Assembly (NCBI GenBank): GCA_022825745.1
Contig: JAJDWF010000085.1
Coordinates: forward strand, 1,783 to 65,782
DNA from: Dehalococcoidia bacterium
GTDB lineage: Bacteria; Chloroflexota; Dehalococcoidia; Lucifugimonadales; UBA3495
Length of the DNA stretch: 64,000 nt
Direction: 5' to 3'
Shown: piece by piece, positions 1-64,000 of the stretch
How the letters are laid out: each line of letters begins with the position of its first letter
How positions within the stretch are numbered: the stretch's first letter is position 1
The notes under the pieces: generated by a model
The model's input: the letters and a program-made list of their open reading frames with translations, nothing else
What the model was told of the DNA's origin: nothing
Databases searched by the model: none
Made by a program: the position numbers and the translations under genes

Positions 1-30
1 AGGAGAAAACGAGAGCAGGAGGCAACCATC

Positions 31-1080
31 ATGGCAACCTATGTGTACGTTGCGGCGCAGGATGACAACAAGGTGTCCATATTCACTATGGACGAGGCCA
101 GCGGCGCGTTGACCATCGCGGGGGAGGAGCCGGTTTCAGGCGGCCCGTCGCTGCTGGCAATCAGCCCCGACAAGCAGACGCTCTATGCCGGGCATCGCGA
201 AGTCCCCGAGATTACCAGCCATCGCATTGACCAGCAGACCGGCGAGCTGACTCAAACGGGTTCAGTAACGCCGCCGGGTCAGCCGGCCTTCCTGGCCACC
301 GACCGCACTGGCCGGTTCCTGCTGTCGTCGTACTACGCTGACGGCAAGGCGGCGGTGCATCCGCTGGGCGACGACGGCAGCGTGGGTGCAGCCGCCACGT
401 GCGTGCTGGACACCGACACCGGCGCCCACGCCATCCAGACTGACCGCTCCAACCGCTTCGCCTACGTGCCGCACATCGCCAGGCAGAACGACAACGTGCT
501 GGAGCCGCCCAAGAACATCGTGGCCCCCAACATCATCTACCAGTTCCGCTTCGACGAATCCGCCGGCACGCTCACTGCCAACGAACCCTCCACCCTGGCC
601 CAGGACGACATGATCGGCCCGCGCCACTTCACGTTCCATCCCTCGCTGGACGTGGTGTACTTCTCCAACGAGCAGGGATGCAGCGTGTCGTCGTACACCA
701 TCGGGGCAGACGGGGTGCTGACGCCGCTGGAAACCGTGTCCACCCTGCCGGCCGGCGTATCAGAGCGCAACACTTGCTCGCAGATCCAGTTCTCGCCGGA
801 CGGTCGCTTGCTGTTCGCACCGAACCGGGGCCACAACAGCATCGCCAGTTTCACGGTGGACGGTGAAGGTCGTCTGACTCCCGCCGGCCACGCGGCCACC
901 GAGGCCGTTCCCAGCGCCTTCAGCCTGGACCCGTCGGGGCGGTACGTGTACGCCGCCGGCTCGGCGACCGGGCAGTTGGCGTCCTACAGCATTGACGGAA
1001 ACACCGGCGCGCTAACGCCGTTGGGTACCTACGCGGTCGGCGCGCGGCCCATGTGGGTGCTCACGACGACGCTGGGCTAG
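31..1080 (+). CDS. Lactonase, 7-bladed beta-propeller family (6-phosphogluconolactonase/YbhE-like)
   Basis: 349-aa ORF. ATG is preceded by AGGAGG. The N-terminus (YVYVAAQDDNKVSIF...) and repeated SPDG/DPSGR blade motifs are typical of the lactonase beta-propeller family. Confidence 0.8.
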   Translation: MATYVYVAAQDDNKVSIFTMDEASGALTIAGEEPVSGGPSLLAISPDKQTLYAGHREVPEITSHRIDQQTGELTQTGSVTPPGQPAFLATDRTGRFLLSSYYADGKAAVHPLGDDGSVGAAATCVLDTDTGAHAIQTDRSNRFAYVPHIARQNDNVLEPPKNIVAPNIIYQFRFDESAGTLTANEPSTLAQDDMIGPRHFTFHPSLDVVYFSNEQGCSVSSYTIGADGVLTPLETVSTLPAGVSERNTCSQIQFSPDGRLLFAPNRGHNSIASFTVDGEGRLTPAGHAATEAVPSAFSLDPSGRYVYAAGSATGQLASYSIDGNTGALTPLGTYAVGARPMWVLTTTLG

Positions 1081-1142
1081 GCCGTTTCCCGGCGATGCGA
1101 TACCATGTGCCCGCAACTCAAGACAGGTCAGGGAGGTTCACC

Positions 1143-1925
1143 ATGCGACTGGAAGGCAAGGTAGCGCTCATCAGCGGCGGCGCGCGGGGTCAGGGCGCGG
1201 CGGAGGCCAGGCTCTTTGTCAGGGAAGGTGCTGCCGTGGTCATCGGCGACATCCTGGACGATGAAGGGCTGAAGCTGGAAGCGGAGATTCGCGAGTTGGG
1301 TGGGCAGGCAACCTTTGTCCATCTGGACGTTACCGACGCCGACCAGTGGGCGGACGCCGTCACCGAGGCGGTGAGTCGCTACGGCAAGCTGGACATCCTG
1401 GTTAACAACGCCGGCATCGGCAGCACCAACGTGGGCGGCCTCAACGCCCCGCGCATCCACGAAGCGCCCACCGAGGTATGGGATCAAATCATGGACGTGA
1501 ACGGCAAGGGCGTCTTCCTGGGCACCCGGGCCGCGATCCCGGCGATGCGTACCGCCGGCGGCGGTTCCATCATCAACATCTCGTCCATCGCCGGCCTGGT
1601 GGGATTAAGTCCCGGCTCGGGAGCGGGATCGGCCTACGCCAGTTCCAAGGGCGCGGTGCGTCTGCTGACCAAGGCCACCGCGGTGCAGTACGCCGGCGAC
1701 GGCATCCGCTGCAACTCCGTGCATCCGGGCTACATCGACACTGCGATGACCGAGCGCATGATGTCCGACCCCGCGATACGGCAGATGCGCCTCGACGCCA
1801 CGCCCATCGGACGCATCGGCACGGTGGACGACATCGCCAACGGCGTGCTGTTCCTCGCCTCGGACGAAGCGTCCTTTATGACCGGCAGCGAGCTGGTAAT
1901 CGACGGAGGCTATACCGCGCAGTAA
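1143..1925 (+). CDS. Short-chain dehydrogenase/reductase (SDR) family oxidoreductase
   Basis: Has the Rossmann motif ISGGARGQG, NNAG, and the catalytic YxxxK (YASSKGAV). I chose the internal ATG at 1143 (GGGAGG upstream) over the track start at 1053, which overlaps the previous gene. Confidence 0.9.
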   Translation: MRLEGKVALISGGARGQGAAEARLFVREGAAVVIGDILDDEGLKLEAEIRELGGQATFVHLDVTDADQWADAVTEAVSRYGKLDILVNNAGIGSTNVGGLNAPRIHEAPTEVWDQIMDVNGKGVFLGTRAAIPAMRTAGGGSIINISSIAGLVGLSPGSGAGSAYASSKGAVRLLTKATAVQYAGDGIRCNSVHPGYIDTAMTERMMSDPAIRQMRLDATPIGRIGTVDDIANGVLFLASDEASFMTGSELVIDGGYTAQ

Positions 1926-1932
1926 CCGCCGC

Positions 1933-3342
1933 CTAATCGACCGCGTGCAGTTGGCCGTCTTCCGTTCGCACCACGAGGCGGCCTTCCGCATATACGGGAC
2001 TGACCCGGATGGCGTCCGAGAGCTGCAACCGCCAGCGCTCGGTGCCGTCGGCGCGATTCAGTCCGTACAACAGGCCGGACTTGTCGCCGAACACCACCGA
2101 CTCCCCCACAACCACCGGCGACGCTACGATGCCGTCTTCGGCCTGGAACTGCCACTGTTCTTCGCCGGTGATCGCGTCCACGCCGTACAGCTTGCCCAAC
2201 GTGTCGCCGATGTAGAGCCGGTCGCCGGCCACGGCGGGCGCCGAAATGATGCCTTCGGTACGCTTCTCCCGCCCGGAGATGCCCTCCGGGTAGTCCGGCC
2301 CGAATCGCCAGCGGTCGCCCGGCTGGGCCGGCGGCGACGGCAATGGGAAGCCCCATAGCCACAGCTGGGACCAGGTGCGGGTTACCACGTACTGCCCGGG
2401 GTATTCCAGGGCGTCGGCGTCCATGGCGTAAAGTTGGCGGCCCGACACGAAGTAAACCTGGTTGTTCGCCGTTACCGGTGCGGCGACCAGCGACGCGCGG
2501 GTACGGAACCGAGCGCGCTCCTGCCCGGTGCGCGCGTCCAATGCGTACAGGCTGCGGTCGGCGGACGCGACGTACACGATTTTCTCCCCCACCGCGACCG
2601 GAGAGCGTACCTCGCCCAGGGTTTCGTGCTGCCAAATCGGTTCGCCCGTCGTGGCGTTCACGGCGTAGGTAACGCCGTCCAGCGCCCCCGCGTACACCAT
2701 GCCGTCGGCGACGGAAACCGGCCCGGCGGTGGAGTCGGACATTTCGTACTCCCACCGAATTTCTTGGGATGATGCGTCCCGGGCCACCAGGCGACGGTCG
2801 GGCATCGAGTAGTACAGCGTGCCGTCGGCCAGGGCCAGGGAGTTCCCGATGGGACCGGTGGCCGGCATGGATTCCAGCTCAGCCCCGGTGTCGGCGTCCA
2901 GCACGGCGATGCGGAAGTGCGCGCCCAGATAGATGCGGCCGTCCGTCACTACCGGCGCGGCCAGCGTGGGCTGCCCCGTAGCCACGCTCCAGGCCAGCGT
3001 GCCCTGAGGCTCGGAAAGTACGTCGGGCACGTTTCGGGTTTGCCCCGGGTTGCGGCCCGTCATGGTCCACTGTTCGCCGGTGGACGCGGAGGAAAACGCC
3101 ACGTCAGGTTGCCGTGCCAGTTTGATCGGGTCGGGTATGAAGGGAAAGTTCAACCAGACCAGGATGCCGATCACCAGCGCCGCCAGCGTCGCGATGATGA
3201 CGTTGCGCCGGGATATGAACCGCCGGCGTTTTGGCGCTTCCTGCGCCCAGCCGGGCAGCAGGGGGTCCGACTCCGTGCCGTCGGGCCGGGATTCCGGCGG
3301 CGAATCCGACGACGGTGTGCTGTTGGTCGGTGTGGTGGACAT
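1933..3342 (-). CDS. PQQ-like (BamB/YxaL-type) beta-propeller repeat protein with N-terminal membrane anchor
   Basis: 469 aa. After a Ser/Pro-rich N-terminus comes a hydrophobic helix (VIIATLAALVIGILVWL). Repeated motifs follow: A.D..TGE..W, G.IY.G, LYALDA.TG. Confidence 0.75.
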   Translation of the reverse strand: MSTTPTNSTPSSDSPPESRPDGTESDPLLPGWAQEAPKRRRFISRRNVIIATLAALVIGILVWLNFPFIPDPIKLARQPDVAFSSASTGEQWTMTGRNPGQTRNVPDVLSEPQGTLAWSVATGQPTLAAPVVTDGRIYLGAHFRIAVLDADTGAELESMPATGPIGNSLALADGTLYYSMPDRRLVARDASSQEIRWEYEMSDSTAGPVSVADGMVYAGALDGVTYAVNATTGEPIWQHETLGEVRSPVAVGEKIVYVASADRSLYALDARTGQERARFRTRASLVAAPVTANNQVYFVSGRQLYAMDADALEYPGQYVVTRTWSQLWLWGFPLPSPPAQPGDRWRFGPDYPEGISGREKRTEGIISAPAVAGDRLYIGDTLGKLYGVDAITGEEQWQFQAEDGIVASPVVVGESVVFGDKSGLLYGLNRADGTERWRLQLSDAIRVSPVYAEGRLVVRTEDGQLHAVD

Positions 3343-3410
3343 GTGGGCAAAAGGTCGGCGGGATGTGTCTGGACACCCCGCCGCTGAACATCGGGACTAT
3401 GGGCAGAACA

Positions 3411-4334
3411 CTACACGTTGCGCAGTTTGGGGTCCAGCCGGTCGCGCAGCCAGTCGCCCAGCAGGTTCATGGACAGCACCGTGAGCACGATGGCCATCGT
3501 GGGGAAGAAGAACAACCACCAGGCGGTGACGATCAACGCCCGCCCATCGGCCACCATCAGGCCCCAGGCCGGCGTCGGTTTAACGAGGCCGGCGCCCAGG
3601 AAGCTCAACGTGGACTCAAGGATGATGACGTGGCCAACCTCCAGGGTGGCGAGCACTACCACGGTGTTGACGACATTGGGGAAGATGTGGCGCATCATGA
3701 TGCGGACTGGCGACGCGCCGGCGACCTGGGCGCGGGCGATGAAGTCCTGCTGCTTGATGGCCAGGGCCTCGCCGCGGACCATGCGGGCGAATCTTGCCCA
3801 CAGGAGCAGCGCGATGACCAGCACCACCGTCTGGAACCCCGGCCCGCTCACCGCCACCAGCACCAATGCCAGCAGGATGGACGGGAACGCCAACTTGATG
3901 TCCACGATCCGCATTATCAGGTTGTCAACCCAGCCTCCGCCGTAGGCCGCCAGCAGGCCCAGCACCGTGCCGACACCCCCGCCCAGCGCGATGGCCAGCA
4001 GCGAAATGGAGAGGGAGATCCGCGCGCCGTGGATGATGCGGCTGAGGATGTCGAATCCCTGTCGGTCGGTGCCCAGCACGTATTGCCAACTGCCACCCTC
4101 CATCCAGGCCGGAGGCATCAGGCGATCGCGCAGGTTGACGTCCACGGGATCATGGGGCGCGATGAGGTTGGCAAAAAGCGCCGGGATAATCAGCATCACC
4201 AGCAGGATGATCAATGGGATGATCGGGTACTGGCGGACGTGGAAAACCACCTGCCCGAACTTGCCGCGCCTGGGGAATGCGCCGGCGTCGGCAGTTGGCT
4301 CGGCGGCGACCGGAGTTGCTGTTGGGGTGGTCAT
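3411..4334 (-). CDS. ABC transporter permease, peptide/nickel type (DppC/OppC-like)
   Basis: 307 aa, multi-TM, with the EAA-loop region ([21 protein letters not shown]). AAGGAA RBS upstream of the ATG. Confidence 0.9.
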
Positions 4335-4402
4335 TGCCTAATTCCTTGCTAAGTCACCGGATTCCCGCCAAAACGGGAACGACGGCGAAATGTCAACACC
4401 GT

Positions 4403-5323
4403 CTAGTAGCGAATCCGGGGATTCAGGTAAGCGTACATCACGTCAACCAGCAGGTTGATGAAGATGTAGCACGCAGCGAACAGGATGACGATGCTCTGGA
4501 TGACCGGGAAATCCCGGTTGCGAATCGCGTCAATGGCAAGGTCGCCCAGGCCGGGCCAGACGAACACCGTCTCGATGACCACGGAACCCGTGAGCAGCAC
4601 CGCCCCAATGAGTCCCATGTAGGTGAACGGGACGATCAGAGCGTTGCGGAAACAGTGCTTCCAGATGACCTTCCACTCCGGCATGCCCTTGATGCGGGCC
4701 AGCTTGACGTACTCCGTGTCCAGCACTTCCAGCATCGAGGAGCGGGTGAGGCGCATCACTGCGGCGACGTTATAGTAGCCGAGGGCGACGCCGGGGAGGA
4801 TGATGGACTTGAAGCCGTCGTCGTTGCCCGAGGTGGGCAGCCAGCCTAAGATCACCGCGAATACCCACATGAGTATCAGCCCGATGGCAAAGGACGGCGC
4901 CGACTGTCCAATCAGGGCCACAACTTTTCCGGCCCAGTCAAAGGCGGAGTCTTTTTTGACCGCCACCATGACGCCGATTGGCAAGGCGATCGCCGCGCTG
5001 ACAATCCAGGCGAAAGCAGCGAGCATTACTGTGTTGGGCAGGCGGCTGGCAATCAACTCGGTGATGGGAACGCCGCCGTAGGCCCAGGCCTCGCCGAAAT
5101 CACCCGTGACGAAGTTGCCGATGTAGCGGGCGTACTGGATATAAATCGGCTGGTCCAGGCCCCACTTCTCCCGGACCTGCTCAACAACGGTGTCAGGAGC
5201 GTCCTCGGGCAGGAGGATGGCCACCGGGTCGCCGGTGACCCGCGCCAGCGCGAATACTACTGCGCTGATGACCAGAATCGCTACGATGGACTGAATCACC
5301 CGCAGAAAGATGAAACGCTGCAT
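4403..5323 (-). CDS. ABC transporter permease, peptide/nickel type (DppB/OppB-like)
   Basis: 306 aa. N-terminus (MQRFIFLRVIQSIVAILVIS) and motif YVKLARIKGMPEWKVIWKHCFRNAL are typical of DppB/OppB. Confidence 0.9.
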   Translation of the reverse strand: MQRFIFLRVIQSIVAILVISAVVFALARVTGDPVAILLPEDAPDTVVEQVREKWGLDQPIYIQYARYIGNFVTGDFGEAWAYGGVPITELIASRLPNTVMLAAFAWIVSAAIALPIGVMVAVKKDSAFDWAGKVVALIGQSAPSFAIGLILMWVFAVILGWLPTSGNDDGFKSIILPGVALGYYNVAAVMRLTRSSMLEVLDTEYVKLARIKGMPEWKVIWKHCFRNALIVPFTYMGLIGAVLLTGSVVIETVFVWPGLGDLAIDAIRNRDFPVIQSIVILFAACYIFINLLVDVMYAYLNPRIRY

Positions 5324-5408
5324 CGGTAACCTTCGCTATGCTGGGTGGGGTGGTTGTGTCAATGTTGCCAACGGGGCAGCCGGCCGGCCGCCCCGTGTAG
5401 TTGCTTGC

Positions 5409-7325
5409 TTACCGGCGCACGACCTGGGTGTACTCGTGGCCCTTCATGCCGCCGAAGTAGCTGTTGTTGACCGAGTATGAGGCAATCACGTCGGGGTTGA
5501 TGCCGAACTCCGCGAACAGGAAGCCCAGGGGCATGGTGGCGTTCTGTTCATACATGTATTGGCCGGCTTCTTTCATCAAGTTCAGCCGCTCGGTTTCGTC
5601 CACGCTGCTCTGCCAGCGGCTGAACAGGTCTTCGGTATGCGGGTCTTCGTACATGAACACCGCGCCGGCGAGGGCAGGGCTGACGAAATAGACGCGCATA
5701 TTGCGGCCGGCGGGCCAGAAGCCGGTGCGGTGGGTCCAGAGGACGCTGTTCATTTCCCGCGCCCGGTAGCGGGTGCGGATCGGCTGGAACTCGCCAATCT
5801 GCGCGTCCACGTTGAAGCCCGCGTCTTCCAGCCAGGAAATCATCGGCACCGCGATTTCCGTGAGTTCGGGGACGCCGACCAGCTTGCCGGACATGAACTC
5901 GATGCTTGGGCCGGAGCCTTCGGCGTAGCCGGCTTCGGCCAGCAATTGCCGGGACAGTTCGGGGTCAAAGGCCGGGATCTCCCAGGCCGGGTCGTAGGAC
6001 GGGTCGGTGGGATGCCAGCCGGTGTTGGCCATGAGCTCCATCTTGTTGTCGAAGAAAGCCTCGTTGAGAGCATCGCGGTCAATGGCGTGGTTCATGGCCC
6101 GGCGCACCAGGACGTTGGTGTTGGGGTCGTCCGGGTTTCGCTTGTCTTCCAGGTACTGGCCGCCGATGCCTACCCAGACCATGAAAGCGGGCAGGGTACT
6201 CTGCGTGATGGCGAAGCCGGCGTCAACGATCTCGCCCTGCAATTCGCGGGGGATTTCGGCGATGTCGGCCTCTTTGGCGCGGAGCATGGCAACGCGGGTC
6301 AGGTCTTCCTCGGCGAAGAAGAAGGTCAGGGTGTCAAAGTCAGGGTTGATGCGCCAGTGGTCATCAAAGGCGCGCTCGTACTCCAGCTTGGCGCCCTGCT
6401 GGTAGCTGACGTGCTTCCAGGGGCCGGTGCCCACGGGATTCTCAGCGTAAGCCGCTTCGCCGTTCGTTTCCCAGTAATCCAGGCTGTAGATCAGCGGGTC
6501 GGTGGTGGCTTCCGAGGCGTAGAAGGGAATCCACAGCTCGGGCCGGTTCATGTTCCAGACCATTTCGCTGTCGCTGACTTCGGTAACGGTGGCAGCCTGC
6601 CCCAGGGTCTCGGTGGTAAAGCTGCGTACGTCGTCGCCCTCGGGCCCGAGAATCTGGTCCCAAAATGCGCCGAAGCCGGTGTTGGCCTCAGGGTGCGACC
6701 AGAGTTGGAAGCTGAACACGAAGTCGGACACGCCGAAGGTGTCTTCCCCGTGGTGGAAGGGAACGTTTTCCCGCAACTGGATGGTCCACTCTTTGCCGTC
6801 GGGAGAAACGGACCAGGATTCGGCCAGCATGGGCTTCGCTTCCCAAGTCTGGTAATCGCGCTGGAAGAGGGCTTCCTGCATGGGCTGGAGGATGCCCTGG
6901 TTGGTGCCGCCGACTCGCCAGCCGAGCAGGTTCTCGGCGTAAGGCGGGGTGATGGCGACGCGCAGGTCGCTCTGTACCGGTACGCCGGCCTCCTGGGCCG
7001 GAACTTCGGTCGGGGCGGGCACTGCGGTGGGCGCGGCTCCGCCGGTGCTGGCGTCTGACATGCCGACGGGCTGGGCCGCGGCCGCGGTCGGCTCGGGCGC
7101 CTGGGATTGGGCCTGTTGCTGGCCGGAAGGCTGCGACGCCGGCTGTTGCTGCTGTTGTTGCGACTGCTGCGGCTGAGCGGCCGGAGCCTGCTGCGCCGAG
7201 CTGTCGCCGGACGACGGCTGCGACGCCGGTTCAGCGGGCGCTGTGCCGCCGCAGGCGATGACTACGGTCAATGCAAGGGCAAGAACGCCGAAAATGGCGG
7301 TGCGTAGTGAAACGGCTTTACTCAA
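5409..7325 (-). CDS. ABC transporter substrate-binding lipoprotein, family 5 (peptide/nickel), with Q/P/A-rich tether
   Basis: Body resembles a family-5 SBP. Probable TTG start at 7325 with GGAGG at 7335-7339. Lipobox VIAC-GG. The track start at 7475 adds an implausible 50 aa. Confidence 0.85.
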   Translation of the reverse strand: MSKAVSLRTAIFGVLALALTVVIACGGTAPAEPASQPSSGDSSAQQAPAAQPQQSQQQQQQPASQPSGQQQAQSQAPEPTAAAAQPVGMSDASTGGAAPTAVPAPTEVPAQEAGVPVQSDLRVAITPPYAENLLGWRVGGTNQGILQPMQEALFQRDYQTWEAKPMLAESWSVSPDGKEWTIQLRENVPFHHGEDTFGVSDFVFSFQLWSHPEANTGFGAFWDQILGPEGDDVRSFTTETLGQAATVTEVSDSEMVWNMNRPELWIPFYASEATTDPLIYSLDYWETNGEAAYAENPVGTGPWKHVSYQQGAKLEYERAFDDHWRINPDFDTLTFFFAEEDLTRVAMLRAKEADIAEIPRELQGEIVDAGFAITQSTLPAFMVWVGIGGQYLEDKRNPDDPNTNVLVRRAMNHAIDRDALNEAFFDNKMELMANTGWHPTDPSYDPAWEIPAFDPELSRQLLAEAGYAEGSGPSIEFMSGKLVGVPELTEIAVPMISWLEDAGFNVDAQIGEFQPIRTRYRAREMNSVLWTHRTGFWPAGRNMRVYFVSPALAGAVFMYEDPHTEDLFSRWQSSVDETERLNLMKEAGQYMYEQNATMPLGFLFAEFGINPDVIASYSVNNSYFGGMKGHEYTQVVRR

Positions 7326-7413
7326 AGTGGTGTACCTCCGCGCCAACGAGTCAGGTGAGACGGTTGTGAGATATGAGCGGCCACGCGGGGTTACCGGCGT
7401 GGCAGCGAAATGG

Positions 7414-7442
7414 ACTTTACTGAAAAGGATTAGGGATGTCAA
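7414..7442 (-). promoter_or_regulatory. Candidate sigma70-type promoter for the peptide ABC operon
   Basis: On the minus strand: TTGACA (7442-7437), a 17-nt spacer, then TAAAGT (7419-7414). It lies about 90 nt upstream of the SBP start. Confidence 0.4.
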
Positions 7443-7471
7443 CCGAAACAATGTTACGCCCACGTTGCGAC

Positions 7472-8398
7472 TCACTCGTCACGGCCGGCAATGCTCCCCG
7501 GATAGAACTTCAGCCAGGCCGAGCGGTAGGCGATCATCGTAGGCAGTTCCCGGCCGCCGTCGGTTGTCCTCGCCCTTATCGCCCCCGTCCCGGCATCCCG
7601 CCACACGGCAACCGGAGTATCACCAACGACGCCGGCAACCTCGCCGTCAATCACACTATCGTACGGCCACGCCGCGGCCGAGTCGCCAATCACCACACCC
7701 ACCACGTGGTTCGCGCCCGGTCGGTTGCCCCGAAACGCCGGGGAAGGTTCGCTCACCACCAGCGCCGTAGTCTCCGGGTGCGACGCTGCCCATTTGCCCC
7801 AGGTGGTGAGTTGCGACGGAACCAGCGGCAGCGTCGCGCCGGCCTCCGTGCCGGTGAGCGCCATGCCCAGGGGCTGCGACCAAATGCTGCCGGTCGCGTG
7901 GTCGAACCACGTCATGGCTCCTTTGTACAGCGCGCCCTGGTTTCCGAACACGGCCGCAGTTCCGTTGACGCGCCTCTCATGCACCAACGCGGCGTAGCAT
8001 CGCGGACACCAACTGACCAGCACGGGAACGCCGCCCACCACGTCGTTCACCAGTTCACGGGAGAACAGGATGCCCGTCGGGTAAGCGCGGGCGTCGCCGT
8101 TGATGGACAGCCCGATTACTAATTCGTCGTGGGGCAGGTCGGCGTCCGCTGCCGGTACGAACCGGGGCGCGTAGATCGGCGGTATGTCGTCGGGCAGCAG
8201 CAGTTGCACAAGTTCGGCGTCGGAGAACCCCGCCGCGGCCGGCCCTCGCGGGCCAATCGTCTCGTCGTATGCGCCGGCAAATTCCCCGGCGTAGCCGGCC
8301 GGCGACGGCGGTTCGGACGCGCTGCATCCGCCCACGGCGGACAGCAGGATGGCGGCCGCTGTGATGACGATGAGAACCGGCAAAGCCCGGTCAGTCAC
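7472..8398 (-). CDS. DUF3179 domain-containing lipoprotein
   Basis: Matches the DUF3179 signature (ARAYP..IL...E.VND.VGG.PV.VSWCPRC....V..R.V.G....FG..G.LY......D..TGS.WSQ). Lipobox VGGC. The GTG start overlaps the znuB-like stop by 8 nt. Confidence 0.8.
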   Translation of the reverse strand: MTDRALPVLIVITAAAILLSAVGGCSASEPPSPAGYAGEFAGAYDETIGPRGPAAAGFSDAELVQLLLPDDIPPIYAPRFVPAADADLPHDELVIGLSINGDARAYPTGILFSRELVNDVVGGVPVLVSWCPRCYAALVHERRVNGTAAVFGNQGALYKGAMTWFDHATGSIWSQPLGMALTGTEAGATLPLVPSQLTTWGKWAASHPETTALVVSEPSPAFRGNRPGANHVVGVVIGDSAAAWPYDSVIDGEVAGVVGDTPVAVWRDAGTGAIRARTTDGGRELPTMIAYRSAWLKFYPGSIAGRDE

Positions 8399-9266
8399 CC
8401 GCCGCGACCGTTTCGGGTTGCGGTTGGCGGTGCCGCAGGCGGGAGAACAGGGCCCAACGCCGCGGAGACGCCACCACTGTAATCAGGAGCATGGCTACCG
8501 ACACCACGACTATGGCCGGGCCGGTGGGCAGGTCGAGGTGGAACGACAGGTACAGCCCGATTACGATGGCGGCCAGGGCGACGCCCACGGTAGCAAACAT
8601 CATGCTGGCCAGGCGACGCGCCAGCAGGCTGCCCGTTACCGCCGGCACCACCAGCAGCGACATCACCATCACGTTGCCCACGGTTTTCAGCGCGGCTACC
8701 GTGGTCAACGCCACCAGCAGCGGCAGCAGGTACTCTAGGAAGCGTACCGGCAGGCCCGACGCTTCCGCGACGGCGGAGTCATACGTGGTGAAAACCAGCT
8801 CTTTGTAGAGCAGCCACACCACCAGGACCACGCCGCCGGCCAACAGCCCCACCGACAGCACGTCGGTCCACGAGGCCCCCAGCACATTGCCGAACAGGAT
8901 GCTGAGCAAATCGCCGGCGTAATTTTCGCTTGCGTTGATCAGGATTACGCCAACCGCAAAGCCGCCGGCGAAGAGCACGCCTATCACCGCGTCCAGTCGG
9001 ATTCCGGCCCGTCTGGATACCAGCGAAATGCCCAGCGATGCCGGCACCGCCCAGATTAGCGCGCCCAGGAATATGTTTGCCCCGAACAGGAACGCCACCG
9101 CCATTCCGGTCAGGGCTGAGTGCGCTATCGCGTCTCCCAGGAACGCCATGCCCCGCAGTACCACGAACGTGCCCACCACTCCGCAGGCGGTCGCGGCCAG
9201 GGCCGACACCAGCAGCGCGCGCTGCATGAAACCGTACTGCATGGGTTCGATAATCAGGTCGAGCAT
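8391..9266 (-). CDS. znuB: Metal ABC transporter permease (ABC-3 family, ZnuB-like)
   Basis: 291 aa, about 8 TM segments. Motifs are typical of ZnuB/MntB permeases (FMQRALL, GDAIAHSALTG, LLVVPAVTG). Confidence 0.8.
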   Translation of the reverse strand: MLDLIIEPMQYGFMQRALLVSALAATACGVVGTFVVLRGMAFLGDAIAHSALTGMAVAFLFGANIFLGALIWAVPASLGISLVSRRAGIRLDAVIGVLFAGGFAVGVILINASENYAGDLLSILFGNVLGASWTDVLSVGLLAGGVVLVVWLLYKELVFTTYDSAVAEASGLPVRFLEYLLPLLVALTTVAALKTVGNVMVMSLLVVPAVTGSLLARRLASMMFATVGVALAAIVIGLYLSFHLDLPTGPAIVVVSVAMLLITVVASPRRWALFSRLRHRQPQPETVAAGD

Positions 9267-9273
9267 GGTTTAT

Positions 9274-9873
9274 TTATTGGAGGCGTAAGCGCATCGCAAC
9301 GGGCTGGATGACGCCGCAGGCGACCGGCGAGTCGGCGATTTCGCGCTCGCCGTGGCCCTGCGGGCCGGCGTGGATTATGACAGATGAACCGTCCTCGTCA
9401 AATAGCGAGTGCGGCTTGCCGGCCTGCAACGTGAGGCCGTCGGTGACGAAATCGGCGCGTGCCGAGCCGTCGGCGTGGGCGTAGATGTTGGGCAGGTCGC
9501 CGCTGTGAAAGCCGTAAACCTCACCCCGTTTCCAGTTCGGATGCACAAACCCGCGTCGCGTTTCGCGAGGCGAAAAATGGCCGCCGGCCGCGCTGAAGTC
9601 GGGAGTGCATGCCCCCACGGCGTGAACGATTACCGCATGCCCGCCCGGCGTCAGACCTTCCACGTCCACCGCAAACAACAGGTGCTCGGCGCTTTCATGC
9701 AGCGTTACCGTTCCCAGGGCATCCCCGGACGGAGACATCATTACGGCCTCGGCAATTAATTCCTCATCCGACACCGCCGGCTGGCCGGAGCGCAACGCTA
9801 TCCAGACCAGTCCGGCGATAACCGCGACCGCGATGACGATGATCAGTAAAGCTGGTTGTGCCCTCATCCTCAT
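9274..9873 (-). CDS. Cu/Zn superoxide dismutase-like (SodC family) protein, membrane-anchored, with a degenerate Cu site
   Basis: Contains the SodC motifs LTPGGHAVIVHAVGAC, AAGGHFSP, FHSGDLPN, VIIHAG and VACGVIQ. An N-terminal TM helix is present. The first Cu-ligand His is replaced by Ile, and the Arg three residues before the C-terminal Cys is replaced by Pro. Confidence 0.8.
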   Translation of the reverse strand: MRMRAQPALLIIVIAVAVIAGLVWIALRSGQPAVSDEELIAEAVMMSPSGDALGTVTLHESAEHLLFAVDVEGLTPGGHAVIVHAVGACTPDFSAAGGHFSPRETRRGFVHPNWKRGEVYGFHSGDLPNIYAHADGSARADFVTDGLTLQAGKPHSLFDEDGSSVIIHAGPQGHGEREIADSPVACGVIQPVAMRLRLQ

Positions 9874-9891
9874 CAGAGCGCCTCCAGGAGC

Positions 9892-9917
9892 GTACTGTCA
9901 TCGTGGAATGACAGTAC
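9892..9917. other. Perfect 10-bp-stem hairpin between the znuA-like and sodC-like genes
   Basis: GTACTGTCAT-cgtgga-ATGACAGTAC. Unusually AT-rich for this genome. It sits in the 48-nt intercistronic gap. Confidence 0.5.
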
Positions 9918-9921
9918 CGGG

Positions 9922-12312
9922 TTATTGGAGCAATTGCGCCAGTGCGTCGGCGTTGGCGCGCATCATGCTGATGTAGTCGGGATGGTCAGCGTCCGGCAGA
10001 GACCGGACGTTCCCCACCGGAATGCCGGCGTCCCGGGCTACCTGGTCCAGGGCATCCTGCGAAAACTGGGGCTCAGCGAAAACGCCGGGCAGTCCCCGGT
10101 CGCCCACCAGGTCCAGCACGCGCACGATGTCGTCGGGCGACACGGCGCCGGCGTGGCTGCCGACGAAGGCCATCACTTCCATGTCGTAACGGGTCCCGAA
10201 GTAGCCGAAAGCGTCGTGGAAGGTAACCATCACCCGGTGGTCCTGCGGAATGCCGGCCAGCGCGTCGGCGATGTAGGCATCCAGCGCCTCCAGCTCGGCG
10301 ATGTAGGCGGCGGCGTTGTCCAGGTACACGCCGGCGTTGTCCGGGTCGGCGGCGACCAAGCCGGTGGCAATCTGGTTGACGTAGTGAACCACCAGGCGCG
10401 GATTGAGCCAGAAATGCGGGTCGCCTTCGCCGTGTTCATGGCCGTGTTCGTCGTGGCCCTCTTCGGGGTGGTCGCCTTCATCCAGAATCCCTACGAAAGC
10501 GATTTTCGTCGGGGTGCCGTCAACGTCCCAGTGTTCCACCACTTCCAGGTCGTGCGGGTCCAGGGCAAGTACCTCTCCGGCGCCGGAGTCGGTGATGAAA
10601 ATGAGGCCGGGAGCGGTGGCGATGTGGGGCCGCGCCCAGAATCCCGGATCAATGTCGTCGGACAAAACCTCATTCGTCGAGGCCAGCAAGTCGGCGTCAT
10701 GGCCGTCGTACAATCGGATTTCGCCGTCGCTCATGACCACGATGAGATATTCGCCATCGTAGCTGAACGCTACCTGTATCGGCCGCAGGGCGTCGGTGGC
10801 GGCGATGAACTGCTCCATCTCGCCCTCTTCGGGTTCCACGATGTACAGGCCGACAGCCGAACCCAGGGCAAGGAAATGGTCCAGGCCCTCATAGCCCCAA
10901 ACGGAGGTCAACCGGAAGTCGTCCGGGGACCCGTCCGGGGCGGCGATGAATTCGTCGTGGTATTCGCCGTCGTGGGCTTCAACCACCAGGACGCCGCCGG
11001 TGCAGCCGAACACGGCCATGTGACCGTTGCTGGCGTCGCCGTGCAGGTCCGGGCAGCCTTCCGCGGAGTGCAGCACGTTGCCGTCCAGGTCGCGGATTTC
11101 CGCGCCGATGGGTCGCCTGTATTCCGTCGGGTTTTGCAGATAATTCGGGTGTTGGATTGAAACCGCGAACAGGTCGCCTTCCAGGGGAACCGCCGCGCCG
11201 TGCTGGGCGCCGACGTTCATCATCACGGGCGCGAAGTCATCGCCCTCGTGTTCCAGTTCATGCTCGTTGATCAGCGCGATGTCGCCGGAACCGTCATAGA
11301 AGATCGTCGCCCATTCACCGCCCACGTACAGATGCACGGGCCGGTCTCCGCTGAGGTCGGTGGGCAGGCGGTGCACGTGTGCCTCCACCAGGTCGAAGTG
11401 GTCTCCGTGCTCTTCCAGGTAGATTCCGCCGTCAAAGATGTGCGCGGTGTTGGCGTCCGAGGACACGGCGATGGCGTAACGCCCGGATCCGCTGGGGTAG
11501 ATGCGGCCGGCTCGCGAACCCAGGTCAAATTCGTCCTGGTGGACCTCGCCGGACTCCAGGTCGATCACCGACAAAGCTCCGGTCTCCCCGTCTCCAACCA
11601 GGAGGCGGCCCATGGCCTCGCCTTCATGTCCTTCTCCTTCCATCGCCTCTTCGCCGTGGCCGTGGCCATCTTCGGGGAAGGGCAGTTCCACCAGTTCCTG
11701 CGGTTCCAGCCCTTCCGATGCGATGACCATGACGGCGTCCGCAGACGCGGCGTTGTCGATCAATTCTTCCACCTGCGCGGACAGGCCACCGCCGTTGCTG
11801 ACGATCACCGTCGCTTCCGAGATGCGGACGCTGTCCTGCGGAGTGCTGTTCCAGGTGTGCGCGTCGCTCCCGATGGGAACTAGGCTATGCACCGAAACGC
11901 GGTCTCCACCCACCTGGGCCACCAGGTCCGCCAGCAGGGCGTTGCCGGCGATCACGTCGATGGGTTCGGCTTCCGGTTGAGCCATCTGCCCCGAGCCGCT
12001 CTGTCCTGACCCGGTCTGCCCCGAAGCCGTCTGCCCGGAGGCTGTCTGTCCCGAGGCTTGGCTGGCCGACGCCTGGCCCGCGTTCGACGACGCGGGAGCG
12101 CTGGTCGCGGACGGGCTGGACGCGGCGCTGGCGGGCGCCGAACCTGCGGGGGCGGACGATTCGGCCGGAGGGAGCGCCGACTCGTCGCCACCGCAGGCGG
12201 TCAAGAAGAGCGCGGCTGCCAGCATGGCGCCGAAAAAGGTCGCCAGCAGCAGCCGGCGGGCCGGCGCGGACGATCTGGCAGCAGCGGAAAGAGGGTTGGA
12301 CCGGTTGTTCAT
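9922..12312 (-). CDS. znuA: Zn/Mn-family metal ABC substrate-binding lipoprotein (ZnuA/AztC-like) with a large beta-propeller insertion in the His-rich loop
   Basis: N-lobe (IDVIAGNALLADLV...SLVP.GSDAHTW) and C-lobe (DPHFWLNP...TFHDAFGYF...EPQFS) of a cluster A-I SBP are split by about 400 aa flanked by His-rich runs. Probable ATG at 12312 (GGAG 9 nt upstream). Lipobox LTAC-GG. Confidence 0.8.
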   Translation of the reverse strand: MNNRSNPLSAAARSSAPARRLLLATFFGAMLAAALFLTACGGDESALPPAESSAPAGSAPASAASSPSATSAPASSNAGQASASQASGQTASGQTASGQTGSGQSGSGQMAQPEAEPIDVIAGNALLADLVAQVGGDRVSVHSLVPIGSDAHTWNSTPQDSVRISEATVIVSNGGGLSAQVEELIDNAASADAVMVIASEGLEPQELVELPFPEDGHGHGEEAMEGEGHEGEAMGRLLVGDGETGALSVIDLESGEVHQDEFDLGSRAGRIYPSGSGRYAIAVSSDANTAHIFDGGIYLEEHGDHFDLVEAHVHRLPTDLSGDRPVHLYVGGEWATIFYDGSGDIALINEHELEHEGDDFAPVMMNVGAQHGAAVPLEGDLFAVSIQHPNYLQNPTEYRRPIGAEIRDLDGNVLHSAEGCPDLHGDASNGHMAVFGCTGGVLVVEAHDGEYHDEFIAAPDGSPDDFRLTSVWGYEGLDHFLALGSAVGLYIVEPEEGEMEQFIAATDALRPIQVAFSYDGEYLIVVMSDGEIRLYDGHDADLLASTNEVLSDDIDPGFWARPHIATAPGLIFITDSGAGEVLALDPHDLEVVEHWDVDGTPTKIAFVGILDEGDHPEEGHDEHGHEHGEGDPHFWLNPRLVVHYVNQIATGLVAADPDNAGVYLDNAAAYIAELEALDAYIADALAGIPQDHRVMVTFHDAFGYFGTRYDMEVMAFVGSHAGAVSPDDIVRVLDLVGDRGLPGVFAEPQFSQDALDQVARDAGIPVGNVRSLPDADHPDYISMMRANADALAQLLQ

Positions 12313-12354
12313 TGTGTTTGACTCCATGGATGCAAAATTGCGTCCTGCTATCAA

Positions 12355-12380
12355 TATGCGGTATCAATAAGATACGCATA
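12355..12380. promoter_or_regulatory. Candidate metalloregulator (Zur) operator upstream of the znuA-like gene
   Basis: 26-nt near-perfect palindrome TATGCGGTATC-AATAA-GATACGCATA. It is flanked by further TATCAAT copies at 12349-12355 and 12392-12398. Confidence 0.45.
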
Positions 12381-12442
12381 CCGATAGACAGTATCAATTA
12401 AGCGCAAAGTTGAGAGAGCGGCTGGACGAATTGGGTTTGGAT

Positions 12443-12907
12443 TCAGTCAGCGCACTCGCCGCAGCGGCCGTAAACTTCCAGCCAATGCCCGCTCATGCGA
12501 AAGCCGGACCGGTCGGCGGCGGCGCGAAGTATGTCCTCGACGTCACAGTCTATCAGGTCGGCGGACGCGCCGCATATGGCGCAGAGCATGTGATGATGAT
12601 GGCCCTGGTGGCTCAACTGGTAACGGAGTTCCCGGTCTTCCAGCAGCACCCGGCATACCTGGTCGGTTTCCACCAGCAAGCGAAGCCCTCGATACACCGT
12701 GGCCCGGCCAACGCAGGGCAGTGCGGCGCACAGATCCTCAGCCGTAAAGGGACGTCCCTGGGCCGCGACGGCGCTGATGACCAGGCGCCGGGGCTCAGTA
12801 TCCCGGTAACCCTGCCTGGCCAACTGGGCAACTATGTCGTCCACCACGGCAGAGGAGATCGGGGCGGGATGGTCGTGACCTCTGTGTTTGAAATTAGTGG
12901 CAACCAA
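12443..12907 (-). CDS. zur: Fur-family transcriptional regulator (probably Zur)
   Basis: 154 aa. Winged-helix region (GRATVYRGLRLL), an HHHH run, and two CxxC pairs (CAIC, CGEC). It lies directly upstream of the zinc-uptake genes. Confidence 0.8.
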   Translation of the reverse strand: MVATNFKHRGHDHPAPISSAVVDDIVAQLARQGYRDTEPRRLVISAVAAQGRPFTAEDLCAALPCVGRATVYRGLRLLVETDQVCRVLLEDRELRYQLSHQGHHHHMLCAICGASADLIDCDVEDILRAAADRSGFRMSGHWLEVYGRCGECAD

Positions 12908-12924
12908 GTGATACTCCGTATCAC
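12908..12924. promoter_or_regulatory. Perfect 7-3-7 palindrome abutting the zur start codon
   Basis: GTGATAC-TCC-GTATCAC. On the coding strand it contains the GGAG RBS. It shares the GATAC/GTATC half-sites with the znuA-upstream palindrome. Confidence 0.45.
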
Positions 12925-13011
12925 GGACATTAACACCTGCTAGTTACCCTGTCAACCGGTTGCCATCGTTCGGCTCTCCGCTCCTGACGCGGTTGCGGTT
13001 AACCCCGGACG

Positions 13012-14289
13012 CTAATCGTCGGCAGCAATGAACAGGTGCTCGACGTGGTGGTTTTCCTGCTCGCAGTCGGATGCGGAACCCTCCAGTTGCAGGGTCAGGT
13101 GCGTCAGGCCGAAATTCTTGGCGATACTCCGCAATCGCACCAGCAATTCGTCCTTGTCCGGCACGGCCGCGTGATCAATCAGCACGTGGGCGGTGAACGC
13201 GTTGTACCCGGAAGTGATGGTCCAGGCATGCACGTCGTGCACCAGCGTTACCCCGGGTACGTCCTCCATGTCGCTGCACAGCTGGATGATGTCCACGTTT
13301 TTCGGCGTCCCTTCCAGCAGCACCTTGAACACGCTCATGAACAGGCCCCACGACACCTTGAGAATCAGCAGGCCGATCAGGATGCTCAGGATGGGGTCCA
13401 CAATCGTCCAGTTGAAGTCCGGCGCGAACCGGGGACCGAATACGATCAGCGCCCCGGAGAGGATCACGCCCACGGAACCGAACAGGTCGGCCATGACGTG
13501 CTGGAACGCCCCCTCCACGTTCAGACTTTCCCCGGCGGCGCGATGCAGCACATACGCCGCGGCAATGTTCACCAGCAGGCCCGCGATCCCGACGCCGAAC
13601 AGCAATGGCCCTTCAATATGCGGGGGGTCAAAGAAACGGTGATAAGCCTCGAAGAAGATCCAGCCCGCAATCAGCCACAGGCTCAGCGTGTTCACCAGGG
13701 CGGCCAGCACCTCGGTTCGATGAAAACCGAACGTGGAACCGGCGGACGCGGGTCGGGCGGACAGCCACATGGCAAAAAGCGCCAGCACGATGGCCGCAGC
13801 GTCCGTGAGCATGTGCGCCGCGTCGGCCAGCAGGGCCAGGCTGCCGGACAGGATCCCGCCCACCACTTCAACAAACATGAACGTCCCAATCAGGGACAGG
13901 GCGATGATCAGGCTGCGTTTGCTGGCGCTCCGCAAGTCGTGGGCATGGTCGTGGTCGTGCCCGGAGTGATCATGCCCGGAGTGATCGTGTCCCTCATGGC
14001 CGTGCCCGGCATGGTCGTGCTCATCGTGGTCATGCCCGGAATGGTCGTGTTCCTCATGGCCATGCGCGGCGTGGCCGTGCCCCGAGTGATCGTGTTCCTC
14101 ATGGCCGTGGCCGGAATGGTCATGCCCGGAGTGATCGTGCTCAGCGTGATCGTGCTCAGCGTGATCGTGCCCAGCATGGTCATGCTCATCGTGGCCGGCG
14201 TGGCCGTGCTCATCGTGGTCATGCTCGGCATGATCGTGCCCCGCATGTTCCTCATGATGGCCGTGTTCGTGCGAGTGTGGCGTGGTCAA
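13012..14289 (-). CDS. Cation diffusion facilitator (CzcD/ZitB-type) exporter with ~118-aa His/Asp/Glu-rich N-terminal extension
   Basis: CDF motifs SLALLADAAHMLTD (TM2) and HVMADLFGS (TM5), plus a C-terminal cytoplasmic domain. TTG start with AAGGAAG RBS. Confidence 0.9.
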   Translation of the reverse strand: MTTPHSHEHGHHEEHAGHDHAEHDHDEHGHAGHDEHDHAGHDHAEHDHAEHDHSGHDHSGHGHEEHDHSGHGHAAHGHEEHDHSGHDHDEHDHAGHGHEGHDHSGHDHSGHDHDHAHDLRSASKRSLIIALSLIGTFMFVEVVGGILSGSLALLADAAHMLTDAAAIVLALFAMWLSARPASAGSTFGFHRTEVLAALVNTLSLWLIAGWIFFEAYHRFFDPPHIEGPLLFGVGIAGLLVNIAAAYVLHRAAGESLNVEGAFQHVMADLFGSVGVILSGALIVFGPRFAPDFNWTIVDPILSILIGLLILKVSWGLFMSVFKVLLEGTPKNVDIIQLCSDMEDVPGVTLVHDVHAWTITSGYNAFTAHVLIDHAAVPDKDELLVRLRSIAKNFGLTHLTLQLEGSASDCEQENHHVEHLFIAADD

Positions 14290-14310
14290 AACCGTAGCTT
14301 CCTTATCGAA

Positions 14311-14348
14311 AAGGGCGGGGCCTCATAGACACGGGAGGCTCCGCCCTT
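14311..14348 (-). terminator. GC-rich hairpin (partial terminator or attenuator) between the HCH-repeat gene and the CDF gene
   Basis: AAGGGCGGGGCC...GGCTCCGCCCTT stem. On the minus strand it is followed by a short T run (CTTTTCG), then the CDF RBS. Confidence 0.45.
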
Positions 14349-14397
14349 TGCATGGCGCTGGGAGTTCTGAATCTTCGTCGCGTCCTCGACGCTCCAC

Positions 14398-14637
14398 TTA
14401 GGCGGCGTGGGCGACGTGGTGGGGGTCCTCCGCAGCCGCGCAGTGCTCGCCGCCGTGGGTGTGGCAGTGTTCCGCGCCATGCTCGTCCAGTTCTTCCGCC
14501 CCGCCGATCGCCAGGCAGGAAGCGTCGCCGTGGGTGTGGCAATGACCGGCCCCGTGCTCGTGGCAATGCTGCCCGCCGTGGTCGTGGCAGTGCTCGCCAG
14601 TATGCTGGTGGCAGTGGTCGTCTTGATGAGTGGTCAT
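14398..14637 (-). CDS. Small cytoplasmic His/Cys-rich HCHxH-repeat protein (putative metal-binding or storage protein)
   Basis: 79 aa with 21 His and 7 Cys. There are five HCH(Q/D/E/T)H motifs at about 8-aa spacing. GGAGGG RBS 4 nt before the ATG, GC3-rich codons, and a hairpin downstream. Confidence 0.7.
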   Translation of the reverse strand: MTTHQDDHCHQHTGEHCHDHGGQHCHEHGAGHCHTHGDASCLAIGGAEELDEHGAEHCHTHGGEHCAAAEDPHHVAHAA

Positions 14638-14660
14638 AAAATCCCTCCGATTTTGTAACT

Positions 14661-14671
14661 ACAGTATCAAT
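14661..14671. promoter_or_regulatory. Operator-like 11-mer shared with the znuA upstream region
   Basis: ACAGTATCAAT occurs here and at 12388-12398 (exact). On the minus strand it overlaps a putative -10 (TATTGA), 17 nt after TTGACT. Confidence 0.4.
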
Positions 14672-14794
14672 AACACGCCTTAATGATAAAGTCAAGCATC
14701 CGGCAGCACACCGGATGAGCCTGCCCGGCGGCTTGACGCTGCGGCGCGCCGGCGTTTATAGTCGGCAGTACCAACCGACCGGGGAGTGTGTGCC

Positions 14795-15037
14795 ATGCCT
14801 ATCTATGAGTATTCGTGTCCCACCTGTGGGCACAGGTTTGAAAAGTTGCAGTCCATGTCCGCCACCGGCGCCGATTGCCCGCACTGTGAGCAGCCGGCCA
14901 AGCGGGCCATCTCCGTGTTCGCCGCGGTGAGCAAGGGCGACGGATTCGCCAGCGACATGGCGGATCTGGGCGGCTCTCCCATGCCGGCCCCAATGGGCGG
15001 CGGAGGATGCGGCGGGTTCTGCGGCTGCGGCCACTGA
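14795..15037 (+). CDS. FmdB-family zinc-ribbon protein
   Basis: The MPIYEYSCPTCGHRFE...CPHC core is the FmdB/CxxC-CxxC signature. The tail is Gly/Cys-rich (GGGGCGGFCGCGH). ATG at 14795 with GGGGAG upstream. Confidence 0.8.
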   Translation: MPIYEYSCPTCGHRFEKLQSMSATGADCPHCEQPAKRAISVFAAVSKGDGFASDMADLGGSPMPAPMGGGGCGGFCGCGH

Positions 15038-15063
15038 CCCGCAGCGCCATCCGATACCGCGTG

Positions 15064-15085
15064 GGGGCGAATATTCATTCGCCCC
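15064..15085. terminator. Repeated palindromic hairpin (copy 1) at a convergent gene junction
   Basis: GGGGCGAAT-ATTC-ATTCGCCCC. An identical 22-mer occurs at 52094-52115. Confidence 0.5.
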
Positions 15086-15101
15086 TTTGCATTTAACGGC
15101 G

Positions 15102-15941
15102 CTACTTCTGCATCCGCCGGCCGTGGAACAGGTACTGCTGGGAGTAGCCGGCATATCTGCCGAAATACGCCTGCGCCCACTCGACCATGGCCCGGTCGGG
15201 TGGCTTCTTCTGCATCGGAAAGTACCATTCGGCCAGGGCCCGCCGCACCCACACGTCCACCGGAAATGCTTCCAGCTTTTCCAGCGAAAATACGGCGATG
15301 CAGTCCGCGATTTTCGCCCCGATACCGTAGCAGTCCATGAGGCGGCCCTTGGTTTCAGGGTACGGCAGTCGTATCAATTCGTCCAAATCCAGCTCGCCCC
15401 GGCATACCCGCTCGGCGGCGGCAACCACGTAGGGCGCGCGAAACCCCAGCCCCAGTTCCCGCAGGAAACCCTCGCCGGCCGACGCCAGCCGTTCCGCCGA
15501 TGGGAACGTGCGCCGCACTTCTCCGTTCAGTTCCAGCGGTTCCCCCAGGCTGTCGGCCATCGCCTCCATATTCTGGTGGATGCGTGGGATGTTGGAAGTG
15601 GCGGAGCAGATGAACGCGACGGTGCACTCCCAGGGTTCCTGCCGCAGGATGCGCAGGCCCGGGTATTGGGCGACCATAGCGGCCACCCGCCGGTCCCGGC
15701 AGATCTCGCGGTAGATGGCCTCGATGTCGTCGTCCAGCCGGAAATACGCCCGCAGCGGGTCGTCAACGCTGGAATCACCCGTAATCTGGTACTCCAATCC
15801 CGCCGGGCTCTGGTGAAGATGCAACAACCGGCCACCCAGCACGCCGGAATACCGCCCGTCGCCCAGCCGGCGCCAGCGATGCGCCTGGCCACTCTCCAGG
15901 CTTTCGGCCAGGTCAAACGGCTGGTCAATCGACAGGTGCAC
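15102..15941 (-). CDS. 8-oxoguanine DNA glycosylase / HhH-GPD family base-excision repair enzyme
   Basis: OGG N-terminal motif (DLAESLESGQAHRW) and HhH-GPD region (GIGAKIADCIAVF). GTG start 3 nt after the dinG stop. Confidence 0.8.
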   Translation of the reverse strand: MHLSIDQPFDLAESLESGQAHRWRRLGDGRYSGVLGGRLLHLHQSPAGLEYQITGDSSVDDPLRAYFRLDDDIEAIYREICRDRRVAAMVAQYPGLRILRQEPWECTVAFICSATSNIPRIHQNMEAMADSLGEPLELNGEVRRTFPSAERLASAGEGFLRELGLGFRAPYVVAAAERVCRGELDLDELIRLPYPETKGRLMDCYGIGAKIADCIAVFSLEKLEAFPVDVWVRRALAEWYFPMQKKPPDRAMVEWAQAYFGRYAGYSQQYLFHGRRMQK

Positions 15942-15944
15942 GGC

Positions 15945-18830
15945 TCAGGCGGCCCGAGATAAACCAAGCCATTGGGCGGCCTGCCGGCCGGCGCTGGACA
16001 CGTTGGACGCCTGGATGGTGCACGGCGGCAAAGCGTTGAGGAAACGGTCACCGTAGTTGGCGGTCTGGATTCGCCGGTCCAGAATCACCACGGCTCCCCG
16101 GTCCGTCTTGCTGCGAATCAGTCGGCCAAATCCCTGGCGAAAACGCAGCACGGCGTTGGGCACCTGGTAGTCATTGAACGGGTTGTTGTACAGGTTGCCT
16201 CTCGCCTTGACGATGGGATCGTTGGGCACCGGGAATGGCAAGCGACACAACAGCAGCCCGCGCAGTATCCCCGATTCCAGGTCAACGCCCTCCCAGAAGC
16301 TGGCAGTCCCCAGCAGCACGGCGCGCGGGTCGGACTGCATGCGGTCAATCAACTGGCGTGGTGTGCCGTCAATCCCCTGGGCCAGCACGCCAATGCCCTC
16401 GGCCCGCAGCCGGCCGCGCACCCGGTACGAGGCGTCCCGCAACGCGCTGTGTGAAGTGAACAGCGCAAGCAGATGGCCGTCCAGTTCGCGCGCCATGTTG
16501 AGGATGATCTCGGCGGCGCCGGCGGCGTGGTCGGCGGCCCGGCGCGGGTCCGGCAGGTCGTCGGGAACCATGAGCAGCGTATTGCGCCGGTAGTTGAACG
16601 GGCTGTCCACCAGCAACTCGTCGCAGTCCTCCGGGAACCCCACTCGTTCCCGCAGAAAGTCGAACCGGGAATCGGTAGCCAGCGTGGCGCTCGTCAGGAT
16701 GACCGACTCCTTGCTGGCGAAAAGTTTCTCGGCCAGGATCGGCCCCACGGCCAGCGGCGTGGAGTGAAGCGTCAGATTGCGGCGCACGAAGTCCAGCCAT
16801 TGGATTCGCTCTTCTTCGTAGCGTCCGAAAACCGAAGCCAGGTTCTCGTTGATTTCCGTCAGCGCGTCTATGGAGCTCACCAGTTCGCCGGCCGGAGTGT
16901 CGTCGGGCAGGTGGAACCATCCATCGGTCACGGCCCGCTGCAGGGCGGACAGGGCGTTGACGCATTCGCTCACAAAGGCCGCAAGCGACTCCCACTCGAT
17001 GGCGGCCACGCTCCACGGGCGGGTCTGCCGCACGCTGGCGTCCAGCGTTACCGGCTGGCGGTCGTTGTCGGCCCGGCCGCCGTCCGAGGAACGGGCCGCG
17101 CTCTGGTACAGCCCGTCCATGGACTCCCATAGGCGCTGCCAGGCCTGCCCCGCCTGGTTGCAGGCGGCGGTGGCGTTGGCCACCGATTCCCGCGCGCGCG
17201 GCGCTTCCAGCGTGTCGCCCAACCGTCCGGCGGCGGTGTTCAGGTGGCCGATGACCCGATAGACGCTTTCCAGTTCCTGCGTCAGCGTGCCGGCCGCGAT
17301 TTCAAAGCCCAACTGCCGGCTCGCCTCTTCCTCCAGGTGATGCGCCTCGTCAATGACCAGCCGCTGGTAGTCTCCCAGCACGGTGCCCCCCACCGATAGA
17401 TCGGCCAGCAGCAGCGCGTGGTTGATTATCAGCACGTGGGCGGCTGCTGCCTGGTCGCGGGCCTGGCGCAGGAAGCAGGGCGAACCCCCCCGCAGCGCCG
17501 GGCAGCCCTCGGCGGCGTCCGCGCAGATTCGCGACCACGCCGTCCAGTCCTGCATGTGGAGGTTCAGGTGCGTGCGGTCGCCGGATTCAGTCTCATCCAG
17601 CCACACCGCCGTCTTGCCGATGACCCGCGCCTCGTCTTCATTCAGCGAATCGGAGTTGCCCAGGTTGTTCCAGCGGTGCAGGCAAACGTAGTTGGACCGG
17701 CCCTTGAGCTGGGCGGCCCTGACCACCCCGGGCTCCAGGATGCCAGCCTCTTCCAGTATCCCGATCACGGCCGGGATGTCCTTGTCCATCAACTGCTCCT
17801 GGAGGTTGATGGTGTTGGTGGACACGACCACGCGCTGCCCATTGGCGGCAGCGTACAGCACGGCCGGCAGCAGGTACGCGATGCTCTTGCCGATGCCCGT
17901 GCCGCCCTCAACGATCAGTTTCCGGCCCTGGTAGATGGCGCGGGTAACCGCCTTTAGCATCTCGGCCTGCTCGGGCCGGTTCTCGAAGTTGGGAAAGGAC
18001 TTGGCGAAAATGCCGTCGGGAGCCAGCAACTCCTCCACCTGCTGCTCGGTAAGCTGGCGGCGCACGGCGTTGGCGGATGGACTCTCGGCCGGGCTAGCGG
18101 CCGGCTGCTCGGTCAGTTTTTCCAGCTTCAAACCGGACAAGCCAGTCCAGCCGGCCGGGTTTGCCGCAGCATCGCCGGCCCGCGCGGCGTTGGCGCCGGA
18201 GGCGTGGGGGATCAACCCTTCCAGCAGGTCGGCTACGGGGGCGTTGGCGGCCCGGGCGGCCCGGGCGATGAACGACACCTTGGCGGCGGAATGGCCGGCC
18301 CCGGCTTCCAGCAGGCGGTGGAATACCAGCGCGGTGATTTCGGCGTCGGCGCTGGCCCGGTGCGCCTGGCTGTGGTCCAGGCCGAGATAGGTCGCCAGTG
18401 CGGACAGGTTGTATTCGGGAATAGTCGGCAGGAATATGGACGCCAGGTCCCAGGTGTTGTAGTTCCGGTTGGGCAGCGGGAGATGGTGAGAGCGCAGAAA
18501 GCCCAGGTCAAAGGCCACGTTGTGGCCGATGATTGGCAGGTCGCCGATAAAGTCCGCGAACTGGTTGGCCACCCGGTTGAACGTGGGTGCCCGCTCAATC
18601 TGCGCCGGGCTGATCGAGGTCAGTTGCTGGATGAACGGCGGGATCTTGCGCCCCGGGTTGACGAACGTCTGGTATCGGTCGAGGATTTCGCCGCCTTTAA
18701 ATCGAACGGCCCCGAGTTCAATGATGGTGTCGGAGTTGGCGTTGAGCCCGGTGGTTTCCAGGTCAATGCTGACAAACTCGTGCTCGAAGGGGTCGAGCCG
18801 GGTCCCGCCTAAAACGGATGCTTGCGTCAT
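15945..18830 (-). CDS. dinG: DinG-family ATP-dependent helicase fused to an N-terminal DnaQ-like 3'-5' exonuclease
   Basis: Exo motifs (FVSIDLETTGL, HNVAFD, HRASADA), then Walker A (GTGIGKS), DEAH box (VIDEAHHLEE), and a C-terminal helicase domain. Confidence 0.9.
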   Translation of the reverse strand: MTQASVLGGTRLDPFEHEFVSIDLETTGLNANSDTIIELGAVRFKGGEILDRYQTFVNPGRKIPPFIQQLTSISPAQIERAPTFNRVANQFADFIGDLPIIGHNVAFDLGFLRSHHLPLPNRNYNTWDLASIFLPTIPEYNLSALATYLGLDHSQAHRASADAEITALVFHRLLEAGAGHSAAKVSFIARAARAANAPVADLLEGLIPHASGANAARAGDAAANPAGWTGLSGLKLEKLTEQPAASPAESPSANAVRRQLTEQQVEELLAPDGIFAKSFPNFENRPEQAEMLKAVTRAIYQGRKLIVEGGTGIGKSIAYLLPAVLYAAANGQRVVVSTNTINLQEQLMDKDIPAVIGILEEAGILEPGVVRAAQLKGRSNYVCLHRWNNLGNSDSLNEDEARVIGKTAVWLDETESGDRTHLNLHMQDWTAWSRICADAAEGCPALRGGSPCFLRQARDQAAAAHVLIINHALLLADLSVGGTVLGDYQRLVIDEAHHLEEEASRQLGFEIAAGTLTQELESVYRVIGHLNTAAGRLGDTLEAPRARESVANATAACNQAGQAWQRLWESMDGLYQSAARSSDGGRADNDRQPVTLDASVRQTRPWSVAAIEWESLAAFVSECVNALSALQRAVTDGWFHLPDDTPAGELVSSIDALTEINENLASVFGRYEEERIQWLDFVRRNLTLHSTPLAVGPILAEKLFASKESVILTSATLATDSRFDFLRERVGFPEDCDELLVDSPFNYRRNTLLMVPDDLPDPRRAADHAAGAAEIILNMARELDGHLLALFTSHSALRDASYRVRGRLRAEGIGVLAQGIDGTPRQLIDRMQSDPRAVLLGTASFWEGVDLESGILRGLLLCRLPFPVPNDPIVKARGNLYNNPFNDYQVPNAVLRFRQGFGRLIRSKTDRGAVVILDRRIQTANYGDRFLNALPPCTIQASNVSSAGRQAAQWLGLSRAA

Positions 18831-18847
18831 CGCTGGCCGCCCGACGG

Positions 18848-19552
18848 TTACGCGGAACGCAGCCGGTAAGGACGCAGCGCGCCCTGGCGCAGCCCTTCCA
18901 GGGGACGGAAGTCGCCCCGGTGCAGCGCAGCCAGGAATTGTGCTTCGTCGAATATCTCGTCCGGGAACTCGGTCACGAACTTGCCCAGTCCGTGCGTGCT
19001 GTGGGCGTCGCTGCCGCCGGTCACGGGCAGGTTGAGCCGGTGCGCGACCTCGGCGGCGAAGCGGTTCTCCTCGTCGGAGGTGCCGCCGTTGGCGATCTCT
19101 ATGGCGTCAGTGAGCTCAAAAACCGGGTGCTGCATAGCATCTTCCGGTTCCGTGGGAATCGGCTCGTTGGGATCCGGGTAAAGGTACGGCCGCGTGCGGT
19201 GGTGCTGCCCCAGCACTCCCCGGAATGGGTGCGCGGAGACGACATAACCACCGACGGCGTGGGCCGCCTTGCTCAGTTCCTCGGCGTGATTGAATCCGCT
19301 CTGGTAGCGGTCAACCCCAAAGCAGAGGATGTGCCCCATGTCGGTGTCGGCCTCCATGGCGCGTATCAGCACCACGTTGTGCAGCGCGGCAAAGGCGGCG
19401 AATTCGTGGCGGTCCCAGGGGCCGGAATGCTCGGTTATGCAGAGGCCGCGCAAGCCCAGCCGTTCGGCTTCAAGGATGAGATCATCGGGCGTCAGGCTGG
19501 AATCGGCGCTGCCCTTGGTAGTATGGATGTGAAGGTCAAAAAGGCGAGCCAT
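18848..19552 (-). CDS. PHP-domain metal-dependent phosphoesterase
   Basis: DLHIHT N-terminus, with GGSDAH near the C-terminus. Confidence 0.8.
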   Translation of the reverse strand: MARLFDLHIHTTKGSADSSLTPDDLILEAERLGLRGLCITEHSGPWDRHEFAAFAALHNVVLIRAMEADTDMGHILCFGVDRYQSGFNHAEELSKAAHAVGGYVVSAHPFRGVLGQHHRTRPYLYPDPNEPIPTEPEDAMQHPVFELTDAIEIANGGTSDEENRFAAEVAHRLNLPVTGGSDAHSTHGLGKFVTEFPDEIFDEAQFLAALHRGDFRPLEGLRQGALRPYRLRSA

Positions 19553-19602
19553 AAGCCCAACCAGTGTATGCGGCCGAGCTTATGGCGTCAACGTGGCGGG
19601 TT

Positions 19603-20361
19603 TTAGCGCCCGGCCCCCACCGGCTGGTGCGCCTTGAGGAACTCGATGACCTGGTTGATGGTCTGGGCCTTGATGTCCGGGTCTTCCTTCCAGGGATAGA
19701 CGGTTGCCGTGGCATTCGGGGCCAGTTCCGCCATTGCCATCGCCGCTTCCAGCGAGTGGGACGGCGTGTCGTCCGGCATCACCAGCAGGGGTGTCTGGCA
19801 CGACCGTGCAAAGTCCCGGGACACGCTGTACATAAAGTCCGGCTGGATTCGGTACAGGTTGTGCAGGTACTGCTCAATGGTCTCCATCGTGAGGTCCGGT
19901 CTGTTCGGCAGCAACGCCGGCGCCCACACGTCACGCCCGGAGTCGTACATCGCGTCCGGCGTCGCGTCGGCATGCCCCACCGGTTGGCACAGCACGGCTG
20001 CCGCGACCCGGCCCGGCGCCTTCTTGATCAGCGTCATGGCAAACGGGCCGCCGATGCAGAAGCCGATGAACCCGAACTCCCGTATCCCCAGGTGGTCCAT
20101 CAGGCCAAGCTGGTCGTCGGCGAATGCGCCCCAGGGATCCTCAACCTGCACCGGGCCGGTGGACTGCCCGCCGTTGGCGTTGCGCTGGTCCATGGTGATG
20201 ACGCGGAAGTGGTCCTTGAAGGCATCCACCGCGTTGAAGACCTGGTTCGGCCAGCCGGCCATAATGGAGTTCAAGCCCCCGCCCGGCGTGGCCAGGATCG
20301 GAAAACCGGAACCTGTGTCTTCATAGTGGATGGTGACGTCGCCTCGAGTATAGAACGGCAT
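19603..20361 (-). CDS. Alpha/beta hydrolase fold protein
   Basis: 252 aa. Nucleophile elbow-like GFCIGG. AAGGAGA RBS. Confidence 0.75.
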   Translation of the reverse strand: MPFYTRGDVTIHYEDTGSGFPILATPGGGLNSIMAGWPNQVFNAVDAFKDHFRVITMDQRNANGGQSTGPVQVEDPWGAFADDQLGLMDHLGIREFGFIGFCIGGPFAMTLIKKAPGRVAAAVLCQPVGHADATPDAMYDSGRDVWAPALLPNRPDLTMETIEQYLHNLYRIQPDFMYSVSRDFARSCQTPLLVMPDDTPSHSLEAAMAMAELAPNATATVYPWKEDPDIKAQTINQVIEFLKAHQPVGAGR

Positions 20362-20558
20362 TTTAGTTTCTCCTTGATGGGTTTGGTGTCGGCGTTTGAG
20401 CCGATTGTAACTTGGGCGAAAGGGATGTCAAGGCGAAACAGCGACCCCGAGGCTACGCTCGCGGTTGCCCTATCGGAACGGTGCGCTTATCATATTTGAC
20501 CCTGCGACTGCGAGAACGAAACGCACCGTCGTCAGGAAACAAAACAATGGAGATAGAC

Positions 20559-20792
20559 ATGGCAATCGGCAGCACTTACAAGGTAGTTGAACTGGTCGGG
20601 TCTTCCAGCGAGAGCGTACAGCAGGCCATCGACGGCGCAATCTCCCGCGCCGGGCAGACGATTCGCAACCTGGACTGGTTCGAGGTTCGGGAAATCCGCG
20701 GCACCGTCGACGGCGACAAGGCCAACTGGTACCAGGTCAAGGTCGGCGTGGGCTTCCGCGTGGACTCCGGCGAAGACATCACCGAGGACTAA
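20559..20792 (+). CDS. Dodecin-family flavin-binding protein
   Basis: The pattern YKVVELVGSS.ES...AI..AI.RA..T.RNLDWFEV.E.RG matches dodecin. GGAGA lies 5 nt before the ATG at 20559. The track start at 20412 is too long. Confidence 0.8.
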   Translation: MAIGSTYKVVELVGSSSESVQQAIDGAISRAGQTIRNLDWFEVREIRGTVDGDKANWYQVKVGVGFRVDSGEDITED

Positions 20793-20858
20793 CCCCGTCG
20801 GACCACCCCCTGCGTCCGACCCATAGAGCTTATAGCGCAAGATCGCCGGCGGTTTCTG

Positions 20859-21986
20859 TTACGGCAGGAACGCCGGCATGACCTTGGTTCCGAAATTCTC
20901 CAGGTTCCGCAGGGTCTTGCGCAGGGGGATGCCCGCATGGGCGAATTCTACCAGCAGGTAGTCCAGGTTGCACACCTCTCGCAATTCCTGGATCCTCTCG
21001 ATTACGTCGTCGGGCGAGCCCACCAGCAGCGTGCGGGGTTCCAGAAAGTCCCAGTCCAGCTTCACGTCATCGGACAGTTCTTCCCCGGGGTTGGTGAACA
21101 CCTGCCGTCCGCGAAACGGGTCGTTGAATATGAACGCCGACATGATGCCGGCTTCGGCGTCCCTCCGCGCCTCCTCCATTGAGGACGCCACGTAGGTGGA
21201 GCGCATCACTCCCTGGTCCTCACCCACTGCAAACGGCCGGCCTTCAACCTGTGAACGCGCTTCGGCGTAGGTCTCCATCCGCTGCCGGATTCTCAGCGCC
21301 GGCGGTTGCCAGTAGCACGCCTTCAGGCCCATCTCGGCCGCCGTCGTCACCGACCGGTCCGTGGATACCGTCATCCACAGCGGCGGGTGCGGCTGCTGGT
21401 AGGGGCGCGGCGTGACCCGCAGCCTGGTAACCCGCTCGCCGTCGTGCCACGCCGGGTCCGTCTTGTAGGTCGGGTGAGAATACTGGGTGTCATGCGCCGG
21501 AAACGTGTAGTTGGTTCCCTGGTGGGAAAAATACTCCTGCGTCCAGATTTTCCGCACGACTTCCACGGTCTCGTGGAACAACTCCCGGTTCTCCCGGTCC
21601 TTGCGCGGGTCGGCGTTGGGGTGGAACTGCGGCCCCTCGTAGGGCCAGATTCCCCGGCCGAATCCCACCTCAACACGCCCTCTCGTCATGTTGTCGAGGA
21701 TGGCCAAATCCTCGGCCAGCCGAATCGGGTGCCACCAGGTTGCTATGTTGGCCATTTGGCCGATGCGTATCCTGGACGTCCGTGCCGCCAGGTCCGCCCC
21801 CAGCAGTATGGGGTTGGGGATGTCCCCCAGCCCGTACGGGCTGAAGTGATGTTCCCCGAGCCAGATGGCCTCAAAGCCCAGCTCTTCCGCCATCATGGTC
21901 TGCTGCCGCAAATTGTCCAGGAAATCCGCGGCGTTGGTAGCCTCCCCAGCCGACGCCGACACGGTTGTGAATGCTGCGAATCGCAT
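20859..21986 (-). CDS. LLM-class flavin-dependent oxidoreductase (luciferase-like monooxygenase)
   Basis: 375 aa. Motifs GFEAIWLGEHHF and EVGFGRG. GGAGGG RBS. Confidence 0.85.
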   Translation of the reverse strand: MRFAAFTTVSASAGEATNAADFLDNLRQQTMMAEELGFEAIWLGEHHFSPYGLGDIPNPILLGADLAARTSRIRIGQMANIATWWHPIRLAEDLAILDNMTRGRVEVGFGRGIWPYEGPQFHPNADPRKDRENRELFHETVEVVRKIWTQEYFSHQGTNYTFPAHDTQYSHPTYKTDPAWHDGERVTRLRVTPRPYQQPHPPLWMTVSTDRSVTTAAEMGLKACYWQPPALRIRQRMETYAEARSQVEGRPFAVGEDQGVMRSTYVASSMEEARRDAEAGIMSAFIFNDPFRGRQVFTNPGEELSDDVKLDWDFLEPRTLLVGSPDDVIERIQELREVCNLDYLLVEFAHAGIPLRKTLRNLENFGTKVMPAFLP

Positions 21987-22090
21987 TGCTGACCCTCCTG
22001 ATAACCCGGACTTCCGGCGTACTGCCTTCCCCGCCGTAAAGTACCACGCCTTTCGTATGCGGCAATTCCCCCTGGTCTCGACAATGCTCG

Positions 22091-23326
22091 CTAATTGATC
22101 AGGCGATAAATGCCCGACTTCTGCGATAGCAGGTACAGCTCTCCATCGTTGTCCTCGCCGAACGACACGATGCGCAGCCGCGTGTCGGCCAGCTGCGCGT
22201 GCTCCGTAACCTTGCCGTCCTCATAGCGCAGCCCGAAGACCTTGCCGGAGCAGAAGTCGCCGTACACGTAGCTGCCCCTCAGCCACGGGATCGCGAAGCC
22301 GCGATAGACGTAACCTCCAATCACCGAGCAGGGTTCACCGCTCAACGGGTATTCCCACACGGGCGGCGTCATTCCCTCCCGTTCGCACCCGTCGCCGCCA
22401 GCGAAACAGCGGCTGCCCTCCAGCACGTTCCAACCGTAGTTGCCGCCCCGTTCGATGAGGTCGATCTCCTCCCAACGGTTCTGCCCTACGTCGCCGGCCC
22501 ACAGCGCGCCGGTTTTGCGGTCAAAGCTGAACCGCCACGGGTTGCGCAGACCATAAGCCCAAATTTCGCCGCGTCCACCTCCCTCCGGCGCATCAACGAA
22601 CGGGTTGTCCGCCGGGATGGTGTAGGGACGTTCCCGGGTAGCCTGGGACACGTCAATCCGCAGGATGCTCCCCAGCAGCGTTGAGACATCCTGCCCGTTG
22701 CCCAGCGGGTCGCCCGCCGCTCCCCCGTCGCCCAGGCCGATGTACAGGTAGCCGTCCGGCCCAAAAGCAAGTTGCCCGCCGTTATGGTTCGCGTATGGCT
22801 GCTCCACTTCCAGGATCACCAGTTCGCTGTCCGGGTCGGCGGAAGCATGGTCGGGCGAAATGGTGAAGCGCGAGACTACCGACCGCCGCGGGTCGCCCGC
22901 CGAGTAATATAGGTACAGGCGCCGTTCGTCTGCCGGATCCAGCGCCATGCCCAGCAGCCCTTCTTCCGTGCGACGGCTGCTCACCCGGTCGGTGATGTCC
23001 AGGGCCGCTACGACCGGAGCATCATCAACCTGGAATCCGTCAAATACCCATACTCGTCCGGCTTGCTCGGTTATCCACACCCGGCCATCCTTTGCCTGGA
23101 CCAGGTTGGTGGGCGACTCAAATCGCGCGACCGTCAGCTGGACCACGTTAGTGGACGACTGAAACCGCTTGACCGCCGGGGCCGGATCCAGGAACAGGGT
23201 CTTCATGGCCGGCGAGGAAACCGGCGATGGCAACGTCGGGGTCGCCGTTGGCGCCGGCCCCGTACTGCCACACCCCGCAGCCAGCGCCACGAGTAAAATA
23301 GTCAGGATTGTCGCGATTACTGCCAC
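22091..23326 (-). CDS. PQQ-dependent sugar dehydrogenase (soluble aldose dehydrogenase-like) lipoprotein
   Basis: Motifs GLLGMALDP, HNGGQLAFGPDGYLY.GLGDGG, RNPWR and GGNYGW. Lipobox LAAGC. Confidence 0.85.
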   Translation of the reverse strand: MAVIATILTILLVALAAGCGSTGPAPTATPTLPSPVSSPAMKTLFLDPAPAVKRFQSSTNVVQLTVARFESPTNLVQAKDGRVWITEQAGRVWVFDGFQVDDAPVVAALDITDRVSSRRTEEGLLGMALDPADERRLYLYYSAGDPRRSVVSRFTISPDHASADPDSELVILEVEQPYANHNGGQLAFGPDGYLYIGLGDGGAAGDPLGNGQDVSTLLGSILRIDVSQATRERPYTIPADNPFVDAPEGGGRGEIWAYGLRNPWRFSFDRKTGALWAGDVGQNRWEEIDLIERGGNYGWNVLEGSRCFAGGDGCEREGMTPPVWEYPLSGEPCSVIGGYVYRGFAIPWLRGSYVYGDFCSGKVFGLRYEDGKVTEHAQLADTRLRIVSFGEDNDGELYLLSQKSGIYRLIN

Positions 23327-23362
23327 ATTCCCAAGATACTACACCGATTCGGAGCAACCGCT

Positions 23363-24181
23363 ATGAACGCAATCGAAACCTGGGGCGAAATGGTGCGGGT
23401 GGAGCACGAGCAGTCGGACCGGATGCGCGGAGCGCGGCCCGCCGACCACTGGACGCAGGACGCCCGCAATTTCAAGGCCGACCCCCACCGAACGGACGAC
23501 GAGTTGGTCGAGGAACTGCGTTCCCGCTTGTCGCCGGGCGAGACCCTGCTGGACGTCGGCGCGGGCGGTGGACGGCTGGCCCTCCCCCTGGCCCTTACCT
23601 GCTCAAGGGTAACGGCTGTGGAACCGTCGCCCAGCATGTGCGCGGTGCTGCGCGAGACCGCCCTGGAACACGGCATCACCAATGTTTCGATCATCGAATC
23701 CGGCTGGCCGGAAGCCTCCGTTGCGCCCGCCGACGTGGTCCTGTGCAGCCACGTCGTGTACGTGATCGAGGACATCGAACCCTTCGTCCGCAAGATGGAC
23801 CAATGTGCCCGCCGTCTCGTCCTGGCGGTCCTGTTCCAGGCTCCGCCCCAGTCGCAAATGTACGGGTTGTGGGAGCAGGTTCACGGCGAAAAACGCTACG
23901 GCCTGCCGGCCCTGCCCGAGTTCCTGCCGGTGCTGGAGCAGCTGGGCATCAAGCCCGATGTGTTCGAACTGGAAGCGCCGCCGCCCCGGGGGTTCGACAG
24001 CTTTGAAAATGCCCGGGAGATGATCGCCCGCCGCCTCTACGTTGCCTCCGGCACCGATGCCATGGCCCGACTGGACCGGGCGCTGGAGGCGTCGTTGCGC
24101 GAAGTATCCGGCGTCTGGCAAATCGAGGGAGCGCAGCCCATACGCCCCTGCATCGTGGCCTGGGAAACCGCCGGCCGTTAG
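23363..24181 (+). CDS. Class I SAM-dependent methyltransferase
   Basis: Motif I LLDVGAGGGRLALPLA. Confidence 0.8.
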   Translation: MNAIETWGEMVRVEHEQSDRMRGARPADHWTQDARNFKADPHRTDDELVEELRSRLSPGETLLDVGAGGGRLALPLALTCSRVTAVEPSPSMCAVLRETALEHGITNVSIIESGWPEASVAPADVVLCSHVVYVIEDIEPFVRKMDQCARRLVLAVLFQAPPQSQMYGLWEQVHGEKRYGLPALPEFLPVLEQLGIKPDVFELEAPPPRGFDSFENAREMIARRLYVASGTDAMARLDRALEASLREVSGVWQIEGAQPIRPCIVAWETAGR

Positions 24182-24182
24182 C

Positions 24183-27100
24183 CTATATGCTTCCCGGCAT
24201 GGCTGCGACGGCACGCTCGAATTCGGCCGAATATAACCTGGCCCCCGCGTCGGCGTCGGCATCGGAGCGATTGACCACGATGCCCTTCTCCAGCGACGCC
24301 ACCGGCACGCCGTCGCGGAACACCACCCGGTTGCCCGGCTGGGACGGTACCCGCTCGCCGGGCGTCACGATGCCCACCAGGTTCAGCGGGTCGCAGGCCG
24401 ACACGACTTCCAGTGCGCCGGTAGTCGGCGCGCGGTGCGCCTCCCGCAGCGCCGACACCGCGTCCGGCAGCGCGAACTGCTCGCCCACGAAACCGGACAC
24501 GAACCGCCCGCCCCTGATCTCGCCCCTGGCCTCCAGCCGGCGATAGACCCGTACCAGGTCCCGCCAGCGCGGCGCCATTCTTTCGCGAACCAGCAACTCG
24601 GGAAAAACCACGCCGTAGCGGTGTAGCAGCTGCATTGCTTTCGCTTCCAGCGGGTCCTCGACCGGGTCCAGGCATTCCAGCAACGACCACCGCCCGGCGT
24701 TGCCTCGCCGCTCCGAACGCGGCCGCCGCGACGGCGGCGGCTGGCTGGCGCTGATGCGCGCGCGCAGAAGTCCGGGCTCGGCTTTGCCATTGCGTCGGCT
24801 GCTGCCCTTCCGGTCCGGCCGGCTTTTGTGTGGCTTACCGTTAATGCGGGCGCGCAGGGGGAGCACGCTGTCCGACGTCACCAGCCCGTTGGCCGCCAGC
24901 ATCCACAGGGCCTCTTCCACGTCCGAAGGCAGACGGCGGGTGTGGGCGATCAGGTCGCTCTGGAAGCACGCGCCCCGGTCGGTCAGGACTTCCAGTATCT
25001 CCGCCATCGCTCCCGTCAGGCCGCCGTGATTCTCGGCGGCCGGGTCCAGCAGCCAGTCCAGGGACTCGCGCAGGGCCAGCGTGATGTTCGAGGAGCGGGT
25101 CAGCGCAGCGGCTCGGAAACCGGAACCGTTGCCCGATGCCGCGCTGCTGCCCCTTGAGAAACGTCCCCAGGCTACCTCGCCGCCGGTACACAAACTGTCC
25201 AGCAGCGCCGGCTTGTAGTCCGAGACCCGGCGTGCCAGCAGTTCCGGCTCCCACGCGGCGGCCGCAGTCTCAAACCCCTGGAGCTTGTCGATTACGTCCA
25301 GCAGCCCACCCTCGCCGGCGGTTTGCCAGCCCGTCGCCGCATACTGCCACCGGAACAGGAAGCGCATGAAGGAAGCCTGCGATACCGGTTCAATCTCTCG
25401 ACGCAGCCGGCCCACGGTGGCGCGGTGAATGCGGGCGAGAATCCGCCGGTCGCAAAACTCCTCTTCGTCAACGCCGGCGCGGAAACTCCCGCGCAACACC
25501 AGCCCTTCGTTCTCCAGTCCTATAACGGCGGTACTCACGTCGGATCGAGACAGGCCGAGCAGCCCGGCCATCTCGCCGGCGGTGAACGGGCCGGAGCACT
25601 CGGCCCAGCCGCGCACCAGGTGAAGTACCGCGTCCTCCCGCTCTATTTCATCCCCGCCGCGCCCGCTCGCCGGCGGCAGCAGGCTCACCCTCCCTTCCAG
25701 CACAGCATCCGGATATGCGGCGGAAACCAGGGCGGCCTGTTCCGCGGCCAGCCAGAGCGCCGCGCCCTCCGATGGGGCTATACTCAGTACCCGACCCGCT
25801 CGTGCCAGTTCTTCCAACCACCCGAGCAGCATCCCCCGCGAAGCCATCTCGGTGCGGGATGCCAACTCGTCCGCCGGAGCGACGCCCAGGGTCAGCAGCG
25901 CGTCGTGAAGTTCGTCGGCGTCTCGGATGGCCGGCCAGGCGTAGGCCGATTCCTGCCGGATGGCTTCCGGGTCCAGCGCCGACAGGTCGCGGGCGTCCTC
26001 GGGCAGGGCGCGACGCAGGGATACGGCCCGGGCCCGCCGCTCCTCCAATGGCGCATCGTCCAGGAACGCATAGGGCATGGCGTTGAGAATCTGGTGGGCG
26101 AACACCGAGGGCTGCACCGTGTCCCGCGCGAACACCTCGATCTCTCCCGAGCGCATGGACTCCAGCACACCCTTCAACCCTTCCAGGCTCATGGCCTCAC
26201 TGAGGCAGTCGCGGGTGGTCTCGAACACCAGCGGGTGGTCCGGCGGCTCGATGTCCCCGGGGTCAGAGTTGTCCTGGCACTGGACCTGGGCCGGGAACAC
26301 GGCGGCCAGCAGGTCGTCGGAGCGCATCCTTTGCAGCGGTGCCGGCACCTTCTTGCCTCCCGTGTGCCGCAGCAGGGCTAGAAAACGCGAGGCGTTCCAA
26401 CGCCAGCGTGTCCCGTACAACGGGGCTTGGAACACCGCCTGGGTCAGCACTTCCTCCACCGTGTTGGGCGAAAGGTAGTTGAACACGTCGCCCAGCGGGA
26501 AGGCCATGCTCGGCCCCAGCGAAAAGTTCAGCCCGTCGTCGGTTGCGCTGGCCTGTAGCTCGAAGTCGAAGGTGCGGCAGATGCGCTTCCGCAGCGCCAT
26601 GCCCCACGCCCGGTTGATGGCCGCGCCAAAGGGAGCGTGAATCACCAGTTGCATACCGCCGCTCTCGTCGAAGAACCGCTCGGCCACCACCCGGCCGGAG
26701 GTTGGCACCACGCCCAGGACTCGCTTCCCTTCCACAAGGTAGGTCACCAACTGGCGGGCGACCTCCGCCGATACCCCGGCCTCGGATACCAGCCACGCTT
26801 CGGCGTCCTTGGGATTGTCTAACCGTCGGTCGATGCCGTCCCGCAGTTGCGTAATCTCGTCGGAGAGTTCCCAGGTGCGGCCCGGCGCTTCGCCCAGCCA
26901 GAAGGGGATGGTCGGCAGGTTCCCCTGGGCGTCTTCCACACGAACCCGTCCGCTCTCCACGCGGCGAATTTTCCACGGAGTGTTGCCCAGCAGGAAGATG
27001 TCCCCGGCCAGGCTCTCGATGGCGAAGTCCTCGTTGACGGTGCCCACGAAAGTCCCGTCCGGGTCGGCCACCACGTCGTAGTCCGCGTTGTCGGGAATGG

Positions 27101-28592
27101 CCCCGCCGCTGGTCAGCGCGGCGAGACGCGCGCCCCGGCGTCCCTTCACCCGGTGGTTGATGCCGTCCCGGTGCAGGTGCGCGCCGTTCCGTCCCAGCCG
27201 TGGCGCGAACCCCTGGGAAAGCGCCTCCACAACCTGGTCGAACTTGTCCCGGGGCAGGTCCCGGTAGGGGTAAGCTCGCCGGCACAGCTCGAACAACCCG
27301 TCCTCGTCCCAATCTTCCGAGGCGCATTCCGCCACCATCTGTTGCGCCATGACGTCCAGCGGCCACGATGGAATGACAAAGGTGTCCAGGTTGCTCCGCC
27401 GCAGTGCCCGCGACAGGGCCGCGCACTCCAGCATTTCGTCCCTGGTCAGCGGGAACAACTTGCCTTTCGGCACGCCGCCGACGGTGTGTCCCGACCGGCC
27501 CACCCGCTGCACCAGCAACCCGATGGACCGAGGCGAACCAATCTGGCACACCAGGTCGATCTCGCCGATGTCGATGCCCAGTTCCAGCGACGCGGTGGCG
27601 ACGCAGACCTTGACCTGCCCGTTTTTCAGCTTCTGTTCGGCGTCCCACCGCCGTTCTCGCGAGAGGCTGCCGTGGTGGGCGACCACTGCCTCCTCGCCCA
27701 TTCGCGCCGAAAGCTGGTGCGCCACCCGTTCCACCAGCCGCCGCGTGTTCACGAACACCAGCGTAATGGCGTGGGTCTCCGTGAGGCCGGCGATGGCGTC
27801 CAGGGTCTCGCCCCAGATTTCATGGGTGGCGATTGGCCCAAGTTCCTGCTCCGGCAACTCGACGGACAGGTCAACCCTCCGGCGGCTGCCCGTGTCCACC
27901 ACCACGCAATCGGGATTGCCTTCGGCGTCGATGTGCCGGTTGCCCACCAGGAAGCGGGCCATTTCCGACAGCGGCCGCTGGGTTGCGGACAGACCTATGC
28001 GGGTGATCGGCTCCTCGGAAAGCTGGCACAGGCGCTCCACCGACAGTGTCAGGTGCGCGCCGCGTTTGTCGTCGGCCACGGCGTGAATCTCGTCCAGGAT
28101 CACCGTCCGGACGTGTTTCAGTCCCCGTCGCCCGCTCTCCGAGGTCAGCAGGATGTACAGCGACTCCGGGGTCGTGATGAGAATATGCGGCGGCCGCTTT
28201 GCCAGCTTCTGCCGCTCCGAAGCCGGTGTGTCCCCGGTGCGTACCGCCGTGGTGATCTGCGGTATCGGCGCTCCGGTCTCCTCGGCCAGCGCCGCGATCT
28301 CTTCCAGGGGCGTCGCCAGGTTTTTCTGGATGTCGTTGGACAGGGCTTTCAGGGGCGAAACGTACACCACCTGCGTTGCGTCCGGCAGTCCTGTCTCCAT
28401 TCCCTGCCGCACCAGTTGATCGATGCAGGTCAGGAAGGCGGTGAGGGTTTTACCCGACCCGGTGGGCGCGGCGATGAGCGTGTGGCGCCCCTGCGCGATG
28501 GCCGGCCACCCAGCGGCCTGCGCCTCCGTCGGCGCGTCGAACCGGCTGCGGAACCACCGTTGAATGATGGGGTGAAACGAGGACAGGGACAT
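24183..28592 (-). CDS. lhr: Lhr-family ATP-dependent DEAD/DEAH-box helicase (long form)
   Basis: 1,469 aa. N-terminal FHPIIQRWF...APTGSGKT, DEIH box, and the long Lhr C-terminal extension. Confidence 0.9.
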   Translation of the reverse strand: MSLSSFHPIIQRWFRSRFDAPTEAQAAGWPAIAQGRHTLIAAPTGSGKTLTAFLTCIDQLVRQGMETGLPDATQVVYVSPLKALSNDIQKNLATPLEEIAALAEETGAPIPQITTAVRTGDTPASERQKLAKRPPHILITTPESLYILLTSESGRRGLKHVRTVILDEIHAVADDKRGAHLTLSVERLCQLSEEPITRIGLSATQRPLSEMARFLVGNRHIDAEGNPDCVVVDTGSRRRVDLSVELPEQELGPIATHEIWGETLDAIAGLTETHAITLVFVNTRRLVERVAHQLSARMGEEAVVAHHGSLSRERRWDAEQKLKNGQVKVCVATASLELGIDIGEIDLVCQIGSPRSIGLLVQRVGRSGHTVGGVPKGKLFPLTRDEMLECAALSRALRRSNLDTFVIPSWPLDVMAQQMVAECASEDWDEDGLFELCRRAYPYRDLPRDKFDQVVEALSQGFAPRLGRNGAHLHRDGINHRVKGRRGARLAALTSGGAIPDNADYDVVADPDGTFVGTVNEDFAIESLAGDIFLLGNTPWKIRRVESGRVRVEDAQGNLPTIPFWLGEAPGRTWELSDEITQLRDGIDRRLDNPKDAEAWLVSEAGVSAEVARQLVTYLVEGKRVLGVVPTSGRVVAERFFDESGGMQLVIHAPFGAAINRAWGMALRKRICRTFDFELQASATDDGLNFSLGPSMAFPLGDVFNYLSPNTVEEVLTQAVFQAPLYGTRWRWNASRFLALLRHTGGKKVPAPLQRMRSDDLLAAVFPAQVQCQDNSDPGDIEPPDHPLVFETTRDCLSEAMSLEGLKGVLESMRSGEIEVFARDTVQPSVFAHQILNAMPYAFLDDAPLEERRARAVSLRRALPEDARDLSALDPEAIRQESAYAWPAIRDADELHDALLTLGVAPADELASRTEMASRGMLLGWLEELARAGRVLSIAPSEGAALWLAAEQAALVSAAYPDAVLEGRVSLLPPASGRGGDEIEREDAVLHLVRGWAECSGPFTAGEMAGLLGLSRSDVSTAVIGLENEGLVLRGSFRAGVDEEEFCDRRILARIHRATVGRLRREIEPVSQASFMRFLFRWQYAATGWQTAGEGGLLDVIDKLQGFETAAAAWEPELLARRVSDYKPALLDSLCTGGEVAWGRFSRGSSAASGNGSGFRAAALTRSSNITLALRESLDWLLDPAAENHGGLTGAMAEILEVLTDRGACFQSDLIAHTRRLPSDVEEALWMLAANGLVTSDSVLPLRARINGKPHKSRPDRKGSSRRNGKAEPGLLRARISASQPPPSRRPRSERRGNAGRWSLLECLDPVEDPLEAKAMQLLHRYGVVFPELLVRERMAPRWRDLVRVYRRLEARGEIRGGRFVSGFVGEQFALPDAVSALREAHRAPTTGALEVVSACDPLNLVGIVTPGERVPSQPGNRVVFRDGVPVASLEKGIVVNRSDADADAGARLYSAEFERAVAAMPGSI

Positions 28593-28650
28593 GGCGCGAT
28601 TTTAACACAACTGCGCCCACGTCTCGCCCCGCGTCGATTCGGGTACAATG

Positions 28651-28663
28651 CTTGCCATTGGCA
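28651..28663. promoter_or_regulatory. 13-bp perfect palindrome just downstream of a TACAAT -10-like hexamer
   Basis: TTGCCA-T-TGGCAA, with TACAAT at 28643-28648. It lies in the lhr / CMD-gene divergent region. Confidence 0.3.
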
Positions 28664-28690
28664 AATACCGGATCCCACTGGAGTCAAACA

Positions 28691-29467
28691 ATGAACAGTC
28701 GCGAGGAACTCAGGCGCAAGGGCAACGAGATACGGGAACGTCTGCAACACGGCGCCTACCCGGCCCGGGAGCGGCCCCGGGCTACGGCCAGCATTCCCGG
28801 CCTGAGAAACTTCACCGGGGAGTCCATCTTCGGCGCGGTGTGGTCCCGCCCCGGCTTGGACATCCGCTACCGGATGCTGGCCACCCTGTCCGTCCTCACC
28901 ACGCTCCAGCGCCTTTCCCAGTTTCAGACCTACGTCCACAGCGCGCTGAGCCTGGGTTTGAACCCGGAGGAGATCCAGGAAGTGCCAATCCATTGCTCCC
29001 TCTACGCCGGCTTCCCCTCGGCGGTGAACTCCCTGGAGGTGGTGCACGAGGCATTTCGCGAGCGAGGCGTCGAGCCGCCTCAAACCGAAATCCCCGAGCT
29101 GAGCCTTGAGGAAATGGAAGCGCGGGGCCGCGAGCTACGTGATCAACTCTTCGGCCCTGAAGGACAGGGCGGTTACAACAGCGCGCTGATGGACCTTGCG
29201 CCCGACCTGCGAACGCTCACCTACCAGTACGGCTTCGGCGAGATTTTCTTTCGCCCCGGCCTGGACCTGAAATCCAGGGTCGTTTGCGCCACGGCCGCGC
29301 TGGCGGCGACCCGGGCCGACGGCCAACTGCGCAACTTCCTGCGCGCCGGCCCTCGCGTCGGCCTCTCCCAGCAGGAAATGGTGGAGGTGCTGATCCAGAC
29401 CGGAGGCTACGCCGGCTATCCGGCAGCGTTGAACGCCATATCCATCGCCGCCGAGGTCTATAGCTGA
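28691..29467 (+). CDS. Carboxymuconolactone decarboxylase (CMD/AhpD-like) family protein, two-domain
   Basis: Two CMD-like halves. ATG at 28691 with GGAG upstream. Confidence 0.75.
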   Translation: MNSREELRRKGNEIRERLQHGAYPARERPRATASIPGLRNFTGESIFGAVWSRPGLDIRYRMLATLSVLTTLQRLSQFQTYVHSALSLGLNPEEIQEVPIHCSLYAGFPSAVNSLEVVHEAFRERGVEPPQTEIPELSLEEMEARGRELRDQLFGPEGQGGYNSALMDLAPDLRTLTYQYGFGEIFFRPGLDLKSRVVCATAALAATRADGQLRNFLRAGPRVGLSQQEMVEVLIQTGGYAGYPAALNAISIAAEVYS

Positions 29468-29478
29468 GCCAACGGACG

Positions 29479-30591
29479 CTACCGGCTGCCGGCCTCTTGG
29501 AGATCGTTCTCGGTACGGAACGGCCCCCATTCACGTGGGATGTTGAGCAGCCGGTCTTCCAGGTTGTCCACGCTGTTCTGGCCGCAGTACGCCATCGCGC
29601 GGTCGAACTCCTCGCGCAGTATCTCCAGCATGTGGTGTACGCCCTCCGCTCCGTTCACCGCCAGTCCCCAATATAGCGGCCGGCCCACTGCCACCGCGGT
29701 CGCGCCCAGGGCCAACGCCTTGAGCACGTCGCTGCCCCGCCGCACGCCGGAATCCACGTACACTTCCGCCTTACCCCCGGCCGCCGCCACGATTTCCGGC
29801 ACCATTTCGATGCTGGACATGGTGCTGTCAAACCGGCGTCCTCCGTGGGTGGAAACCAGGATGCCGTTGACCCCGTGCTCCACCGCCTTGCGCGCGTCTT
29901 CGGCGACCCTCAGTCCCTTCAACACCAGGGGCAGGTCGGTGAGACTCCGCAGCCACTCCAGCTCCCGCCACGTCAGCGGCGGGCATACCTGTGCTTCCCA
30001 CGGCGGCGGTTCGCCGGACTCGGAAGCGACCTTCAATTGCTCGCGGAAGTTGCCATACTCGCCCGGACGCTCGTAGCGATTGCGTATGTCCCGTTCCTTG
30101 GGGCTGGGAAACGGCGCGTCGATGGTGAGCACGATGGCCCCGTAACCGGCCGCCTCCGCGCGCTTGACCAGGTTCTCGGTAAGGTCGTAACTGCGGTGCG
30201 AAAGCTGGAACCACAGCGGGCCGGTGGCGGCTTCCGCGATCTCCTCCATGCTGCAATTGGAATTGGTGCTGCACATCATCAGCGTGTTGGACATGCCGGC
30301 GCCGCGCACGGTGGCACATTCGGCATCCGGGTGCGCGTTGCTGTGAGCGTCCGTCGGCGAAATCATCACCGGAAAGCTGATGTCCGTCCCCAGCACGGTG
30401 GTCGCGATTTTCCGCTCGGTCGTATCCCGCATGAACCGGGGTCGCAGCGTCAGCGCCTCAAAGGCGGCGCGGTTGCGGGCCGTGGCCATCTCGTCCATCG
30501 CCCCGGCCTCGATGAACTCCCAATAGTTGTGGGGCAGGACTTCCCTGGCCCGCGCCTCATAGTCATAAAGGCTGACTGGATCCATTCGCAC
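29479..30591 (-). CDS. FMN-dependent alpha-hydroxy acid dehydrogenase/oxidase (LldD / glycolate oxidase family)
   Basis: Family motifs (SLYDYE..A, VSTHGGR, GADGV-like region). The start is uncertain: GTG at 30591 or ATG at 30585, since the GAGGAG RBS lies inside the track ORF start. Confidence 0.8.
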   Translation of the reverse strand: MRMDPVSLYDYEARAREVLPHNYWEFIEAGAMDEMATARNRAAFEALTLRPRFMRDTTERKIATTVLGTDISFPVMISPTDAHSNAHPDAECATVRGAGMSNTLMMCSTNSNCSMEEIAEAATGPLWFQLSHRSYDLTENLVKRAEAAGYGAIVLTIDAPFPSPKERDIRNRYERPGEYGNFREQLKVASESGEPPPWEAQVCPPLTWRELEWLRSLTDLPLVLKGLRVAEDARKAVEHGVNGILVSTHGGRRFDSTMSSIEMVPEIVAAAGGKAEVYVDSGVRRGSDVLKALALGATAVAVGRPLYWGLAVNGAEGVHHMLEILREEFDRAMAYCGQNSVDNLEDRLLNIPREWGPFRTENDLQEAGSR

Positions 30592-30745
30592 GGTCGCACT
30601 CCTCACAATAACGGCTTATTGGCAAGGGAATTTTACACCGGGCGGCACGGTATCGCGCCGGTTGACGGGTTTCAATCCATCGGTGTTAGACTGACTTGTA
30701 ACGAAATCCTCGATTCTGCGCTCACCACGTCTCCCGGAGGCAACT

Positions 30746-32125
30746 ATGGCTACCCATTCCGAAACCACGCTCCAGGACTTGCAACGTACCGCCCTGGAAA
30801 ACCTCTGGGTGTACCTGCGGGAACCCAGCGACATGGCCGAGAAGGGCGAGCCCCAGATTTTCGTCGAAGGCAAGGGCTGCCAGGTTACCGACTCGCTCGG
30901 CAACACCTACATCGACGCCATGTCCGGCCTGTGGTTGAAGAATGTCGGTTACGGCCAGAAGGAAATCGCCGACGCCGCCTACGAGCAGATGCTCAAGATC
31001 ACCTACATGCCCCTGGGCACCACCACCGAGCCCACCGTCGTGCTCTCGGAAAAAATCGCATCCATGATGCCGGGCGACCTCTCCCGCTGCTTCTTCACCA
31101 GCGGCGGCTCCGAGTCGGTGGAAACCGCGTTGAAGCTGTCCCGCGCCTACTTCAAGCGCATCGGCGAACCCCAGCGCACCAAGTTCATCAGCCGCCGCGA
31201 CTCCTACCACGGCGCCACCATGGGCGCAATGGCCCTGGGCGGCAACTACCTCTACCCCAGGGAAGACTACGAACCCCTGATGCCCAATACCTTCCACGCG
31301 CCGCAGCCCAACTTCTACCGCTGCGAGTTCAAGAGCGAGTCGCCGGAAGAATGCGGCCAGCGGTGCGTGGACGCCATCGAGAGCATCATCCAGTTCCAGG
31401 GGCCTGACACCGTCGCGGCGGTCATCGCCGAACCCATCTCCAGCCCCATGGGAGCCGTGGTGCCGCCCGACAACTACTGGCCCCTGCTGCGCGAAGTCTG
31501 CAACAAGTACGGCTGCCTGCTCATCGCCGATGAGGTGATTACCGGTTTCGGCCGCACCGGCAAATGGTTCGGCTGCGACCACTGGGACATCGTTCCCGAC
31601 ATGATGACCGTGGCCAAGGGCATCACCAGCGGGTATATCCCCATGGGCGGAACCATCCTCCGCAAGCCCATCGCCGACGCCTTTGTCGGCAGCCCCTCGG
31701 CCGCCTTCCGCCATGTCATCACCTTCGGCGGTCACCCCGTAGCGGCGGCGGCATCCCTCAAGAACCTGGAAATCATGGAACGGGAAGGGATGGTTGAAAA
31801 TTCGGCCCGCATGGGACGCTACCTGCTGGACGGCCTGGAAGAACTCAAGGAAAAACACTCCATCATCGGCAACGTCCGCGGCCTGGGCCTCATGTGCGGC
31901 CTGGAAATGGTGAAGGACCGCGAGACCAGGGAACACTTCCCGGCCGACGCCGGACTCAGCCCCCGCTTGACCCAGGGCTTCGCCGACCAGGGCCTCTTCC
32001 TGCGTGGCGGCGACCTCATGAACATCATGCCCCCGCTGTGCGTCACCCCCGGCGAGGTTGAGCAGATCGTGTCCACCATGGACGACGTGATCGGTCGGGT
32101 GGCGTCGGACCTGGGCGCGGCGTAG
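30746..32125 (+). CDS. Class III (omega) aminotransferase, PLP-dependent
   Basis: 459 aa. Motifs SGGSESVE, IADEV.TGFGRTG, and the PLP-Lys context MTVAKGITSG. Confidence 0.9.
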   Translation: MATHSETTLQDLQRTALENLWVYLREPSDMAEKGEPQIFVEGKGCQVTDSLGNTYIDAMSGLWLKNVGYGQKEIADAAYEQMLKITYMPLGTTTEPTVVLSEKIASMMPGDLSRCFFTSGGSESVETALKLSRAYFKRIGEPQRTKFISRRDSYHGATMGAMALGGNYLYPREDYEPLMPNTFHAPQPNFYRCEFKSESPEECGQRCVDAIESIIQFQGPDTVAAVIAEPISSPMGAVVPPDNYWPLLREVCNKYGCLLIADEVITGFGRTGKWFGCDHWDIVPDMMTVAKGITSGYIPMGGTILRKPIADAFVGSPSAAFRHVITFGGHPVAAAASLKNLEIMEREGMVENSARMGRYLLDGLEELKEKHSIIGNVRGLGLMCGLEMVKDRETREHFPADAGLSPRLTQGFADQGLFLRGGDLMNIMPPLCVTPGEVEQIVSTMDDVIGRVASDLGAA

Positions 32126-32150
32126 CGGCTCAGCCGACAAAACAGCAAAA

Positions 32151-32170
32151 ACGGCCCCAACCGGGGCCGT
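32151..32170. terminator. Bidirectional intrinsic terminator hairpin
   Basis: ACGGCCCC-aacc-GGGGCCGT. On the minus strand it is followed by TTTTGCTGTTTT (ends tRNA-Phe). On the plus strand it follows the aminotransferase stop. Confidence 0.55.
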
Positions 32171-32192
32171 TTCGAGTTGGTAATCAAGAAAA

Positions 32193-32269
32193 TGGTGCCG
32201 AGGGGCGGATTCGAACCACCGACACCGGCATTTTCAGTGCCGTGCTCTACCAGGCTGAGCTACCTCGGC
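32193..32269 (-). tRNA. tRNA-Phe (GAA anticodon), CCA encoded
   Basis: The reverse complement folds as a cloverleaf: GCCGAGG acceptor stem, anticodon loop CUGAAAA, T-arm GGTGG-TTCGAAT-CCGCC, 3' CCA. Confidence 0.9.
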
Positions 32270-32338
32270 TAACAGGGTATTCGATGATAAGCAACGCAGG
32301 AAACATTGTCAATCCAAAACTGCCGTTGCCCCCCGCCC

Positions 32339-35300
32339 CTACGGCGAGCCGCAGGTCGCCACCCCTCCCGGCTTGTCCGCCACGCCATCCAGCCAGGCCG
32401 TGAACCCCTCGTCGTCCGGCGCGCACAGCCCCGTATTGGCGATGGCCAGCCGTTCCAGGTCCGCCAGATTGGTGAACCCCGACGGCAACGCCCCGCTCAA
32501 CCCGGTGTTGTCGTGCAGCGACAGCCGAGTCAACCCGCTCAGGTTGCCCAGGCTCGCCGGCAGCGACCCGCTCAACTGGTTCCGCGCCAACCCGATGATG
32601 CTCAGGTTCGACAGGTTGCCCAGCTCCGTCGGTATCGACCCGGTGAGGCTGTTGCGATTGGCGGCGAAGCGGCGGAGGTTACTCAAATTGCCCAGCTCAG
32701 CAGGGATGGATCCGTTCAAATTGTTGCGGTCCAGCGCCAAATCCTGCAAGCTCGTCATGCTTCCCATGCTGGCCGGTATCGACCCGGTGAGGCCGCCATC
32801 GCCGTCCGCGTCAACCTGGCGATGCAGATAGAGCACTTCCAGTTTCTTCAGGTTGCCCAGGCTGGCCGGCAACGGGCCGGTCAGTTGGTTGTTCTGAAGC
32901 TCCAACCGCTCCAGATTGGTCAGGTTGCCCAACCCATCGGGTAGTGGGCCGGTGAACTCGTTTCCGCCCAGCGTAGCTATCCAAAGCTCGGTCAGGTTGC
33001 CCATGCTGGTCGGAAGCGGACCCTTCAGGTCGTTGTCGTATAGGTACAGTTGGCGCAGTTCGGTGAGGTTTCCGAATGACTCGGGTATGGTTCCGTTCAG
33101 GTTTCTTTGGTGGAGGGTCAGTCGTGTCACCCGTCCCAGGTGGTTGGTGGTAACTCCGGCCCACTCGTGCAGCGGCTTGTCGCTGCCCCAGTTATTGCTG
33201 GAGGTCCAGTTAGGGCCGTTGGTAGCGTTGTAGAACTCCATCAGCACCGGGCGGTCGCGGTCGTCCGGGCAGTCGTAGATTTGGACCTTGGTCAGGCCGT
33301 CCAGCCATTCCTGAATTGCCGCATCGTCGGGCGCACAAACCTGGGTATAAACGGTGTACAAGTGAGTCATGCTGGACATACCCGTCATGCTCAAAGGCAA
33401 AGGACCGCTCAAGCCGCGGTTCTCACGGATCATGAGCACCTGGAGTTCGGACAGGTCGCTGATTTCCGCAGGCAGGGAGCCTTGCAGGTTATTGTTCGGC
33501 AGCTCCAGGGCAATCACCCGCCCGTCGTCATCGGTAGTGACGCCGCCCCACTTGCCCAGCGGCTCCGCGCTCAGCCAGTTGTGGTTGTAAGTCCAGTTGG
33601 CTCCGCCGGTGGCATTGTAGAGGGCAGTCAGCGCGTCCCGATCCGGGTTGTACCCCGCCTCCAGCTTGGCCCGGTTGCTGCGTTGGGTCTCAACGCCGTC
33701 AAGCAGCGTTGCCACCTGGTATGTATAGGTCTGGCCTGTCGTCAAACCCTTGTCGGTATATGAGGTCGAACTGCCGTCGTAGCCGGTCATCTTCTCACCG
33801 TCGCGGTAAAGGGCGTAGGTGATCGGGGCTTCCGGCCGGTGCGGAATGGTCAGCGCGTTCCAGCTCAGTTCTATCTGAGTGCCGGAGGCTGTCGCCGTCA
33901 GGCGAGACTGGTAGCCGAACTCTTGCCAGGTGGCGGTGTTGTCGCCGTTGAAGTCTGCTCGCAGCGCGGGGTACTGCTGGTTAGTGCCAAAATCCCAGGG
34001 GTTGTCGGGGGTGGAGTCGCCGTCCAGGTCCACGTTCCAGGCGGAATAGATGCCGGTGTAGCCCCGGGGCGTCTGAAGCTCGCCGGTGGTCTTGGCGGTA
34101 GCGCCGTCGGTATGCCCGGAGGTGTCGCTGTCATGGTAGCTGTCGGTTATAGTCCCATCCACATTCACGCCCACCAATCCGCCGCCGCCACCTTGACCTC
34201 TCGTCGCGCCAGTGGCGTAACTGGTGCCTATAGTTCCTTCGTTGATGCCCACCAGACCACCGGTCGCGCCCTGGCCTGTAGCGTAGCTGGCGATGATGGT
34301 CCCTTGGTTCCGGCCCACCAATCCGCCGGACAACCCCGAGGCCGTAACCGTTCCGGTGGCGTAGCTGGCGCTTATTGTCGCGCCGTTGTTGCGGCCGACC
34401 AGGCCGCCACTGCTGGACTGGCCGTTGACCGCTCCGGTAGCATAACTTCCGATTATGGAACTGCCGGGTTCAGTGTAGCCGACCAGGCCGCCGGTATCTT
34501 CTTTGCCGCTGACCGCTCCGGTAGCGTAGCTGTCGAAAATCCTGCCGGAATGCTCATTTTCGCCGGTTAAGCCACCGGCATGCCTTTGGCCATTGACCGT
34601 AACTTCGGCATAACTGCCGCTTATTATGTGCCAGTTCTCACCGGTCAAACCACCGGTGTCGTAGGTGCCAGCAACCTTGCCGGTAACGTAACAGTTGCTG
34701 ATTGTGCCGTTGCTCCAACCCGCCAGGCCGCCTACGTATTTCCCGCCTTTTACATCCACTTGAGCCAGCCCCAGGTTCCTGATTTCACCACCAATCCCCA
34801 CCTCAGCAAAGAGCCCCTGATGGGGGAAGCTGAAGAAGAAACCCGGCCACACTTCGATTTCACTGCGGTCGATGAACAAGTTGGCGATGGTGCGACGGTT
34901 GCCTTCAAAGGTGCCGGTGAAAGAGTCGGCTTGAACACCAATCCGGTGCCAGCCCTGGCCCTCGTTCCAGTAGGTAGCGTCGGCAGCGGTAATCTCCCCG
35001 TCGCGGTTCTCGTCAAAGTCCAGGTTGGCCGTCAGCTCGTAGCCGGTGCAGGTAGTTCCGGCGGGGCAAACCGCGCCATCCTCTGCCACCGGAAACGCGA
35101 CGGCGTAGTCCGCCTCATTCCCGGCGGCCGGCGTCCCGTCGCCGTCCAGGTCCCAACGGACGGCGTTGAGCTTGGCCAGGCTGTCAATTTCAATCAGGCC
35201 GTCGCCGTCGGCGTCGTGGTTGTTGGGCGCGCTTTCGGGTGTTGCCGCCGCCCGGTTGCTGCGCCGGGCTTCAACGCTGTTGAGCAGCGTCGCCACGTGA

Positions 35301-37003
35301 TAGGTGTAGGTTTGTCCAACCGTCAGCCCCGTGTCGGTATAGGAGGTCGAACTGCCGTCGTAGCCAGCCACCTTCTCCCCGTTCCGGTAGAGGGCATAGG
35401 CAATGCTCGGCGGACTTGTCCAGTGAGATGCGTCCGCCGGGTTCCAGCGCAGAAACACGCGCGGGCCGGCGACCCGCGCCGTCACGATGGGCCGCTCCCG
35501 CACCTGGTAGCCCAACTCCTGCCAGGTGGCGGTGCCGTCGCCGTTGAAGTCGGCTTTCAGTACAGGGTACTGGTCTGCCGTCCCGAAGTGCCACGGATCG
35601 TCGCCGCCGGTGCTATCGTCGCCGTCCCCATCGGCGTTGTCCAGGTCCAGGTTCCATCCGGCATATATGCCGGTGTAGCCGGTGGGAGCGGTCAATTCGG
35701 CAGTGCTTTTGCCTCCCGCGCGGACACGGCCGAAGACGTCGCTGTCATAGTAATATCCGCTGATCGTTCTCCCACTGTTATTGCCCACAACGCCGCCGAC
35801 GTGACTGTTGCCGCTGACCGTGCCCACAGCGTAGCTGCCCGCGATCGTTCCTTCGATCGTATCTCCCAACGCAGTATAAAACTCGTTATCACCCACGAGA
35901 CCGCCGACATCGCTATTGCCGCTGACCGTGCTCATGGCGTAGCTGGACCTTATCGTTCCGTCGTTGGCGCCCACCAGGCCGCCCACATCTTCATCGCCGC
36001 TCACCGAGCCGGTAGCGTAGCTGCGGATTATCACGCCCTTGCGTTCACCGCCGAATTCTGACGCGTTGAAGCCTACCAGTCCGCCGACGTCATATTGGCC
36101 AACAACTTTGCCGGTGGAGTAGCTGTCGGTTATGGTGCCGGAAATTTCGTTCTCGCCCACCAGGCCGCCGACGTGAAGTCCTCCGGTGACATCAACCGCC
36201 GCCCAGCAACGGGTTGCCGAACCGAAAGTCTCACCAATCAGTCCGCCGGTATCATAAGTGCCAACAACTTTGCCGGTGGCCCAGGCGGCGGTAATGCTGG
36301 TTTCCACTTGGCTCCAACCGGCCAGTCCACCGGCGTACCTGTCTGCCGTAACGTCCACGCCCGGCAGCCCCAGGTTCCTCACCTCCGCGCCGTTGCCCAA
36401 CACGCTGAACAGCCCCTGGGTATTTTTGGTTGAGCGGTCAGCAAACAGGTTGGCGATGGTGTGGCCGTTGCCATCGAAGGTAACGTGAAATAGACGGGCG
36501 TCGCGTGGGGAAGTACTCCCATCGTTGAGGGCGGTGACGCCTTGCCTGCCGATAGGAAGCCAGCCGGCGCCGTTGTTCCAGTACGCGCTGTCGGCAGCGG
36601 TAATCTCCCCGTCGCGGTTCTCGTCAAAGTCCAGGTTGGCCGTCAGTTCGTAGCCGGCGCATTCGGTTTCGGCGGGGCATACCGAGCCATCCTCGGCTAC
36701 CGGGAACGCGGCGGAGTAGTCGGCGTCGTTGCTGGCGTTGTCTGCCGCGCCGTTGTCGTCCAGGTCCCAGCGGACGGCGTTGAGCTGGGCCAGGCTGTCG
36801 ATTTCGATCAGGCCGTCGCCATCAGTATCATAGTGGGCGGGCGGAGTTTGCGCTTCGGCGGGTGGCGCGGCGACGAACAGGCTCAGCAACACCAGCACCA
36901 GCACGGCGGCCAGGGGCAGCAGGGGCCATCTTATGATGCCGCTCCCTCCGAGTTGCAGGGTGCGAAAACGCGCTATGCGGCGTCCTTTGTTGCTATTCAA
37001 CAT
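32339..37003 (-). CDS. Giant secreted/surface protein: two GLUG-repeat modules with FN3-like domains plus two plant-type LRR modules
   Basis: ATG at 37003 (GAGGGAGGGG RBS), signal/anchor helix, DxDGDGxIE Ca-binding-like motifs, 7+8 GLUG repeats (V/TGGLVG), two FN3-like domains and about 14 24-residue LRRs. Confidence 0.85.
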   Translation of the reverse strand: MLNSNKGRRIARFRTLQLGGSGIIRWPLLPLAAVLVLVLLSLFVAAPPAEAQTPPAHYDTDGDGLIEIDSLAQLNAVRWDLDDNGAADNASNDADYSAAFPVAEDGSVCPAETECAGYELTANLDFDENRDGEITAADSAYWNNGAGWLPIGRQGVTALNDGSTSPRDARLFHVTFDGNGHTIANLFADRSTKNTQGLFSVLGNGAEVRNLGLPGVDVTADRYAGGLAGWSQVETSITAAWATGKVVGTYDTGGLIGETFGSATRCWAAVDVTGGLHVGGLVGENEISGTITDSYSTGKVVGQYDVGGLVGFNASEFGGERKGVIIRSYATGSVSGDEDVGGLVGANDGTIRSSYAMSTVSGNSDVGGLVGDNEFYTALGDTIEGTIAGSYAVGTVSGNSHVGGVVGNNSGRTISGYYYDSDVFGRVRAGGKSTAELTAPTGYTGIYAGWNLDLDNADGDGDDSTGGDDPWHFGTADQYPVLKADFNGDGTATWQELGYQVRERPIVTARVAGPRVFLRWNPADASHWTSPPSIAYALYRNGEKVAGYDGSSTSYTDTGLTVGQTYTYHVATLLNSVEARRSNRAAATPESAPNNHDADGDGLIEIDSLAKLNAVRWDLDGDGTPAAGNEADYAVAFPVAEDGAVCPAGTTCTGYELTANLDFDENRDGEITAADATYWNEGQGWHRIGVQADSFTGTFEGNRRTIANLFIDRSEIEVWPGFFFSFPHQGLFAEVGIGGEIRNLGLAQVDVKGGKYVGGLAGWSNGTISNCYVTGKVAGTYDTGGLTGENWHIISGSYAEVTVNGQRHAGGLTGENEHSGRIFDSYATGAVSGKEDTGGLVGYTEPGSSIIGSYATGAVNGQSSSGGLVGRNNGATISASYATGTVTASGLSGGLVGRNQGTIIASYATGQGATGGLVGINEGTIGTSYATGATRGQGGGGGLVGVNVDGTITDSYHDSDTSGHTDGATAKTTGELQTPRGYTGIYSAWNVDLDGDSTPDNPWDFGTNQQYPALRADFNGDNTATWQEFGYQSRLTATASGTQIELSWNALTIPHRPEAPITYALYRDGEKMTGYDGSSTSYTDKGLTTGQTYTYQVATLLDGVETQRSNRAKLEAGYNPDRDALTALYNATGGANWTYNHNWLSAEPLGKWGGVTTDDDGRVIALELPNNNLQGSLPAEISDLSELQVLMIRENRGLSGPLPLSMTGMSSMTHLYTVYTQVCAPDDAAIQEWLDGLTKVQIYDCPDDRDRPVLMEFYNATNGPNWTSSNNWGSDKPLHEWAGVTTNHLGRVTRLTLHQRNLNGTIPESFGNLTELRQLYLYDNDLKGPLPTSMGNLTELWIATLGGNEFTGPLPDGLGNLTNLERLELQNNQLTGPLPASLGNLKKLEVLYLHRQVDADGDGGLTGSIPASMGSMTSLQDLALDRNNLNGSIPAELGNLSNLRRFAANRNSLTGSIPTELGNLSNLSIIGLARNQLSGSLPASLGNLSGLTRLSLHDNTGLSGALPSGFTNLADLERLAIANTGLCAPDDEGFTAWLDGVADKPGGVATCGSP

Positions 37004-37245
37004 TGTCTGCCCCTCCCTCAGACACAATCCAGTCCACCCAACGGCGGATGTGCACGCCGAAAATGTCAAGTACGGTGACCGCCGCCAATTTTACCACCCA
37101 AAACCCCCAAATCCAGCATATATCGACATTAATTCCCAAAAACCCCGGTGCCCTTCCGGTGTCCGAACAGGGCGGGAGCCAAGCAAAGAAAAAGGGCGGT
37201 CAGGAAAACCCTGAACGCCCCGGCGCTACCTGGTCGGCGAAGTCG

Positions 37246-38019
37246 TCACGGATTCTGCTGGCGCAGCCGCGCCTCCAACTCGCGGACACGGGCCTCGGCG
37301 GCAGCGCGGGCCTCCCGCTCCCGGTCGGCGCGGGCCTCGGCGGCAGCGCGGACCTCCCGTTCCCGGTCGGCGCGGGCGCGTTGGTCTTCGTAGGTGAGGA
37401 TTGGCCGGTCGGTCGCCGGATCGTAAAACACCAACTCACCTTCCTCCCAGCGCAGGTACAGGTCCAGCATCGCGCTGTACCCCTGCAAACTGCCGTCGGG
37501 CAACTCCGCTATCTCAATGGCAACGTACTCCCCGTTCTCCAGCCGGTCCCCGGCCAGCCGCGCGCCGTGATGCTCACCGGTCTCGTCAAACCGCCAGTAC
37601 TCCGGTATCCCGATGGCGGCGTAGTCCCCACGCTTCGGGCCTGTGTCCTCCCGGCCGCTGCTCCGCGACGCGATTTCCAGCACGAAGTCCGGCGGCTTAC
37701 CCTGCTCGGCGATGATGTACCCGTTGCTGGCTGCATACGCCGCCGGGTCCACGTCGAAGGCCACCAGCAGGTCCGGGTACCGCCCGCCGGCCAGGTAACG
37801 GGTCGGCTGGGCCACCGTGTAACGGTCTCCGGCCACCAGGATGCGGTCCCGCTCGTCAGGCCGCCGGTCCATCAGGTGCTGCTTCAGGTAATGAGCGTTG
37901 CCGTTGATGGTCAGACGGTCGAAGCTGGTCATCTTGTCGTCCGGGTTTTCGGGCGGGTCCGGCAGTCGGAAACGGCCCGGAACCGGAGGCGTCTTGAGGT
38001 GGGTGTCAGGCGTGGTCAT
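37246..38019 (-). CDS. Uma2-family (DUF820) endonuclease with C-terminal coiled-coil repeat
   Basis: Uma2 core (PDLLVAFD...PDFVLEI.S.S....D...K...YA..GI.EYW..D), then the duplicated ARADRERE(V/A)RAAAE. Confidence 0.85.
   Translation of the reverse strand: MTTPDTHLKTPPVPGRFRLPDPPENPDDKMTSFDRLTINGNAHYLKQHLMDRRPDERDRILVAGDRYTVAQPTRYLAGGRYPDLLVAFDVDPAAYAASNGYIIAEQGKPPDFVLEIASRSSGREDTGPKRGDYAAIGIPEYWRFDETGEHHGARLAGDRLENGEYVAIEIAELPDGSLQGYSAMLDLYLRWEEGELVFYDPATDRPILTYEDQRARADREREVRAAAEARADREREARAAAEARVRELEARLRQQNP
37291..37374. repeat. 2 x 42-bp tandem repeat inside the Uma2 gene 3' end
   Basis: GGCCTCGGCGGCAGCGCGG(G/A)CCTCCCG(C/T)TCCCGGTCGGCGCG occurs twice, with 2 mismatches. Confidence 0.7.
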
Positions 38020-38396
38020 GTCGCATCTCGTCCGGCGGTCGGCGCCAGGCGGCGCGCTGCCGCGCTGTGGCTCCCGGAAAGGCGCTGTTCTACGAACTGC
38101 ATTCTACACCACGTTGCGATATTTTCCCAAAATCCCGGTGACGCTTCCCCCATTGCCCCACCCGTCACCCGTCCGTACCATTTAACTCAACCATCCAATC
38201 GCCCAACTCCCGCTCATGGTGAGCCTGTCGAACCACCGCCCCCAAACCCTCTCATCTGCCCGCCAAAACCGCCATTATCACCACCAAAACCCACCCATTC
38301 CGCCCCCATCATCCGCTCAAACCCCTACTCAAACGAACGGAAATGAGAGGAAATGAGCGGCATTTCGCCAAAATCGCCACCATCACACCTGCCACT

Positions 38397-38460
38397 GTCA
38401 TTCCTGCACCCACACCGACATTCCCGCACCCACATCGTCATTCCCGCGAAAGCGGGAATC
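38397..38460. repeat. REP-like element: three tandem ~20-nt units ending in hairpin ATTCCCGC-GAAA-GCGGGAAT
   Basis: GTCATTCCTGCACCCACACC / GACATTCCCGCACCCACATC / GTCATTCCCGCGAAAGCGGGAATC. A related inverted copy lies at 57965-57990. Confidence 0.6.
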
Positions 38461-38480
38461 CAGATCTCAGAGGTAATCCC

Positions 38481-38804
38481 ATGACCCTTTCCCAAATCCG
38501 TCGCCGCGTCAACGCCCTCAAGCGCAAGTTCGTCCTCGAACTCGCCATCCTCAGGCTGCGCCGCATCGCCGAAGCCGTCGCCGACGACTGGGACCTCGAC
38601 GAGCCACCCGAGCCCCACGACGTCATCCAGCGCGTCGCCAAAGCCGGCTTCCGCCTGTCCACCTTCATGCGACTGCGCTGGTACCTCAACGACGCCATAC
38701 GCCAGGGCGACGTCCCCGAGCCGCGCCGGATCGTCACCAGCCTGCTGCCCTGGGCCAGCAAGGACTGCTACCGCGGATTCTTCCGCAGCGAACTCCCCGC
38801 CTGA
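38481..38804 (+). CDS. Hypothetical protein (107 aa)
   Basis: ATG at 38481, just after the REP hairpin. The upstream 46 codons of the track ORF are a translation of the repeat. No family recognised. Confidence 0.5.
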   Translation: MTLSQIRRRVNALKRKFVLELAILRLRRIAEAVADDWDLDEPPEPHDVIQRVAKAGFRLSTFMRLRWYLNDAIRQGDVPEPRRIVTSLLPWASKDCYRGFFRSELPA

Positions 38805-38827
38805 TGTCCCAACCCGTAACGGTCGCG

Positions 38828-40195
38828 TCAGTTGCGTTGCAGGTCGGATAGGTCGTCCGTCAGGGTCCGCATTGTCTCCGGGTCGGGATCGCTGGGCTGT
38901 GGCCCGTAGTGGTAGCGCTCAAACTCCCCCACGATGCGCTCCACGGGCGGGTCCGGCAGGGCCTGGTTCGCTTCTTGCCGGTGTTCCTGCGGAGTCTGCC
39001 AGGTGTGGCGCGTGAACCCCACCGCCCGGGCGATGTCCAGCATCCGGTAGTACACCTCGCGCGGGTTGGTGGGCGGCGGCCGGCGCCGGCTCAGGTTGGA
39101 GGCCCAGTTGAACCAGCCGGCCAGGGCGTCGGCCACGTCCTGACCCGCGGCCTGCAACGTGAACGTCGATTCCCGGGTCTCCGCGTCGGCGTAGTCGTTG
39201 CCCATGAGACGCCGACGACGGAACATCCGGAACAGCACCCAGCCGGCCAGCGATACCGCCGCCAGGAAGGCGAGCCACTTGATGACCGTGAGTATCACGT
39301 TGGGAGGGCCCTCGCCCTCAACCTCGCGCAGGCTCTCGTGGAACTCCTCGATTTGCAGCCGGGCCAGCTCCAGGCCGCTGAGATCGCCGCCGCCGAAGAA
39401 ACTGGAAATCCAGTTGCCGATGGCCACCAGCCCGGCGGCAAGCAGCCCCAGCAGCAGGAGGATCGGTCGCAGGGTCCACAACCCGATGAAGCCGATGCCC
39501 CGAACGATAGCCCGGGCAACGTCATCCAGGCCGCCCACGCCAATGGCTCCCAGGATCAGTGCCAACAGCAGCACCGCGCCCACGCTGGCGACAATGGCCA
39601 TCAGCCACCTGCGGCTGATCTGGCCAACGCCGCTGTCGATGGCGAAACGACTCAGCGCCAGGCCGCCCAGTCCGATGGCGAAGTAGATGACCAGGATCGG
39701 CAGCCGGATAATGTGCGCCGGCATCAACGGGTCTGCCGCCGCCGCGACCAGCACGATGATGACGCCGCGTACGAAGGCGTTTCTGATCACGTCGAGCGTA
39801 ACGTCGTCGCGGGCAATCGTGGTGCCCCGCCACCAGAGCAGCAGCAGCACACCGGAGGCCAGGCTGAGCGCCGCGATGGCGTTCAAGTCTCCGGAGAACA
39901 CGAGCCCGATGGGAAACCACCCCGCCCCCATGCTGACCCCGGCAAGTACCAGCACCGACAACGCGCTGACAAACAGCCCGATGACGCCGCGCAGGTTCAG
40001 CGAGAAGCGGATGTTCTGCACGTACCAGGACAGGACGAATGACCAGGTGATGGCCACCATCGCAATGCCCAACGGCACGCCTGCCTCGGGGAGGCGGATA
40101 ACGTTCGAGAGCAGCTTGCCGATCAGATAGATGGCAAAGCCTTCCAGGAACAGCGTAACGCCGGTGACCAGCGCGGAGCGGGCGAAGGTGGTCAT
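38828..40195 (-). CDS. Polytopic membrane protein with C-terminal DUF4129 domain (TgpA-like, lacking a transglutaminase core)
   Basis: About 9 TM helices, then a DUF4129-like tail (REVYYRMLDIARAVGF.R...QTP.E). The ATG at 40195 overlaps the DUF58 stop (ATGA). Confidence 0.7.
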   Translation of the reverse strand: MTTFARSALVTGVTLFLEGFAIYLIGKLLSNVIRLPEAGVPLGIAMVAITWSFVLSWYVQNIRFSLNLRGVIGLFVSALSVLVLAGVSMGAGWFPIGLVFSGDLNAIAALSLASGVLLLLWWRGTTIARDDVTLDVIRNAFVRGVIIVLVAAAADPLMPAHIIRLPILVIYFAIGLGGLALSRFAIDSGVGQISRRWLMAIVASVGAVLLLALILGAIGVGGLDDVARAIVRGIGFIGLWTLRPILLLLGLLAAGLVAIGNWISSFFGGGDLSGLELARLQIEEFHESLREVEGEGPPNVILTVIKWLAFLAAVSLAGWVLFRMFRRRRLMGNDYADAETRESTFTLQAAGQDVADALAGWFNWASNLSRRRPPPTNPREVYYRMLDIARAVGFTRHTWQTPQEHRQEANQALPDPPVERIVGEFERYHYGPQPSDPDPETMRTLTDDLSDLQRN

Positions 40196-41535
40196 TCCTT
40201 GCTCTCCACGACGGTGGCGGCGACGGATGCGTCGTCCAGCCAGTCGTCCCGCCACATTTCTTCCAGGCCGGCCAGCGACGGCCCGGCCATGTACAGCGGG
40301 ACTTCCGGCGGCAGCAGCTGCGCAACCGGGCCGGGGTCGCCGTCGCCGGCGTAGAAGATCATGACGTGGTGCCCGCGACGACGGATTTCTTCAGCCTCGT
40401 TCACCACGACCCGGGACACCAGAGCGGTAACCAGCACCACGGTGGCCCCGGATACCAGCGAGTGCGACTCTTCGCGCAGCACCGAGGACAGCTCGGTGAC
40501 CCAGAAGGGCCCCGCCATGGCCAGGGACTCCAAAACCGATTCCAGTTGCAAGCTGCCGGAACCGGGCGGCACCGACATCCACTTGCTGGAATAAGAGGCG
40601 ATGGCGTTGCTGACCAGGCTGAAGGTGTATTCCTCACGACAGGCGTGCTCGGCGACGGACGCAGCGACGGTTACGGCGCGCTCGAACAGGCGGCGGTTGC
40701 TCCCCTGCCAGGCGGCGTCGCCGGTCCGCGCGTTGAGCGCGATGAGCATGTAACGGGTGGCTGCCGGTTCAAAAACGCGGGACTCCAGCTTGCCGTGCCG
40801 GGCCGTAGCCTTCCAGTCGATACGCTTCAAAGGGTCGGACGGCAGGTAGTCGCGGAGGCCGACGAAACGGCTGGGGTCGTCCTGGATGAACCTGTGTCCC
40901 CGGCTGGCGCCCAAGGGCCGCTCCCAAAGGTTCATCATTTGGCGCAGATCCACTATGCGGGGATAGACCAGCAGGTACTCCACGTTGGTGATATGCTGCT
41001 CGGCCGAGGTCAGGCCGAACATATCGCCGCTGCGCAAACGCGCCGGGCCGATGCGATGGTAGCCGCGAACGCGACACCGTACCCGGTAGCGCCAGGTGAC
41101 CCGCTGATAGGGGAGCAGGGAAGTCGTGATGCGGTGGTCCAGTTCGGCTTCCGCGCCGACGCCGCGCCGGAACGTGCCCCCGGTCTGGAGACCCAGGGGA
41201 AAGGTGTCGGAAATGTCCAGCCAGATCATCGGCAGGATCTTGTCGTTGTCCACCGTGATGTAGTAGTCGAGCACGTCTCCAATGAAAGCGCGGCGACGCT
41301 CCAGCCGCCGGGAATAGGTGAGCCGCCGAAATGCGTAGCGCGGCCAGTGCTTCCCAGTAATCCAGATGAGCAGGACCAGCACGCCGACCACAATCAGCAA
41401 CGCCTGGCTGGCGAGGAGGCCGGCGATGATGGCGATGGCGGCGGCAATAACCCAAAGGTCGCTTATCATGGCCGCAGGATAACCGATTTGCGAGTCGCCG
41501 GCACGAATCTCTGTGATATGCTGATTGCGATTCAC
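40192..41535 (-). CDS. DUF58 domain-containing protein
   Basis: DUF58 signature (DPLKRIDWKATARHGKLESRVFE) after an N-terminal TM hairpin. The start is uncertain: GTG at 41535 or ATG at 41469. Confidence 0.85.
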   Translation of the reverse strand: MNRNQHITEIRAGDSQIGYPAAMISDLWVIAAAIAIIAGLLASQALLIVVGVLVLLIWITGKHWPRYAFRRLTYSRRLERRRAFIGDVLDYYITVDNDKILPMIWLDISDTFPLGLQTGGTFRRGVGAEAELDHRITTSLLPYQRVTWRYRVRCRVRGYHRIGPARLRSGDMFGLTSAEQHITNVEYLLVYPRIVDLRQMMNLWERPLGASRGHRFIQDDPSRFVGLRDYLPSDPLKRIDWKATARHGKLESRVFEPAATRYMLIALNARTGDAAWQGSNRRLFERAVTVAASVAEHACREEYTFSLVSNAIASYSSKWMSVPPGSGSLQLESVLESLAMAGPFWVTELSSVLREESHSLVSGATVVLVTALVSRVVVNEAEEIRRRGHHVMIFYAGDGDPGPVAQLLPPEVPLYMAGPSLAGLEEMWRDDWLDDASVAATVVESKE

Positions 41536-41622
41536 CGGAATAGACAGGATAAGCGGGATGGATCGGACACGAATCGGCTCGAAGGCGCGCTACCCCAACT
41601 GCGACGGACGGATTGAACTGCA

Positions 41623-42810
41623 ATGAGCAGCCCGGTTGAGGAGAGGTTACTGGGCCGTCTGGCCGGTCTGCTGGAATGGCAGGGTCTGGGTACCGCCGCC
41701 TTGACGCCAAGACCCCGCGGTGGCCGTTTGCACGGAGCGGACGCGGAGGAGGTTGCATCGCTGCTTGAAGAACTGGCCGCTGCGGATGCCGGGTTGCCCG
41801 CCGGCCGTCGGCCCCGCAGCCTGATCTTCGGCAACGGGTGTTTCGCCATCGGGAGATACGCCGAGGCGCTCACGGTGTACCAGGCATTGGTCGGCGAGCG
41901 GCCCAACGATTTTGCGGTGCACTTCAACCTGGGCGTTACCTTTTTGCGACGACGCCAGCCGGAAGAAGCGGTTCGCGCCCTGACCAGGGCCCTGGAACTG
42001 GATGCCTTTTCCGCGCCGGCCTACTACCAGCGCGGCAATGCGCGGGACGATATGGGAGACGGCGCCGGGGCGCTGGAAGATTATGCGACCGCCATCGGGT
42101 TGAATCCGGATTATCTTCAGGCGCACTATAATCGCGGGATCGTGTTGAACAAGATGGGGAGATACCCCGAGGCCATTGAAGCGTTTAACGATGTAATGGC
42201 GCTGCGGCCCGACATAGCCAACGCCTATTTGAACCGGGGCGTGGCGCGAGATGAGGTGGGAGACGTGGACGCTGCCGTCGCCGATTACGACGCGGCGCTG
42301 CGCTGTGACCCGGACAACGCCGACGCGCGTTTCAACCGGGCGCGGATACGTTATCGGGTGGGCCGATACCGGGAGGCAGTGGAGGACTATACGGCGGCGA
42401 TTGGGCTGCGTCCGGATGACGTGGAGGCAATAAACAACCGGGGCCTGGCCTACGATGCGCTGGGACGGTATGAGGACGCTATTGCCGATTACGACGCGGC
42501 GTTGAAGTTGCAACCGGATTTCGCGGAAGTGCTGAGCAACCGGGGCGCGGCGTTGGAGAGCCTGGGCGACGTTAACGCGGCGTTGGTAAATTACCTGGAG
42601 GCGCAGAAAGCGCTGCCGCATTTTGCCGCCGCCTATTACAACGCCGCCCGCCTGTATGCCGACCGTGGCGACATCGCCGGGTGCGCGGAGCAGTTGGCGG
42701 AGGCGGTCCGGCTGCAGCCGGGGCTGTATGCGGAAGCCGAGTCCGACGAGACGCTGGGGTGGGTGCTGGATCTGTCGCGGATGAGAGACGAACGGCAGGG
42801 GGTTGAGTAA
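41623..42810 (+). CDS. Tetratricopeptide (TPR) repeat protein
   Basis: About 9 consecutive 34-aa TPR units (A..YN.RG.......G....A..DY..A..L.PD). Confidence 0.85.
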   Translation: MSSPVEERLLGRLAGLLEWQGLGTAALTPRPRGGRLHGADAEEVASLLEELAAADAGLPAGRRPRSLIFGNGCFAIGRYAEALTVYQALVGERPNDFAVHFNLGVTFLRRRQPEEAVRALTRALELDAFSAPAYYQRGNARDDMGDGAGALEDYATAIGLNPDYLQAHYNRGIVLNKMGRYPEAIEAFNDVMALRPDIANAYLNRGVARDEVGDVDAAVADYDAALRCDPDNADARFNRARIRYRVGRYREAVEDYTAAIGLRPDDVEAINNRGLAYDALGRYEDAIADYDAALKLQPDFAEVLSNRGAALESLGDVNAALVNYLEAQKALPHFAAAYYNAARLYADRGDIAGCAEQLAEAVRLQPGLYAEAESDETLGWVLDLSRMRDERQGVE

Positions 42811-42843
42811 TCGTCAGTCGCCGCAGCGCGATTGACGGTTGAT

Positions 42844-43572
42844 CTAATTTTCGTCGTCCTGGGGGATGACCTGGCGGAGGATGGCTTCTTCGCTGAGCCC
42901 GGCGGCCTCGCTGTGCACTTCCGGTGTGTCGGCGATGAGCAGGTCGGGATCTATGGCCGCCGGAACCTTTTCCGGTTTGTGGTCGGCATGGGTGAGGATG
43001 TTGTGGGTGATGACGACCAGGGCCAGAGCGGTGAGGCCGAGCATCACATCCAGGCCGCGGTGGTGTATGACTTGGTTCAGGGCAAGCATCACTCCGTAGC
43101 CGAAGAAGATGCCGATGGAGGAGCGGAACACGGAACGGCGGAACAGCAGGACGAAGATGATGCCAACGATTATGCCGATCAGTACGAACCAGTTCAGGTA
43201 GCCCAGCGACACGCCCACCAGCACCACCATACCGTCTCCGCCCTTGAATCCGGTGAAGATGCTCTTCCAGTGGCCGGCGATGGCGGCGGCGCCGGCCACC
43301 AGGCCGAGCAGCTCGTGCTGTCCGAACATGGAGGCGACGTACACGGCGGCCGCGCCCTTCAGGACGTCGCAAGCGAATACCATCATGCCGCGACGGCGTC
43401 CGACGTGCCAGAAGACGTTGGCAGTGCCGGCTCGCCGGCTGCCGGTGGCGAAAATGTCCACGCCCTTCCAGCGGGCCACAAGGTAGGCAAACGGGATACT
43501 GCCAAGCAGGTAGCCGACCAACGCCGCCGCCAGGATGCGGGTTATCAGGGGGGCGAAGTCGGCAAAAGGCAT
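42844..43572 (-). CDS. plsY: PlsY-family glycerol-3-phosphate acyltransferase homologue with divergent motif 1 and a C-terminal extension
   Basis: YLLGSIPFAYLVARWKGVDI..TGSRRAGTANV resembles the PlsY N-terminus. ATG at 43572 is preferred over TTG at 43587. Confidence 0.75.
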   Translation of the reverse strand: MPFADFAPLITRILAAALVGYLLGSIPFAYLVARWKGVDIFATGSRRAGTANVFWHVGRRRGMMVFACDVLKGAAAVYVASMFGQHELLGLVAGAAAIAGHWKSIFTGFKGGDGMVVLVGVSLGYLNWFVLIGIIVGIIFVLLFRRSVFRSSIGIFFGYGVMLALNQVIHHRGLDVMLGLTALALVVITHNILTHADHKPEKVPAAIDPDLLIADTPEVHSEAAGLSEEAILRQVIPQDDEN

Positions 43573-43642
43573 ATGGTCAAGTCGCAATTAGGACGAATTT
43601 AGAAATTGGTAAAGGATGATACCACAGCGCTTCGTACCGGGT

Positions 43643-44470
43643 TTATTCAGGCTTGTGAGCGACGTACAGCCAGTAGCCGACTTCACCACGCCGGACCAGC
43701 TGTTCTACGCGCTCCAGCAGCCCTGGACCGAACTCAACCAGGTCGCCAGCGACGGGCGGCGCAGAATGCGCAAGGCTGCCCCAGATCGTCATTTTGCCGC
43801 GCAGTTCGGATAACAGTTCCAGTACCTCGCCCGACAAGTCGGCCCGATCGGTTACGGTGAAACCACCGGCTGCCAGGAGGTCCGGGTAACCGTCGGCGGG
43901 CAAAGCGTCGGTGAGGCAAAGCATCATGCCCACGGTTCCGTCCAACTCGGGCGGCAGGCTGCCAGGTTCAACGGTTACGTCGGAAAGGCCGATGACTCCG
44001 CCGGGCCGCAGCAGCCGGTAAACCTCGGCGATTGCGGCGGACTTGTCGGCGAACAGGCTGGTGGCGCATTCGATGATGACGGCGTCGAACGCGCCGGTGC
44101 GGAACGGCGGCATTTCCGCGTCACCGCGAACAAAACCCACGTTAGCCGGTATGGGTTCGCTGAGAGCGCGCTGACGGGAAGCTACGGCGGCCTCTGGGCC
44201 AAGTTCCAGGCCGGTTACGTGGCAGCGGAACACGCGGGATATTGCAGTGGCGCCGGTCCCCAGGCCGCAGGCCAGATCCAGAACGCGCCAGCCGGGTTGT
44301 ATTCCCATGGCGCGGCCCAGACGGTTGGTGGCGCGGAGGCCGCCGGGGTGCAGGCTGTCGCCAAGGATGAGCCGCGCAAACTCCGAGGAGTACAGGTCGG
44401 CGCAGCAGATTTTGGCGGAGTAGGTGGAGAGCATCCGGCAGCTACTCTCACACCTGCCCATTCCCATCAA
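43643..44470 (-). CDS. Class I SAM-dependent methyltransferase with an N-terminal vicinal-Cys (CC) motif
   Basis: ICCADLY...LGDSLHPGG...VLDLACGLGTGA. The start is uncertain (TTG at 44470, ATG at 44467, 44461 or 44434). The longest form overlaps the radical SAM stop by 23 nt. Confidence 0.75.
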   Translation of the reverse strand: MMGMGRCESSCRMLSTYSAKICCADLYSSEFARLILGDSLHPGGLRATNRLGRAMGIQPGWRVLDLACGLGTGATAISRVFRCHVTGLELGPEAAVASRQRALSEPIPANVGFVRGDAEMPPFRTGAFDAVIIECATSLFADKSAAIAEVYRLLRPGGVIGLSDVTVEPGSLPPELDGTVGMMLCLTDALPADGYPDLLAAGGFTVTDRADLSGEVLELLSELRGKMTIWGSLAHSAPPVAGDLVEFGPGLLERVEQLVRRGEVGYWLYVAHKPE

Positions 44471-45908
44471 GGGAGAGAGCTTTAATTCTATGGCGGCCCT
44501 GCTGCTGGATAAGTTGTTCGCGCACCTGCTCGCGGTAGCCGACGGAGTTGTAGGCGCAGAAGGGTATGGCGCGGCCGTCGGGCGTCAGGATGCCGACGCA
44601 GCACTTCATCACCTGCTTGACGTTAAACGTCCAGGCGTCCAGGAAGTCCTTGATGGCGATCTGGAAAATGTGGTCCTTGAGATGGTTGATCTCATAGGGC
44701 AGGTCCAATCCGGGTCCGCAGGCGCACTCGAACTGGCTGGCAGTGGTTTCCGTGCCGGCCACGGCGGACGCGGACCACAGGCCTTCCAGCGCGGTCTGAA
44801 TGTCCACGGCGTTGGGCGGCTTCGGCAATGCGCGGTTCGTGATGTAGTCCAGGTACTGGTCAATGTCCAGGAGGCGAGGTAAGGGCGTTACGTTGTCGCC
44901 GTCCACGAAAAGGTAGGAATTGACCTGGCAGGTGGGGAAACAGCATGGGACGGGTACGAAGTCCTCCAGGACGAAACGGCCGTCGGTCTGATCGACGATG
45001 CCGTGGATGATGTCCGGGATGGTGACCCGGGTCATCGGGTCAAACTCGATGTGCCGGCCGACGTGGGTGACGGGCTGGAACACGACGCCACGGACGGCGG
45101 GGTGCTTGAGTCCAAACTCGACGATGGGTCCGACCTCGTCGGTGTTCACGTCGCGCTCGATTGCGGCGACGAGGACGGCGGTCATGCCGGCATCCGCGAG
45201 GCGGTCAAGGGCGCGCATCTTGGTTTCCAGCAACGGTTCGCCGCGTATGGTGCGATAGGTTTCCTCGCGCAGTGCGTCGAACTGGAAATAAACGACGGGA
45301 TTGAGGGCAGCCATCCGGGACAAGAATTTGTCATCGTGGGCGAGTCGCACGCCGTTGGTGTTGATCATCACCTGGCGAATGCCCCGGTCTTTGGCGGCCT
45401 GAATCATCTCGGGCAGTTGCGGGTGGATGGTGGGTTCCCCGCCGCTGAACTGGACCACCTCGGGGTCACCCTCGATTTCGATGAATCGATCAAGCATGGA
45501 CTCAACCTGTTCCAGGGTGAGGCTGTAGCCGATGCCAGCGTCGGCGAAACAGACAGGACAGTCCAGGTTGCAGCCGGTGTTAACCTCGATGAGGGCCAGG
45601 CAGATGTGCTGCTTGTGCTCAGGGCAGAGCCCGCAGTCCAGGGGGCAGCCGTTCTCAACCTCTGTGCTGAAATCCAGGGGGATGGTGCCGGGCTTGTTGA
45701 AACGCACGCTGCCGACGTACATCTCGGCGTCAGAACTGATGATGCCTTCAAACCAGCCATGCTCGGGACAGCGCTTCCGCATATAGACCTTGTTGTCGCG
45801 GATGATTACCTGCGCGTCGATGACCGCCTTGCATTCCGGGCAAATGGAGCGGGTGAGCTCGTGAAATATGAAATCGGCGTCCTGCTTGGTATGGCTAGTT
45901 GTGGCCAA
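44448..45908 (-). CDS. Radical SAM enzyme, MJ0619 / Tes (GDGT-MAS)-like architecture
   Basis: N-terminal CxxC...CxxH (C23, C26, C47, H50), then CPLDCGLC (C88/92/95) and CNLDCPVC (C113/117/120), both CX3CX2C. C-terminal Cys clusters are present. TTG start with AAGGAG RBS inside the upstream gene. Confidence 0.8.
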   Translation of the reverse strand: MATTSHTKQDADFIFHELTRSICPECKAVIDAQVIIRDNKVYMRKRCPEHGWFEGIISSDAEMYVGSVRFNKPGTIPLDFSTEVENGCPLDCGLCPEHKQHICLALIEVNTGCNLDCPVCFADAGIGYSLTLEQVESMLDRFIEIEGDPEVVQFSGGEPTIHPQLPEMIQAAKDRGIRQVMINTNGVRLAHDDKFLSRMAALNPVVYFQFDALREETYRTIRGEPLLETKMRALDRLADAGMTAVLVAAIERDVNTDEVGPIVEFGLKHPAVRGVVFQPVTHVGRHIEFDPMTRVTIPDIIHGIVDQTDGRFVLEDFVPVPCCFPTCQVNSYLFVDGDNVTPLPRLLDIDQYLDYITNRALPKPPNAVDIQTALEGLWSASAVAGTETTASQFECACGPGLDLPYEINHLKDHIFQIAIKDFLDAWTFNVKQVMKCCVGILTPDGRAIPFCAYNSVGYREQVREQLIQQQGRHRIKALSLDGNGQV

Positions 45909-46728
45909 CTGAGGATACTCCTTGAATTGTTGTTAGTAGTCTTTCGCGCATAATGCCCACCGCCTCCGGGTTGTTGTCAATCAGCGTAAACTCCCGCCCC
46001 TCCCGCTCGGCAGCCTCGCCCAACGTCCCGCTGCCGGCGAAGAAATCCAGCACGCGGTCGCCGGGGTTGGAATGTACTCGGACGATGCGGCTGATGATGT
46101 GCAGGGGTTTCTGGGTGGCGTAGCCGGTTTTCTCCTTGCCGGTTACGATGGTGCGCCACCAGACGTCCGTAGGGGTTTTGCCGCGAGCGGCTTTTTCGGG
46201 GCCGACCAATCCGGGAGCCAGGTAGGGGATGCGGTCGATGGCGTCGTAGTTGAAGGTGTAGTTGTTCGGATCTTTCGCGTACCACAGGATGTTGTCGTGC
46301 TTGGCCGGCCAACGGGTTTTGGGGCGCCCGCCGTAATCGTAGGCCCAGATGATTTCGTTGATGAAGGAATCCCGGCCAAAGATTTGGTCCAGCATCACCT
46401 TACAATAATGCACTTCACGGTAATCGATGTGGAAGAACAGGCTGCCATGGTCGTCCAGCACTCGGTATGCTTCCGCCATGCGGGGCCACAGGAAGCCGAT
46501 GTATTCGTCGAAGTTGTCGGCGTAGCGGCTGTTGCCGACTATCTCCGTGAGATAGCGGCGTCCCTGAAAGCCCGTGCGGTCGCCGTTGGCGTCGGGCGTG
46601 ACCCTGATCCGCGTGCGGGACTGGGGCTTGCCGGTATTGAACGGCGGGTCAACGTAGATCAGCTGAAACGCGCCATCGGGCAGCGTGGGCAGGACATCGA
46701 GATTGTCGCCAAGTATAATTTCGCCCAT
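45895..46728 (-). CDS. Beta-class N6-adenine/N4-cytosine DNA methyltransferase (orphan)
   Basis: Motif IV DPPF near the N-terminus (LIYVDPPFNTG) and motif I FFAGSGT near the C-terminus. No endonuclease gene is adjacent. Confidence 0.85.
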   Translation of the reverse strand: MGEIILGDNLDVLPTLPDGAFQLIYVDPPFNTGKPQSRTRIRVTPDANGDRTGFQGRRYLTEIVGNSRYADNFDEYIGFLWPRMAEAYRVLDDHGSLFFHIDYREVHYCKVMLDQIFGRDSFINEIIWAYDYGGRPKTRWPAKHDNILWYAKDPNNYTFNYDAIDRIPYLAPGLVGPEKAARGKTPTDVWWRTIVTGKEKTGYATQKPLHIISRIVRVHSNPGDRVLDFFAGSGTLGEAAEREGREFTLIDNNPEAVGIMRERLLTTIQGVSSVGHN

Positions 46729-46769
46729 TGTGAGCCTCCGGCAGTGGGGGCATTATACAGGTGATTGAC

Positions 46770-47981
46770 ATGACTCAAGACAAGCATTCCAACGGGGCGC
46801 TGGCCGGCGTCAAAGTTCTGGATTTGACGCAGATCATGGCCGGGCCGATGTGCACGATGCTGCTGGCCGACATGGGCGCGGACGTGATCAAGATCGAGCG
46901 GCCCGGCGGCGGGGACGATACCCGGCGGATGGGATCGCGCCTGTCGGAGCGGTTCGCGGCTGGCTTCTTGGCGCTGAACCGCAACAAGCGCAGCATCGCG
47001 CTGGACCTGAGGGCTGACGCGGGGAAAGCCGTTTTCAAGCGCATGGCGGAGACGGCGGACATTGTGGTGGAGAACTTCCGGCCCGGGGTGATGGATAGGC
47101 TGGGCCTGGGTTATGAATCGTTGGCCGAGATCAATCCCCGGCTGGTTTACGCGAGCATATCCGGGTTCGGTGGCACCGGCCCGTATCGCAACCGGGGCGG
47201 CTTTGACCTGGTGGCCCAGGGCATGAGCGGGTTGATGTCGGTTACCGGGTTCCCGGGCGGACCGCCGGCGAAGGTGGGCGTCCCCATCACCGACATCGGC
47301 GCGGGGAGTTTCACCGCCGTGGGCATCCTGGCCGCGTACATCCATGCGCTACGAACGGGTCAAGGCCAGCAAGTGGACGGCTCTCTCATGGAGGCCGGCA
47401 TCGCCTACACGATATGGGAGTCGTCGGAGTACTTTGCCACCGGAGAGATACCGGGCCCGTTGGGGTCGGCGCACCGGGTCAACGCGCCATACCAGGCGCT
47501 GCGCACCAGCGACGGCTACATCAACATCGGCGCCGCGTCGCAGCCGACATGGGAGCAGTTTTGCCGGGCCATCGGCCAGGAGGCGCTGATTGAAGACCCG
47601 CGCTACAAGGAACCGAACGACCGCAAGGCGCGTGAAGAGGAACTGGCGGAGCTATTGGAAGGAATCCTGGTAGAACACACGACGGCCCACTGGATGGAGC
47701 AACTGGGAGCGGCTGGCGTGGTAGCCGGCCCAATCTACGACATGGAGCAGGTGTACTCCGACGAGCAGGTGCTGGCGCGGGAGATGCTGGTGGAACTGGA
47801 GGACGAGGAACTGGGCCGGGTGAAGAATATCGGAGTGCCGGTGAAGCTATCCGCGACGCCAGGGCAAATACGGCATCGCGGCCCGGCACTTGGAGAGCAC
47901 AGCCGGGAGGTGCTGCTGGAGCACGGGTTTACGGAGATGGAAGTAGAGGAGTTGGTTGCGGCAGGGGTAGTGGTCGAATAA
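46770..47981 (+). CDS. CoA transferase family III (CaiB/BaiF)
   Basis: GVKVLDLTQIMAGP..T..LAD.GADVIKIE signature. ATG at 46770, following AGGTGA. Confidence 0.85.
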   Translation: MTQDKHSNGALAGVKVLDLTQIMAGPMCTMLLADMGADVIKIERPGGGDDTRRMGSRLSERFAAGFLALNRNKRSIALDLRADAGKAVFKRMAETADIVVENFRPGVMDRLGLGYESLAEINPRLVYASISGFGGTGPYRNRGGFDLVAQGMSGLMSVTGFPGGPPAKVGVPITDIGAGSFTAVGILAAYIHALRTGQGQQVDGSLMEAGIAYTIWESSEYFATGEIPGPLGSAHRVNAPYQALRTSDGYINIGAASQPTWEQFCRAIGQEALIEDPRYKEPNDRKAREEELAELLEGILVEHTTAHWMEQLGAAGVVAGPIYDMEQVYSDEQVLAREMLVELEDEELGRVKNIGVPVKLSATPGQIRHRGPALGEHSREVLLEHGFTEMEVEELVAAGVVVE

Positions 47982-48046
47982 GGGTCTTATCTACAACCGG
48001 TGCCCAACCTTTTCGGCGGAAAGCGGATCCCCGTTCCGAAGCGCTG

Positions 48047-48880
48047 CTACATCGTTCGCCAGGTGTAGCCCTCGGTCATGGCCAGGAACTGGTCCATCAG
48101 GGCAGGGTTGGCGATAATCAGTCCCGGCGAGAATAAGGTTGCGTTATTCAGCGTGGCCCGGTCAAGGACGCGGGCGCCGGCTTCCTGGGCCAACAACACG
48201 CCGGACGCGATATCCCAGGAGGAAAGGCTGTGGTGAGCGTACAGGTCGATGCGCCCCGCGGCGGTGTACGCGATGCTCAAGGCGCTGGAACCCATCAACC
48301 GGTACCCTGAGATTTGCGGCCAGATTCCGTCGACCATTTCCATCAGGTGCTTGGCTTGTCCGAAATCGTAGCCGAGGTCAAACCCCAGGATGGCATCGTC
48401 GATGTTCTGCCGGTCGGATGCCCTCATGGCTTGACCGTTCAGGTAAGCGCCGGCTCCCTGCTGGGCTGAGAACATTTCATCCCGTACCGGGTCATAGGTA
48501 ACACCGGCCACGACATTCTCCCCGTCAGCGATGGCCACGACGATGCAGAAGTGAGGGATACCCTCGGCGAAGTTGCGGGTCCCGTCGATGGGGTCAACAA
48601 CCCAGGTGTAGGGAGAAGCCCCGGCGACGGGGGCCGACTCTTCGGACAGGACGCCGAAATCCGGGTATTCGCCGGTTACATAGTCCAGAATCAACCGCTC
48701 GGACGCCAGGTCGGCGTCGGTGACCACGTTGGCCCTCCCCTTGAGGCTAACTTCGACGTCAGTGCGGAATCGGCCCAGAACCAACTCGCCGGCCCGGCGC
48801 GCGGCGGTTTCACAGACCTCAAGGGCGGTTTGTCCGGAGCGGGATCGGGGCAGTCCGACGGGAGCAAGGGATTCCGACAT
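48047..48880 (-). CDS. Inositol monophosphatase family protein (SuhB/IMPase-like)
   Basis: Motifs WVVDPIDGT and a WD.A.G-like region (SWDIASG). ATG at 48880 with GAGGAGG 7 nt upstream. The 102 extra N-terminal codons in the track are rejected. Confidence 0.85.
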   Translation of the reverse strand: MSESLAPVGLPRSRSGQTALEVCETAARRAGELVLGRFRTDVEVSLKGRANVVTDADLASERLILDYVTGEYPDFGVLSEESAPVAGASPYTWVVDPIDGTRNFAEGIPHFCIVVAIADGENVVAGVTYDPVRDEMFSAQQGAGAYLNGQAMRASDRQNIDDAILGFDLGYDFGQAKHLMEMVDGIWPQISGYRLMGSSALSIAYTAAGRIDLYAHHSLSSWDIASGVLLAQEAGARVLDRATLNNATLFSPGLIIANPALMDQFLAMTEGYTWRTM

Positions 48881-48959
48881 GCGGGGGCCTCCTCTACTGG
48901 CAAGCCGCCGCAGTCTAGCATCCGCAGTAGGCTCGGACAACCGATGATATACTGATGAG

Positions 48960-49397
48960 GTGAGTACGCAGTCGAACAGGCCGTTGGTCGGTGTGGGGGT
49001 GGTGTTCGTGCGCCATGGTGAAGTGTTTCTGGCCAGGCGACGGGGAGCCCACGGTGAGGATAGTTGGGCCTCCGCAGGCGGACACCTGGAGTTCGGGGAA
49101 ACGTTGGAGGAGTGTGCCCGGCGTGAGGCGATGGAAGAGCTCAGCGTAAGGGTTGGCGAGCTGCGCGTCCTTTGCCTCAGCAACATCGTTGCCTACGGAC
49201 GCCATTACGTCGATGTGGAATTTCTTGGCGATATAGGGGATCAAGAACCAATTCCGACGGCATCCGACGGGTCGTTCGGAGAGTACGGGTGGTATCCGCT
49301 GTCCGGGCCACCGCAGCCGTTGTTCGAACCCATGCGCCTGGCCATCGAGAGCCTGCGGACGGGCCAATGGTATTATCCTTCTATATCAGAACAATAG
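48960..49397 (+). CDS. NUDIX hydrolase
   Basis: Nudix box GGHLEFGETLEECARREAMEE. Confidence 0.8.
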   Translation: MSTQSNRPLVGVGVVFVRHGEVFLARRRGAHGEDSWASAGGHLEFGETLEECARREAMEELSVRVGELRVLCLSNIVAYGRHYVDVEFLGDIGDQEPIPTASDGSFGEYGWYPLSGPPQPLFEPMRLAIESLRTGQWYYPSISEQ

Positions 49398-49432
49398 ACA
49401 TAACCCAGTTAAATTATTTCAAAAAATCGCGT

Positions 49433-49479
49433 ATTTTCGTACTGAAAACATGGTACGAAAATGGCGATTATGCTATAAT
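49433..49479 (+). promoter_or_regulatory. gyrB promoter region: 10-bp inverted repeat plus extended -10
   Basis: ATTTTCGTAC-N10-GTACGAAAAT (49433-49462), then TGCTATAAT (49471-49479), within a ~140-nt stretch of about 35% G+C. Confidence 0.45.
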
Positions 49480-49514
49480 TAGTTCTACACCAACAGTATT
49501 ATGATTCGCAATAA

Positions 49515-51560
<2,046 letters not shown>

Positions 51561-52094
51561 ATGCCTTCCGGCGAGCTGACTCTGCTCATCTCCGAGGCGG
51601 AGTTGAAATCAGGCGTCGCCGAACTGGCCCGGCAGATTGACCGGGACTATGCCAGCACCGGTTTGGTGCTGGTTTGCATTCTGAAGGGCGGAGCGATATT
51701 CGCTTCGGACCTGCTCCGGGAATTGAAGTGCAGCGTGCACCGGGTGGAGTTCCTGCGTGCCAGCAGCTACGGCAGCGGCACGCAATCCTCAGGATCCGTG
51801 CGTATCGAAAGCACTCTAGCCGCGGAGCAGGTGTCGAGCCGGCACGTGCTGGTAGTTGACGACATCGCCGATACCGGGCACACCTGCGTTGCGGTTTCCG
51901 ATTACATGCGCGGCATGGGCCCGGCCTCGGTGCGTTATTGCGCGCTGTTAGACAAACCGGACCGGAGAGAGGTTTCGGTTGACTGCGACTACGTGGGTTT
52001 CACCATCCCGGATTACTTTGTGGTCGGCTACGGGATGGACCTGGACGAACGCTACCGGGGCCTGCCGGCAGTCTATTATTTTCCAAGTGCGTAG
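51561..52094 (+). CDS. hpt: Hypoxanthine phosphoribosyltransferase
   Basis: Motifs ILKGG..F..DL and the PRPP-binding VLVVDDIADTGHT. The ATG directly follows the gyrB stop. Confidence 0.9.
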   Translation: MPSGELTLLISEAELKSGVAELARQIDRDYASTGLVLVCILKGGAIFASDLLRELKCSVHRVEFLRASSYGSGTQSSGSVRIESTLAAEQVSSRHVLVVDDIADTGHTCVAVSDYMRGMGPASVRYCALLDKPDRREVSVDCDYVGFTIPDYFVVGYGMDLDERYRGLPAVYYFPSA

Positions 52095-52115
52095 GGGCGA
52101 ATATTCATTCGCCCC
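52094..52115. terminator. Repeated palindromic hairpin (copy 2) at a convergent gene junction
   Basis: GGGGCGAAT-ATTC-ATTCGCCCC, identical to 15064-15085. It starts within the hpt stop codon. Confidence 0.5.
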
Positions 52116-52132
52116 TACGGAATTTTGGTTCC

Positions 52133-53770
52133 CTAAAATCCCACGGCTTGGCCGTCTCCACGGGGGTCGGACGCGCCGGTGAGCACGCCTCGACGGCCAT
52201 CGCGTACAATCAACTGCACGCAACCGTGGAATGAGCCCAGAGCATTCTGAACGACATTGTGTCCCATGCGTTTCAAATCGCGGATGGTGTCGTCGGGCAT
52301 TCCCATTTCCACGCGCAGTTCGCCGGCGCGGTTGATGGTGGCGGGATCGGTGCCTGGGAAGCTGAACCAGCGGGGCGATTCAACGGCATCCTGTGGTTGA
52401 AGTCCGCCGTCAATCAGTTTGGTGAGCATCTGGATGCCGACCTGGGGCTGGAGATCGCCGCCGGGCGTGCCGCCGACGATGGAGACCTCGCCGTTAGCGG
52501 TGGTGAGGTAGCAGTTCAGCGTGTGCATGGTGCGCTTGCCCGGCGCGATGACGTTGGGGTGATCCGGCTCTAGGCTGAAACCGCGTCCACCACGATTGTT
52601 GAACAGGACTCCGGTTCCGGGGGCGACCACGCCTGAACCGAAGCCGTTGGAAAGGCTGTGAATCCAGCTGACTGCATTGCCGGCGCCGTCGGCGACGCAG
52701 AAGTAGGTGGTATCGCCGAGGCCGTTGGTGGGCACCAGTGGACGGACCTCGGTACCGGCCTGGAAGGGATGAATTTGATCCCGCCGCATGTCGGCGTACT
52801 CGGTGGAGAGCAGGCCGTCCAGGGGCCAATCGACGAAATTGGGGTCGCCGGCCAGTCGATTACGGTCGGAGTACGCGATTTTCTTGGCTTCAACCAGCAG
52901 GTGAATGGCGTCCGCCGAGTTGGGCGTCATGGAGGTCAGGTCGTGGCCGGCGACGATGTTGAGCATCTCCAGCAGCAGGAACCCCTGGGACGGCGGACGG
53001 GTCTGATAAACCGTGTGTTGCCGGTAGGTGGCGCTGATGGGTTCGCACACGTCGGCATGATGGCCGGCGAAATCAGCCTCTGTGAACAGTCCGCCATCCG
53101 ATGTAGCCTGATTGAGTCCAGCGACCAGCTGAGCGGTCAGGTCGCTGCGGTAGTAAGCGTCCGCGCCGCCCTCGGCCACGCGGTGGATGGAGTTGGCGAG
53201 GTCCGGGTTGGCCAGGATTTCACCCTCGCGCGGCGGACGGCCGTTGCGCAGGTAGATGTCCGCCGTGGCAGTGTGCCGGGCCAGGAGCTCGGCGTTGCCG
53301 GCAAACGAGCGGGCGATGCCAGCGGGCACGGGGAATCCCTGCTCTGCGTAGCGGATGGCCGGAGCCACCAGATCCGCCATGGGTATGGTGCAGAAATTGC
53401 GGTGCATGGCCTCCCACGCGCCGGCTTCACCGGGCACGGTAACGGAGTGGGCGCCTGTTATCGGCATGAGCGCCAGGCCCTGGTTGCGGTAGTAATCGGC
53501 CTCTGCGCCAGAGCCGGCGACTCCGCTGCTGTTGATGTTGGTAACCCTGCCGGAGGCGGCATCGTAAGCCAGGATGAACGAGTCGCCGCCCAAACCGCAC
53601 TTCGGGACAATGGTAACGCACTCCACGGCGGCGACGGCGAGAGCGGCGTCAAACGCGGTGCCGCCGTCCTGAAGCACGCGCAGGCCTGCGGCAGCCGCCA
53701 GCGGAGAATCGGAGCACACCATGCCATTCTGACCGTGCACGGCGCTGCGGGCAAGTTTGGTGATTGACAT
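52133..53770 (-). CDS. ggt: Gamma-glutamyltransferase
   Basis: 545 aa. The autoprocessing site context (GDTTYFCV), and the motifs GGADAYY and GASDPRGDG, are typical of GGT. Confidence 0.9.
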   Translation of the reverse strand: MSITKLARSAVHGQNGMVCSDSPLAAAAGLRVLQDGGTAFDAALAVAAVECVTIVPKCGLGGDSFILAYDAASGRVTNINSSGVAGSGAEADYYRNQGLALMPITGAHSVTVPGEAGAWEAMHRNFCTIPMADLVAPAIRYAEQGFPVPAGIARSFAGNAELLARHTATADIYLRNGRPPREGEILANPDLANSIHRVAEGGADAYYRSDLTAQLVAGLNQATSDGGLFTEADFAGHHADVCEPISATYRQHTVYQTRPPSQGFLLLEMLNIVAGHDLTSMTPNSADAIHLLVEAKKIAYSDRNRLAGDPNFVDWPLDGLLSTEYADMRRDQIHPFQAGTEVRPLVPTNGLGDTTYFCVADGAGNAVSWIHSLSNGFGSGVVAPGTGVLFNNRGGRGFSLEPDHPNVIAPGKRTMHTLNCYLTTANGEVSIVGGTPGGDLQPQVGIQMLTKLIDGGLQPQDAVESPRWFSFPGTDPATINRAGELRVEMGMPDDTIRDLKRMGHNVVQNALGSFHGCVQLIVRDGRRGVLTGASDPRGDGQAVGF

Positions 53771-53853
53771 GGCGGCCTCCAGTGTGGTTCGTAGTCGGCG
53801 CAGTCTGTTACTGCGCTAATAATCCTATACGCCACGCCAACTGGCAAGCATGG

Positions 53854-54372
53854 TTACTCGAAGCGAATACCATCGCCCCACCGCACAACCCCTTCTACCC
53901 CGTCCACCTTTGATATAAATTGTGCTATCAGCTCCTTTCGTCCCGGCATAATCGCATCCGCCGCAATCTCCGCCAGCGGGATCAGCACGAAAGCCCGTTG
54001 CGTCATGCGCGGATGTGGTATTTGCAAGTCCGGATCCGCCACGCTCACCGCTTGGTCGCCGTACAGCAGGATGTCCACGTCAATGAGCCGCGGTCCCCAG
54101 CGATAGCTTTCGGTACGACCAACCTGGGATTCGACCTTCTTGCAAACCGCCAGTAATCCCACGGGAGGAAGCGTCGTCTCGTATCCGGCCACTAAGTTGA
54201 GAAAATGCGGCTGCTCCGCAACCCCCCACGGTTCGGTTTCGTACACCGACGAACAGGCGGTGCGGCGCATCCCCGGCGTGGAGTCTAGAAGCAGCAGCGC
54301 CTCCGTCAACGCCGCCAGCCGGTCGCCCAGGTTGCCGCCCAGGCCCAGGTACGCGGTTACCGATTCGGCCAT
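53854..54372 (-). CDS. folK: 2-amino-4-hydroxy-6-hydroxymethyldihydropteridine diphosphokinase
   Basis: HPPK motifs: AYLGLGGNLGDR, YETEPWG, RWGPR.IDVDILLY, HPRM..R.FVL.PL. Confidence 0.9.
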   Translation of the reverse strand: MAESVTAYLGLGGNLGDRLAALTEALLLLDSTPGMRRTACSSVYETEPWGVAEQPHFLNLVAGYETTLPPVGLLAVCKKVESQVGRTESYRWGPRLIDVDILLYGDQAVSVADPDLQIPHPRMTQRAFVLIPLAEIAADAIMPGRKELIAQFISKVDGVEGVVRWGDGIRFE

Positions 54373-55232
54373 CCCTCCGGCCTCCAGTCCCGCATGATGG
54401 CGTCGGTCATGCGGGCCACGCGCACCATCTCTTTGACGTCGTGGACGCGCACGATGTCCGCGCCGCCGGCGATGTTCATGGCAACCGCCGCTGCCGTACC
54501 CTCCAGCCTCTCCTCCGGCGGCAGGTTGAGGACGCGCCCGATGGTGGACTTGCGGGAAACGCCGACCAGCAAGGGAAATCCCAACTCCCTGAGCTCCGGG
54601 AGCCGGCGCAGTAACTCGAGGTTGTGCTCTGCGGTCTTGCCAAAGCCGATGCCGGGGTCAAGGACGATGTTGTGGTAGGCGACGCCGGCGGCTTGAGCAA
54701 TGCCGGCGATTCTGCTCAAACCTGCAATCACGTCCTGGACTAAATCTTCGTACTGCGCCTGACTCTGGTTGTGCATCAGGATCGCCGGCACGCCGGCGGC
54801 GGCGATGACCGGCGCCATTGCGCCGTCTGCCAGGAATCCCCATACGTCGTTGACCATCGACGCGCCGGCGTCGATGGCGCGTCGCGCCACTGGCGCCTTA
54901 TAGGTGTCCACGCTGACGGGAATGCTGACCGATTCGCAGATCGCCGAGAGCGCGGGGAGCAGGCGGGCGACCTCCACCTCGGCTGAAATCGGCTGGCTGC
55001 CCGGTCGCGTGGATTCTGCGCCCACGTCGATAATGTCTGCGCCGTCCGCTTCCATGCGTTGCGCCAAATCCACCGCCGCCCGTGGGTCATCGGCGAGCCC
55101 GTCGTCGGAGAATGAGTCAGGCGTCAGATTGATGATGCCCATCACGTAGGTGCGGCGACCCCATACCAGGGGCTCGCCGCCGGCGACGGTCAGGCTCGGG
55201 TTAGGTTCGGGGATTGTCCGGTTGGATGACAA
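54357..55232 (-). CDS. folP: Dihydropteroate synthase
   Basis: DHPS motifs: MGIINLTPDSFSDDG, DIIDVGAESTRPG, VDT, DPGIGFGK, VG.SRKS. The proposed TTG start at 55232 (GGAG 10 nt upstream) is uncertain, and ATG at 55142 is the alternative. The rest of the 838-aa track ORF is antisense to the next gene. Confidence 0.85.
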   Translation of the reverse strand: MSSNRTIPEPNPSLTVAGGEPLVWGRRTYVMGIINLTPDSFSDDGLADDPRAAVDLAQRMEADGADIIDVGAESTRPGSQPISAEVEVARLLPALSAICESVSIPVSVDTYKAPVARRAIDAGASMVNDVWGFLADGAMAPVIAAAGVPAILMHNQSQAQYEDLVQDVIAGLSRIAGIAQAAGVAYHNIVLDPGIGFGKTAEHNLELLRRLPELRELGFPLLVGVSRKSTIGRVLNLPPEERLEGTAAAVAMNIAGGADIVRVHDVKEMVRVARMTDAIMRDWRPEGWPNR

Positions 55233-55265
55233 GAGCGTGGATCTCCGTTCCGCAAGCAACAAGCG

Positions 55266-56891
55266 GTGAGTGCTATTATACCGACCAACCGACTGCCGCT
55301 GGAGGCCGATTTGACCACGACCAACGAAGCACCTATTGAATCGACGGGCGACGCGAAACTGGAGCATTTGCTGGAACTCAGCGAGCAGGCTGCGCTCGGC
55401 GGTGGGCAGAGACGCATCGAACAGCAGCACCAGCGGGGCAAGAAAACGGCGCTGGAGCGGTTGCAGTTGCTGATGGACCCCGGGACGTTCCAGGAGATCG
55501 ACCGGTTCGCCACCCATCGCACCACGGACTTCGGCCTGGCGGGTCGGACCTTCCTGGGCGACGCGGTGGTCACGGGGTACGGCAACATCGACGGGCGGCA
55601 GGTGTTCGCCTACGCGCAGGATTTCACGGTGTTCGGCGGTTCGCTTTCGGAAGTGGTGGGTCAGAAAATCTGCAAGGTGATGGACCTGGCCGCCAAGACC
55701 GGGTGCCCCATGATCGGCATTTGCGACTCTGGCGGCGCTCGCATCCAGGAAGGGGCCCTGAGCCTGGCGGCCTACGGCGACATATTCCTGCGTAACACCT
55801 TGTACTCCGGTGTGGTGCCCCAGATTTCGGTGATCATGGGGCCGTCGGCCGGCGGCGCGGTGTATTCGCCGGCCATCACCGATTTCATATTCATGGTGCG
55901 TGGCACGGGCCAGATGTACATAACCGGCCCGGACGTGGTGCGCGCTGTCACCGGCGAGGACGTTACCCACGAGCAGCTTGGCGGAGCGGACGCCCACGCG
56001 GCGCGCAGCGGCGTGGCCCATTTCGTGGCCGATTCCGAGGACGAATGCCTTGAGGAACTGCGGCGCCTGATTTCTTTCCTTCCACTCAACAACCTCGATG
56101 ACCCGCCCGCCTATCGCACGGCTGACCCGGCGAATCGTTCGGATGAGGTTCTGCGCAGCATCGTGCCGCCGGAACCCAACCGGCCCTACGACATCCGCGA
56201 AATCATCTATCACATCGTGGACGATGAAGATTTCATGGAGGTGCAGGCTGGCTACGCGCCCAACGTGGTAGTCGGCTTCGGGCGTATGGCCGGCCGCACG
56301 GTGGGTCTGGTAGGAAACCAGCCGGCGTTCCTGGCCGGCGTGCTGGACATCAACGCATCGGCCAAGGCGTCCCGGTTCGTCCGCTTCTGCGACTGCTTCA
56401 ACGTCCCATTGGTTACGCTGGTGGACGTGCCGGGCTTCATGCCGGGCACGGAACAGGAATACGGCGGCATCATCCGCCACGGCGCCAAGCTGATCTACGC
56501 CTACGCCGAGGCCACGGTGCCCAAGGTGGCGCTCATCACCCGCAAGGCGTACGGCGGCGCGTACATTGTTATGAGCAGCAAGCACCTGCGCTCCGACGTG
56601 AACCTGGCCTGGCCCAGCGCTGAGATCGCGGTGATGGGCCCGGACGGCGCGGTGAACATAATCTACCGGGAGGAGATCGGCAACGCGGATGATCCCGACT
56701 CCCGCCGGGCTGAGCTGATTGCCGACTACCAGGAACGCTTTACCAACCCTTACGTGGCAGCCAACCGCGGCTACCTGGACGACGTGATCGACCCGGCGGC
56801 AACCCGGCCCACCATCATCCGTGCCTTGGAGATGCTCCAGAACAAGCGGGACACACTGCCGGCCAAAAAGCACGGCAACATACCGCTATAA
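55266..56891 (+). CDS. Acyl-CoA carboxylase carboxyltransferase (beta) subunit (propionyl-/methylmalonyl-CoA type)
   Basis: Motifs QH..GK.TA.ERL..L.D.G.F.E, SGGARIQEG, and the MGP.GAV-like AEIAVMGPDGAV. The start codon is uncertain. Confidence 0.9.
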   Translation: MSAIIPTNRLPLEADLTTTNEAPIESTGDAKLEHLLELSEQAALGGGQRRIEQQHQRGKKTALERLQLLMDPGTFQEIDRFATHRTTDFGLAGRTFLGDAVVTGYGNIDGRQVFAYAQDFTVFGGSLSEVVGQKICKVMDLAAKTGCPMIGICDSGGARIQEGALSLAAYGDIFLRNTLYSGVVPQISVIMGPSAGGAVYSPAITDFIFMVRGTGQMYITGPDVVRAVTGEDVTHEQLGGADAHAARSGVAHFVADSEDECLEELRRLISFLPLNNLDDPPAYRTADPANRSDEVLRSIVPPEPNRPYDIREIIYHIVDDEDFMEVQAGYAPNVVVGFGRMAGRTVGLVGNQPAFLAGVLDINASAKASRFVRFCDCFNVPLVTLVDVPGFMPGTEQEYGGIIRHGAKLIYAYAEATVPKVALITRKAYGGAYIVMSSKHLRSDVNLAWPSAEIAVMGPDGAVNIIYREEIGNADDPDSRRAELIADYQERFTNPYVAANRGYLDDVIDPAATRPTIIRALEMLQNKRDTLPAKKHGNIPL

Positions 56892-56932
56892 TAGCGTTTT
56901 CAGCCTCTTCGCGTGGTCGGGAGTTATAAACG

Positions 56933-57958
56933 ATGGAATTCGGCGTCTTCTACCAGATCCCTTGCGGTGAGGATCAGACCCCGGCCGAACGCTACTCCGA
57001 CGTGATGGCGCAGGTTCAGTTGGCCGACCAGCTCGGTTACGACATGGCGTGGCTGGCGGAACTGCACTTTGCACGACGCTTCTCGGTGATGCCGGCGCCG
57101 CTGCTGATGGCCTCCGCGTTGTCGCAGACCACCGAGCGCATCATGCTGGGCACCGCCGTCAACCTGCTGCCGCTGCATCACCCGCTGCGAATCGCCGAGG
57201 AGGTTGCGACGCTGGACGTGCTGTCGGACGGGCGTGCCGTTTTCGGCATCGGACGCGGTTCCAACCCGAACCACTACCGAGGGTACGGCATCCCAATCGA
57301 GGAACGTAACGACCGATTCGTTGAGGGGTTGGACCTGGCATTGCGGGCCTGGACGGAAGATGAATTGGATTATCACGGGCGCTTCTACCAGGCGGAGGGA
57401 GTTCGCTTGGAACCCAAGCCCATACAGCAGCCGTACCCGCCGGTGTACATCGCATCCAACGGCGCCGACACCTTTCCTCTGGTGGGCAGCCTCGGCCACA
57501 GCATTCTCGTGACGCCTCTGATCATCACCGTGCCGGGCGTGAGCGACGGTTTGGCAGTGTACCGCGAAACGCTGGCCGAGCACGGGCATGACCAGTCCGC
57601 GGCCAAGGTGGTGGTGAACGTGCCGGTGTATGTTGGCGAAACTGCCGAGTCTGCCAAAGCGGGTTTTGCCCCCACCGTGAACAACTATCTGGGAACCCTG
57701 CGCAGTATGCAGAACAACTCCCGGGGCTCGGGTCGGGCATTCCAGATTAGTTACGACGACATTTACAACGAACTCGGAGCAGTGGGGACGCCGGAGCAGG
57801 TCATAGAGCGGTTGCAGGGATTCAAAGAGCTCTACCAACCGCAAGAGATCATGTGCTGGTTCAACATCGGCGGCATCCTGACCAACGAAGAAGTGGGCCG
57901 GTCAATGCAGCTGTTCGCCGACGAGGTAATGCCCCACTTCAGGAACCGGATGGCATAG
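56933..57958 (+). CDS. LLM-class flavin/F420-dependent oxidoreductase
   Basis: MEFGVFY...GYD.AWLAELHF and FGIGRG motifs. Confidence 0.85.
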   Translation: MEFGVFYQIPCGEDQTPAERYSDVMAQVQLADQLGYDMAWLAELHFARRFSVMPAPLLMASALSQTTERIMLGTAVNLLPLHHPLRIAEEVATLDVLSDGRAVFGIGRGSNPNHYRGYGIPIEERNDRFVEGLDLALRAWTEDELDYHGRFYQAEGVRLEPKPIQQPYPPVYIASNGADTFPLVGSLGHSILVTPLIITVPGVSDGLAVYRETLAEHGHDQSAAKVVVNVPVYVGETAESAKAGFAPTVNNYLGTLRSMQNNSRGSGRAFQISYDDIYNELGAVGTPEQVIERLQGFKELYQPQEIMCWFNIGGILTNEEVGRSMQLFADEVMPHFRNRMA

Positions 57959-57964
57959 TGCCTT

Positions 57965-57990
57965 GGATTCCCTCGCAAGCGGGAATGACG
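57965..57990. repeat. REP-like hairpin, inverted copy of the 38437-38460 element
   Basis: The reverse complement CGTCATTCCCGCTTGCGAGGGAATCC shares CGTCATTCCCGC and GGGAATCC with the 38.4-kb copy. Confidence 0.5.
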
Positions 57991-57998
57991 TGAAATAA

Positions 57999-59363
57999 GT
58001 GACAAGTAGGCACAACACCGGCTCCCTGTTTGAGTACGGGCAGCAGCAGTACGCCCGCGACACCGCGCCGTTGGCGGAGCGCATGCGGCCGGCGTCGTTC
58101 GACGAGTTCGTGGGACAGGAGCACATCCTCGCCGAGGATAAGGTGCTGCGCCGCGCCATCGCCACCGACCGCGTCCCGTCCATATTGTTCTGGGGGCCGC
58201 CCGGTTCCGGCAAAACTACGCTGGCGCGACTAATCGCCACGGTCACCCGGGCGTACTTTGAGCCGGTTTCGGCGGTGTCGGCCGGCGTGGCCGACCTCCG
58301 CAAGGCGGTTGCGGGAGCGCAGGAACGGCGGTCCTTTTACCGGCAGCCGACCATCCTGTTCGTGGACGAAATCCACCGGTTCAACAAGGCGCAACAGGAC
58401 GTGATTCTCCCCCACGTGGAAGACGGCACGGTCATATTCATCGGCGCCACCACGGAAAACCCGTCCTTTGAGGTCAACGCGCCGCTCTTGTCCCGGTGCC
58501 GGGTATTCACCCTGCAGGCCCTGGCCCCTCAGGATGTGTCGAGGATTGTGGAGCGTGCCTTGGAGGATGAGCGCCGCGGTCTGGCCATGATGAACCCGCG
58601 ACTGCCGCCGGACGCCCTGGATCACCTGGTCAACATTGCCAACGGCGACGCGCGAGTTGCCCTGAACGCGCTGGAGATGGCTACGGTAGCCACCGAGCCG
58701 GGGCCCGATGGGCTGCGTCAAGTCAGCGTGGACGCCATTTCGGACGCGCTGCAGAGGCGTACCCCGCTGTACGACAAGGCCGGCGACAGCCATTACGACA
58801 CCATATCGGCATTCATCAAGTCGGTTCGGGGGTCGTCGCCCGACGGAGCGCTCTACTGGCTGGCGCGTATGCTGGAGGCCGGCGAAGACCCGCTGTTCAT
58901 CGCGCGCCGGCTGGTGATACTGGCTGCCGAGGACATCGGGCTGGCCAATCCCGGCGCGCTGCCGGTGGCCGTCGCCGCTCAGCAGGCGGTGCATTTTATC
59001 GGTCTCCCCGAAGGCCGTATCCCCCTGGCCGAGGCGACGGTGTACTTGGCCACGTCGCCCAAGAGCAACTCGGCCTACATGGCGCTGGAACGGGCGATGG
59101 ATGACGTGCGCAATGCTCCTCATGAGCCGGTGCCGCTGCACCTGCGCAACGCAGTTACGGGCTTGATGCGCGGCATGGGCTACGGGTCGGGCTACAAGTA
59201 CAGCCACAGCTACGAAGGGCATTTCGAACCCCAGGAATACCTGCCGCCCGGTTTGTCCGACCGTCGTTACTACCAGCCGTCGGACCAAGGCTCGGAGGCC
59301 GCAATCGCCGAAAGGCTGCGCCGTTGGTGGGGTGACGACGGCCCTTCTTTCGGCTCAGGGTGA
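57999..59363 (+). CDS. rarA: Replication-associated recombination protein A (AAA+ ATPase RarA/MgsA)
   Basis: [16 protein letters not shown], Walker [10 protein letters not shown], Walker [11 protein letters not shown], and the C-terminal MgsA domain. Confidence 0.9.
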
Positions 59364-59376
59364 GCAGGCGTTTCTG

Positions 59377-60306
59377 TCAGGGCGACGTGTAAACCTGCAC
59401 TAACTGGGTCACGCTGAGATTGGGGCGCAGCGCGCGGTCGATGATGGCCCTGACCTGCCATCCAACGAAAGTGTGTTGACCCAACACCGAAGGCATCAGT
59501 CGGTCTGGCACCGGCAGGTGAAAGGCCCAATCGGTCTGCTCGCCGGCGTCCTGAATGGCCGGTCGTTGCAGAATCTGTTGGCTCTCCACCACGCGGGCCT
59601 GCTTGTTGCCTGAACGTTCCCAGCGAGCCAACTCGACCCGCAATTCTCGCGCCTTGACCGGCGTTTGCGTGCTAACGGACAGGTTGCCGTCAATTGCGCC
59701 GCCGTTCACTGCCAGACCCGAGTCAAGGGACAAGTCCATGCCGACGTTCCTGAACTGCCGGTTGATGGTGGGTTGGTCGGGCAGGCGTTCGCCCCCGATG
59801 TTCGCGGCGTCGGCGTGAGCGAACACCACCACCTCCTGGGTGATCTCACCGACTTTACCCAAAGTCAGGTTCGCCAGCAACCCCTTGCCGGAAGGCATCC
59901 AGTCGGATTTGGCCAGGATCGATGCGGAAAGCTGCCATGTGATGTGAGCGTACTTGCCCTTGACAGTAGGCGGCGCCGGAACGGGAAGCCGGAGTTGTAC
60001 CGGAAACCTTTGCAAGACCCCGCCTTCCAGCATCGTGTCTTCAATGAAGACATGGTCCACTTGCACCGGTTCGCCGAACCGCGACCTGCCCCTTCTCCCC
60101 TGCATCATCATCTGAGGCACGGCATCTCGCGCCGAATCGATGCGCAGGACCTCGGTCTGAGATAGCCGAACGTAGCCGACCGACGCCAGGAAAGAGGCGT
60201 GCGGCGTCACCGACACCTCTGCCTCAACAATATCGCCCGGGTACAGCGGCCGGGAACCGATTGAAACCGAGATATCGGCGGCGGGCGGTGTGGAACGGCG
60301 TAGCAT
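59377..60306 (-). CDS. Hypothetical protein, possibly with a two-lobed arrestin/Spo0M-like beta-sandwich fold
   Basis: 309 aa, all-beta-looking. Two halves each resemble arrestin-type motifs (GD.VE..V.V and PP(T/S)..G....I.W.L.A). Confidence 0.55.
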   Translation of the reverse strand: MLRRSTPPAADISVSIGSRPLYPGDIVEAEVSVTPHASFLASVGYVRLSQTEVLRIDSARDAVPQMMMQGRRGRSRFGEPVQVDHVFIEDTMLEGGVLQRFPVQLRLPVPAPPTVKGKYAHITWQLSASILAKSDWMPSGKGLLANLTLGKVGEITQEVVVFAHADAANIGGERLPDQPTINRQFRNVGMDLSLDSGLAVNGGAIDGNLSVSTQTPVKARELRVELARWERSGNKQARVVESQQILQRPAIQDAGEQTDWAFHLPVPDRLMPSVLGQHTFVGWQVRAIIDRALRPNLSVTQLVQVYTSP

Positions 60307-60363
60307 AAACCGAAGCCTGCGTTATGCCTGCCAATTGGAAAGACCGGAGCTTGGCGACCGACT

Positions 60364-60954
60364 TCAGCCGCCCTGTATGGCCGCCATCGCCTCTTCCGCC
60401 GACACTATGTCGGCCTGGCGGTTTAGAATGCGGCTGATTAGGAAGTCATGCACGTCCGGCTCGCTGTCGGCGCAACAGTCCTCAACGATGTATAGCCGGT
60501 AGTCCCGGTCGGCGGCAAAGCGGGTGGTGGACAAAACGACGCCGCTGGTGGCGTAGCCCAGAAGGATGATGGTGTCGATGTTGTTGCCGGTCAGGGCGAC
60601 GTCCAGGCTGGTGCCGAACAGCGCGTTGACCCGGTGCTTGCCCACGACAACCTCGCTATCTAGCGGGCGCACGTCGGGGTGGATGACTTCCAGAGGGTCG
60701 AACACTGCCGGCTGGCCTGATGCTTTGCGGGCGCTGAATGTCTTGTTGCGCTCGCTGATTTCGGGGTATCCAGGGCGAAACACGGTAGCGCAGTAGCACA
60801 CCATCAACCCGGCATCCCGCGCCGCAGCCTGCAACTCGACCGTGCGCGCGACCACGCCGCGCTCCACGGCGTGGGGCAGGTTGCCCATGGCCTCGGCGTA
60901 AAAGTCGGCAATGAGCAGGGCAGTGGTGTCGCGGTTGATGGTGAAATCTGCCAT
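60364..60954 (-). CDS. Isochorismatase-family cysteine hydrolase
   Basis: TALLIADFY N-terminal strand and the catalytic Cys context (IVEDCCAD). Confidence 0.85.
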   Translation of the reverse strand: MADFTINRDTTALLIADFYAEAMGNLPHAVERGVVARTVELQAAARDAGLMVCYCATVFRPGYPEISERNKTFSARKASGQPAVFDPLEVIHPDVRPLDSEVVVGKHRVNALFGTSLDVALTGNNIDTIILLGYATSGVVLSTTRFAADRDYRLYIVEDCCADSEPDVHDFLISRILNRQADIVSAEEAMAAIQGG

Positions 60955-60962
60955 ATCAGCCC

Positions 60963-62018
60963 CTAGGCGGCCGCCAGCCGCCGCACCGTCCCGTTGACGC
61001 GGGACAGGGCTTCGTCCACGTCGGCGGATGAGATTTGCCGGTGGGTGACCATGCGCAGCGACTGCTCCCGGCTGTGGCTCACCAGCACGCCGTCCTCGCG
61101 CAGGGCGGCGATTACCGCTCGGGCCTCTCCCACCTTTTCGCGGTCAACCTCAAAGATGACGATGTTGGTATGGATGCTGTCCGGGTCCACTGTCAGCCCG
61201 TCGATGTTGGCGAGGCCGTTCGCCAGCCGGCGGGCGTTGGCGTGGTCGTCGGCCAACCGCTCTACCATGGTGTCCAGTGCCACCAGGCCGGCGGCGGCGA
61301 GAACTCCCGCCTGGCGCATTCCGCCGCCCACCATCTTCCGCCACTTGCGCGCGCGGGTGATGAACTCCTGGGAACCGCACAGCACGGACCCTACCGGGCA
61401 GGACAGCGCCTTGGACAGGCAGAAACTCACGTCGTCCACGTCTTTGGTCAGCTCGGCGGCGGGCACTTCCAGGGCTACTGCCGCGTTGAAAATGCGCGCC
61501 CCGTCCAGGTGGACCGCTGCGCCGGCAGCATGGGCGACCTCAACCACATCCTTCGTATCCTGGGGCGTCATTACCCCGCCGCTGCAGCGGTTGTGGGTGT
61601 TTTCCAAACAGACCAGGGTAGTGGCCGGCACGTGGATGTTGGAGGCGTCACGGATGGCCGCCTGCACGTCCTCAGGAGCGATGCGTCCGTTGGCGTCGTT
61701 GGGGACCAGGCGGACCTGGGCGCCGGACAGCGCCGTGGGGCCGCCGGACTCGTTCCAGAACATGTGGGCCTCCTGGCCCATGATCATCTCGTCGCCGCGG
61801 CTGCACCAGGCCAACGCGGCGATCAGGTTGCTCATGGTGCCGCTGGCGGTGAGCAGGCCGGCCTCCTGGCCCATCATCTCGGCGGCGCGTTCCTGCAGGG
61901 CATTGATCGTGGGGTCCTCGCCGAATACGTCGTCTCCGACTTCGGCCGCAGCCATCGCCCGACGCATCTCGTCAGTGGGGTGCGTGATGGTGTCGCTCCG
62001 CAGGTCGATAGCAGCCAT
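60963..62018 (-). CDS. ltaE: Low-specificity L-threonine aldolase (beta-eliminating lyase family)
   Basis: DLRSDT.T.PT..M..AM...VGDDV.GEDPT and the PLP-Lys context (CLSKAL). Confidence 0.85.
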
Positions 62019-62158
62019 GTCGCCTCCTCGGGGCAGTGGGGTAATTTCGTTGTGATGGGCGCCATTCTAGCACCAACCGGCCGGCGACACTACCGGCCCG
62101 CTGGCTGGCAAACCTGTTATGATAATTGCGGCGATTCAGACTGAACGGAGGGGCAATC

Positions 62159-62803
62159 ATGCGGCAGAGCGCGGTCAGCTTCATCACTAGGGGAATGACC
62201 TTTGAGGGCATTATCGCGCTGCCGGACGGCGAAGGCCCCTTTCCCGGCGTGGTGATGTGCCATCCCCATCCTTTAATGGGCGGCAACATGGACAATAACG
62301 TGGTGGTTGCCGTTACCTTCGGCCTGGCCGACGCCGGCATCGCCTCCCTGCGCTTCAACTTCCGTGGCGTTGGCAACAGCCAGGGCGAGCACGCCAAGGG
62401 CGAGAAGGAACATGAAGAAGCCCTCATGGCCATGGAATTCCTCGGCGCGCTGCCCGACGTGGACGACGACCGCATCGGGCTGGGCGGCTATTCGTTCAGC
62501 ACCCGCGTTATCTGCGCGCACAAGCAGCTTTACAAGAAACCCAGGGCCATCGCCCTGGTAGCCCCCTCCATCGATGCCATCACCGGCAGCCCGCTGCAGC
62601 AGGACAAGACCCCTCGCCTGATCATCACCGGCGACCGCGACCGGCTGGTAGCCGCCGAGGGAGTGGACGAGCAACTGGGGAAATTCGACCCGCCGGCCGA
62701 TTATCACGTGGTTGCCGGCGCTGACCATTTCTGGGTGGGGCGTGAGCGCGAAATGGCCGAGACCGTAGTGCAGTTCTTCCTGAAACATCTCGCCACTCCC
62801 TAG
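62159..62803 (+). CDS. Alpha/beta hydrolase (COG2945/dienelactone-hydrolase-like)
   Basis: CHPHPLMGGNMDNNVV and GYSFS nucleophile elbow. ATG at 62159 after GGAGGGG. Confidence 0.8.
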   Translation: MRQSAVSFITRGMTFEGIIALPDGEGPFPGVVMCHPHPLMGGNMDNNVVVAVTFGLADAGIASLRFNFRGVGNSQGEHAKGEKEHEEALMAMEFLGALPDVDDDRIGLGGYSFSTRVICAHKQLYKKPRAIALVAPSIDAITGSPLQQDKTPRLIITGDRDRLVAAEGVDEQLGKFDPPADYHVVAGADHFWVGREREMAETVVQFFLKHLATP

Positions 62804-62805
62804 AC

Positions 62806-63441
62806 ATGCTCCGATTTCCCAAAGGCCGCACGCCGATTTACAGGGACTGGACCCTCCTCCAACTCGCGGCGCTGGCGCTGGCGCTGGACCAGCTCACCAA
62901 ATTCGTCGTCCGGCAAACCCTGGAGTGGCATTATTCGTGGCCGGCGACGGGCTTTTTCCGGTTCACCCACGTCCACAATACGGGCAGCGCCTTCGGACTG
63001 TTCCAGGACCAGAATTTGCCTCTGCTCTTTGTATCCCTGGTTGGCGTCGTTGTGCTGGCGTACATCTACCAGAGCCAGGAGCGCCCCACCCGTCTGCTCC
63101 GCTTTAGCATTGCTCTGATGCTCGGCGGCGCGCTGGGCAACCTTATCGACCGGATACACCAGGGGCATGTGACGGACTTTATCGACGTCGGGCCCTGGCC
63201 GGTTTTCAACCTCGCTGATTCCGCCATCGTCGTCGGCCTGGTCATGATGGGCTGGCTGCTGGTGATGCAGCGGGATCAATCCAATGCGGCTGAAACATCG
63301 CCCGCCGCCGTCATGCAGGACAACGCGACCTGTCCGCTCTGCGACGGCCCGATGATCTCGCTGCCCAACGGGGCGAGGTGCGCCGATTGCGGTGTGCGCG
63401 AGCGGATTTTGGCCCGTCAGCATCAGGATTTACCGGATTAG
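62806..63441 (+). CDS. lspA: Lipoprotein signal peptidase II with a C-terminal zinc-ribbon extension
   Basis: LspA motifs NTGSAFG, GGALGNLIDR, DFIDV, FNLAD. These are followed by about 55 extra aa containing CPLC...CADC. Confidence 0.85.
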   Translation: MLRFPKGRTPIYRDWTLLQLAALALALDQLTKFVVRQTLEWHYSWPATGFFRFTHVHNTGSAFGLFQDQNLPLLFVSLVGVVVLAYIYQSQERPTRLLRFSIALMLGGALGNLIDRIHQGHVTDFIDVGPWPVFNLADSAIVVGLVMMGWLLVMQRDQSNAAETSPAAVMQDNATCPLCDGPMISLPNGARCADCGVRERILARQHQDLPD

Positions 63442-63455
63442 AGGATTTTCAGGAT

Positions 63456-64000
63456 TTGGGCGGCGACCGGTACGAGTTCATCGTAGGCGATATTCCGCAG
63501 TCCTCCCGCCTGGACGCCTGGCTGGCCGGACAACCGGAATTGGCCGAGGCCGGCCTGTCGCGCAGTCGCTTGCAGTGGCTGGCCGTTGACGGCAGCGTAA
63601 CCGTCAACGGAGCGCCGGCCCGTCCCTCTCAACGCCTGCGCCCGGGTGATGTCGTCATAGTCAGCGTACCGCCGGCCCGGATGCCGGAGGATCTAATCCC
63701 GCAGGATATTCCGCTGTCGATGGTCTATGAAGACGGCGACGTTGTTGTGGTGGACAAGCCGGCCGGGTTGCCGGTTCATCCCGGGCCGGGCCACCCGGAC
63801 GGCACGTTGGTTAACGCCCTGCTGGCGCGGTGTCCCGACATTCGCGGAATCGGAGGCGAACTTCGGCCCGGCATCGTGCACCGGCTCGATTTGGACACGT
63901 CCGGCCTGCTGGTGGTGGCCAAGACCCAACTTGCGCACCAGAATCTCACCGAGCAGATGAAGCGCCGCGAGATTCTCAAGGAATACGCGGCCGTCGCGGT
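63456..64000 (+). CDS. rluD: RluA/RluD-family 23S rRNA pseudouridine synthase (3' end truncated by the window edge)
   Basis: Frame-0 reading gives an S4-like domain (SRLDAWLA...VTVNG), then VVVDKPAGL.VHPG.GH..GTLVNALL and the catalytic GIVHRLD.DTSG. The ORF is absent from the track because it runs off the window. The TTG start at 63456 is provisional. Confidence 0.8.
   Translation, partial: MGGDRYEFIVGDIPQSSRLDAWLAGQPELAEAGLSRSRLQWLAVDGSVTVNGAPARPSQRLRPGDVVIVSVPPARMPEDLIPQDIPLSMVYEDGDVVVVDKPAGLPVHPGPGHPDGTLVNALLARCPDIRGIGGELRPGIVHRLDLDTSGLLVVAKTQLAHQNLTEQMKRREILKEYAAVA

Follow-up and report, generated by a model that had tools for sequence, protein, structure and literature searches.

An AztC-like lipoprotein gene split by an AztD-type insert

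We analyzed a 64-kb stretch of DNA (64,000 nucleotides, hereafter the window) from an uncultured marine Dehalococcoidia bacterium and found that positions 9922-12312 on the minus strand are one intact lipoprotein gene, in which an AztC-like zinc substrate-binding protein (SBP) of cluster A-I is split by an AztD-type insert. The ORF listing gives a single unbroken frame at 9922..12354 (-), with 810 codons from a TTG at 12354 and 796 amino acids from an ATG at 12312. The ATG start agrees with the 'MN...' start of aligned homologues and with an identical 796-aa database protein (P0001), and residue numbers below follow the 796-aa form unless the 810-codon frame is named. The first-pass annotation of this DNA had flagged positions 10420-11670, residues 229-645 of the 810-codon ORF, and proposed that the His-rich loop of a ZnuA-type SBP here houses an AztD-like propeller. 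Sequence, fold, and ligands agree with that proposal; the flagged interval comprises the insert and both of its His-rich linkers, and all of the peptides quoted for it are present in the translation (HGHGEE..EGHEGE, RLLVGDGETGALSVIDLESGE, GRYAIAVSSDANTAHIFDGG, IYLEEHGDHFDL, GEYLIVVMSDGEIRLYDG, GLIFITDSGAGEVLALD, HPEEGHDEHGHEHGEGD, and DPHFWLNP). The gene is divided as follows:

9922..12312 (-): whole gene, AztC-like zinc SBP with nested AztD, 796-aa lipoprotein; stop codon at 9922-9924
12190..12312 (-): signal peptide and lipobox (…LFLTAC; Cys40 in 796-aa numbering), from sequence and Cys conservation
11971..12189 (-): low-complexity Ser/Ala/Gly/Gln tether between lipid anchor and folded part, from sequence
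11692..11970 (-): N-terminal part of the SBP, residues 115-207, with the first predicted zinc ligand His152 (SDAHTW), aligned to PdAztC 18-114
11620..11691 (-): linker 1, the N-side remnant of the D-loop, His/Glu-rich (…EDGHGHGEEAMEGEGHEG), pLDDT <50 in both models
10477..11619 (-): AztD-type beta-propeller, residues 232-612, from sequence, Foldseek, and conservation
10426..10476 (-): linker 2, the C-side of the D-loop (GDHPEEGHDEHGHEHGE), pLDDT <50 in both models
9925..10425 (-): remaining SBP, residues 630-796, with DPHFW (His633), the backbone helix, and the C-lobe with TFHDAF (His699), aligned to PdAztC 119-292

The lipobox Cys (LTAC, residue 40 of 796) is nearly invariant among aligned homologues. 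The tether that follows has a mean pairwise identity of 0.20, calculated over the few tether columns within the homologue alignment, and the first modelled residues adjoining it have low pLDDT in AlphaFold.

The insertion site is the His-rich D-loop

The Pfam ZnuA model (PF01297) matched the 810-codon ORF as two separate pieces, ~123-220 and 627-807, with 241 bits (cut-off 29); the limits of the N-terminal piece were taken from AztC alignments. Searched against the PDB, the SBP halves found P. denitrificans AztC (PdAztC) as their best match (18-114 and 119-292, E 1e-36), and AztC 5w57 aligned to the model of the window protein with a TM-score (target) of 0.83 in Foldseek. AztC was also the best NCBIfam match (NF040870), at 188.7 bits against a cut-off of 350, a shortfall due in part to the insert splitting the match. 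Judged by these alignments, the SBP half is closest to AztC and not to ZnuA.

Conservation was assessed in 99 nested homologues of 29-83% identity. The three predicted zinc ligands of the SBP, His152, His633, and His699, are invariant (99/99); His152 (SDAH) corresponds to the first AztC His ligand, and His633 and His699 to Pd His138 and Pd His204. The position of the fourth AztC ligand, Asp279, is deleted, lying in a shortened stretch (VGN---VRSL) that holds no conserved acidic residue, and related clades have Gly, Asp, or His there.

The D-loop that precedes DPH is kept as two His-rich disordered halves on either side of the insert. Linker 1 is 16-27 aa long across the family with a median of 4 His, and linker 2 is 12-35 aa long with a median of 7 His. 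The alignments thus place the insertion site in the His-rich D-loop of AztC, at the mouth of the metal cleft. Residues 228 and 645, the lobe boundaries as originally drawn, are numbered in the 810-codon frame. The DPH His after the insert is still structurally part of the N-terminal half of the metal site, so the insertion is at the cleft mouth and not strictly interlobe. The same loop is used by 13/13 independently clustered nested representatives, and AztC is reported in the literature to require its D-loop to receive zinc from AztD.

The insert is an AztD-type propeller with conserved predicted zinc sites

Searching the PDB with the insert alone (phmmer) returned only the two solved AztD proteins, from C. 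koseri (6cmk, E 1.3e-26) and P. denitrificans (6ck1, E 3.5e-26), with AztD ~25-417 covered. The NCBIfam AztD model (NF038015) aligned over profile positions 1-354 of 356, an end-to-end match that bears out the resemblance to AztD first noticed by eye. The score of 124.5 bits misses the curated NF038015 cut-off of 400 bits; NF038015 is of the 'exception' type, calibrated on close relatives, and automatic pipelines will therefore leave the nested AztD domain unnamed. In Foldseek searches of the PDB with the AlphaFold models, the nine best matches were all AztD chains (TM-score (target) 0.83-0.86, rmsd ~3 Å; E 1e-28 at TM 0.85), with AztC next, and the 33 strands in the model of the insert are consistent with eight blades. 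Profile and model together support the assignment of the ~380-aa insert as a complete AztD-type eight-bladed beta-propeller.

The window protein contains each of the seven zinc ligands published for AztD, together with the disulfide pair; residues of the insert identical to the Pd protein (Pd numbering) are H99, G100, H102, D104, H124, H167, C214, H218, and C231. Predicted site 2 is formed by H302/H305/D307 (HGDHFD at 302-307), matching Pd H99/G100/H102/D104. Site 1, in the pore, is His327/His371/His424, aligned with Pd His124/His167/His218, and a predicted disulfide, Cys420-Cys437, aligns with Pd Cys214-Cys231. His615, in linker 2, follows the last strand at a distance equivalent to that of the AztD C-terminal His and is the probable counterpart of the C-terminal site-2 ligand His408.

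The AztD ligands, the cysteines, and the SBP His are conserved in at least 98% of the 99 homologues, except for the site-2 Asp/His and the C-terminal His. Both site-2 His, the first site-1 His (His327; Pd H124), and both Cys are invariant (99/99), and His371 and His424 are each kept in 98/99. The site-2 Asp position is D in 62/99 and H in 36/99. The position of His615 is His in 42/99 and nearly invariant in the window protein's own clade; in published work the C-terminal His is the least conserved AztD ligand (68%). Mean pairwise identity is 0.79 for the insert and 0.71 and 0.78 for the SBP parts, and by this measure insert and SBP are equally constrained.

A generic WD40/YVTN/PQQ propeller was ruled out: Pfam WD40 matches to the insert are weak and sub-threshold, and propellers other than AztD fall far below it both by sequence (YncE, E 0.005) and by fold (TM ~0.5). 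We found no second copy of AztD or of the SBP within the 64-kb window.

The two modules appear flexibly tethered

Two AlphaFold runs on the window protein gave pLDDT values of 85.6 and 91.1. The second run, which took 99 diverse sequences as input and aimed at a fixed interdomain pose, raised pTM from 0.59 to 0.65, and neither model contained a confident interdomain pose or a fixed interface (pTM 0.59-0.65). Both linkers have pLDDT <50 and both modules >90, and this combination of low-pLDDT linkers and low pTM with confident modules fits a flexible tether.

The nested architecture is widespread in Chloroflexota

The insert is real and not an assembly artefact, since an assembly from an independent read set contains the identical protein in the same gene order and closed chromosomes carry the same architecture. 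A survey of taxonomic spread recovered many Chloroflexota homologues with this architecture: at least 80 full-length nested loci in ~60 Dehalococcoidia/SAR202 genomes, closed 3-4.7 Mb chromosomes among them, and a divergent clade that includes a complete Aggregatilineales genome from another class, that of isolate SYSU G02658 (CP146238.1), in which the operon is complete and ordered fusion-ATPase-permease. The first-pass annotation had considered the architecture unusual, a view that these loci qualify: it is not rare but widespread in Chloroflexota, and has escaped annotation for want of a suitable Pfam model and because its scores stay below the NCBIfam cut-offs. Hundreds of nested proteins are labelled merely 'zinc ABC transporter substrate-binding protein'. 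We found no description of a nested AztC-AztD protein in the literature searched in full text, which comprised papers other than the original 2015 and 2017 JBC AztD/AztC papers.

Genomes carry 2-3 paralogous copies, many of them Fur-fusion pairs with no permease alongside. In relatives, the same loop can hold two AztD domains or ZinT plus AztD, and relatives also neighbor cobW/COG0523 genes. In a neighbor-joining tree of AztD domains, nested proteins fell into two or more groups that also contained standalone forms; the tree is too crude for counting insertion or fission events.

Neighboring genes include a Fur-family regulator and an AztB-like permease

The features flanking the fusion gene are as follows:

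12443..12907 (-): Fur-family regulator (candidate Zur), directly upstream; PF01475, 68 bits
12349..12398 (no strand assigned): pair of operator-like boxes, ATTGATAC-N4/5-TATC(AA), located immediately 5' of the gene, where they overlap with a promoter-like site
9274..9873 (-): SodC, secreted Cu/Zn superoxide dismutase, 48 bp downstream; profile matches
8391..9266 (-): AztB-like ABC-3 metal permease; PF00950, 230 bits
7472..8398 (-): lipoprotein (DUF3179, WCPRC motif) whose start overlaps the end of aztB; synteny conserved

A Fur-family gene adjoins the fusion gene in nearly all of the 80 related loci, and the operator-like box recurs two to five times in the equivalent spacer of most of them. 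From its sequence, the regulator can be assigned only to the Fur family and not specifically to Zur. SodC occupies the equivalent position in a subset of related loci. Among NCBIfam models the permease scores best with AztB (210 bits; cut-off 280). A search for Walker-A and signature motifs found no ABC ATPase encoded in the 64-kb window; an ATPase adjoins the fusion gene in the clade of 50-57% identity and in the Aggregatilineales genome. A ZitB-like CDF gene is also adjacent.

A probable tethered zinc hand-off and its alternatives

Published studies of free AztD place its N- and C-terminal strands side by side, carrying site 2, which is the only AztD site that hands zinc to AztC. Transfer from AztD to AztC in Paracoccus is limited by slow bimolecular docking, and the transfer complex is transient and known from docking only. 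Because the AztD ends that carry site 2 are joined to the D-loop stumps, site 2 would be held permanently beside the SBP site. The window protein thus most likely works by tethered hand-off of zinc, with AztD site 2 as donor and the SBP site as acceptor, a reading that we regard as probable and for which we infer the metal, the stoichiometry, and the direction of transfer in nested members.

In such a hand-off, chaperone and client would be one polypeptide dedicated to surface-anchored zinc capture, with the propeller ends joined to the D-loop stumps via two disordered His/Asp/Glu-rich linkers of ~20 residues. Scarce Zn(II) would be gathered by the His-rich linkers and the propeller sites. Site 2 (His302, His305, and Asp307, plus a linker His, e.g. 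His615) would then pass zinc to the three-His SBP site in a first-order intramolecular step instead of the slow bimolecular docking of Paracoccus. The propeller would swing aside on its linkers, and the loaded SBP would give its zinc to the AztB-type permease. Zinc shortage would probably switch on expression, via the adjacent Fur-family repressor acting on the repeated TTGATAC boxes.

Several observations count against such a hand-off. In the published docking model an intact D-loop threads into the propeller pore; here the D-loop is interrupted by the propeller itself, so threading would be impossible in the same way and transfer may follow another geometry. Located at the cleft mouth, a domain of 380 aa could hinder permease docking. 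Also counting against a hand-off are the lack of a confident interdomain pose in the AlphaFold models (pTM 0.59-0.65), the deletion in the window clade of Asp279, which in AztC has been proposed to complete transfer and trigger release, the lack of an ATPase in the window, and the AztC, AztD, and AztB NCBIfam scores, which are all below curated cut-offs.

An unlikely alternative is that the propeller stores or buffers zinc, or serves as a chaperone in trans, with other copies, paralogous SBPs, or secreted zinc enzymes such as SodC as its clients; the tether would then only anchor the propeller at the cell surface, and its own SBP site would go unfed. No transfer role is known for the high-affinity pore site 1, which is fully conserved, and storage or tuning has been suggested for it (PMC6689063). 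The 2-3 paralogues per genome, with their many Fur-fusion pairs lacking a neighboring permease, the sodC gene inside the operon, and the lack of a fixed interdomain interface in the AlphaFold models also fit a store or a trans chaperone. The point of insertion does not: the interrupted loop is the very one on which AztC depends for receiving zinc, and the transfer-competent site 2 lies on the ends that are joined to it. A storage module could sit anywhere, for instance at a terminus in the manner of AdcA, yet a single insertion loop is common to all 13 representatives.

It is highly improbable that the AztD-fold domain has been re-purposed for another metal (Mn, Fe, Ni, Co, or Cu). In its favor, Mn and Fe are further substrates of cluster A-I SBPs, the window protein gives good scores with several Mn SBPs, the fourth ligand is variable, and the regulator is assigned to the Fur family only. 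The Mn/Fe sites of such SBPs are typically His2-Glu-Asp. Against another metal, the third SBP ligand is His (TFHDAF) in 99/99 homologues, giving the all-His site typical of zinc SBPs, and all AztD zinc ligands are retained. Relatives, moreover, co-insert ZinT and neighbor cobW/COG0523, and the adjacent CDF is ZitB-like. Finally, the uncultured source and the weak, WD40-like Pfam matches in the insert might raise the suspicion of a chimeric assembly, a pseudogene, or a generic propeller with no part in metal trafficking, but such a reading is effectively refuted by the identical protein and gene order in the independent assembly, by the at least 80 full-length loci, including closed chromosomes and the complete genome in another class, and by an insert constrained like the SBP with invariant AztD-specific ligands.

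Beyond the tethered hand-off itself, we tentatively raise a broader idea, which we consider possible and somewhat doubtful: the Chloroflexota D-loop may be a modular socket for whole zinc-chaperone domains that creates single-chain relays, with a His ladder and hinge release, as a distinct mechanism class. A histidine ladder leading from propeller site 2 via linker 2 would carry zinc to the three-His site, hinge motion would take the place of release by dissociation, and the repeated loss or replacement of Asp279 would be a consequence of the permanent tether. If true, this would be a previously undescribed mechanism class of high-affinity metal uptake, and the nested proteins would amount to a naturally trapped version of the AztD-AztC transfer complex, which has proved elusive.

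Relation to known zinc-transfer systems

Extracytoplasmic protein-to-protein zinc transfer is poorly understood, and AztD-to-AztC is its best kinetic model. The nested form offers independent evolutionary evidence that it is the D-loop face of the SBP on which AztD acts, with its site 2 by the cleft, and a natural single chain would be a stable construct for studying transfer geometry and the kinetics of transfer in cis versus in trans. Its distribution shows that Chloroflexota abundant in the sea and in association with sponges (SAR202/Dehalococcoidia) devote several gene copies to an elaborate zinc scavenger, which bears on trace-metal ecology, and the nested proteins also expose an annotation gap.

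The closest known system is AztABCD (P. denitrificans, 5W56/5W57 and 6CK1; C. koseri AztD, 6CMK), whose AztC and AztD are homologous to the two modules. In common with it, the window protein has the three-His SBP core, AztD site 1, site 2, and the disulfide pair, along with an extracytoplasmic location, an AztB-type permease, a Fur-family regulator nearby, and a His-rich D-loop as the contact point. In AztABCD, however, AztD comes from a neighboring gene, whereas the window protein is one chain with AztD within the D-loop, leaving no free bimolecular docking and no release by dissociation. The window protein also differs in lacking the Asp279 ligand and an ATPase gene in the local operon, and in being lipid-anchored through a long low-complexity tether.

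In Gram-negative bacteria, ZnuA with ZinT is likewise a case in which an accessory zinc binder engages the His-rich loop of the SBP near the metal cleft, and this pair has been discussed as a template for the AztC/AztD docking model (PMC6689063). Unlike the window protein, ZnuA and ZinT are separate proteins in a non-covalent complex, the accessory fold is another one, and the loop is intact.

AdcA of Streptococcus (ZnuA-like plus C-terminal ZinT; 7JJ9) is likewise a lipoprotein zinc SBP with a covalent zinc-recruiting domain, and provides a precedent for a chaperone-SBP fusion (PMC7858048). A Pfam search did not detect ZinT (PF09223) in the window protein, whose accessory domain is an AztD propeller instead of a ZinT lipocalin and is nested in the loop. 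AdcA, in contrast, is an end-to-end fusion with an 11-residue linker and an intact His-rich loop, and the window protein is thus like AdcA in principle without being a member of its kind.

An AztD domain nested within an AztC-like protein

The fusion gene lies in one uninterrupted ORF (9922..12354, minus strand; 810 codons from a TTG). Translation probably begins at the ATG at 12312, which yields a 796-aa product; this form is identical to the database protein P0001, and an 'MN…' start is common to its homologs. Near the N-terminus is a lipobox (LTAC), its cysteine nearly invariant across the family, followed by a Ser/Ala/Gly/Gln low-complexity tether of ~70 aa. Two separated stretches match Pfam ZnuA, and the best PDB match of these flanks is Paracoccus denitrificans AztC (5kzj, 5w56, 6xpn; E about 1e-36), with ORF residues 123-220 aligning to AztC 18-114 and 641-808 to AztC 119-292. 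The first-pass annotation had proposed that 10420-11670 encodes an AztD-type propeller nested in the His-rich loop of a ZnuA-type solute-binding protein (SBP). This range covers ORF residues 229-645, i.e., the insert and both linkers, and the quoted peptides are all found in the translation, which confirms what was observed; the proposed interpretation is supported by sequence, fold, and ligands.

Searched alone against the PDB, the insert matched AztD from C. koseri (6cmk, E 1.3e-26) and P. denitrificans (6ck1, E 3.5e-26) from about AztD residue 25 to the C-terminus, with no other solved protein comparable. The next PDB match, the YncE propeller, reached only E 0.005, and a generic propeller was rejected as the insert's identity. 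The NCBIfam AztD model aligned over 354 of its 356 positions, scoring 124 bits, under its strict cut-off of 400. Two AlphaFold2 models of the whole protein, the first built from 60 homologs (pLDDT 85.6) and the second from 99 (pLDDT 91.1), both contain two confident modules, and a Foldseek search of the PDB with the first model placed nine AztD chains on top (E 1e-26 to 1e-28, TM 0.83-0.86), with AztC next.

Paracoccus AztD binds zinc at site 1 (His124, His167, His218) and site 2 (His99, His102, Asp104, His408, with Gly100) and has a Cys214-Cys231 disulfide (PMC6689063). Counting these residues along the alignment of the insert with Paracoccus AztD, we found all of them identical in the insert, except that His408 has only a probable counterpart:

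AztD ligand and disulfide residues in the window protein (796-aa numbering)
Site 1: H327, H371, H424
Site 2: H302, G303, H305, D307 (motif HGDHFD)
Probable His408 counterpart: H615, seven residues past the last strand
Disulfide pair: C420, C437

In AztC, the flexible D-loop (residues 117-133) spans ~17 residues from '…GVETME' to 'AGAHDPHAW', and its histidines are needed to receive zinc from AztD (PMC7463823; PMC6689063). The window protein instead reads '…GLEPQE-LVELPFPEDGHGHGEEAMEGEGHEGEAMG-[propeller]-ILDEGDHPEEGHDEHGHEHGEG-DPHFW', and the propeller therefore takes the place of the middle of the D-loop, leaving a His/Glu-rich linker on either side. These linkers are the sole internal segments with pLDDT <50 in both models; their lengths in the family range over 16-27 and 12-35 residues, and they contain a median of 4 and 7 histidines, respectively. 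His615 lies 18 residues before the SBP ligand His633.

The architecture is real and conserved

We excluded an assembly artefact: an independently assembled read set contains the identical protein with the same neighbors, and a scan limited to a single genome for each species recovered 80 full-length loci (52-79% identity) from ~60 Dehalococcoidia/SAR202/Chloroflexota genomes, many of them closed 3-4.7 Mb chromosomes. Judged by mean pairwise identity within the family, the insert (0.79) is conserved to the same degree as the SBP parts around it (0.71 and 0.78) and is under comparable selection. Across 99 nested proteins (29-83% identity), no variation occurs at the three His ligands of the SBP, the two site-2 histidines, one of the site-1 histidines, or either cysteine, and the remaining two site-1 histidines are each kept in 98. 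Two or three paralogous loci pairing a Fur-family regulator gene with the fusion gene occur in 18 of the ~60 genomes (e.g., L012/L022, L008/L025, L036/L039/L040), the extra copies often without an adjoining permease.

Gene neighborhood and predicted regulation

The genes surrounding the fusion gene run on the minus strand in the order CDF exporter, Fur-family regulator, fusion gene, sodC, aztB-like permease, DUF3179, Opp/Nik-type SBP, and two permeases:

Features around the fusion gene
13012-14289, minus: ZitB-like CDF exporter, just upstream of the regulator
12349-12398: two operator-like boxes, ATTGATAC-N4/5-TATC(AA), in the spacer of 130 bp that precedes the fusion gene, overlapping a promoter-like site
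9274-9873, minus: sodC, secreted Cu/Zn superoxide dismutase, between the zinc SBP and the permease
8391-9266, minus: aztB, metal ABC-3 permease
7472-8398, minus: DUF3179 lipoprotein with a WCPRC motif, translationally coupled to aztB, synteny conserved
4403-5323 and 3411-4334, minus: two BPD_transp_1 permeases, with an Opp/Nik-type SBP_bac_5

The Fur-fusion pairing is kept in nearly all 80 loci. The window's clade has an operon without an ATPase (Fur-fusion-(sodC)-aztB-DUF3179-SBP5), and a clade at 50-57% identity has the ATPase within the operon (Fur-fusion-ATPase-aztB). The 64-kb window encodes the membrane components of two ABC importers, and no ABC ATPase ORF is present anywhere in it.

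Among 8-mers, ATTGATAC shows the strongest enrichment in equivalent Fur-fusion spacers, being present in 33 of 43, usually in 2-5 copies ~30 bp apart. The boxes are probably the binding site of the adjoining Fur-family regulator, and their pattern fits repression by that protein, which, from its context, would sense zinc. The DUF3179 family is counted among the prokaryotic selenoprotein families, which hints at a redox role, perhaps on the propeller disulfide. The CDF exporter begins with a tail of ~110 aa that is nearly all His/Asp/Glu repeats, and sodC occupies the same position in a subset of related loci.

A proposed tethered relay as the best explanation

In the separate proteins, AztD site 2 is the sole source of transferred zinc and sits on an extension built from the N- and C-terminal strands, and AztD and AztC come apart once zinc has been transferred (PMC6689063). 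Because the two ends of AztD adjoin, a loop can accommodate it without strain, and because those ends carry site 2, this site lies within one short linker of His633. We infer that the best explanation is a tethered relay. With site 2 held beside the cleft, the linkers and propeller would gather zinc, site 2 would hand it intramolecularly to the three-His SBP site, and the propeller would then swing aside, allowing the SBP to dock on the permease.

The main rival reading is that the propeller serves as a surface zinc store, or as a chaperone that supplies paralogous SBPs or SodC in trans, SodC being a possible recipient of extracytoplasmic zinc; we consider this rather improbable. That the metal is other than zinc is unlikely.

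Several points are at odds with the Paracoccus model. The interrupted D-loop can no longer enter the propeller pore in the way that docking has it there, and dissociation after transfer is impossible in a single chain. In addition, AztC Asp279, the fourth SBP ligand, which was proposed to complete zinc transfer, is deleted in the window's clade (residues about 765-775; 9925-10010 region). In alignment A3, the clade at 50-57% identity has Gly at this position (LYTGSLG), and the Anaerolineae-type clade has either Asp (LYTDALG) or His (LFTHGLG).

Among known proteins that join a chaperone to an SBP, the nearest is Streptococcus AdcA, in which a ZnuA-like domain and ZinT are fused end to end (PMC7858048); the window protein differs in its nested topology and in having AztD as cargo. 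Full-text literature searches, with the 2015 and 2017 JBC papers outside their scope, found no description of a nested AztC-AztD protein, and none of the ~40 AztD-mentioning papers also mentions Chloroflexota. Public annotation names nested proteins no more precisely than 'zinc ABC transporter substrate-binding protein' or 'ZnuA'. The domains themselves, AztC and AztD, are thus known, and it is their nested arrangement, common within a single phylum, that has not been described. For specialists in metal trafficking, its main appeal is that a transfer complex otherwise transient occurs here naturally as a single chain.

Spread and variants

An exhaustive HMMER search with the insert against 1.84 billion cluster representatives (E ≤ 1e-3) identified 690 AztD-like clusters. 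The best 150 of these proteins contain 119 near full-length AztD-domain instances, 14 of which, from 13 proteins, have the nested N-part/AztD/C-part order. All nested proteins with a named source, which is available for only part of the metagenomic members, are from Chloroflexota. A second, divergent nested group has ~30% identity to the window protein; in one member, Aggregatilineales bacterium SYSU G02658 (complete genome), genes for an ABC ATPase and an ABC-3 permease come directly after the fusion gene. The same loop holds two nearly identical AztD domains in P0143 (1216 aa), and ZinT then AztD in about ten clusters of 886-939 aa (including P0193, P0301, P0316, and P0347). For P0347 (L084 8001-10679), which adjoins cobW/COG0523 genes, the precomputed Pfam order is ZnuA-ZinT-ZnuA.

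The closest standalone AztD, P0141 (MDE0031013.1), from Deltaproteobacteria MAGs, has 58% identity to the insert, and another, P0144, has 52%. Both are nearer to the insert than is any AztD domain from the other nested clades, a pattern suggestive of fission or horizontal transfer. In the bacterial proteins P0139 and P0148, TIGR03769 surface-anchor repeats are fused to AztD with up to 70% identity to the window insert. A eukaryotic protein, P0164 (KAJ9458053.1, Diplonema papillatum; 2432 aa, 'KE4/ZIP-like histidine-rich membrane protein'), has four or more AztD repeats.

Follow-up and report, generated by a model that had tools for sequence, protein, structure and literature searches.

A conserved HCHxH-repeat protein beside a CDF exporter in Dehalococcoidia, a candidate cytoplasmic metal buffer

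What is a small protein, rich in histidine and cysteine, doing immediately in front of the gene for a metal exporter? The question is raised by one open reading frame in a 64-kb stretch of Dehalococcoidia DNA (called the window below, meaning the whole stretch that was analyzed), whose product carries the motif HCHxH again and again. The way bacteria buffer and route zinc-type metals in the cytoplasm is poorly understood beyond a few models, and bacterial metallothioneins are rare. To our knowledge, no zinc efflux family is more widespread than the CDF exporters, and we know of no soluble partner for them.

The original prediction called the product a possible new class of metal-binding protein. 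The novelty holds for the sequence, since the HCHxH proteins are a new family, but not for the functional kind, since small cytoplasmic metal binders rich in His and Cys were already known. Both its conserved ligands and its genomic surroundings suggest that the HCHxH protein binds metal. We consider it moderately probable that it is a self-sufficient cytoplasmic buffer for zinc, cadmium or cobalt (and perhaps nickel), which normally occurs alongside a CDF exporter and may pass metal to that pump. From the sequence we further infer, conditionally, the identity of the metal, its hand-off to the pump and the regulation of the genes.

The family offers a compact and strongly conserved repeat of three histidines and one cysteine, and marks a lineage-specific adaptation of SAR202/Dehalococcoidia. 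The repeat may serve as a small metal-binding tag or find a use in bioremediation. Because gene callers largely overlook the HCHxH genes, the number of such proteins in metagenomes is probably underestimated.

The gene, its repeat and its relatives

The gene has now been assigned to the minus strand (Table 1), and its translation is identical to the string given in the original prediction. A recount bore out the 21 His (27%) and 7 Cys reported for its 79 residues, to which 14 Asp and Glu can be added; there is no Lys or Arg. HCHxH units begin at residues 8, 16, 24, 32 and 57, and an additional HC is found at residue 65, so all five of the units that had been described are present, but the 8-residue period ascribed to them is strict in the first four only. 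The layout is one of four N-terminal HCHxHxGx units, a core of the form HGDxxCxAIGGxExxDEHG, the segment HCHxHGGEHCA and the tail DPHHVAHAA. The longest run of His is two, and neither a CC pair nor a CxxC motif is present. Among 200,000 composition-preserving shuffles of the protein, none had at least four HCHxH units and 0.03% had three, and the repeat pattern is therefore not explained by composition alone. A 24-bp tandem repeat is still discernible in the DNA of the gene, and six-frame translation of the 64-kb window revealed no further copies of the motif.

The peak 15-residue Kyte-Doolittle mean of the protein is 0.41, and there is no hydrophobic stretch. Without such a segment the product should have neither a signal peptide nor a transmembrane helix and should be cytoplasmic, in agreement with what had been proposed. 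The other hallmarks of a real gene that had been claimed are likewise there, including the strong GGAGGG ribosome-binding site (with GGAGG or AAGGAGG at the equivalent place in the orthologs), the downstream hairpin, and the GC3-rich codons typical of the genome. The GC3 of the gene is 0.81, near the values of neighboring genes and compared with 0.79 in the adjoining CDF gene.

Table 1. Features of the HCHxH locus in the window (L numbers denote orthologous loci)
Feature	Position	Strand	Details
HCHxH-repeat protein gene	14398–14637	minus	79 aa; ATG 14637–14635, TAA 14400–14398
Shine-Dalgarno sequence GGAGGG	14643–14648	minus	5 nt 5' of the ATG; read from sequence
Putative HCHxH promoter	14664–14695	minus	-35 TTGACT 14690–14695; 17-nt spacer; TATTGA within TTATTGATAC 14664–14673
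Intercistronic GC-rich hairpin followed by TTTT	about 14309–14348	minus	fold z = -2.8; stems GGGCGG/AGCCTC ... GAGGC/CCGCCC
CDF exporter gene, ZitB/CzcD-like	13012–14289	minus	425 aa; TTG start; RBS AAGGAAG 14298–14304
Perfect palindrome GTGATAC-GGA-GTATCAC	12907–12923		overlaps start of Fur-family gene; conserved in L011
Fur-family regulator gene	12443–12907	minus	directly 3' of CDF gene; Pfam FUR 9e-19; all NCBIfam equivalog models below cut-off
znuA/aztC-like promoter	12355–12400	minus	two (T/A)A/TATTGATAC boxes, 12361–12370 and 12391–12400; same 10-mer as HCHxH promoter

The homolog searches and the survey of gene context that had been proposed as checks recovered 25 orthologous loci, in about 20 of which a CDF gene adjoins. 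These loci were recovered by scanning a single genome for each GTDB species at the DNA level; all belong to Dehalococcoidia/Chloroflexota MAGs, and the window protein aligns with their products over its full length. Further copies of the gene are found in a few metagenomes. For those orthologs whose origin was traced, the source is a marine sponge: one locus is that of SAR202 bin16, and both bin16 and the matches in the MKWU metagenome stem from Aplysina aerophoba. Protein searches, both word-based and exhaustive, were far poorer and yielded a handful of homologs. An exhaustive phmmer search against 1.84 billion representatives gave just six matches, one of them spurious; profile searches for distant homologs added only fragments and frameshifted copies; and a tblastn search of plasmids gave no match to the protein. 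The spurious phmmer match, a 1671-residue eukaryotic protein with an AQPCQTPG repeat (P0005), was discarded as a low-complexity false positive. The scarcity of homologs in protein searches is due to gene callers, which mostly overlook the HCHxH ORF, and the GTDB orthologs that were tested are missing from the protein collection. Among the collections searched, the family is found solely in Dehalococcoidia/Chloroflexota genomes, including SAR202.

The family consensus runs MTTH-(HxH)n, four HCHxHxGx, HGDxxCxAIGGxExxDEHG, xxHCHxHGxEHCA and xxxDPHHxxHAA, and the window protein has the N-terminal units, core, C-terminal module and seven Cys that define membership. In some members the number of N-terminal units ranges from 1 to 4, and the second module is missing from some variants. 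A variable repeat number fits a device of adjustable capacity and points to no specific mechanism.

Purifying selection is evident across the family. In a 10-member alignment of diverse sequences, invariance extends to all seven Cys and to about 17 of the His. Pairwise dN/dS among the orthologs is 0.04–0.25, with dS ranging from 0.3 to saturation, and among 75 ungapped codon columns the third position varies in 69, compared with 24 for the first and 25 for the second. Both synonymous codons occur at 17 of the 20 invariant His columns and at five of the seven invariant Cys columns. The codon-position analysis confines this coding signature to the HCHxH frame. Together, the selection and the codon-position pattern exclude a shadow ORF as well as a leader that acts only in cis, and the earlier judgment that this is a real gene stands. 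The HCHxH ORF is a genuine, conserved gene without a family name.

Two antisense ORFs on the plus strand (14352–14639 and 14407–14658) overlap the gene; their translations, rich in Val and Met or in Arg, mirror the His codons.

The exporter, the spacer and the zinc-uptake genes

The CDF exporter matches the Pfam Cation_efflux (1.9e-45) and NCBIfam CDF (5e-83) models, and its best-matching model is that of ZitB, at 242 bits and under the cut-off of that model. Two HxxxD motifs in the transport site are the mark of zinc-type CDFs, and the translation contains HMLTD in TM2 and HVMAD in TM5. The N-terminal arm of the exporter, of ~115 residues (about 13939–14289), holds 47 His and no Cys, and its DNA is composed of 15/45/60-bp tandem repeats. 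Across the orthologs this His-rich arm ranges from about 20 to about 160 residues.

The original prediction had placed the HCHxH gene immediately upstream of the exporter, and this linkage proved to be a feature of the family. In the window, the CDF start lies 108 nt past the HCHxH stop codon. A CDF gene is found directly 3' of the HCHxH gene in about 20 of the 25 genomes, in three unrelated neighborhoods: one with Fur, ZnuA and SOD genes (the window, L011 and L013), one with GlnRS and lactamase_B genes (L001), and that of the main clade, in which the order is MFS, HCHxH gene, CDF and rhodanese (L016–L027). The spacer between the two genes is 91–120 nt long in all CDF-linked loci, the window included.

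The spacer also carries the hairpin. An equivalent hairpin of 12–17 bp is present in all 20 CDF-linked loci, about 25–35 nt before the CDF start, and its stem sequences vary from clade to clade. That the hairpin persists while its stems differ in sequence argues for a conserved structure, and it resembles a partial terminator or an mRNA-stabilizing element. As no promoter-like site was found between the HCHxH and CDF genes, transcripts of the exporter gene probably come from read-through of the hairpin, with the HCHxH protein probably produced in excess. Rfam scans, one of the entire window and a permissive one of 12300–15000, detected no riboswitch (e.g., czcD/NiCo) and no genuine member of any other RNA family.

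In the clade of the window, the operon is followed by the genes for the Fur-family protein, a znuA/aztC-like protein, a Cu/Zn SOD and an ABC-3 permease, with the SOD gene located within the uptake operon. By context, the Fur-family regulator is Zur-like. The operator-like motif attributed to the HCHxH promoter is there in the form of the shared 10-mer TTATTGATAC, which at one mismatch or fewer has three copies in the 64-kb window compared with 0.52 expected. One copy lies over the -10 region of the HCHxH gene (14664–14673), and the other two are in the znuA-like promoter (12361 and 12391), where the boxes sit over the -35 and just past the -10, around the presumed transcription start. The palindrome at the Fur-family gene is composed of the same half-site as this box. 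The claim of an operator is nevertheless weakened in that the 10-mer is only half of the palindrome and may double as a -10 element; a search of the HCHxH promoter for TGATAC-N3-GTATCA found no match at three mismatches or fewer, the half-site alone being present.

The same promoter arrangement is seen in L013, the closest orthologous locus, and a consensus promoter scanner made no call at the putative HCHxH promoter site. The box is conserved in front of the znuA-like gene in L011 and L013 and in front of the HCHxH gene in L013, and is absent from the HCHxH promoter of L011. In other clades, GTATC-N8-GTATCA occurs upstream of the -35 of the HCHxH gene, and TGATAC/GTATCA half-sites recur upstream of the gene. 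Since one box is common to the HCHxH and zinc-uptake promoters beside a Fur-family gene, control by zinc status is likely, and regulation of the HCHxH operon by the Zur-like protein is plausible.

Candidate functions of the protein

As a buffer, the HCHxH protein would be acidic and cytoplasmic, and would probably need bound metal in order to fold. AlphaFold2, working from a shallow alignment, places a beta-strand on each HCHxH unit at low confidence (pLDDT 47). A strand conformation directs the His residues of HCHxH, three in number, to one side and the Cys to the opposite side. The model thus suggests that each unit could be a short beta-strand with its three imidazoles and its thiolate on opposite faces, and with Gly-containing turns between the strands. 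The units and the conserved C-terminal module (HGDxxC...DEHG..HCHxHGxEHC...DPHHxxHAA) would contribute 28 invariant or near-invariant soft or borderline ligands, which should be enough to form a number of sites of the Zn(II) type, or sites for Cd, Co or Ni. The gene would be the first of a two-gene operon with the ZitB/CzcD-type exporter, and the intercistronic hairpin would probably terminate or stabilize most transcripts past it, leaving the binder in excess over the pump. The protein would then sequester or buffer surplus cytoplasmic metal in a metallothionein- or Hpn-like manner. Its metal would probably be handed to the long His-rich arm of the exporter, and the protein itself would be independent of the exporter. 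Once Met is removed, the conserved N-terminus would read TTH-, a Cu(II)/Ni(II) motif of the ATCUN type, and HCH is a tripeptide familiar above all as the copper ligand set of multicopper oxidases. By analogy, the putative ATCUN site and the tripeptide leave copper and nickel as alternative metals.

The alternatives differ chiefly in what they make of the exporter next door. The protein might be a dedicated metallochaperone or activity modulator, delivering metal to the His-rich arm of the CDF or gating it, and of little use alone; CopZ-CopA, PacL1-CtpC and MntS-MntP are the partner pairs that come to mind. We know of no cytosolic chaperone for any bacterial CDF, and on this account the HCHxH protein could be the first one dedicated to a CDF, a zinc-type counterpart of CopZ that loads the arm via its strand-like HCHxH units and represents a metal-dependent beta-meander fold of a new type, with His on one face and Cys on the other, a proposal that we regard as doubtful. 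The tight, operon-like linkage in three neighborhoods speaks for such a partnership, as do the conservation of spacer length and hairpin, the unusually long cytoplasmic arm as a possible acceptor, and the fact that both proteins begin MTT(H/E/P)H. Partner proteins beside metal exporters are also documented, for example PacL1/CtpC (PMC9374683). What chiefly favors the autonomous buffer over an obligate chaperone is the survival of the HCHxH gene after the exporter is lost or decays. Within 20-kb loci, the adjacent CDF gene is cleanly missing in L021, L032 and L035, reduced to a remnant of about 30 codons in L026 and frameshifted in L028, yet in all of these the HCHxH gene is intact and its protein keeps every ligand. 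In addition, the hairpin implies a binder in stoichiometric excess over the pump, and repeat number and arm length show no obvious correlation (in L001 the binder is short and the arm long, and in L010 both are short). A role as dedicated chaperone or modulator is therefore rated unlikely. The same retention of the gene without its CDF speaks against a cis-regulatory leader ORF, whose His/Cys-codon-rich translation would set the read-through into the CDF gene by way of the terminator-like hairpin, the peptide having no function. The hairpin and T-tract, 27 nt before the ribosome-binding region of the CDF start, and the lack of a visible separate promoter would suit it, but the ORF has 79 codons, its amino-acid sequence is conserved end to end under strong purifying selection, and both synonymous codons are used where His and Cys are invariant. 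Furthermore, the HCHxH stop lies ~50 nt ahead of the hairpin, and a ribosome on the ORF cannot cover it. Leader peptides of transcription attenuation come from short ORFs in which the codon content is conserved and the protein sequence is not, and their translation overlaps the attenuator. The HCHxH ORF does not conform to this, and we find this account very improbable.

A different possibility concerns the conditions under which the operon is expressed. The Fur-family protein could repress it in zinc plenty and scarcity could switch it on, so that the His/Cys protein would be a zinc reservoir or allocator of a Zur regulon and the CDF would feed extracytoplasmic enzymes such as the clustered Cu/Zn superoxide dismutase. 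The -10 box lies where a repressor site would, and a classical Zur acting there would turn the operon on under zinc limitation, which is a poor fit with a detoxification buffer and an exporter. The presence of TTATTGATAC over the -10, identical to the boxes of the znuA-like uptake promoter, favors this account, together with the autoregulatory palindrome of the same half-site at the Fur-family gene in the cluster and the placement of the Cu/Zn SOD gene inside the uptake operon. Nevertheless, linkage to Fur and ZnuA genes is limited to the window, L011 and L013, and even there L011 lacks the box in its HCHxH promoter; the GTATC/GTATCA sites of the main clade lie upstream of the -35, an activator-like position; and the HCHxH promoter has a half-site where a full palindrome could be expected, with no match to the latter at up to three mismatches. 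It is also established that metal excess is what normally induces exporters of the ZitB/CzcD type. Expression as a zinc-limitation protein is thus improbable, more so than the chaperone. Least credible of all is that there is no such gene, the ORF being the shadow of another feature, a chance ORF in GC-rich DNA, or a RiPP precursor that yields a modified peptide which is secreted and binds metal. The long antisense ORFs that overlap it would suit this, as would its frequent omission by gene callers and the absence of the tested GTDB orthologs from the protein collection, but the dN/dS values and a codon-position pattern seen in the HCHxH frame only refute a shadow. A RiPP precursor is contradicted by the lack of a signal or leader sequence and of any modification enzyme conserved nearby, the CDF gene being the sole conserved neighbor.

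Relation to known metal-binding proteins

The statement in the original prediction that the HCHxH repeat belongs to no described family agrees with all the searches made. Pfam and NCBIfam gave no genuine match at E<=10 for the window protein or 10 family members, a PDB profile search gave nothing real, the motif string had no match in the biological literature, and a literature search combining SAR202 with metallothionein gave nothing. A Furin-like match at E = 0.86 in the Pfam/NCBIfam scans was put down to chance, and a Fab light chain match at E = 0.037 in the PDB search to noise.

By analogy, the nearest functional relatives of the HCHxH protein would be Hpn and the bacterial metallothioneins as buffers, and CopZ/CopA or PacL1/CtpC as exporter partners, but it belongs to none of these families. 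Like Hpn/Hpn-2, which store nickel in Helicobacter pylori, it is small (about 60–80 residues), cytoplasmic and acidic, with more than 25% His and few Cys; it also shares a presumed sequestering or buffering role and possibly an ATCUN-type N-terminus once Met is removed. In contrast, Hpn has poly-His runs and EEGCC pairs in place of HCHxH strands on an 8-residue period, has no CDF exporter partner and belongs to another phylum. No alignment was obtained with Hpn by BLASTP at E<=100.

SmtA/BmtA (PF02069) and MymT are also small cytoplasmic Cys/His binders, which buffer Zn/Cd (SmtA) or Cu (MymT) and are often encoded in metal-responsive loci. SmtA/BmtA are dominated by Cys (about 9 Cys and 2 His in an M4 cluster), unlike the repetitive HCHxH protein with its 21 His to 7 Cys. 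The model PF02069 Metallothio_Pro had no match to the window protein at E<=0.1 or to 10 members at E<=10, and hhalign against SmtA gave a probability of 0.1%. Membership in SmbP, a periplasmic protein, was rejected because the HCHxH protein has no hydrophobic N-terminus and no Lys or Arg.

With CopZ-CopA and PacL1-CtpC, the locus shares a small binder gene immediately upstream of an exporter that has a cytoplasmic metal-binding extension. Those pairs differ in serving P1B-ATPases, CopZ adopts the ferredoxin-like HMA fold and carries MxCxxC, and the HCHxH gene persists where its pump is absent. PacL1, moreover, is membrane-anchored (PMC9374683). The HMA metallochaperones CopZ/Atx1 (PF00403) were excluded as a family for the HCHxH protein, which has no Pfam match to them and no CxxC. 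A PacL-type partner was excluded as well: the N-terminal TM helix is absent, as judged by the hydropathy maximum, and there is neither a Pfam match nor a DUF1490.

The tails of the nickel/zinc accessory proteins SlyD, HypB, UreE, CooJ and the COG0523 GTPases resemble the HCHxH protein as low-complexity His(/Cys) metal reservoirs or relays. These are appendages of folded enzymes or chaperones, whereas the HCHxH protein is free-standing, with a fixed repeat register and a C-terminal module that is not a repeat. The multicopper oxidases have HCH in single copy, with the spacing HCHxxxHxxxxM and within a large cupredoxin enzyme, and there is no homology and no Pfam match between them and the HCHxH protein, whose context also differs. 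In their HCH, the Cys binds one metal centre and the flanking His bind others opposite, which shows by structural precedent how a single HCH strand can serve two sites for metal.

A zinc-binding protein with an AztD-like domain

One of the window's zinc-uptake genes encodes an 810-aa, lipoprotein-like solute-binding protein. Its ZnuA/AztC sequence is split into two halves, with a domain of some 370 aa between them; NCBIfam AztC matches it in two stretches (1.4e-55). The inserted domain resembles the AztD beta-propeller (NCBIfam AztD, 4e-36, aa 253-621). The AztD of Paracoccus is a protein of its own, a periplasmic zinc chaperone serving AztC. The AztC-like and AztD-like parts of the window protein appear to have been fused by insertion, an arrangement kept in the related loci L011 and L013 (~67% identity). 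The only fusion mentioned in the paper on the AztD structure is ZinT-ZnuA (AdcA).

The Cu/Zn superoxide dismutase gene is flanked by the genes for the zinc-binding protein and the ABC-3 permease and apparently lies within the zinc-uptake operon. L013 and the strain-level contigs L003-L005 have kept the same gene order.

Features of the window discussed here
Feature	Position	Strand	Remark
ABC-3 permease gene	8391-9266		adjoins superoxide dismutase gene
Cu/Zn superoxide dismutase gene	9274-9873	-	between permease and zinc-binding protein genes
Zinc solute-binding protein	9922-12354	-	NCBIfam AztC and AztD matches
Perfect palindrome GTGATAC-GGA-GTATCAC	12907-12923		overlaps start of Fur-family regulator gene
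CDF exporter N-terminal arm	13939-14289	-	extreme His repeat; also in L001, L011-L034
FmdB-type zinc-ribbon protein gene	14786-15037	+	divergent from small gene
GLUG/leucine-rich repeat protein	32339-37069	-	1576 aa

Candidate regulatory elements

The palindrome at the Fur-family gene follows a TTGACA-17-TAATGT promoter. It is conserved in L011 (~12190-12205) and is likely an autoregulatory operator of the Fur-family gene. In the main clade (L016-L027, L035), a conserved GTATCGCAACCnAGTATCAG immediately precedes a TTGACAC -35 and an AACAAT -10 that are likewise conserved; it lies about 60-85 nt 5' of the ATG region of the small gene for the His/Cys protein (at about -45 to -70 relative to the promoter). 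This placement upstream of the -35 is activator-like. The main-clade element and the window's Fur-gene palindrome have a GTATCA half-site in common.

Variation in the exporter arm and the small protein

The CDF arm of the window is about 115 aa long, with 47 His and no Cys, and is encoded by 15/45/60-bp tandem repeats; among CDF orthologues, its length ranges from ~20 to ~160 aa. Automatic gene calls on identical contigs truncate the CDF gene (288 aa versus 425) and place spurious antisense ORFs where the arm should be.

In the GTDB orthologue closest to the small gene (L013, 7905-8120), codon 15 is an in-frame TAG stop in place of Glu, despite which the remaining reading frame is perfectly conserved. 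The TAG could reflect an error of sequencing or assembly, or else a nonsense mutation that arose very recently; the CDF arm of the same locus holds a run of N. A weak homologue, the 158-aa metagenome protein P0006 (E = 2e-4), aligns to the family through its C-terminal half, in which Ser, Asp or Glu stand in place of most Cys and His (HSGEHGEEHSDAEGDADSEAIEGSEELDQNGEEDCDADGEEHSASEADPPAHH). P0006 may be a relative whose ligands were lost, or an artefact of biased composition.

Other neighbors

The FmdB-type protein has an odd C-terminal tail rich in Gly and Cys, GGGGCGGFCGCGH, and its gene adjoins the small gene in strain-level contigs only, not in other species. Farther away, the large repeat protein has a eukaryote-like GLUG/leucine-rich repeat architecture, which is associated with sponge symbionts.

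Follow-up and report, generated by a model that had tools for sequence, protein, structure and literature searches.

A putative exported GLUG–LRR protein with tandem beta-helix modules and plant-type LRR cassettes is encoded at a hypervariable locus in a Dehalococcoidia bacterium

The GLUG–LRR gene is intact

The window analysed here is a 64-kb stretch of Dehalococcoidia DNA. On its minus strand lies an ORF of 1,554 aa (37003..32342), which we term the GLUG–LRR gene. It begins with an ATG at 37003, and a Shine-Dalgarno-like run, GAGGGAGGGG, lies upstream. The longest reading of the ORF starts at the first TTG, spans 32339..37069 (-) and has 1,576 codons; this is the 'track-ORF' numbering of the initial annotation. 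In the encoded protein, a signal peptide is followed by two tandem modules and these by two capped LRR cassettes. Each module starts with a Ca-loop head, continues with a GLUG beta-helix and a tail, and closes with an FN3-like domain. The features of the locus are as follows.

32148..32312 (-): tRNA-Phe(GAA) transcription unit (ARAGORN; promoter-like site, terminator hairpin)
32342..33265 (-): LRR cassette B, aa 1247-1554 (24-residue spacing, PDB matches)
33266..33664 (-): LRR cassette A, aa 1114-1246 (cap motifs, GxIP register)
33665..33907 (-): FN3-like domain b, aa 1033-1113 (Pfam RGI_lyase at 1039-1113; fn3 at 1035-1111, E 1.3e-5)
33908..34129 (-): module 2 tail, aa 959-1032 (alignment to module 1)
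34130..34888 (-): predicted module 2 GLUG beta-helix, aa 706-958 (Pfam Glug; 8 GGLxG turns)
34889..35221 (-): module 2 head, aa 595-705 (73% identity to head 1; Cys pair C646/C652)
35222..35503 (-): FN3-like domain a, aa 501-594 (PDB 3mpc match and alignment to the module 2 copy)
35504..35743 (-): module 1 tail, aa 421-500 (conserved columns; EF-loop regex)
35744..36433 (-): predicted module 1 GLUG beta-helix, aa 191-420 (Pfam Glug; 7 GGLxG turns)
36434..36838 (-): module 1 head, aa 56-190 (head profile, conserved columns)
36848..37003 (-): start codon and signal peptide, aa 1-52 (GAGGGAGGGG, hydropathy)
37246..38019 (-): Uma2-family nuclease-like gene, upstream of the GLUG–LRR gene and within the variable segment (Pfam Uma2, E 6.6e-15)
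32650..38400 (no strand), about 5.8 kb: replaced (hypervariable) segment (identity of the window to contig L080)

Being a highly repetitive gene on a metagenome-derived contig, it might be suspected to be an assembly artefact or a pseudogene, in which collapsed or chimeric repeats had been read as one ORF. The reading frame is uninterrupted over 4.66 kb with a coding-type GC3 of 0.76, and the protein is present on two separate records that are one substitution apart. A 1.02-Mb contig carries an intact orthologue with 82% identity and an equal arrangement of two modules and two cassettes, and complete MAG chromosomes carry intact relatives. Repeat collapse is ruled out because the internal DNA copies are only 73-84% identical. 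The module copies lie about 1.6 kb apart, and a DNA repeat search of 32100-38500 found no long pair above 84% identity; the only closer pair, a tandem repeat of 42 nt (95%), belongs to the Uma2 gene. An artefact is accordingly close to negligible as an explanation. The gene is unfragmented, and alleles at the same position occur in relatives. No further copies were found in the window. The gene had been called by far the largest in the window, which overstates the difference, since the Lhr helicase at 24183-28592 has 1,469 aa.

The protein is probably exported by the Sec pathway

Hydropathy analysis revealed one hydrophobic segment, at aa ~20-52. The signal peptide has a basic n-region and an A-E-A/Q cleavage-type site, the position of which was placed by eye, not by a predictor. 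The mature protein is acidic (pI 4.4). It has four Cys pairs, two in the heads (C109/C115 and C646/C652) and two in the LRR C-caps (C1223/C1245 and C1527/C1551). The head pairs occupy invariant columns in 22 module instances, and the pair of the LRR-B C-cap is invariant in 12 aligned cassettes. The hydrophobic N-terminus, the cleavage-type site, the Cys pairs and the acidic mature chain are consistent with an extracytoplasmic location. An RR pair is found about 18 residues ahead of the hydrophobic core, and Tat export was judged unlikely by inspection; Sec is favoured because of the disulfide- and Ca-dependent design of the protein. The hydropathy and motif scan of the whole protein found neither a C-terminal nor any other TM segment, and no LPXTG or HExxH motif. 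Likewise, no anchoring device was found, and Pfam and NCBIfam gave no SLH or other known envelope-anchoring domain.

Two tandem modules with a predicted GLUG beta-helix

The two modules share 61% identity over about 500 aa (heads 73%, GLUG parts 53%, tails plus FN3 64%), which bears out the duplication with a common layout seen in the initial annotation. The head of module 1 forms a small alpha/beta cap and contains the EF-hand/dockerin-like loops DTDGDGLIEIDS and DENRDGEITAAD as well as the Cys pair C109/C115. In the head alignment of 22 module instances, C54/C60, Y63-E64-L65 and W93 are invariant. The Pfam scan of the head gave no family above cut-off and only a sub-threshold EF-hand match. 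In the scan of the whole protein, EF-hand_1 at residues 57-71 reached 24.7 bits, slightly below the cut-off of 25.4. The module 1 tail follows the pattern ...TAELTAPTGYTGIY..W..DPWHFGT..QYPVLKADFNGDGTATWQELGYQ and ends in a canonical 12-residue EF-hand-type loop, detected by the EF-loop regex at aa 485. The tail is conserved in 22/22 module instances with W395, P425, E441, G443 and Q445 invariant, and it matches no Pfam family. Two Ca-binding-like motifs per module had been noted before; the loops are there, but each module has three, the extra one, DFNGDGTATWQE, lying in the tail. Ca binding by the modules is suggested by these acidic loop motifs, with two Pfam EF-hand matches below the cut-off.

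The GLUG regions are matched by Pfam Glug (PF07581) in nine stretches over the whole protein (E 1.1e-32, 110.6 bits against a cut-off of 20.5). Counting GGLxG turns gave 15 in total, 7 in module 1 and 8 in module 2, in agreement with the earlier counts, and the GLUG DNA repeats of module 2 are spaced 66-84 nt. The AF2 model of the module is an all-beta solenoid (pLDDT 85.7, pTM 0.89). Its best PDB folds in Foldseek were 3n6z, 7uvk and 6xja, the latter two being the IgA1 protease NTD beta-helix, with a probability of 1.00 and E-values of 3.5e-7 to 1e-4. A module profile matched IgA1 protease in the PDB with an E-value of 2e-16, whereas module 1 as a single sequence gave only a weak FN3 match. 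Based on the model, the GLUG region is predicted to be a right-handed beta-helix like the solved GLUG domains. FN3-like domain a was assigned by a weak match of aa 547-585 to PDB 3mpc ('Fn3-like protein') together with the alignment to domain b. Pfam matched the RGI_lyase beta-sheet/fn3-like domain in two stretches (E 4e-14), the better one being the module 2 copy.

A right-handed beta-helix is also the fold of polysaccharide-active enzymes, and the protein could be secreted as such an enzyme. Pectate-lyase- or alginate-epimerase-like helices would then degrade host or dissolved glycans, and the LRR and FN3 parts would serve as targeting modules. Foldseek did return AlgE epimerases, polygalacturonase, pectate lyases and tailspikes, and the RGI_lyase beta-sheet domain matches the FN3-like part. 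However, the matches to the AlgE, lyase and tailspike folds are weak and not significant (E 0.03-0.6, TM <=0.29); the significant ones are the non-catalytic IgA1 protease NTD and 3n6z. The RGI_lyase match concerns a non-catalytic beta-sandwich, and no CAZy-type family was found with Pfam or NCBIfam. In the alignment of 22 module instances, the invariant helix columns are structural Gly, Leu, Val and Ser positions of the GLUG turn, and a conserved acidic or basic catalytic cluster is absent from the helix. We therefore regard an enzymatic role as quite improbable.

The LRR cassettes are of the plant-specific class

Cassette A starts with the N-cap DRDALTALYNATGGANW...WGGVTT, has 2-3 repeats and ends in the C-cap VCAPDDAAIQEWLDG...C with the Cys pair C1223/C1245. 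In cassette B, about 10 plant-type repeats of 24 residues (LxxLxLxxNxLxGxIP) lie between an N-cap and a C-cap, the latter with the pair C1527/C1551. The GxIP anchors are 24 residues apart with the exception of one irregular 31-residue repeat and two of 25 residues, and the LRR DNA has a 72-nt periodicity. Pfam matched LRR_14 (E 4e-29), LRR_8 (3e-14), LRR_1 (1.1e-12) and LRR_4 (8.5e-12); with the Glug and RGI_lyase/fn3-like matches, this confirms the GLUG, FN3-like and LRR assignments made from the letters.

The stacked repeats show the plant-specific consensus LxxLxLxxNxLxGxIPxxLxx, and structure prediction of the LRR part yielded a confident AF2 model (pLDDT 92.6). Among PDB sequences the best match was MIK2 (2.9e-153), with further matches to FLS2, GSO1, PEPR1 and BRI1. 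Plant LRR receptor ectodomains account for all of the best 40 PDB sequence matches and the best 50 fold matches; the first PDB match from a bacterium is Leptospira LIC11098 (3.7e-37). The LRRs belong to the plant-specific LRR class, as the initial annotation had proposed for both LRR modules. LRRNT_2 and Pkinase were not detected by Pfam, and the N-cap is without Cys.

The gene is replaced between near-identical strains

Comparison of the window with contig L080 revealed 95-98% identity at 29340-32644 and 38470-40251 and only 52-79% between these stretches. The replaced segment spans the GLUG–LRR gene minus its 3' ~300 nt, the upstream nuclease gene and intergenic DNA. Its 3' boundary thus lies inside the GLUG–LRR gene, not at the tRNA, and the last ~100 codons of cassette B fall in the conserved flank. 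The same chromosomal position is filled by five alleles of 1,001-1,554 aa, those of the window and L080 and three more in relatives. The signal-peptide region is 73-84% identical in the Uma2-flanked alleles P0003, P0021 and P0020, and 43% identical in P0034, the allele with near-identical flanks. Identity is mosaic in two of the compared proteins. In P0003 the LRRs are 95-96% identical and the module 51-70%; in P0002 module 1 is 93-95% identical, LRR-B 74% and the signal peptide 49%. By these alignments, the GLUG–LRR locus is hypervariable, with the gene replaced by a divergent allele between near-identical strains. A diversity-generating retroelement target was considered and rejected, since long repeat pairs of near identity were absent and the scanned ORFs (all but some small ones) included no RT.

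The neighbouring nuclease-like gene changes as well: an NYN-domain gene takes the Uma2 position in L080. Uma2 is kept in L076 and L078, and the upstream DNA of L077 matches the Uma2 region of the window at 82%. Toxin/defence genes (PemK, PIN_4, Mrr_cat) adjoin the locus in relatives.

The tRNA-Phe(GAA) lies beside the gene on the same strand, as reported before (32269-32193), but this adjacency carries no mobile-element meaning here. The tRNA has its own promoter-like site (32312-32284, an 11/12 match) and terminator hairpin (32173-32148). The absence of a direct repeat and an integrase was confirmed, since the 3' 25-mer of the tRNA is single copy in the window with 3 mismatches allowed and no integrase was found among the scanned neighbour genes. 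A tRNA-linked integrated island was therefore rejected for the window, where also the boundary of the variable segment is inside the GLUG–LRR gene. The tRNA-Phe and the downstream genes flank a different allele in L080 at 95-98% identity, and the tRNA is next to the alleles in L076 and L077 as well. In these last two, synteny with the window breaks about 58 nt beyond the tRNA, past the terminator, and the tRNA may mark the edge of a separate variable region there.

In marine bacteria, replacement-type flexible islands encode surface structures. The locus could likewise encode a phage-exposed structure, with phages or other predators that take the protein as a receptor driving its diversity and replacement. 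The replacement of a surface-protein gene within a species between conserved flanks, the swap of the neighbouring nuclease-like gene (Uma2 against NYN) and the toxin/defence genes beside the locus in relatives would all fit. However, phage genes or evidence for a phage receptor were not found, and the apparent concentration of the family in host-associated lineages (see below) is not predicted by phage pressure alone. Phage pressure would also account for the selection rather than for the function of the protein, and is compatible with a recognition protein. As a rival explanation we consider it rather unlikely, albeit the strongest of the alternatives.

A large combinatorial family, seemingly of sponge symbionts

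Homologues of the GLUG–LRR protein number more than 5,171 proteins at E<=1e-10. Full-length modules were counted 88 times, in 45 of the best 121 proteins. A head-only profile found 8,137 representative proteins, in which the head is repeated up to 14 times, and the LRR cassettes of the family have 4 to 16 repeat units each. Relatives often also carry cadherin, fn3 or He_PIG domains. As judged from these comparisons, head, GLUG helix and tail together form a module that is reused, and the gene belongs to a big undescribed combinatorial family in which modules and cassettes are shuffled. In the literature, neither the GLUG-containing module nor the capped LRR cassette nor the combined architecture was found described. 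GLUG as a motif, domain or repeat was found named in only 5 papers, with nothing relevant on GLUG and sponges, and no directly useful paper on plant-specific LRRs in bacteria was found.

A GTDB scan with exact peptide patterns of the GLUG–LRR protein, and therefore a biased sample and no census, gave 74 loci. They are found in MAGs of Dehalococcoidia, Caldilineaceae, Acidimicrobiia (Ca. Poriferisocius, Aldehydirespiratoraceae), Acidobacteriota, Latescibacterota and Gammaproteobacteria. In this sample the family is seemingly concentrated in sponge-symbiont lineages. A lineage within UBA11606/Aldehydirespiratoraceae lives in symbiosis with sponges, and sponge symbionts show an enrichment of LRR, fn3 and cadherin domains (PMC11706023). 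The window, at 62-66% GC, contains genes for FMNOs and for a CoA transferase of the CaiB type, both typical of sponge SAR202 (PMC6306507). The genome had been taken for that of a free-living bacterium. This is probably wrong, because the closest relatives and the sampled family come mostly from MAGs of lineages that were described from marine sponges or take their name from them. Judged from the lineages of the relatives and the gene content of the window, the host genome is probably that of a sponge symbiont of the SAR202 type.

Many S-layer and aggregation proteins are, like the GLUG–LRR protein, large, acidic, rich in Ca motifs, secreted and repetitive. Some MAGs carry many copies; a single chromosome has 8 loci in Aldehydirespiratoraceae and another has 7 in Latescibacterota. 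An S-layer-like or bacterium–bacterium aggregation protein of the monoderm Chloroflexota cell, with no host-directed role, was therefore considered. It is at odds with the lack of an SLH or other known envelope-anchoring domain, and LRR solenoids typically bind specific ligands. Moreover, an extreme change of architecture between near-identical strains would be unusual for a lattice protein. Such a role appears unlikely.

Proposed function

We favour, with moderate confidence, a recognition protein that is exported by Sec, cleaved and then either extracellular or at the cell surface, in a Dehalococcoidia bacterium of the SAR202 type that is probably a sponge symbiont. The protein would be stabilised by Ca and disulfides, with its alleles exchanged under diversifying selection. 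This function is read from the folds alone. The protein would fold outside the cell, stabilised by its disulfides and by seawater-level Ca2+. The beta-helix/FN3 modules may form an extended stalk, possibly with secondary binding surfaces, and the concave face of the LRR cassettes would bind a ligand, a protein or a peptide, on another cell of either the host or a microbe. Alleles may be exchanged between near-identical strains by homologous recombination through the conserved gene ends. Such exchange would point to diversifying or frequency-dependent selection on what the protein recognises, or on its recogniser. The initial annotation had suggested a cell–cell or cell-surface interaction factor. 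This remains reasonable, since the studied GLUG helix binds a protein ligand and LRR solenoids are ligand-binding, but it did not include the modular family and the allelic replacement.

A broader and more tentative possibility is that the locus represents an undescribed recognition system. The family of modules and LRR cassettes might have spread by gene transfer across at least five bacterial phyla, inside sponge microbiomes if the sponge link holds. Its loci would be swapped so that each strain shows a different binding specificity towards host cells, immune-type receptors of the host or neighbouring microbes. In that case the LRR cassette with its own caps might be a ligand-recognition unit of bacteria that either parallels plant peptide-receptor ectodomains or has a common origin with them.

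Repeat domains of sponge symbionts are known mostly as Pfam counts, with few defined families and almost no loci for recognition tests. The GLUG–LRR protein offers a defined building plan, in which a signal peptide precedes modules of head, GLUG helix, tail and FN3 and the plant-type LRR cassettes with their caps come last, with confident models for both units. Its head domain of ~115-135 residues, outside Pfam models and present in thousands of giant proteins, is a possible family marker. Near-identical genomes that differ in this gene are a natural experiment. Should the alleles follow host species, individual sponges or phage populations, they would give a handle on symbiont recognition or persistence; if they do not, the locus is still a clear case of replacement-type variation of a surface protein in Chloroflexota.

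Comparison with known systems

The M26 IgA1 metalloproteases of S. pneumoniae and G. haemolysans (6xja, 6xjb, 7uvk) and B. ovatus BACOVA_03286 (3n6z) have the GLUG right-handed beta-helix in common with the GLUG–LRR protein. The beta-helix of the IgA1 protease NTD, the only studied GLUG helix, is an independently folding unit and binds IgA1 Fab (PMC7695701). In the GLUG–LRR protein the helix is duplicated, framed by a Ca-loop head and a tail that IgA1P is without, and fused to FN3 and LRR parts. The M26 catalytic middle and C-terminal domains, HExxH, G5 and LPXTG are missing. Pfam gave no match to Peptidase_M26_C or G5, and Peptidase_M26_N reached 18.2 bits against a cut-off of 27.7. An IgA protease identity was therefore rejected, and the comparison with IgA-protease-type surface proteins made in the initial annotation does not hold beyond the helix.

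Methanimicrococcus blatticola, a gut archaeon, gained GLUG-motif membrane/adhesin-like proteins that were proposed to function in adhesion (PMC9723798). They are likewise surface proteins expanded in a host-associated microbe, and their function is equally a proposal. In contrast to the GLUG–LRR protein, they have Flg_new partners, another host and no LRR.

The LRR region is partially matched by the Xanthomonas effectors XopAE (NCBIfam, 2.2e-28), XopAC (2.1e-19) and XopL (2.1e-11). These matches cover ~120-170 residues of LRR only and score far below the cut-offs (99.5 against 600, 69.6 against 450 and 43.2 against 500 bits). The effector C-terminal domains are absent, and a Sec signal peptide stands in place of a T3 signal.

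Among the eukaryotic-like proteins of sponge symbionts (LRR, fn3, cadherin, ANK, TPR), the GLUG–LRR protein agrees with the Pfam definition of the LRR class, PF00560, PF12799 or PF13855 at E<1e-5 (PMC11706023). Relatives of the protein occur in the same symbiont lineages. Studies of these proteins count Pfam domains, and the experimental support there concerns ankyrin proteins, not LRR.

With the ectodomains of plant LRR-RKs (MIK2, FLS2, GSO1, PEPR1, ERL1/2, BRI1), the GLUG–LRR protein has the 24-residue LxxLxLxxNxLxGxIP repeat and the N-cap type (...W.GV..) in common. Their best sequence matches range from 2.9e-153 to 1e-52. Unlike the plant receptors, the GLUG–LRR protein has no TM helix and no kinase, and its N-cap is without the plant Cys pair. 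It has instead a distinctive C-cap, L-C-A-P-x-D-x-x-F-x-x-W-L...C, and the cassettes are short (2-16 repeats), with several per protein.

The GLUG-LRR gene and its domain architecture

The longest ORF of the region lies on the minus strand at 32339..37069. The start of the GLUG-LRR gene is an in-frame ATG at 37003 with GAGGGAGGGG just upstream; the 1,554-aa product ends at 32342, followed by a stop codon at 32339-32341. An ORF of this kind could be an assembly artefact. This is contradicted by two separate records that hold the same protein, one substitution apart (D83G), and by an orthologue, intact on a 1.02-Mb contig, with 82% identity and the same layout. The initial annotation had raised the question of such orthologues.

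Each domain assigned in the initial annotation has support in Pfam. Glug was matched with 110.6 bits in nine stretches, the RGI_lyase/fn3-like beta-sandwich in two stretches, and LRR_14, LRR_8, LRR_1 and LRR_4 were all found; the EF-hand loop scored slightly under the cut-off. In NCBIfam, the Xanthomonas proteins XopAE, XopAC and XopL gave partial matches to the LRR part only, far under their cut-offs. Counting of GGLxG turns yielded seven in module 1 and eight in module 2, in agreement with the repeat numbers proposed initially. The gene is not by far the largest in the window, as had been stated, since a Lhr-type large helicase (24183-28592, minus strand; DEAD, Helicase_C, DEAD_assoc and Lhr winged-helix domains) has 1,469 aa and thus nearly the same length. 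Module 1 (aa 53-594) and module 2 (aa 595-1113) share 61% identity, and their DNA copies, about 1.6 kb apart, are 73-84% identical.

The head-GLUG-tail module

A profile HMM of modules 1 and 2 detected 88 full-length instances, spread over 45 of the 121 best homologues, and many proteins carry 3-8 copies. An alignment of 22 diverse instances showed a head, the GLUG turns and a tail. The head consensus is xDYDxDxDGLIEV..LAQLNA.RWDLDGDG...Y.AAFP....C....C.GYEL.ADLDF... and that of the tail is ...GKTTAELQ.PT.Y.GIY..W..D...DPWDFGT..QYPALKAD.DGDG.ATWQEFG.Q; for neither does Pfam give a family above cut-off. A head-only profile was searched against 1.84 billion representative proteins and matched 8,137 of them at E<=1e-3 (1,723 at E<=1e-30), with up to 14 heads per protein and protein lengths reaching 7,362 aa.

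From the alignment of the 22 instances, AlphaFold2 modelled the module with a pLDDT of 85.7 and a pTM of 0.89 as a small alpha/beta head that caps an all-beta solenoid. The best PDB fold was 3n6z, a domain of a Bacteroides ovatus 'putative IgA1 protease' (E 3.5e-7), and the N-terminal domain helices of IgA1 proteases (7uvk, 7uvl, 6xja, 6xjb) were the other best matches. The profile of the 22 instances also reached IgA1 protease in the PDB at E 2e-16, while the single sequence of module 1 gave nothing there but a weak FN3 match. In the Streptococcus pneumoniae protease this helix folds independently as a unit, touches the IgA1 Fab and acts as a gate to the active site (PMC7695701). No significant fold matches to the module model came from pectate-lyase, epimerase and tailspike helices in the PDB, and the proposal that the beta-helix of the GLUG-LRR protein is itself enzymatic is weakly supported.

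Plant-type LRR cassettes

The protein contains two LRR cassettes (together aa 1114-1554), each with an N-cap (DRxxLxALYxATxGxNW...W.GVTT) and a C-cap (LCAPxDxxFxxWL...C). The stacked repeats follow LxxLxLxxNxLxGxIP with a 24-residue spacing of the GxIP anchors, and the coding DNA has a 72-nt period. Among relatives, cassettes comprise about 4 to 16 repeat units. When the LRR sequence was compared with the PDB, the best 40 matches were all plant LRR receptor ectodomains, among them MIK2 (2.9e-153), FLS2, GSO1, PEPR1 and BRI1. An AF2 model (pLDDT 92.6) gave the same picture, as 50 of its top 50 PDB fold matches were plant LRR receptor ectodomains. The label 'plant-type LRR' is therefore well supported by repeat length, sequence and fold. 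Some bacterial proteins are known to have plant-type LRRs.

Putative export signal, cysteines and calcium-type loops

The protein has a single hydrophobic segment, at its N-terminus (aa ~20-52), with A-E-A/Q after it and Q53 as the putative first residue of the mature form; the sequence contains no second TM segment, LPXTG or HExxH. Export would probably proceed via Sec. The mature protein is acidic (pI 4.4), and contains ten cysteines, of which eight fall by position into four pairs, namely C109/C115 and C646/C652 in the heads of modules 1 and 2, and C1223/C1245 and C1527/C1551 in the LRR C-caps. The columns of both head pairs are invariant over the 22 module instances, those of the LRR-B C-cap pair over 12 aligned cassettes. 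EF-hand/dockerin-type loops are present in both modules; examples from module 1 are DTDGDGLIEIDS, DENRDGEITAAD and, in the tail, DFNGDGTATWQE. To judge from sequence, the cysteine pairs, acidity and loops fit folding outside the cell that would depend on disulfides and Ca2+. An S-layer-like structural protein is a further, weakly supported reading of the gene product.

Allelic replacement at the locus

The surroundings of the gene in the window are as follows.

32193-32269, minus strand, tRNA-Phe(GAA), 70 nt downstream of the GLUG-LRR gene
37246-38019, minus strand, nuclease-like Uma2-family gene
38828-41535, minus strand, DUF58/DUF4129 pair
41623-42810, plus strand, 395-aa all-TPR protein adjoining this pair

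DUF58/DUF4129 pairs frequently accompany MoxR-type ATPases. The Uma2-family ORF contains a tandem 42-nt repeat (37289-37372; two copies, 95% identical).

Other alleles occupy this chromosomal position in four relatives.

Alleles at the position of the GLUG-LRR gene
L080, protein P0034, 1,330 aa, two modules, extra domains, one LRR cassette
L076, protein P0003, 1,001 aa, one module
L077, protein P0021, 1,072 aa
L078, protein P0020, 1,416 aa

The neighbours of the L080 allele are those of the window (DUF58, DUF4129, the gene itself, tRNA-Phe, aminotransferase III, FMN dehydrogenase, CMD), with the DUF58-DUF4129 flank 96-98% conserved. DNA identity is 95-98% over window positions 29340-32644 and 38470-40251 and falls to 52-79% across about 32650-38400, where the L080 allele replaces the GLUG-LRR gene. 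The upstream nuclease-like gene is swapped as well, with a NYN-domain gene (L080 2074-2703) in the place of Uma2. The 3' junction lies inside the GLUG-LRR gene, whose final ~100 codons are part of the conserved flank. In the three other relatives the flanks are 82-91% identical. Uma2 was called upstream in L076 and L078, and the upstream DNA of L077 is 82% identical to the Uma2 region of the window. Downstream of the allele, tRNA-Phe is present in two of them (L076, L077); the contig of the third, L078, stops just past the gene.

Protein identity between relatives is a mosaic. P0003 shares 95-96% with the window protein in both LRR cassettes and 51-70% in the module. P0002 is a homologue from an unrelated context, in which DNA identity (87%) covers a patch the size of the gene; it shares 93-95% in module 1, 74% in LRR-B and, in the signal peptide, 49%. 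The locus is hypervariable, and this is our main new result. Neither a DGR-like repeat pair at the locus nor, among the scanned ORFs, an RT came to light. The simplest mechanism of replacement would be homologous recombination via the conserved ends and the repeated modules.

The initial annotation had pointed out that the gene abuts a tRNA gene, with no integrase or direct repeat seen. The tRNA-Phe has its own terminator and a promoter-like site near consensus (11/12), and no further copy of its 3' end occurs within the window. Thus it is a mere neighbour here and does not belong to a mobile element. Gene order shared with the window breaks off in L076 and L077 ~58 nt past the tRNA, immediately after the terminator (window equivalent just below 32135). 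Beyond it, L076 has small ORFs, a PemK toxin, PIN_4, AAA/DUF4143 and DUF8371 (4560-14412) and L077 has Mrr_cat (4110-9212), while the window and L080 have an aminotransferase. This switch to toxin- and defence-type genes suggests a second, separate variable spot; the L076 and L077 genomes may have a variable or defence island next to tRNA-Phe.

Genomic context and distribution of the family

The window is ordinary chromosome with a GC content of 60-69% and core genes such as GyrB, Lhr, DinG-like exonuclease-helicase and MgsA; a gamma-glutamyltranspeptidase is also present. Further genes are listed here.

9922-12354, minus strand, 810-aa protein with its best ZnuA solute-binding match confined to the C-terminal ~180 residues (627-807)
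15945-18830, minus strand, 961-aa fusion of an RNase_T-type exonuclease and a DinG-like helicase (DEAD, Helicase_C_2)
20859-21986 (minus), 46761-47981 (plus) and 56933-57958 (plus), two luciferase-like flavin monooxygenases and a family-III (CaiB-type) CoA transferase
44448-46728, minus strand, N6/N4 DNA methylase, immediately followed in the same orientation by a radical-SAM protein that carries an HMPTM-type zinc ribbon

For the 810-aa protein Pfam listed a second ZnuA stretch at a position not given, and nothing else at E<=1e-5 for most of the N-terminal ~600 residues. The scanned ORFs near the methylase include no restriction enzyme gene. Gene content and GC agree with the description of sponge SAR202 (PMC6306507). 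The luciferase-like monooxygenase and family-III CoA transferase families are reportedly expanded in SAR202, sponge-associated members included.

Scanning of GTDB species representatives revealed 74 loci of the GLUG-LRR family; as exact peptides of the window protein served as query, this is a biased sample and no census. Nearly all of the loci lie in MAGs of Dehalococcoidia and other Chloroflexota, Caldilineaceae, Acidimicrobiia (Ca. Poriferisocius, Aldehydirespiratoraceae), Acidobacteriota (Versatilivoraceae, Bryobacterales), Latescibacterota and Gammaproteobacteria (Ca. Azophilus, Pseudomonadales). A sponge-metagenome origin is presumably also indicated by bin prefixes (SB0662, COS3) and study tags (PANK22, NGUY21). 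Several chromosomes carry 5-8 family loci each. Single MAG chromosomes of Aldehydirespiratoraceae and Latescibacterota have 7-8 separate ones (L011, L012, L014, L015, L029, L049, L050 and L054 on OZ244902.1; L018, L037, L057, L064, L067, L069 and L071 on OZ242010.1), a sign that paralogues of the family have expanded strongly in distant phyla. A sponge-symbiotic lineage has been described within UBA11606/Aldehydirespiratoraceae, and such symbionts show an enrichment of LRR, fn3 and cadherin domains (PMC11706023).

Proposed function and comparison with known systems

The architecture would be compatible with a stalk that carries a binding tip, in which the concave face of the LRRs may bind the ligand. 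Candidate partners are a sponge cell or immune-type receptor and other bacteria, with phage as a possible selective agent, and the locus may be under diversifying selection. In the searchable literature we found no account of the composite GLUG-LRR family, its head and tail domains, the capped cassettes or replacement at the level of the locus. LRR-type eukaryotic-like proteins of sponge symbionts are already known as a class, and ankyrin proteins of symbionts have been examined in cellular uptake assays. The GLUG beta-helix has already been described in IgA1 proteases and is common to these and the GLUG-LRR modules. In contrast to plant LRR receptor kinases, the GLUG-LRR protein lacks the TM segment, the kinase and the N-cap cysteines, which rules out that it is a receptor kinase itself.
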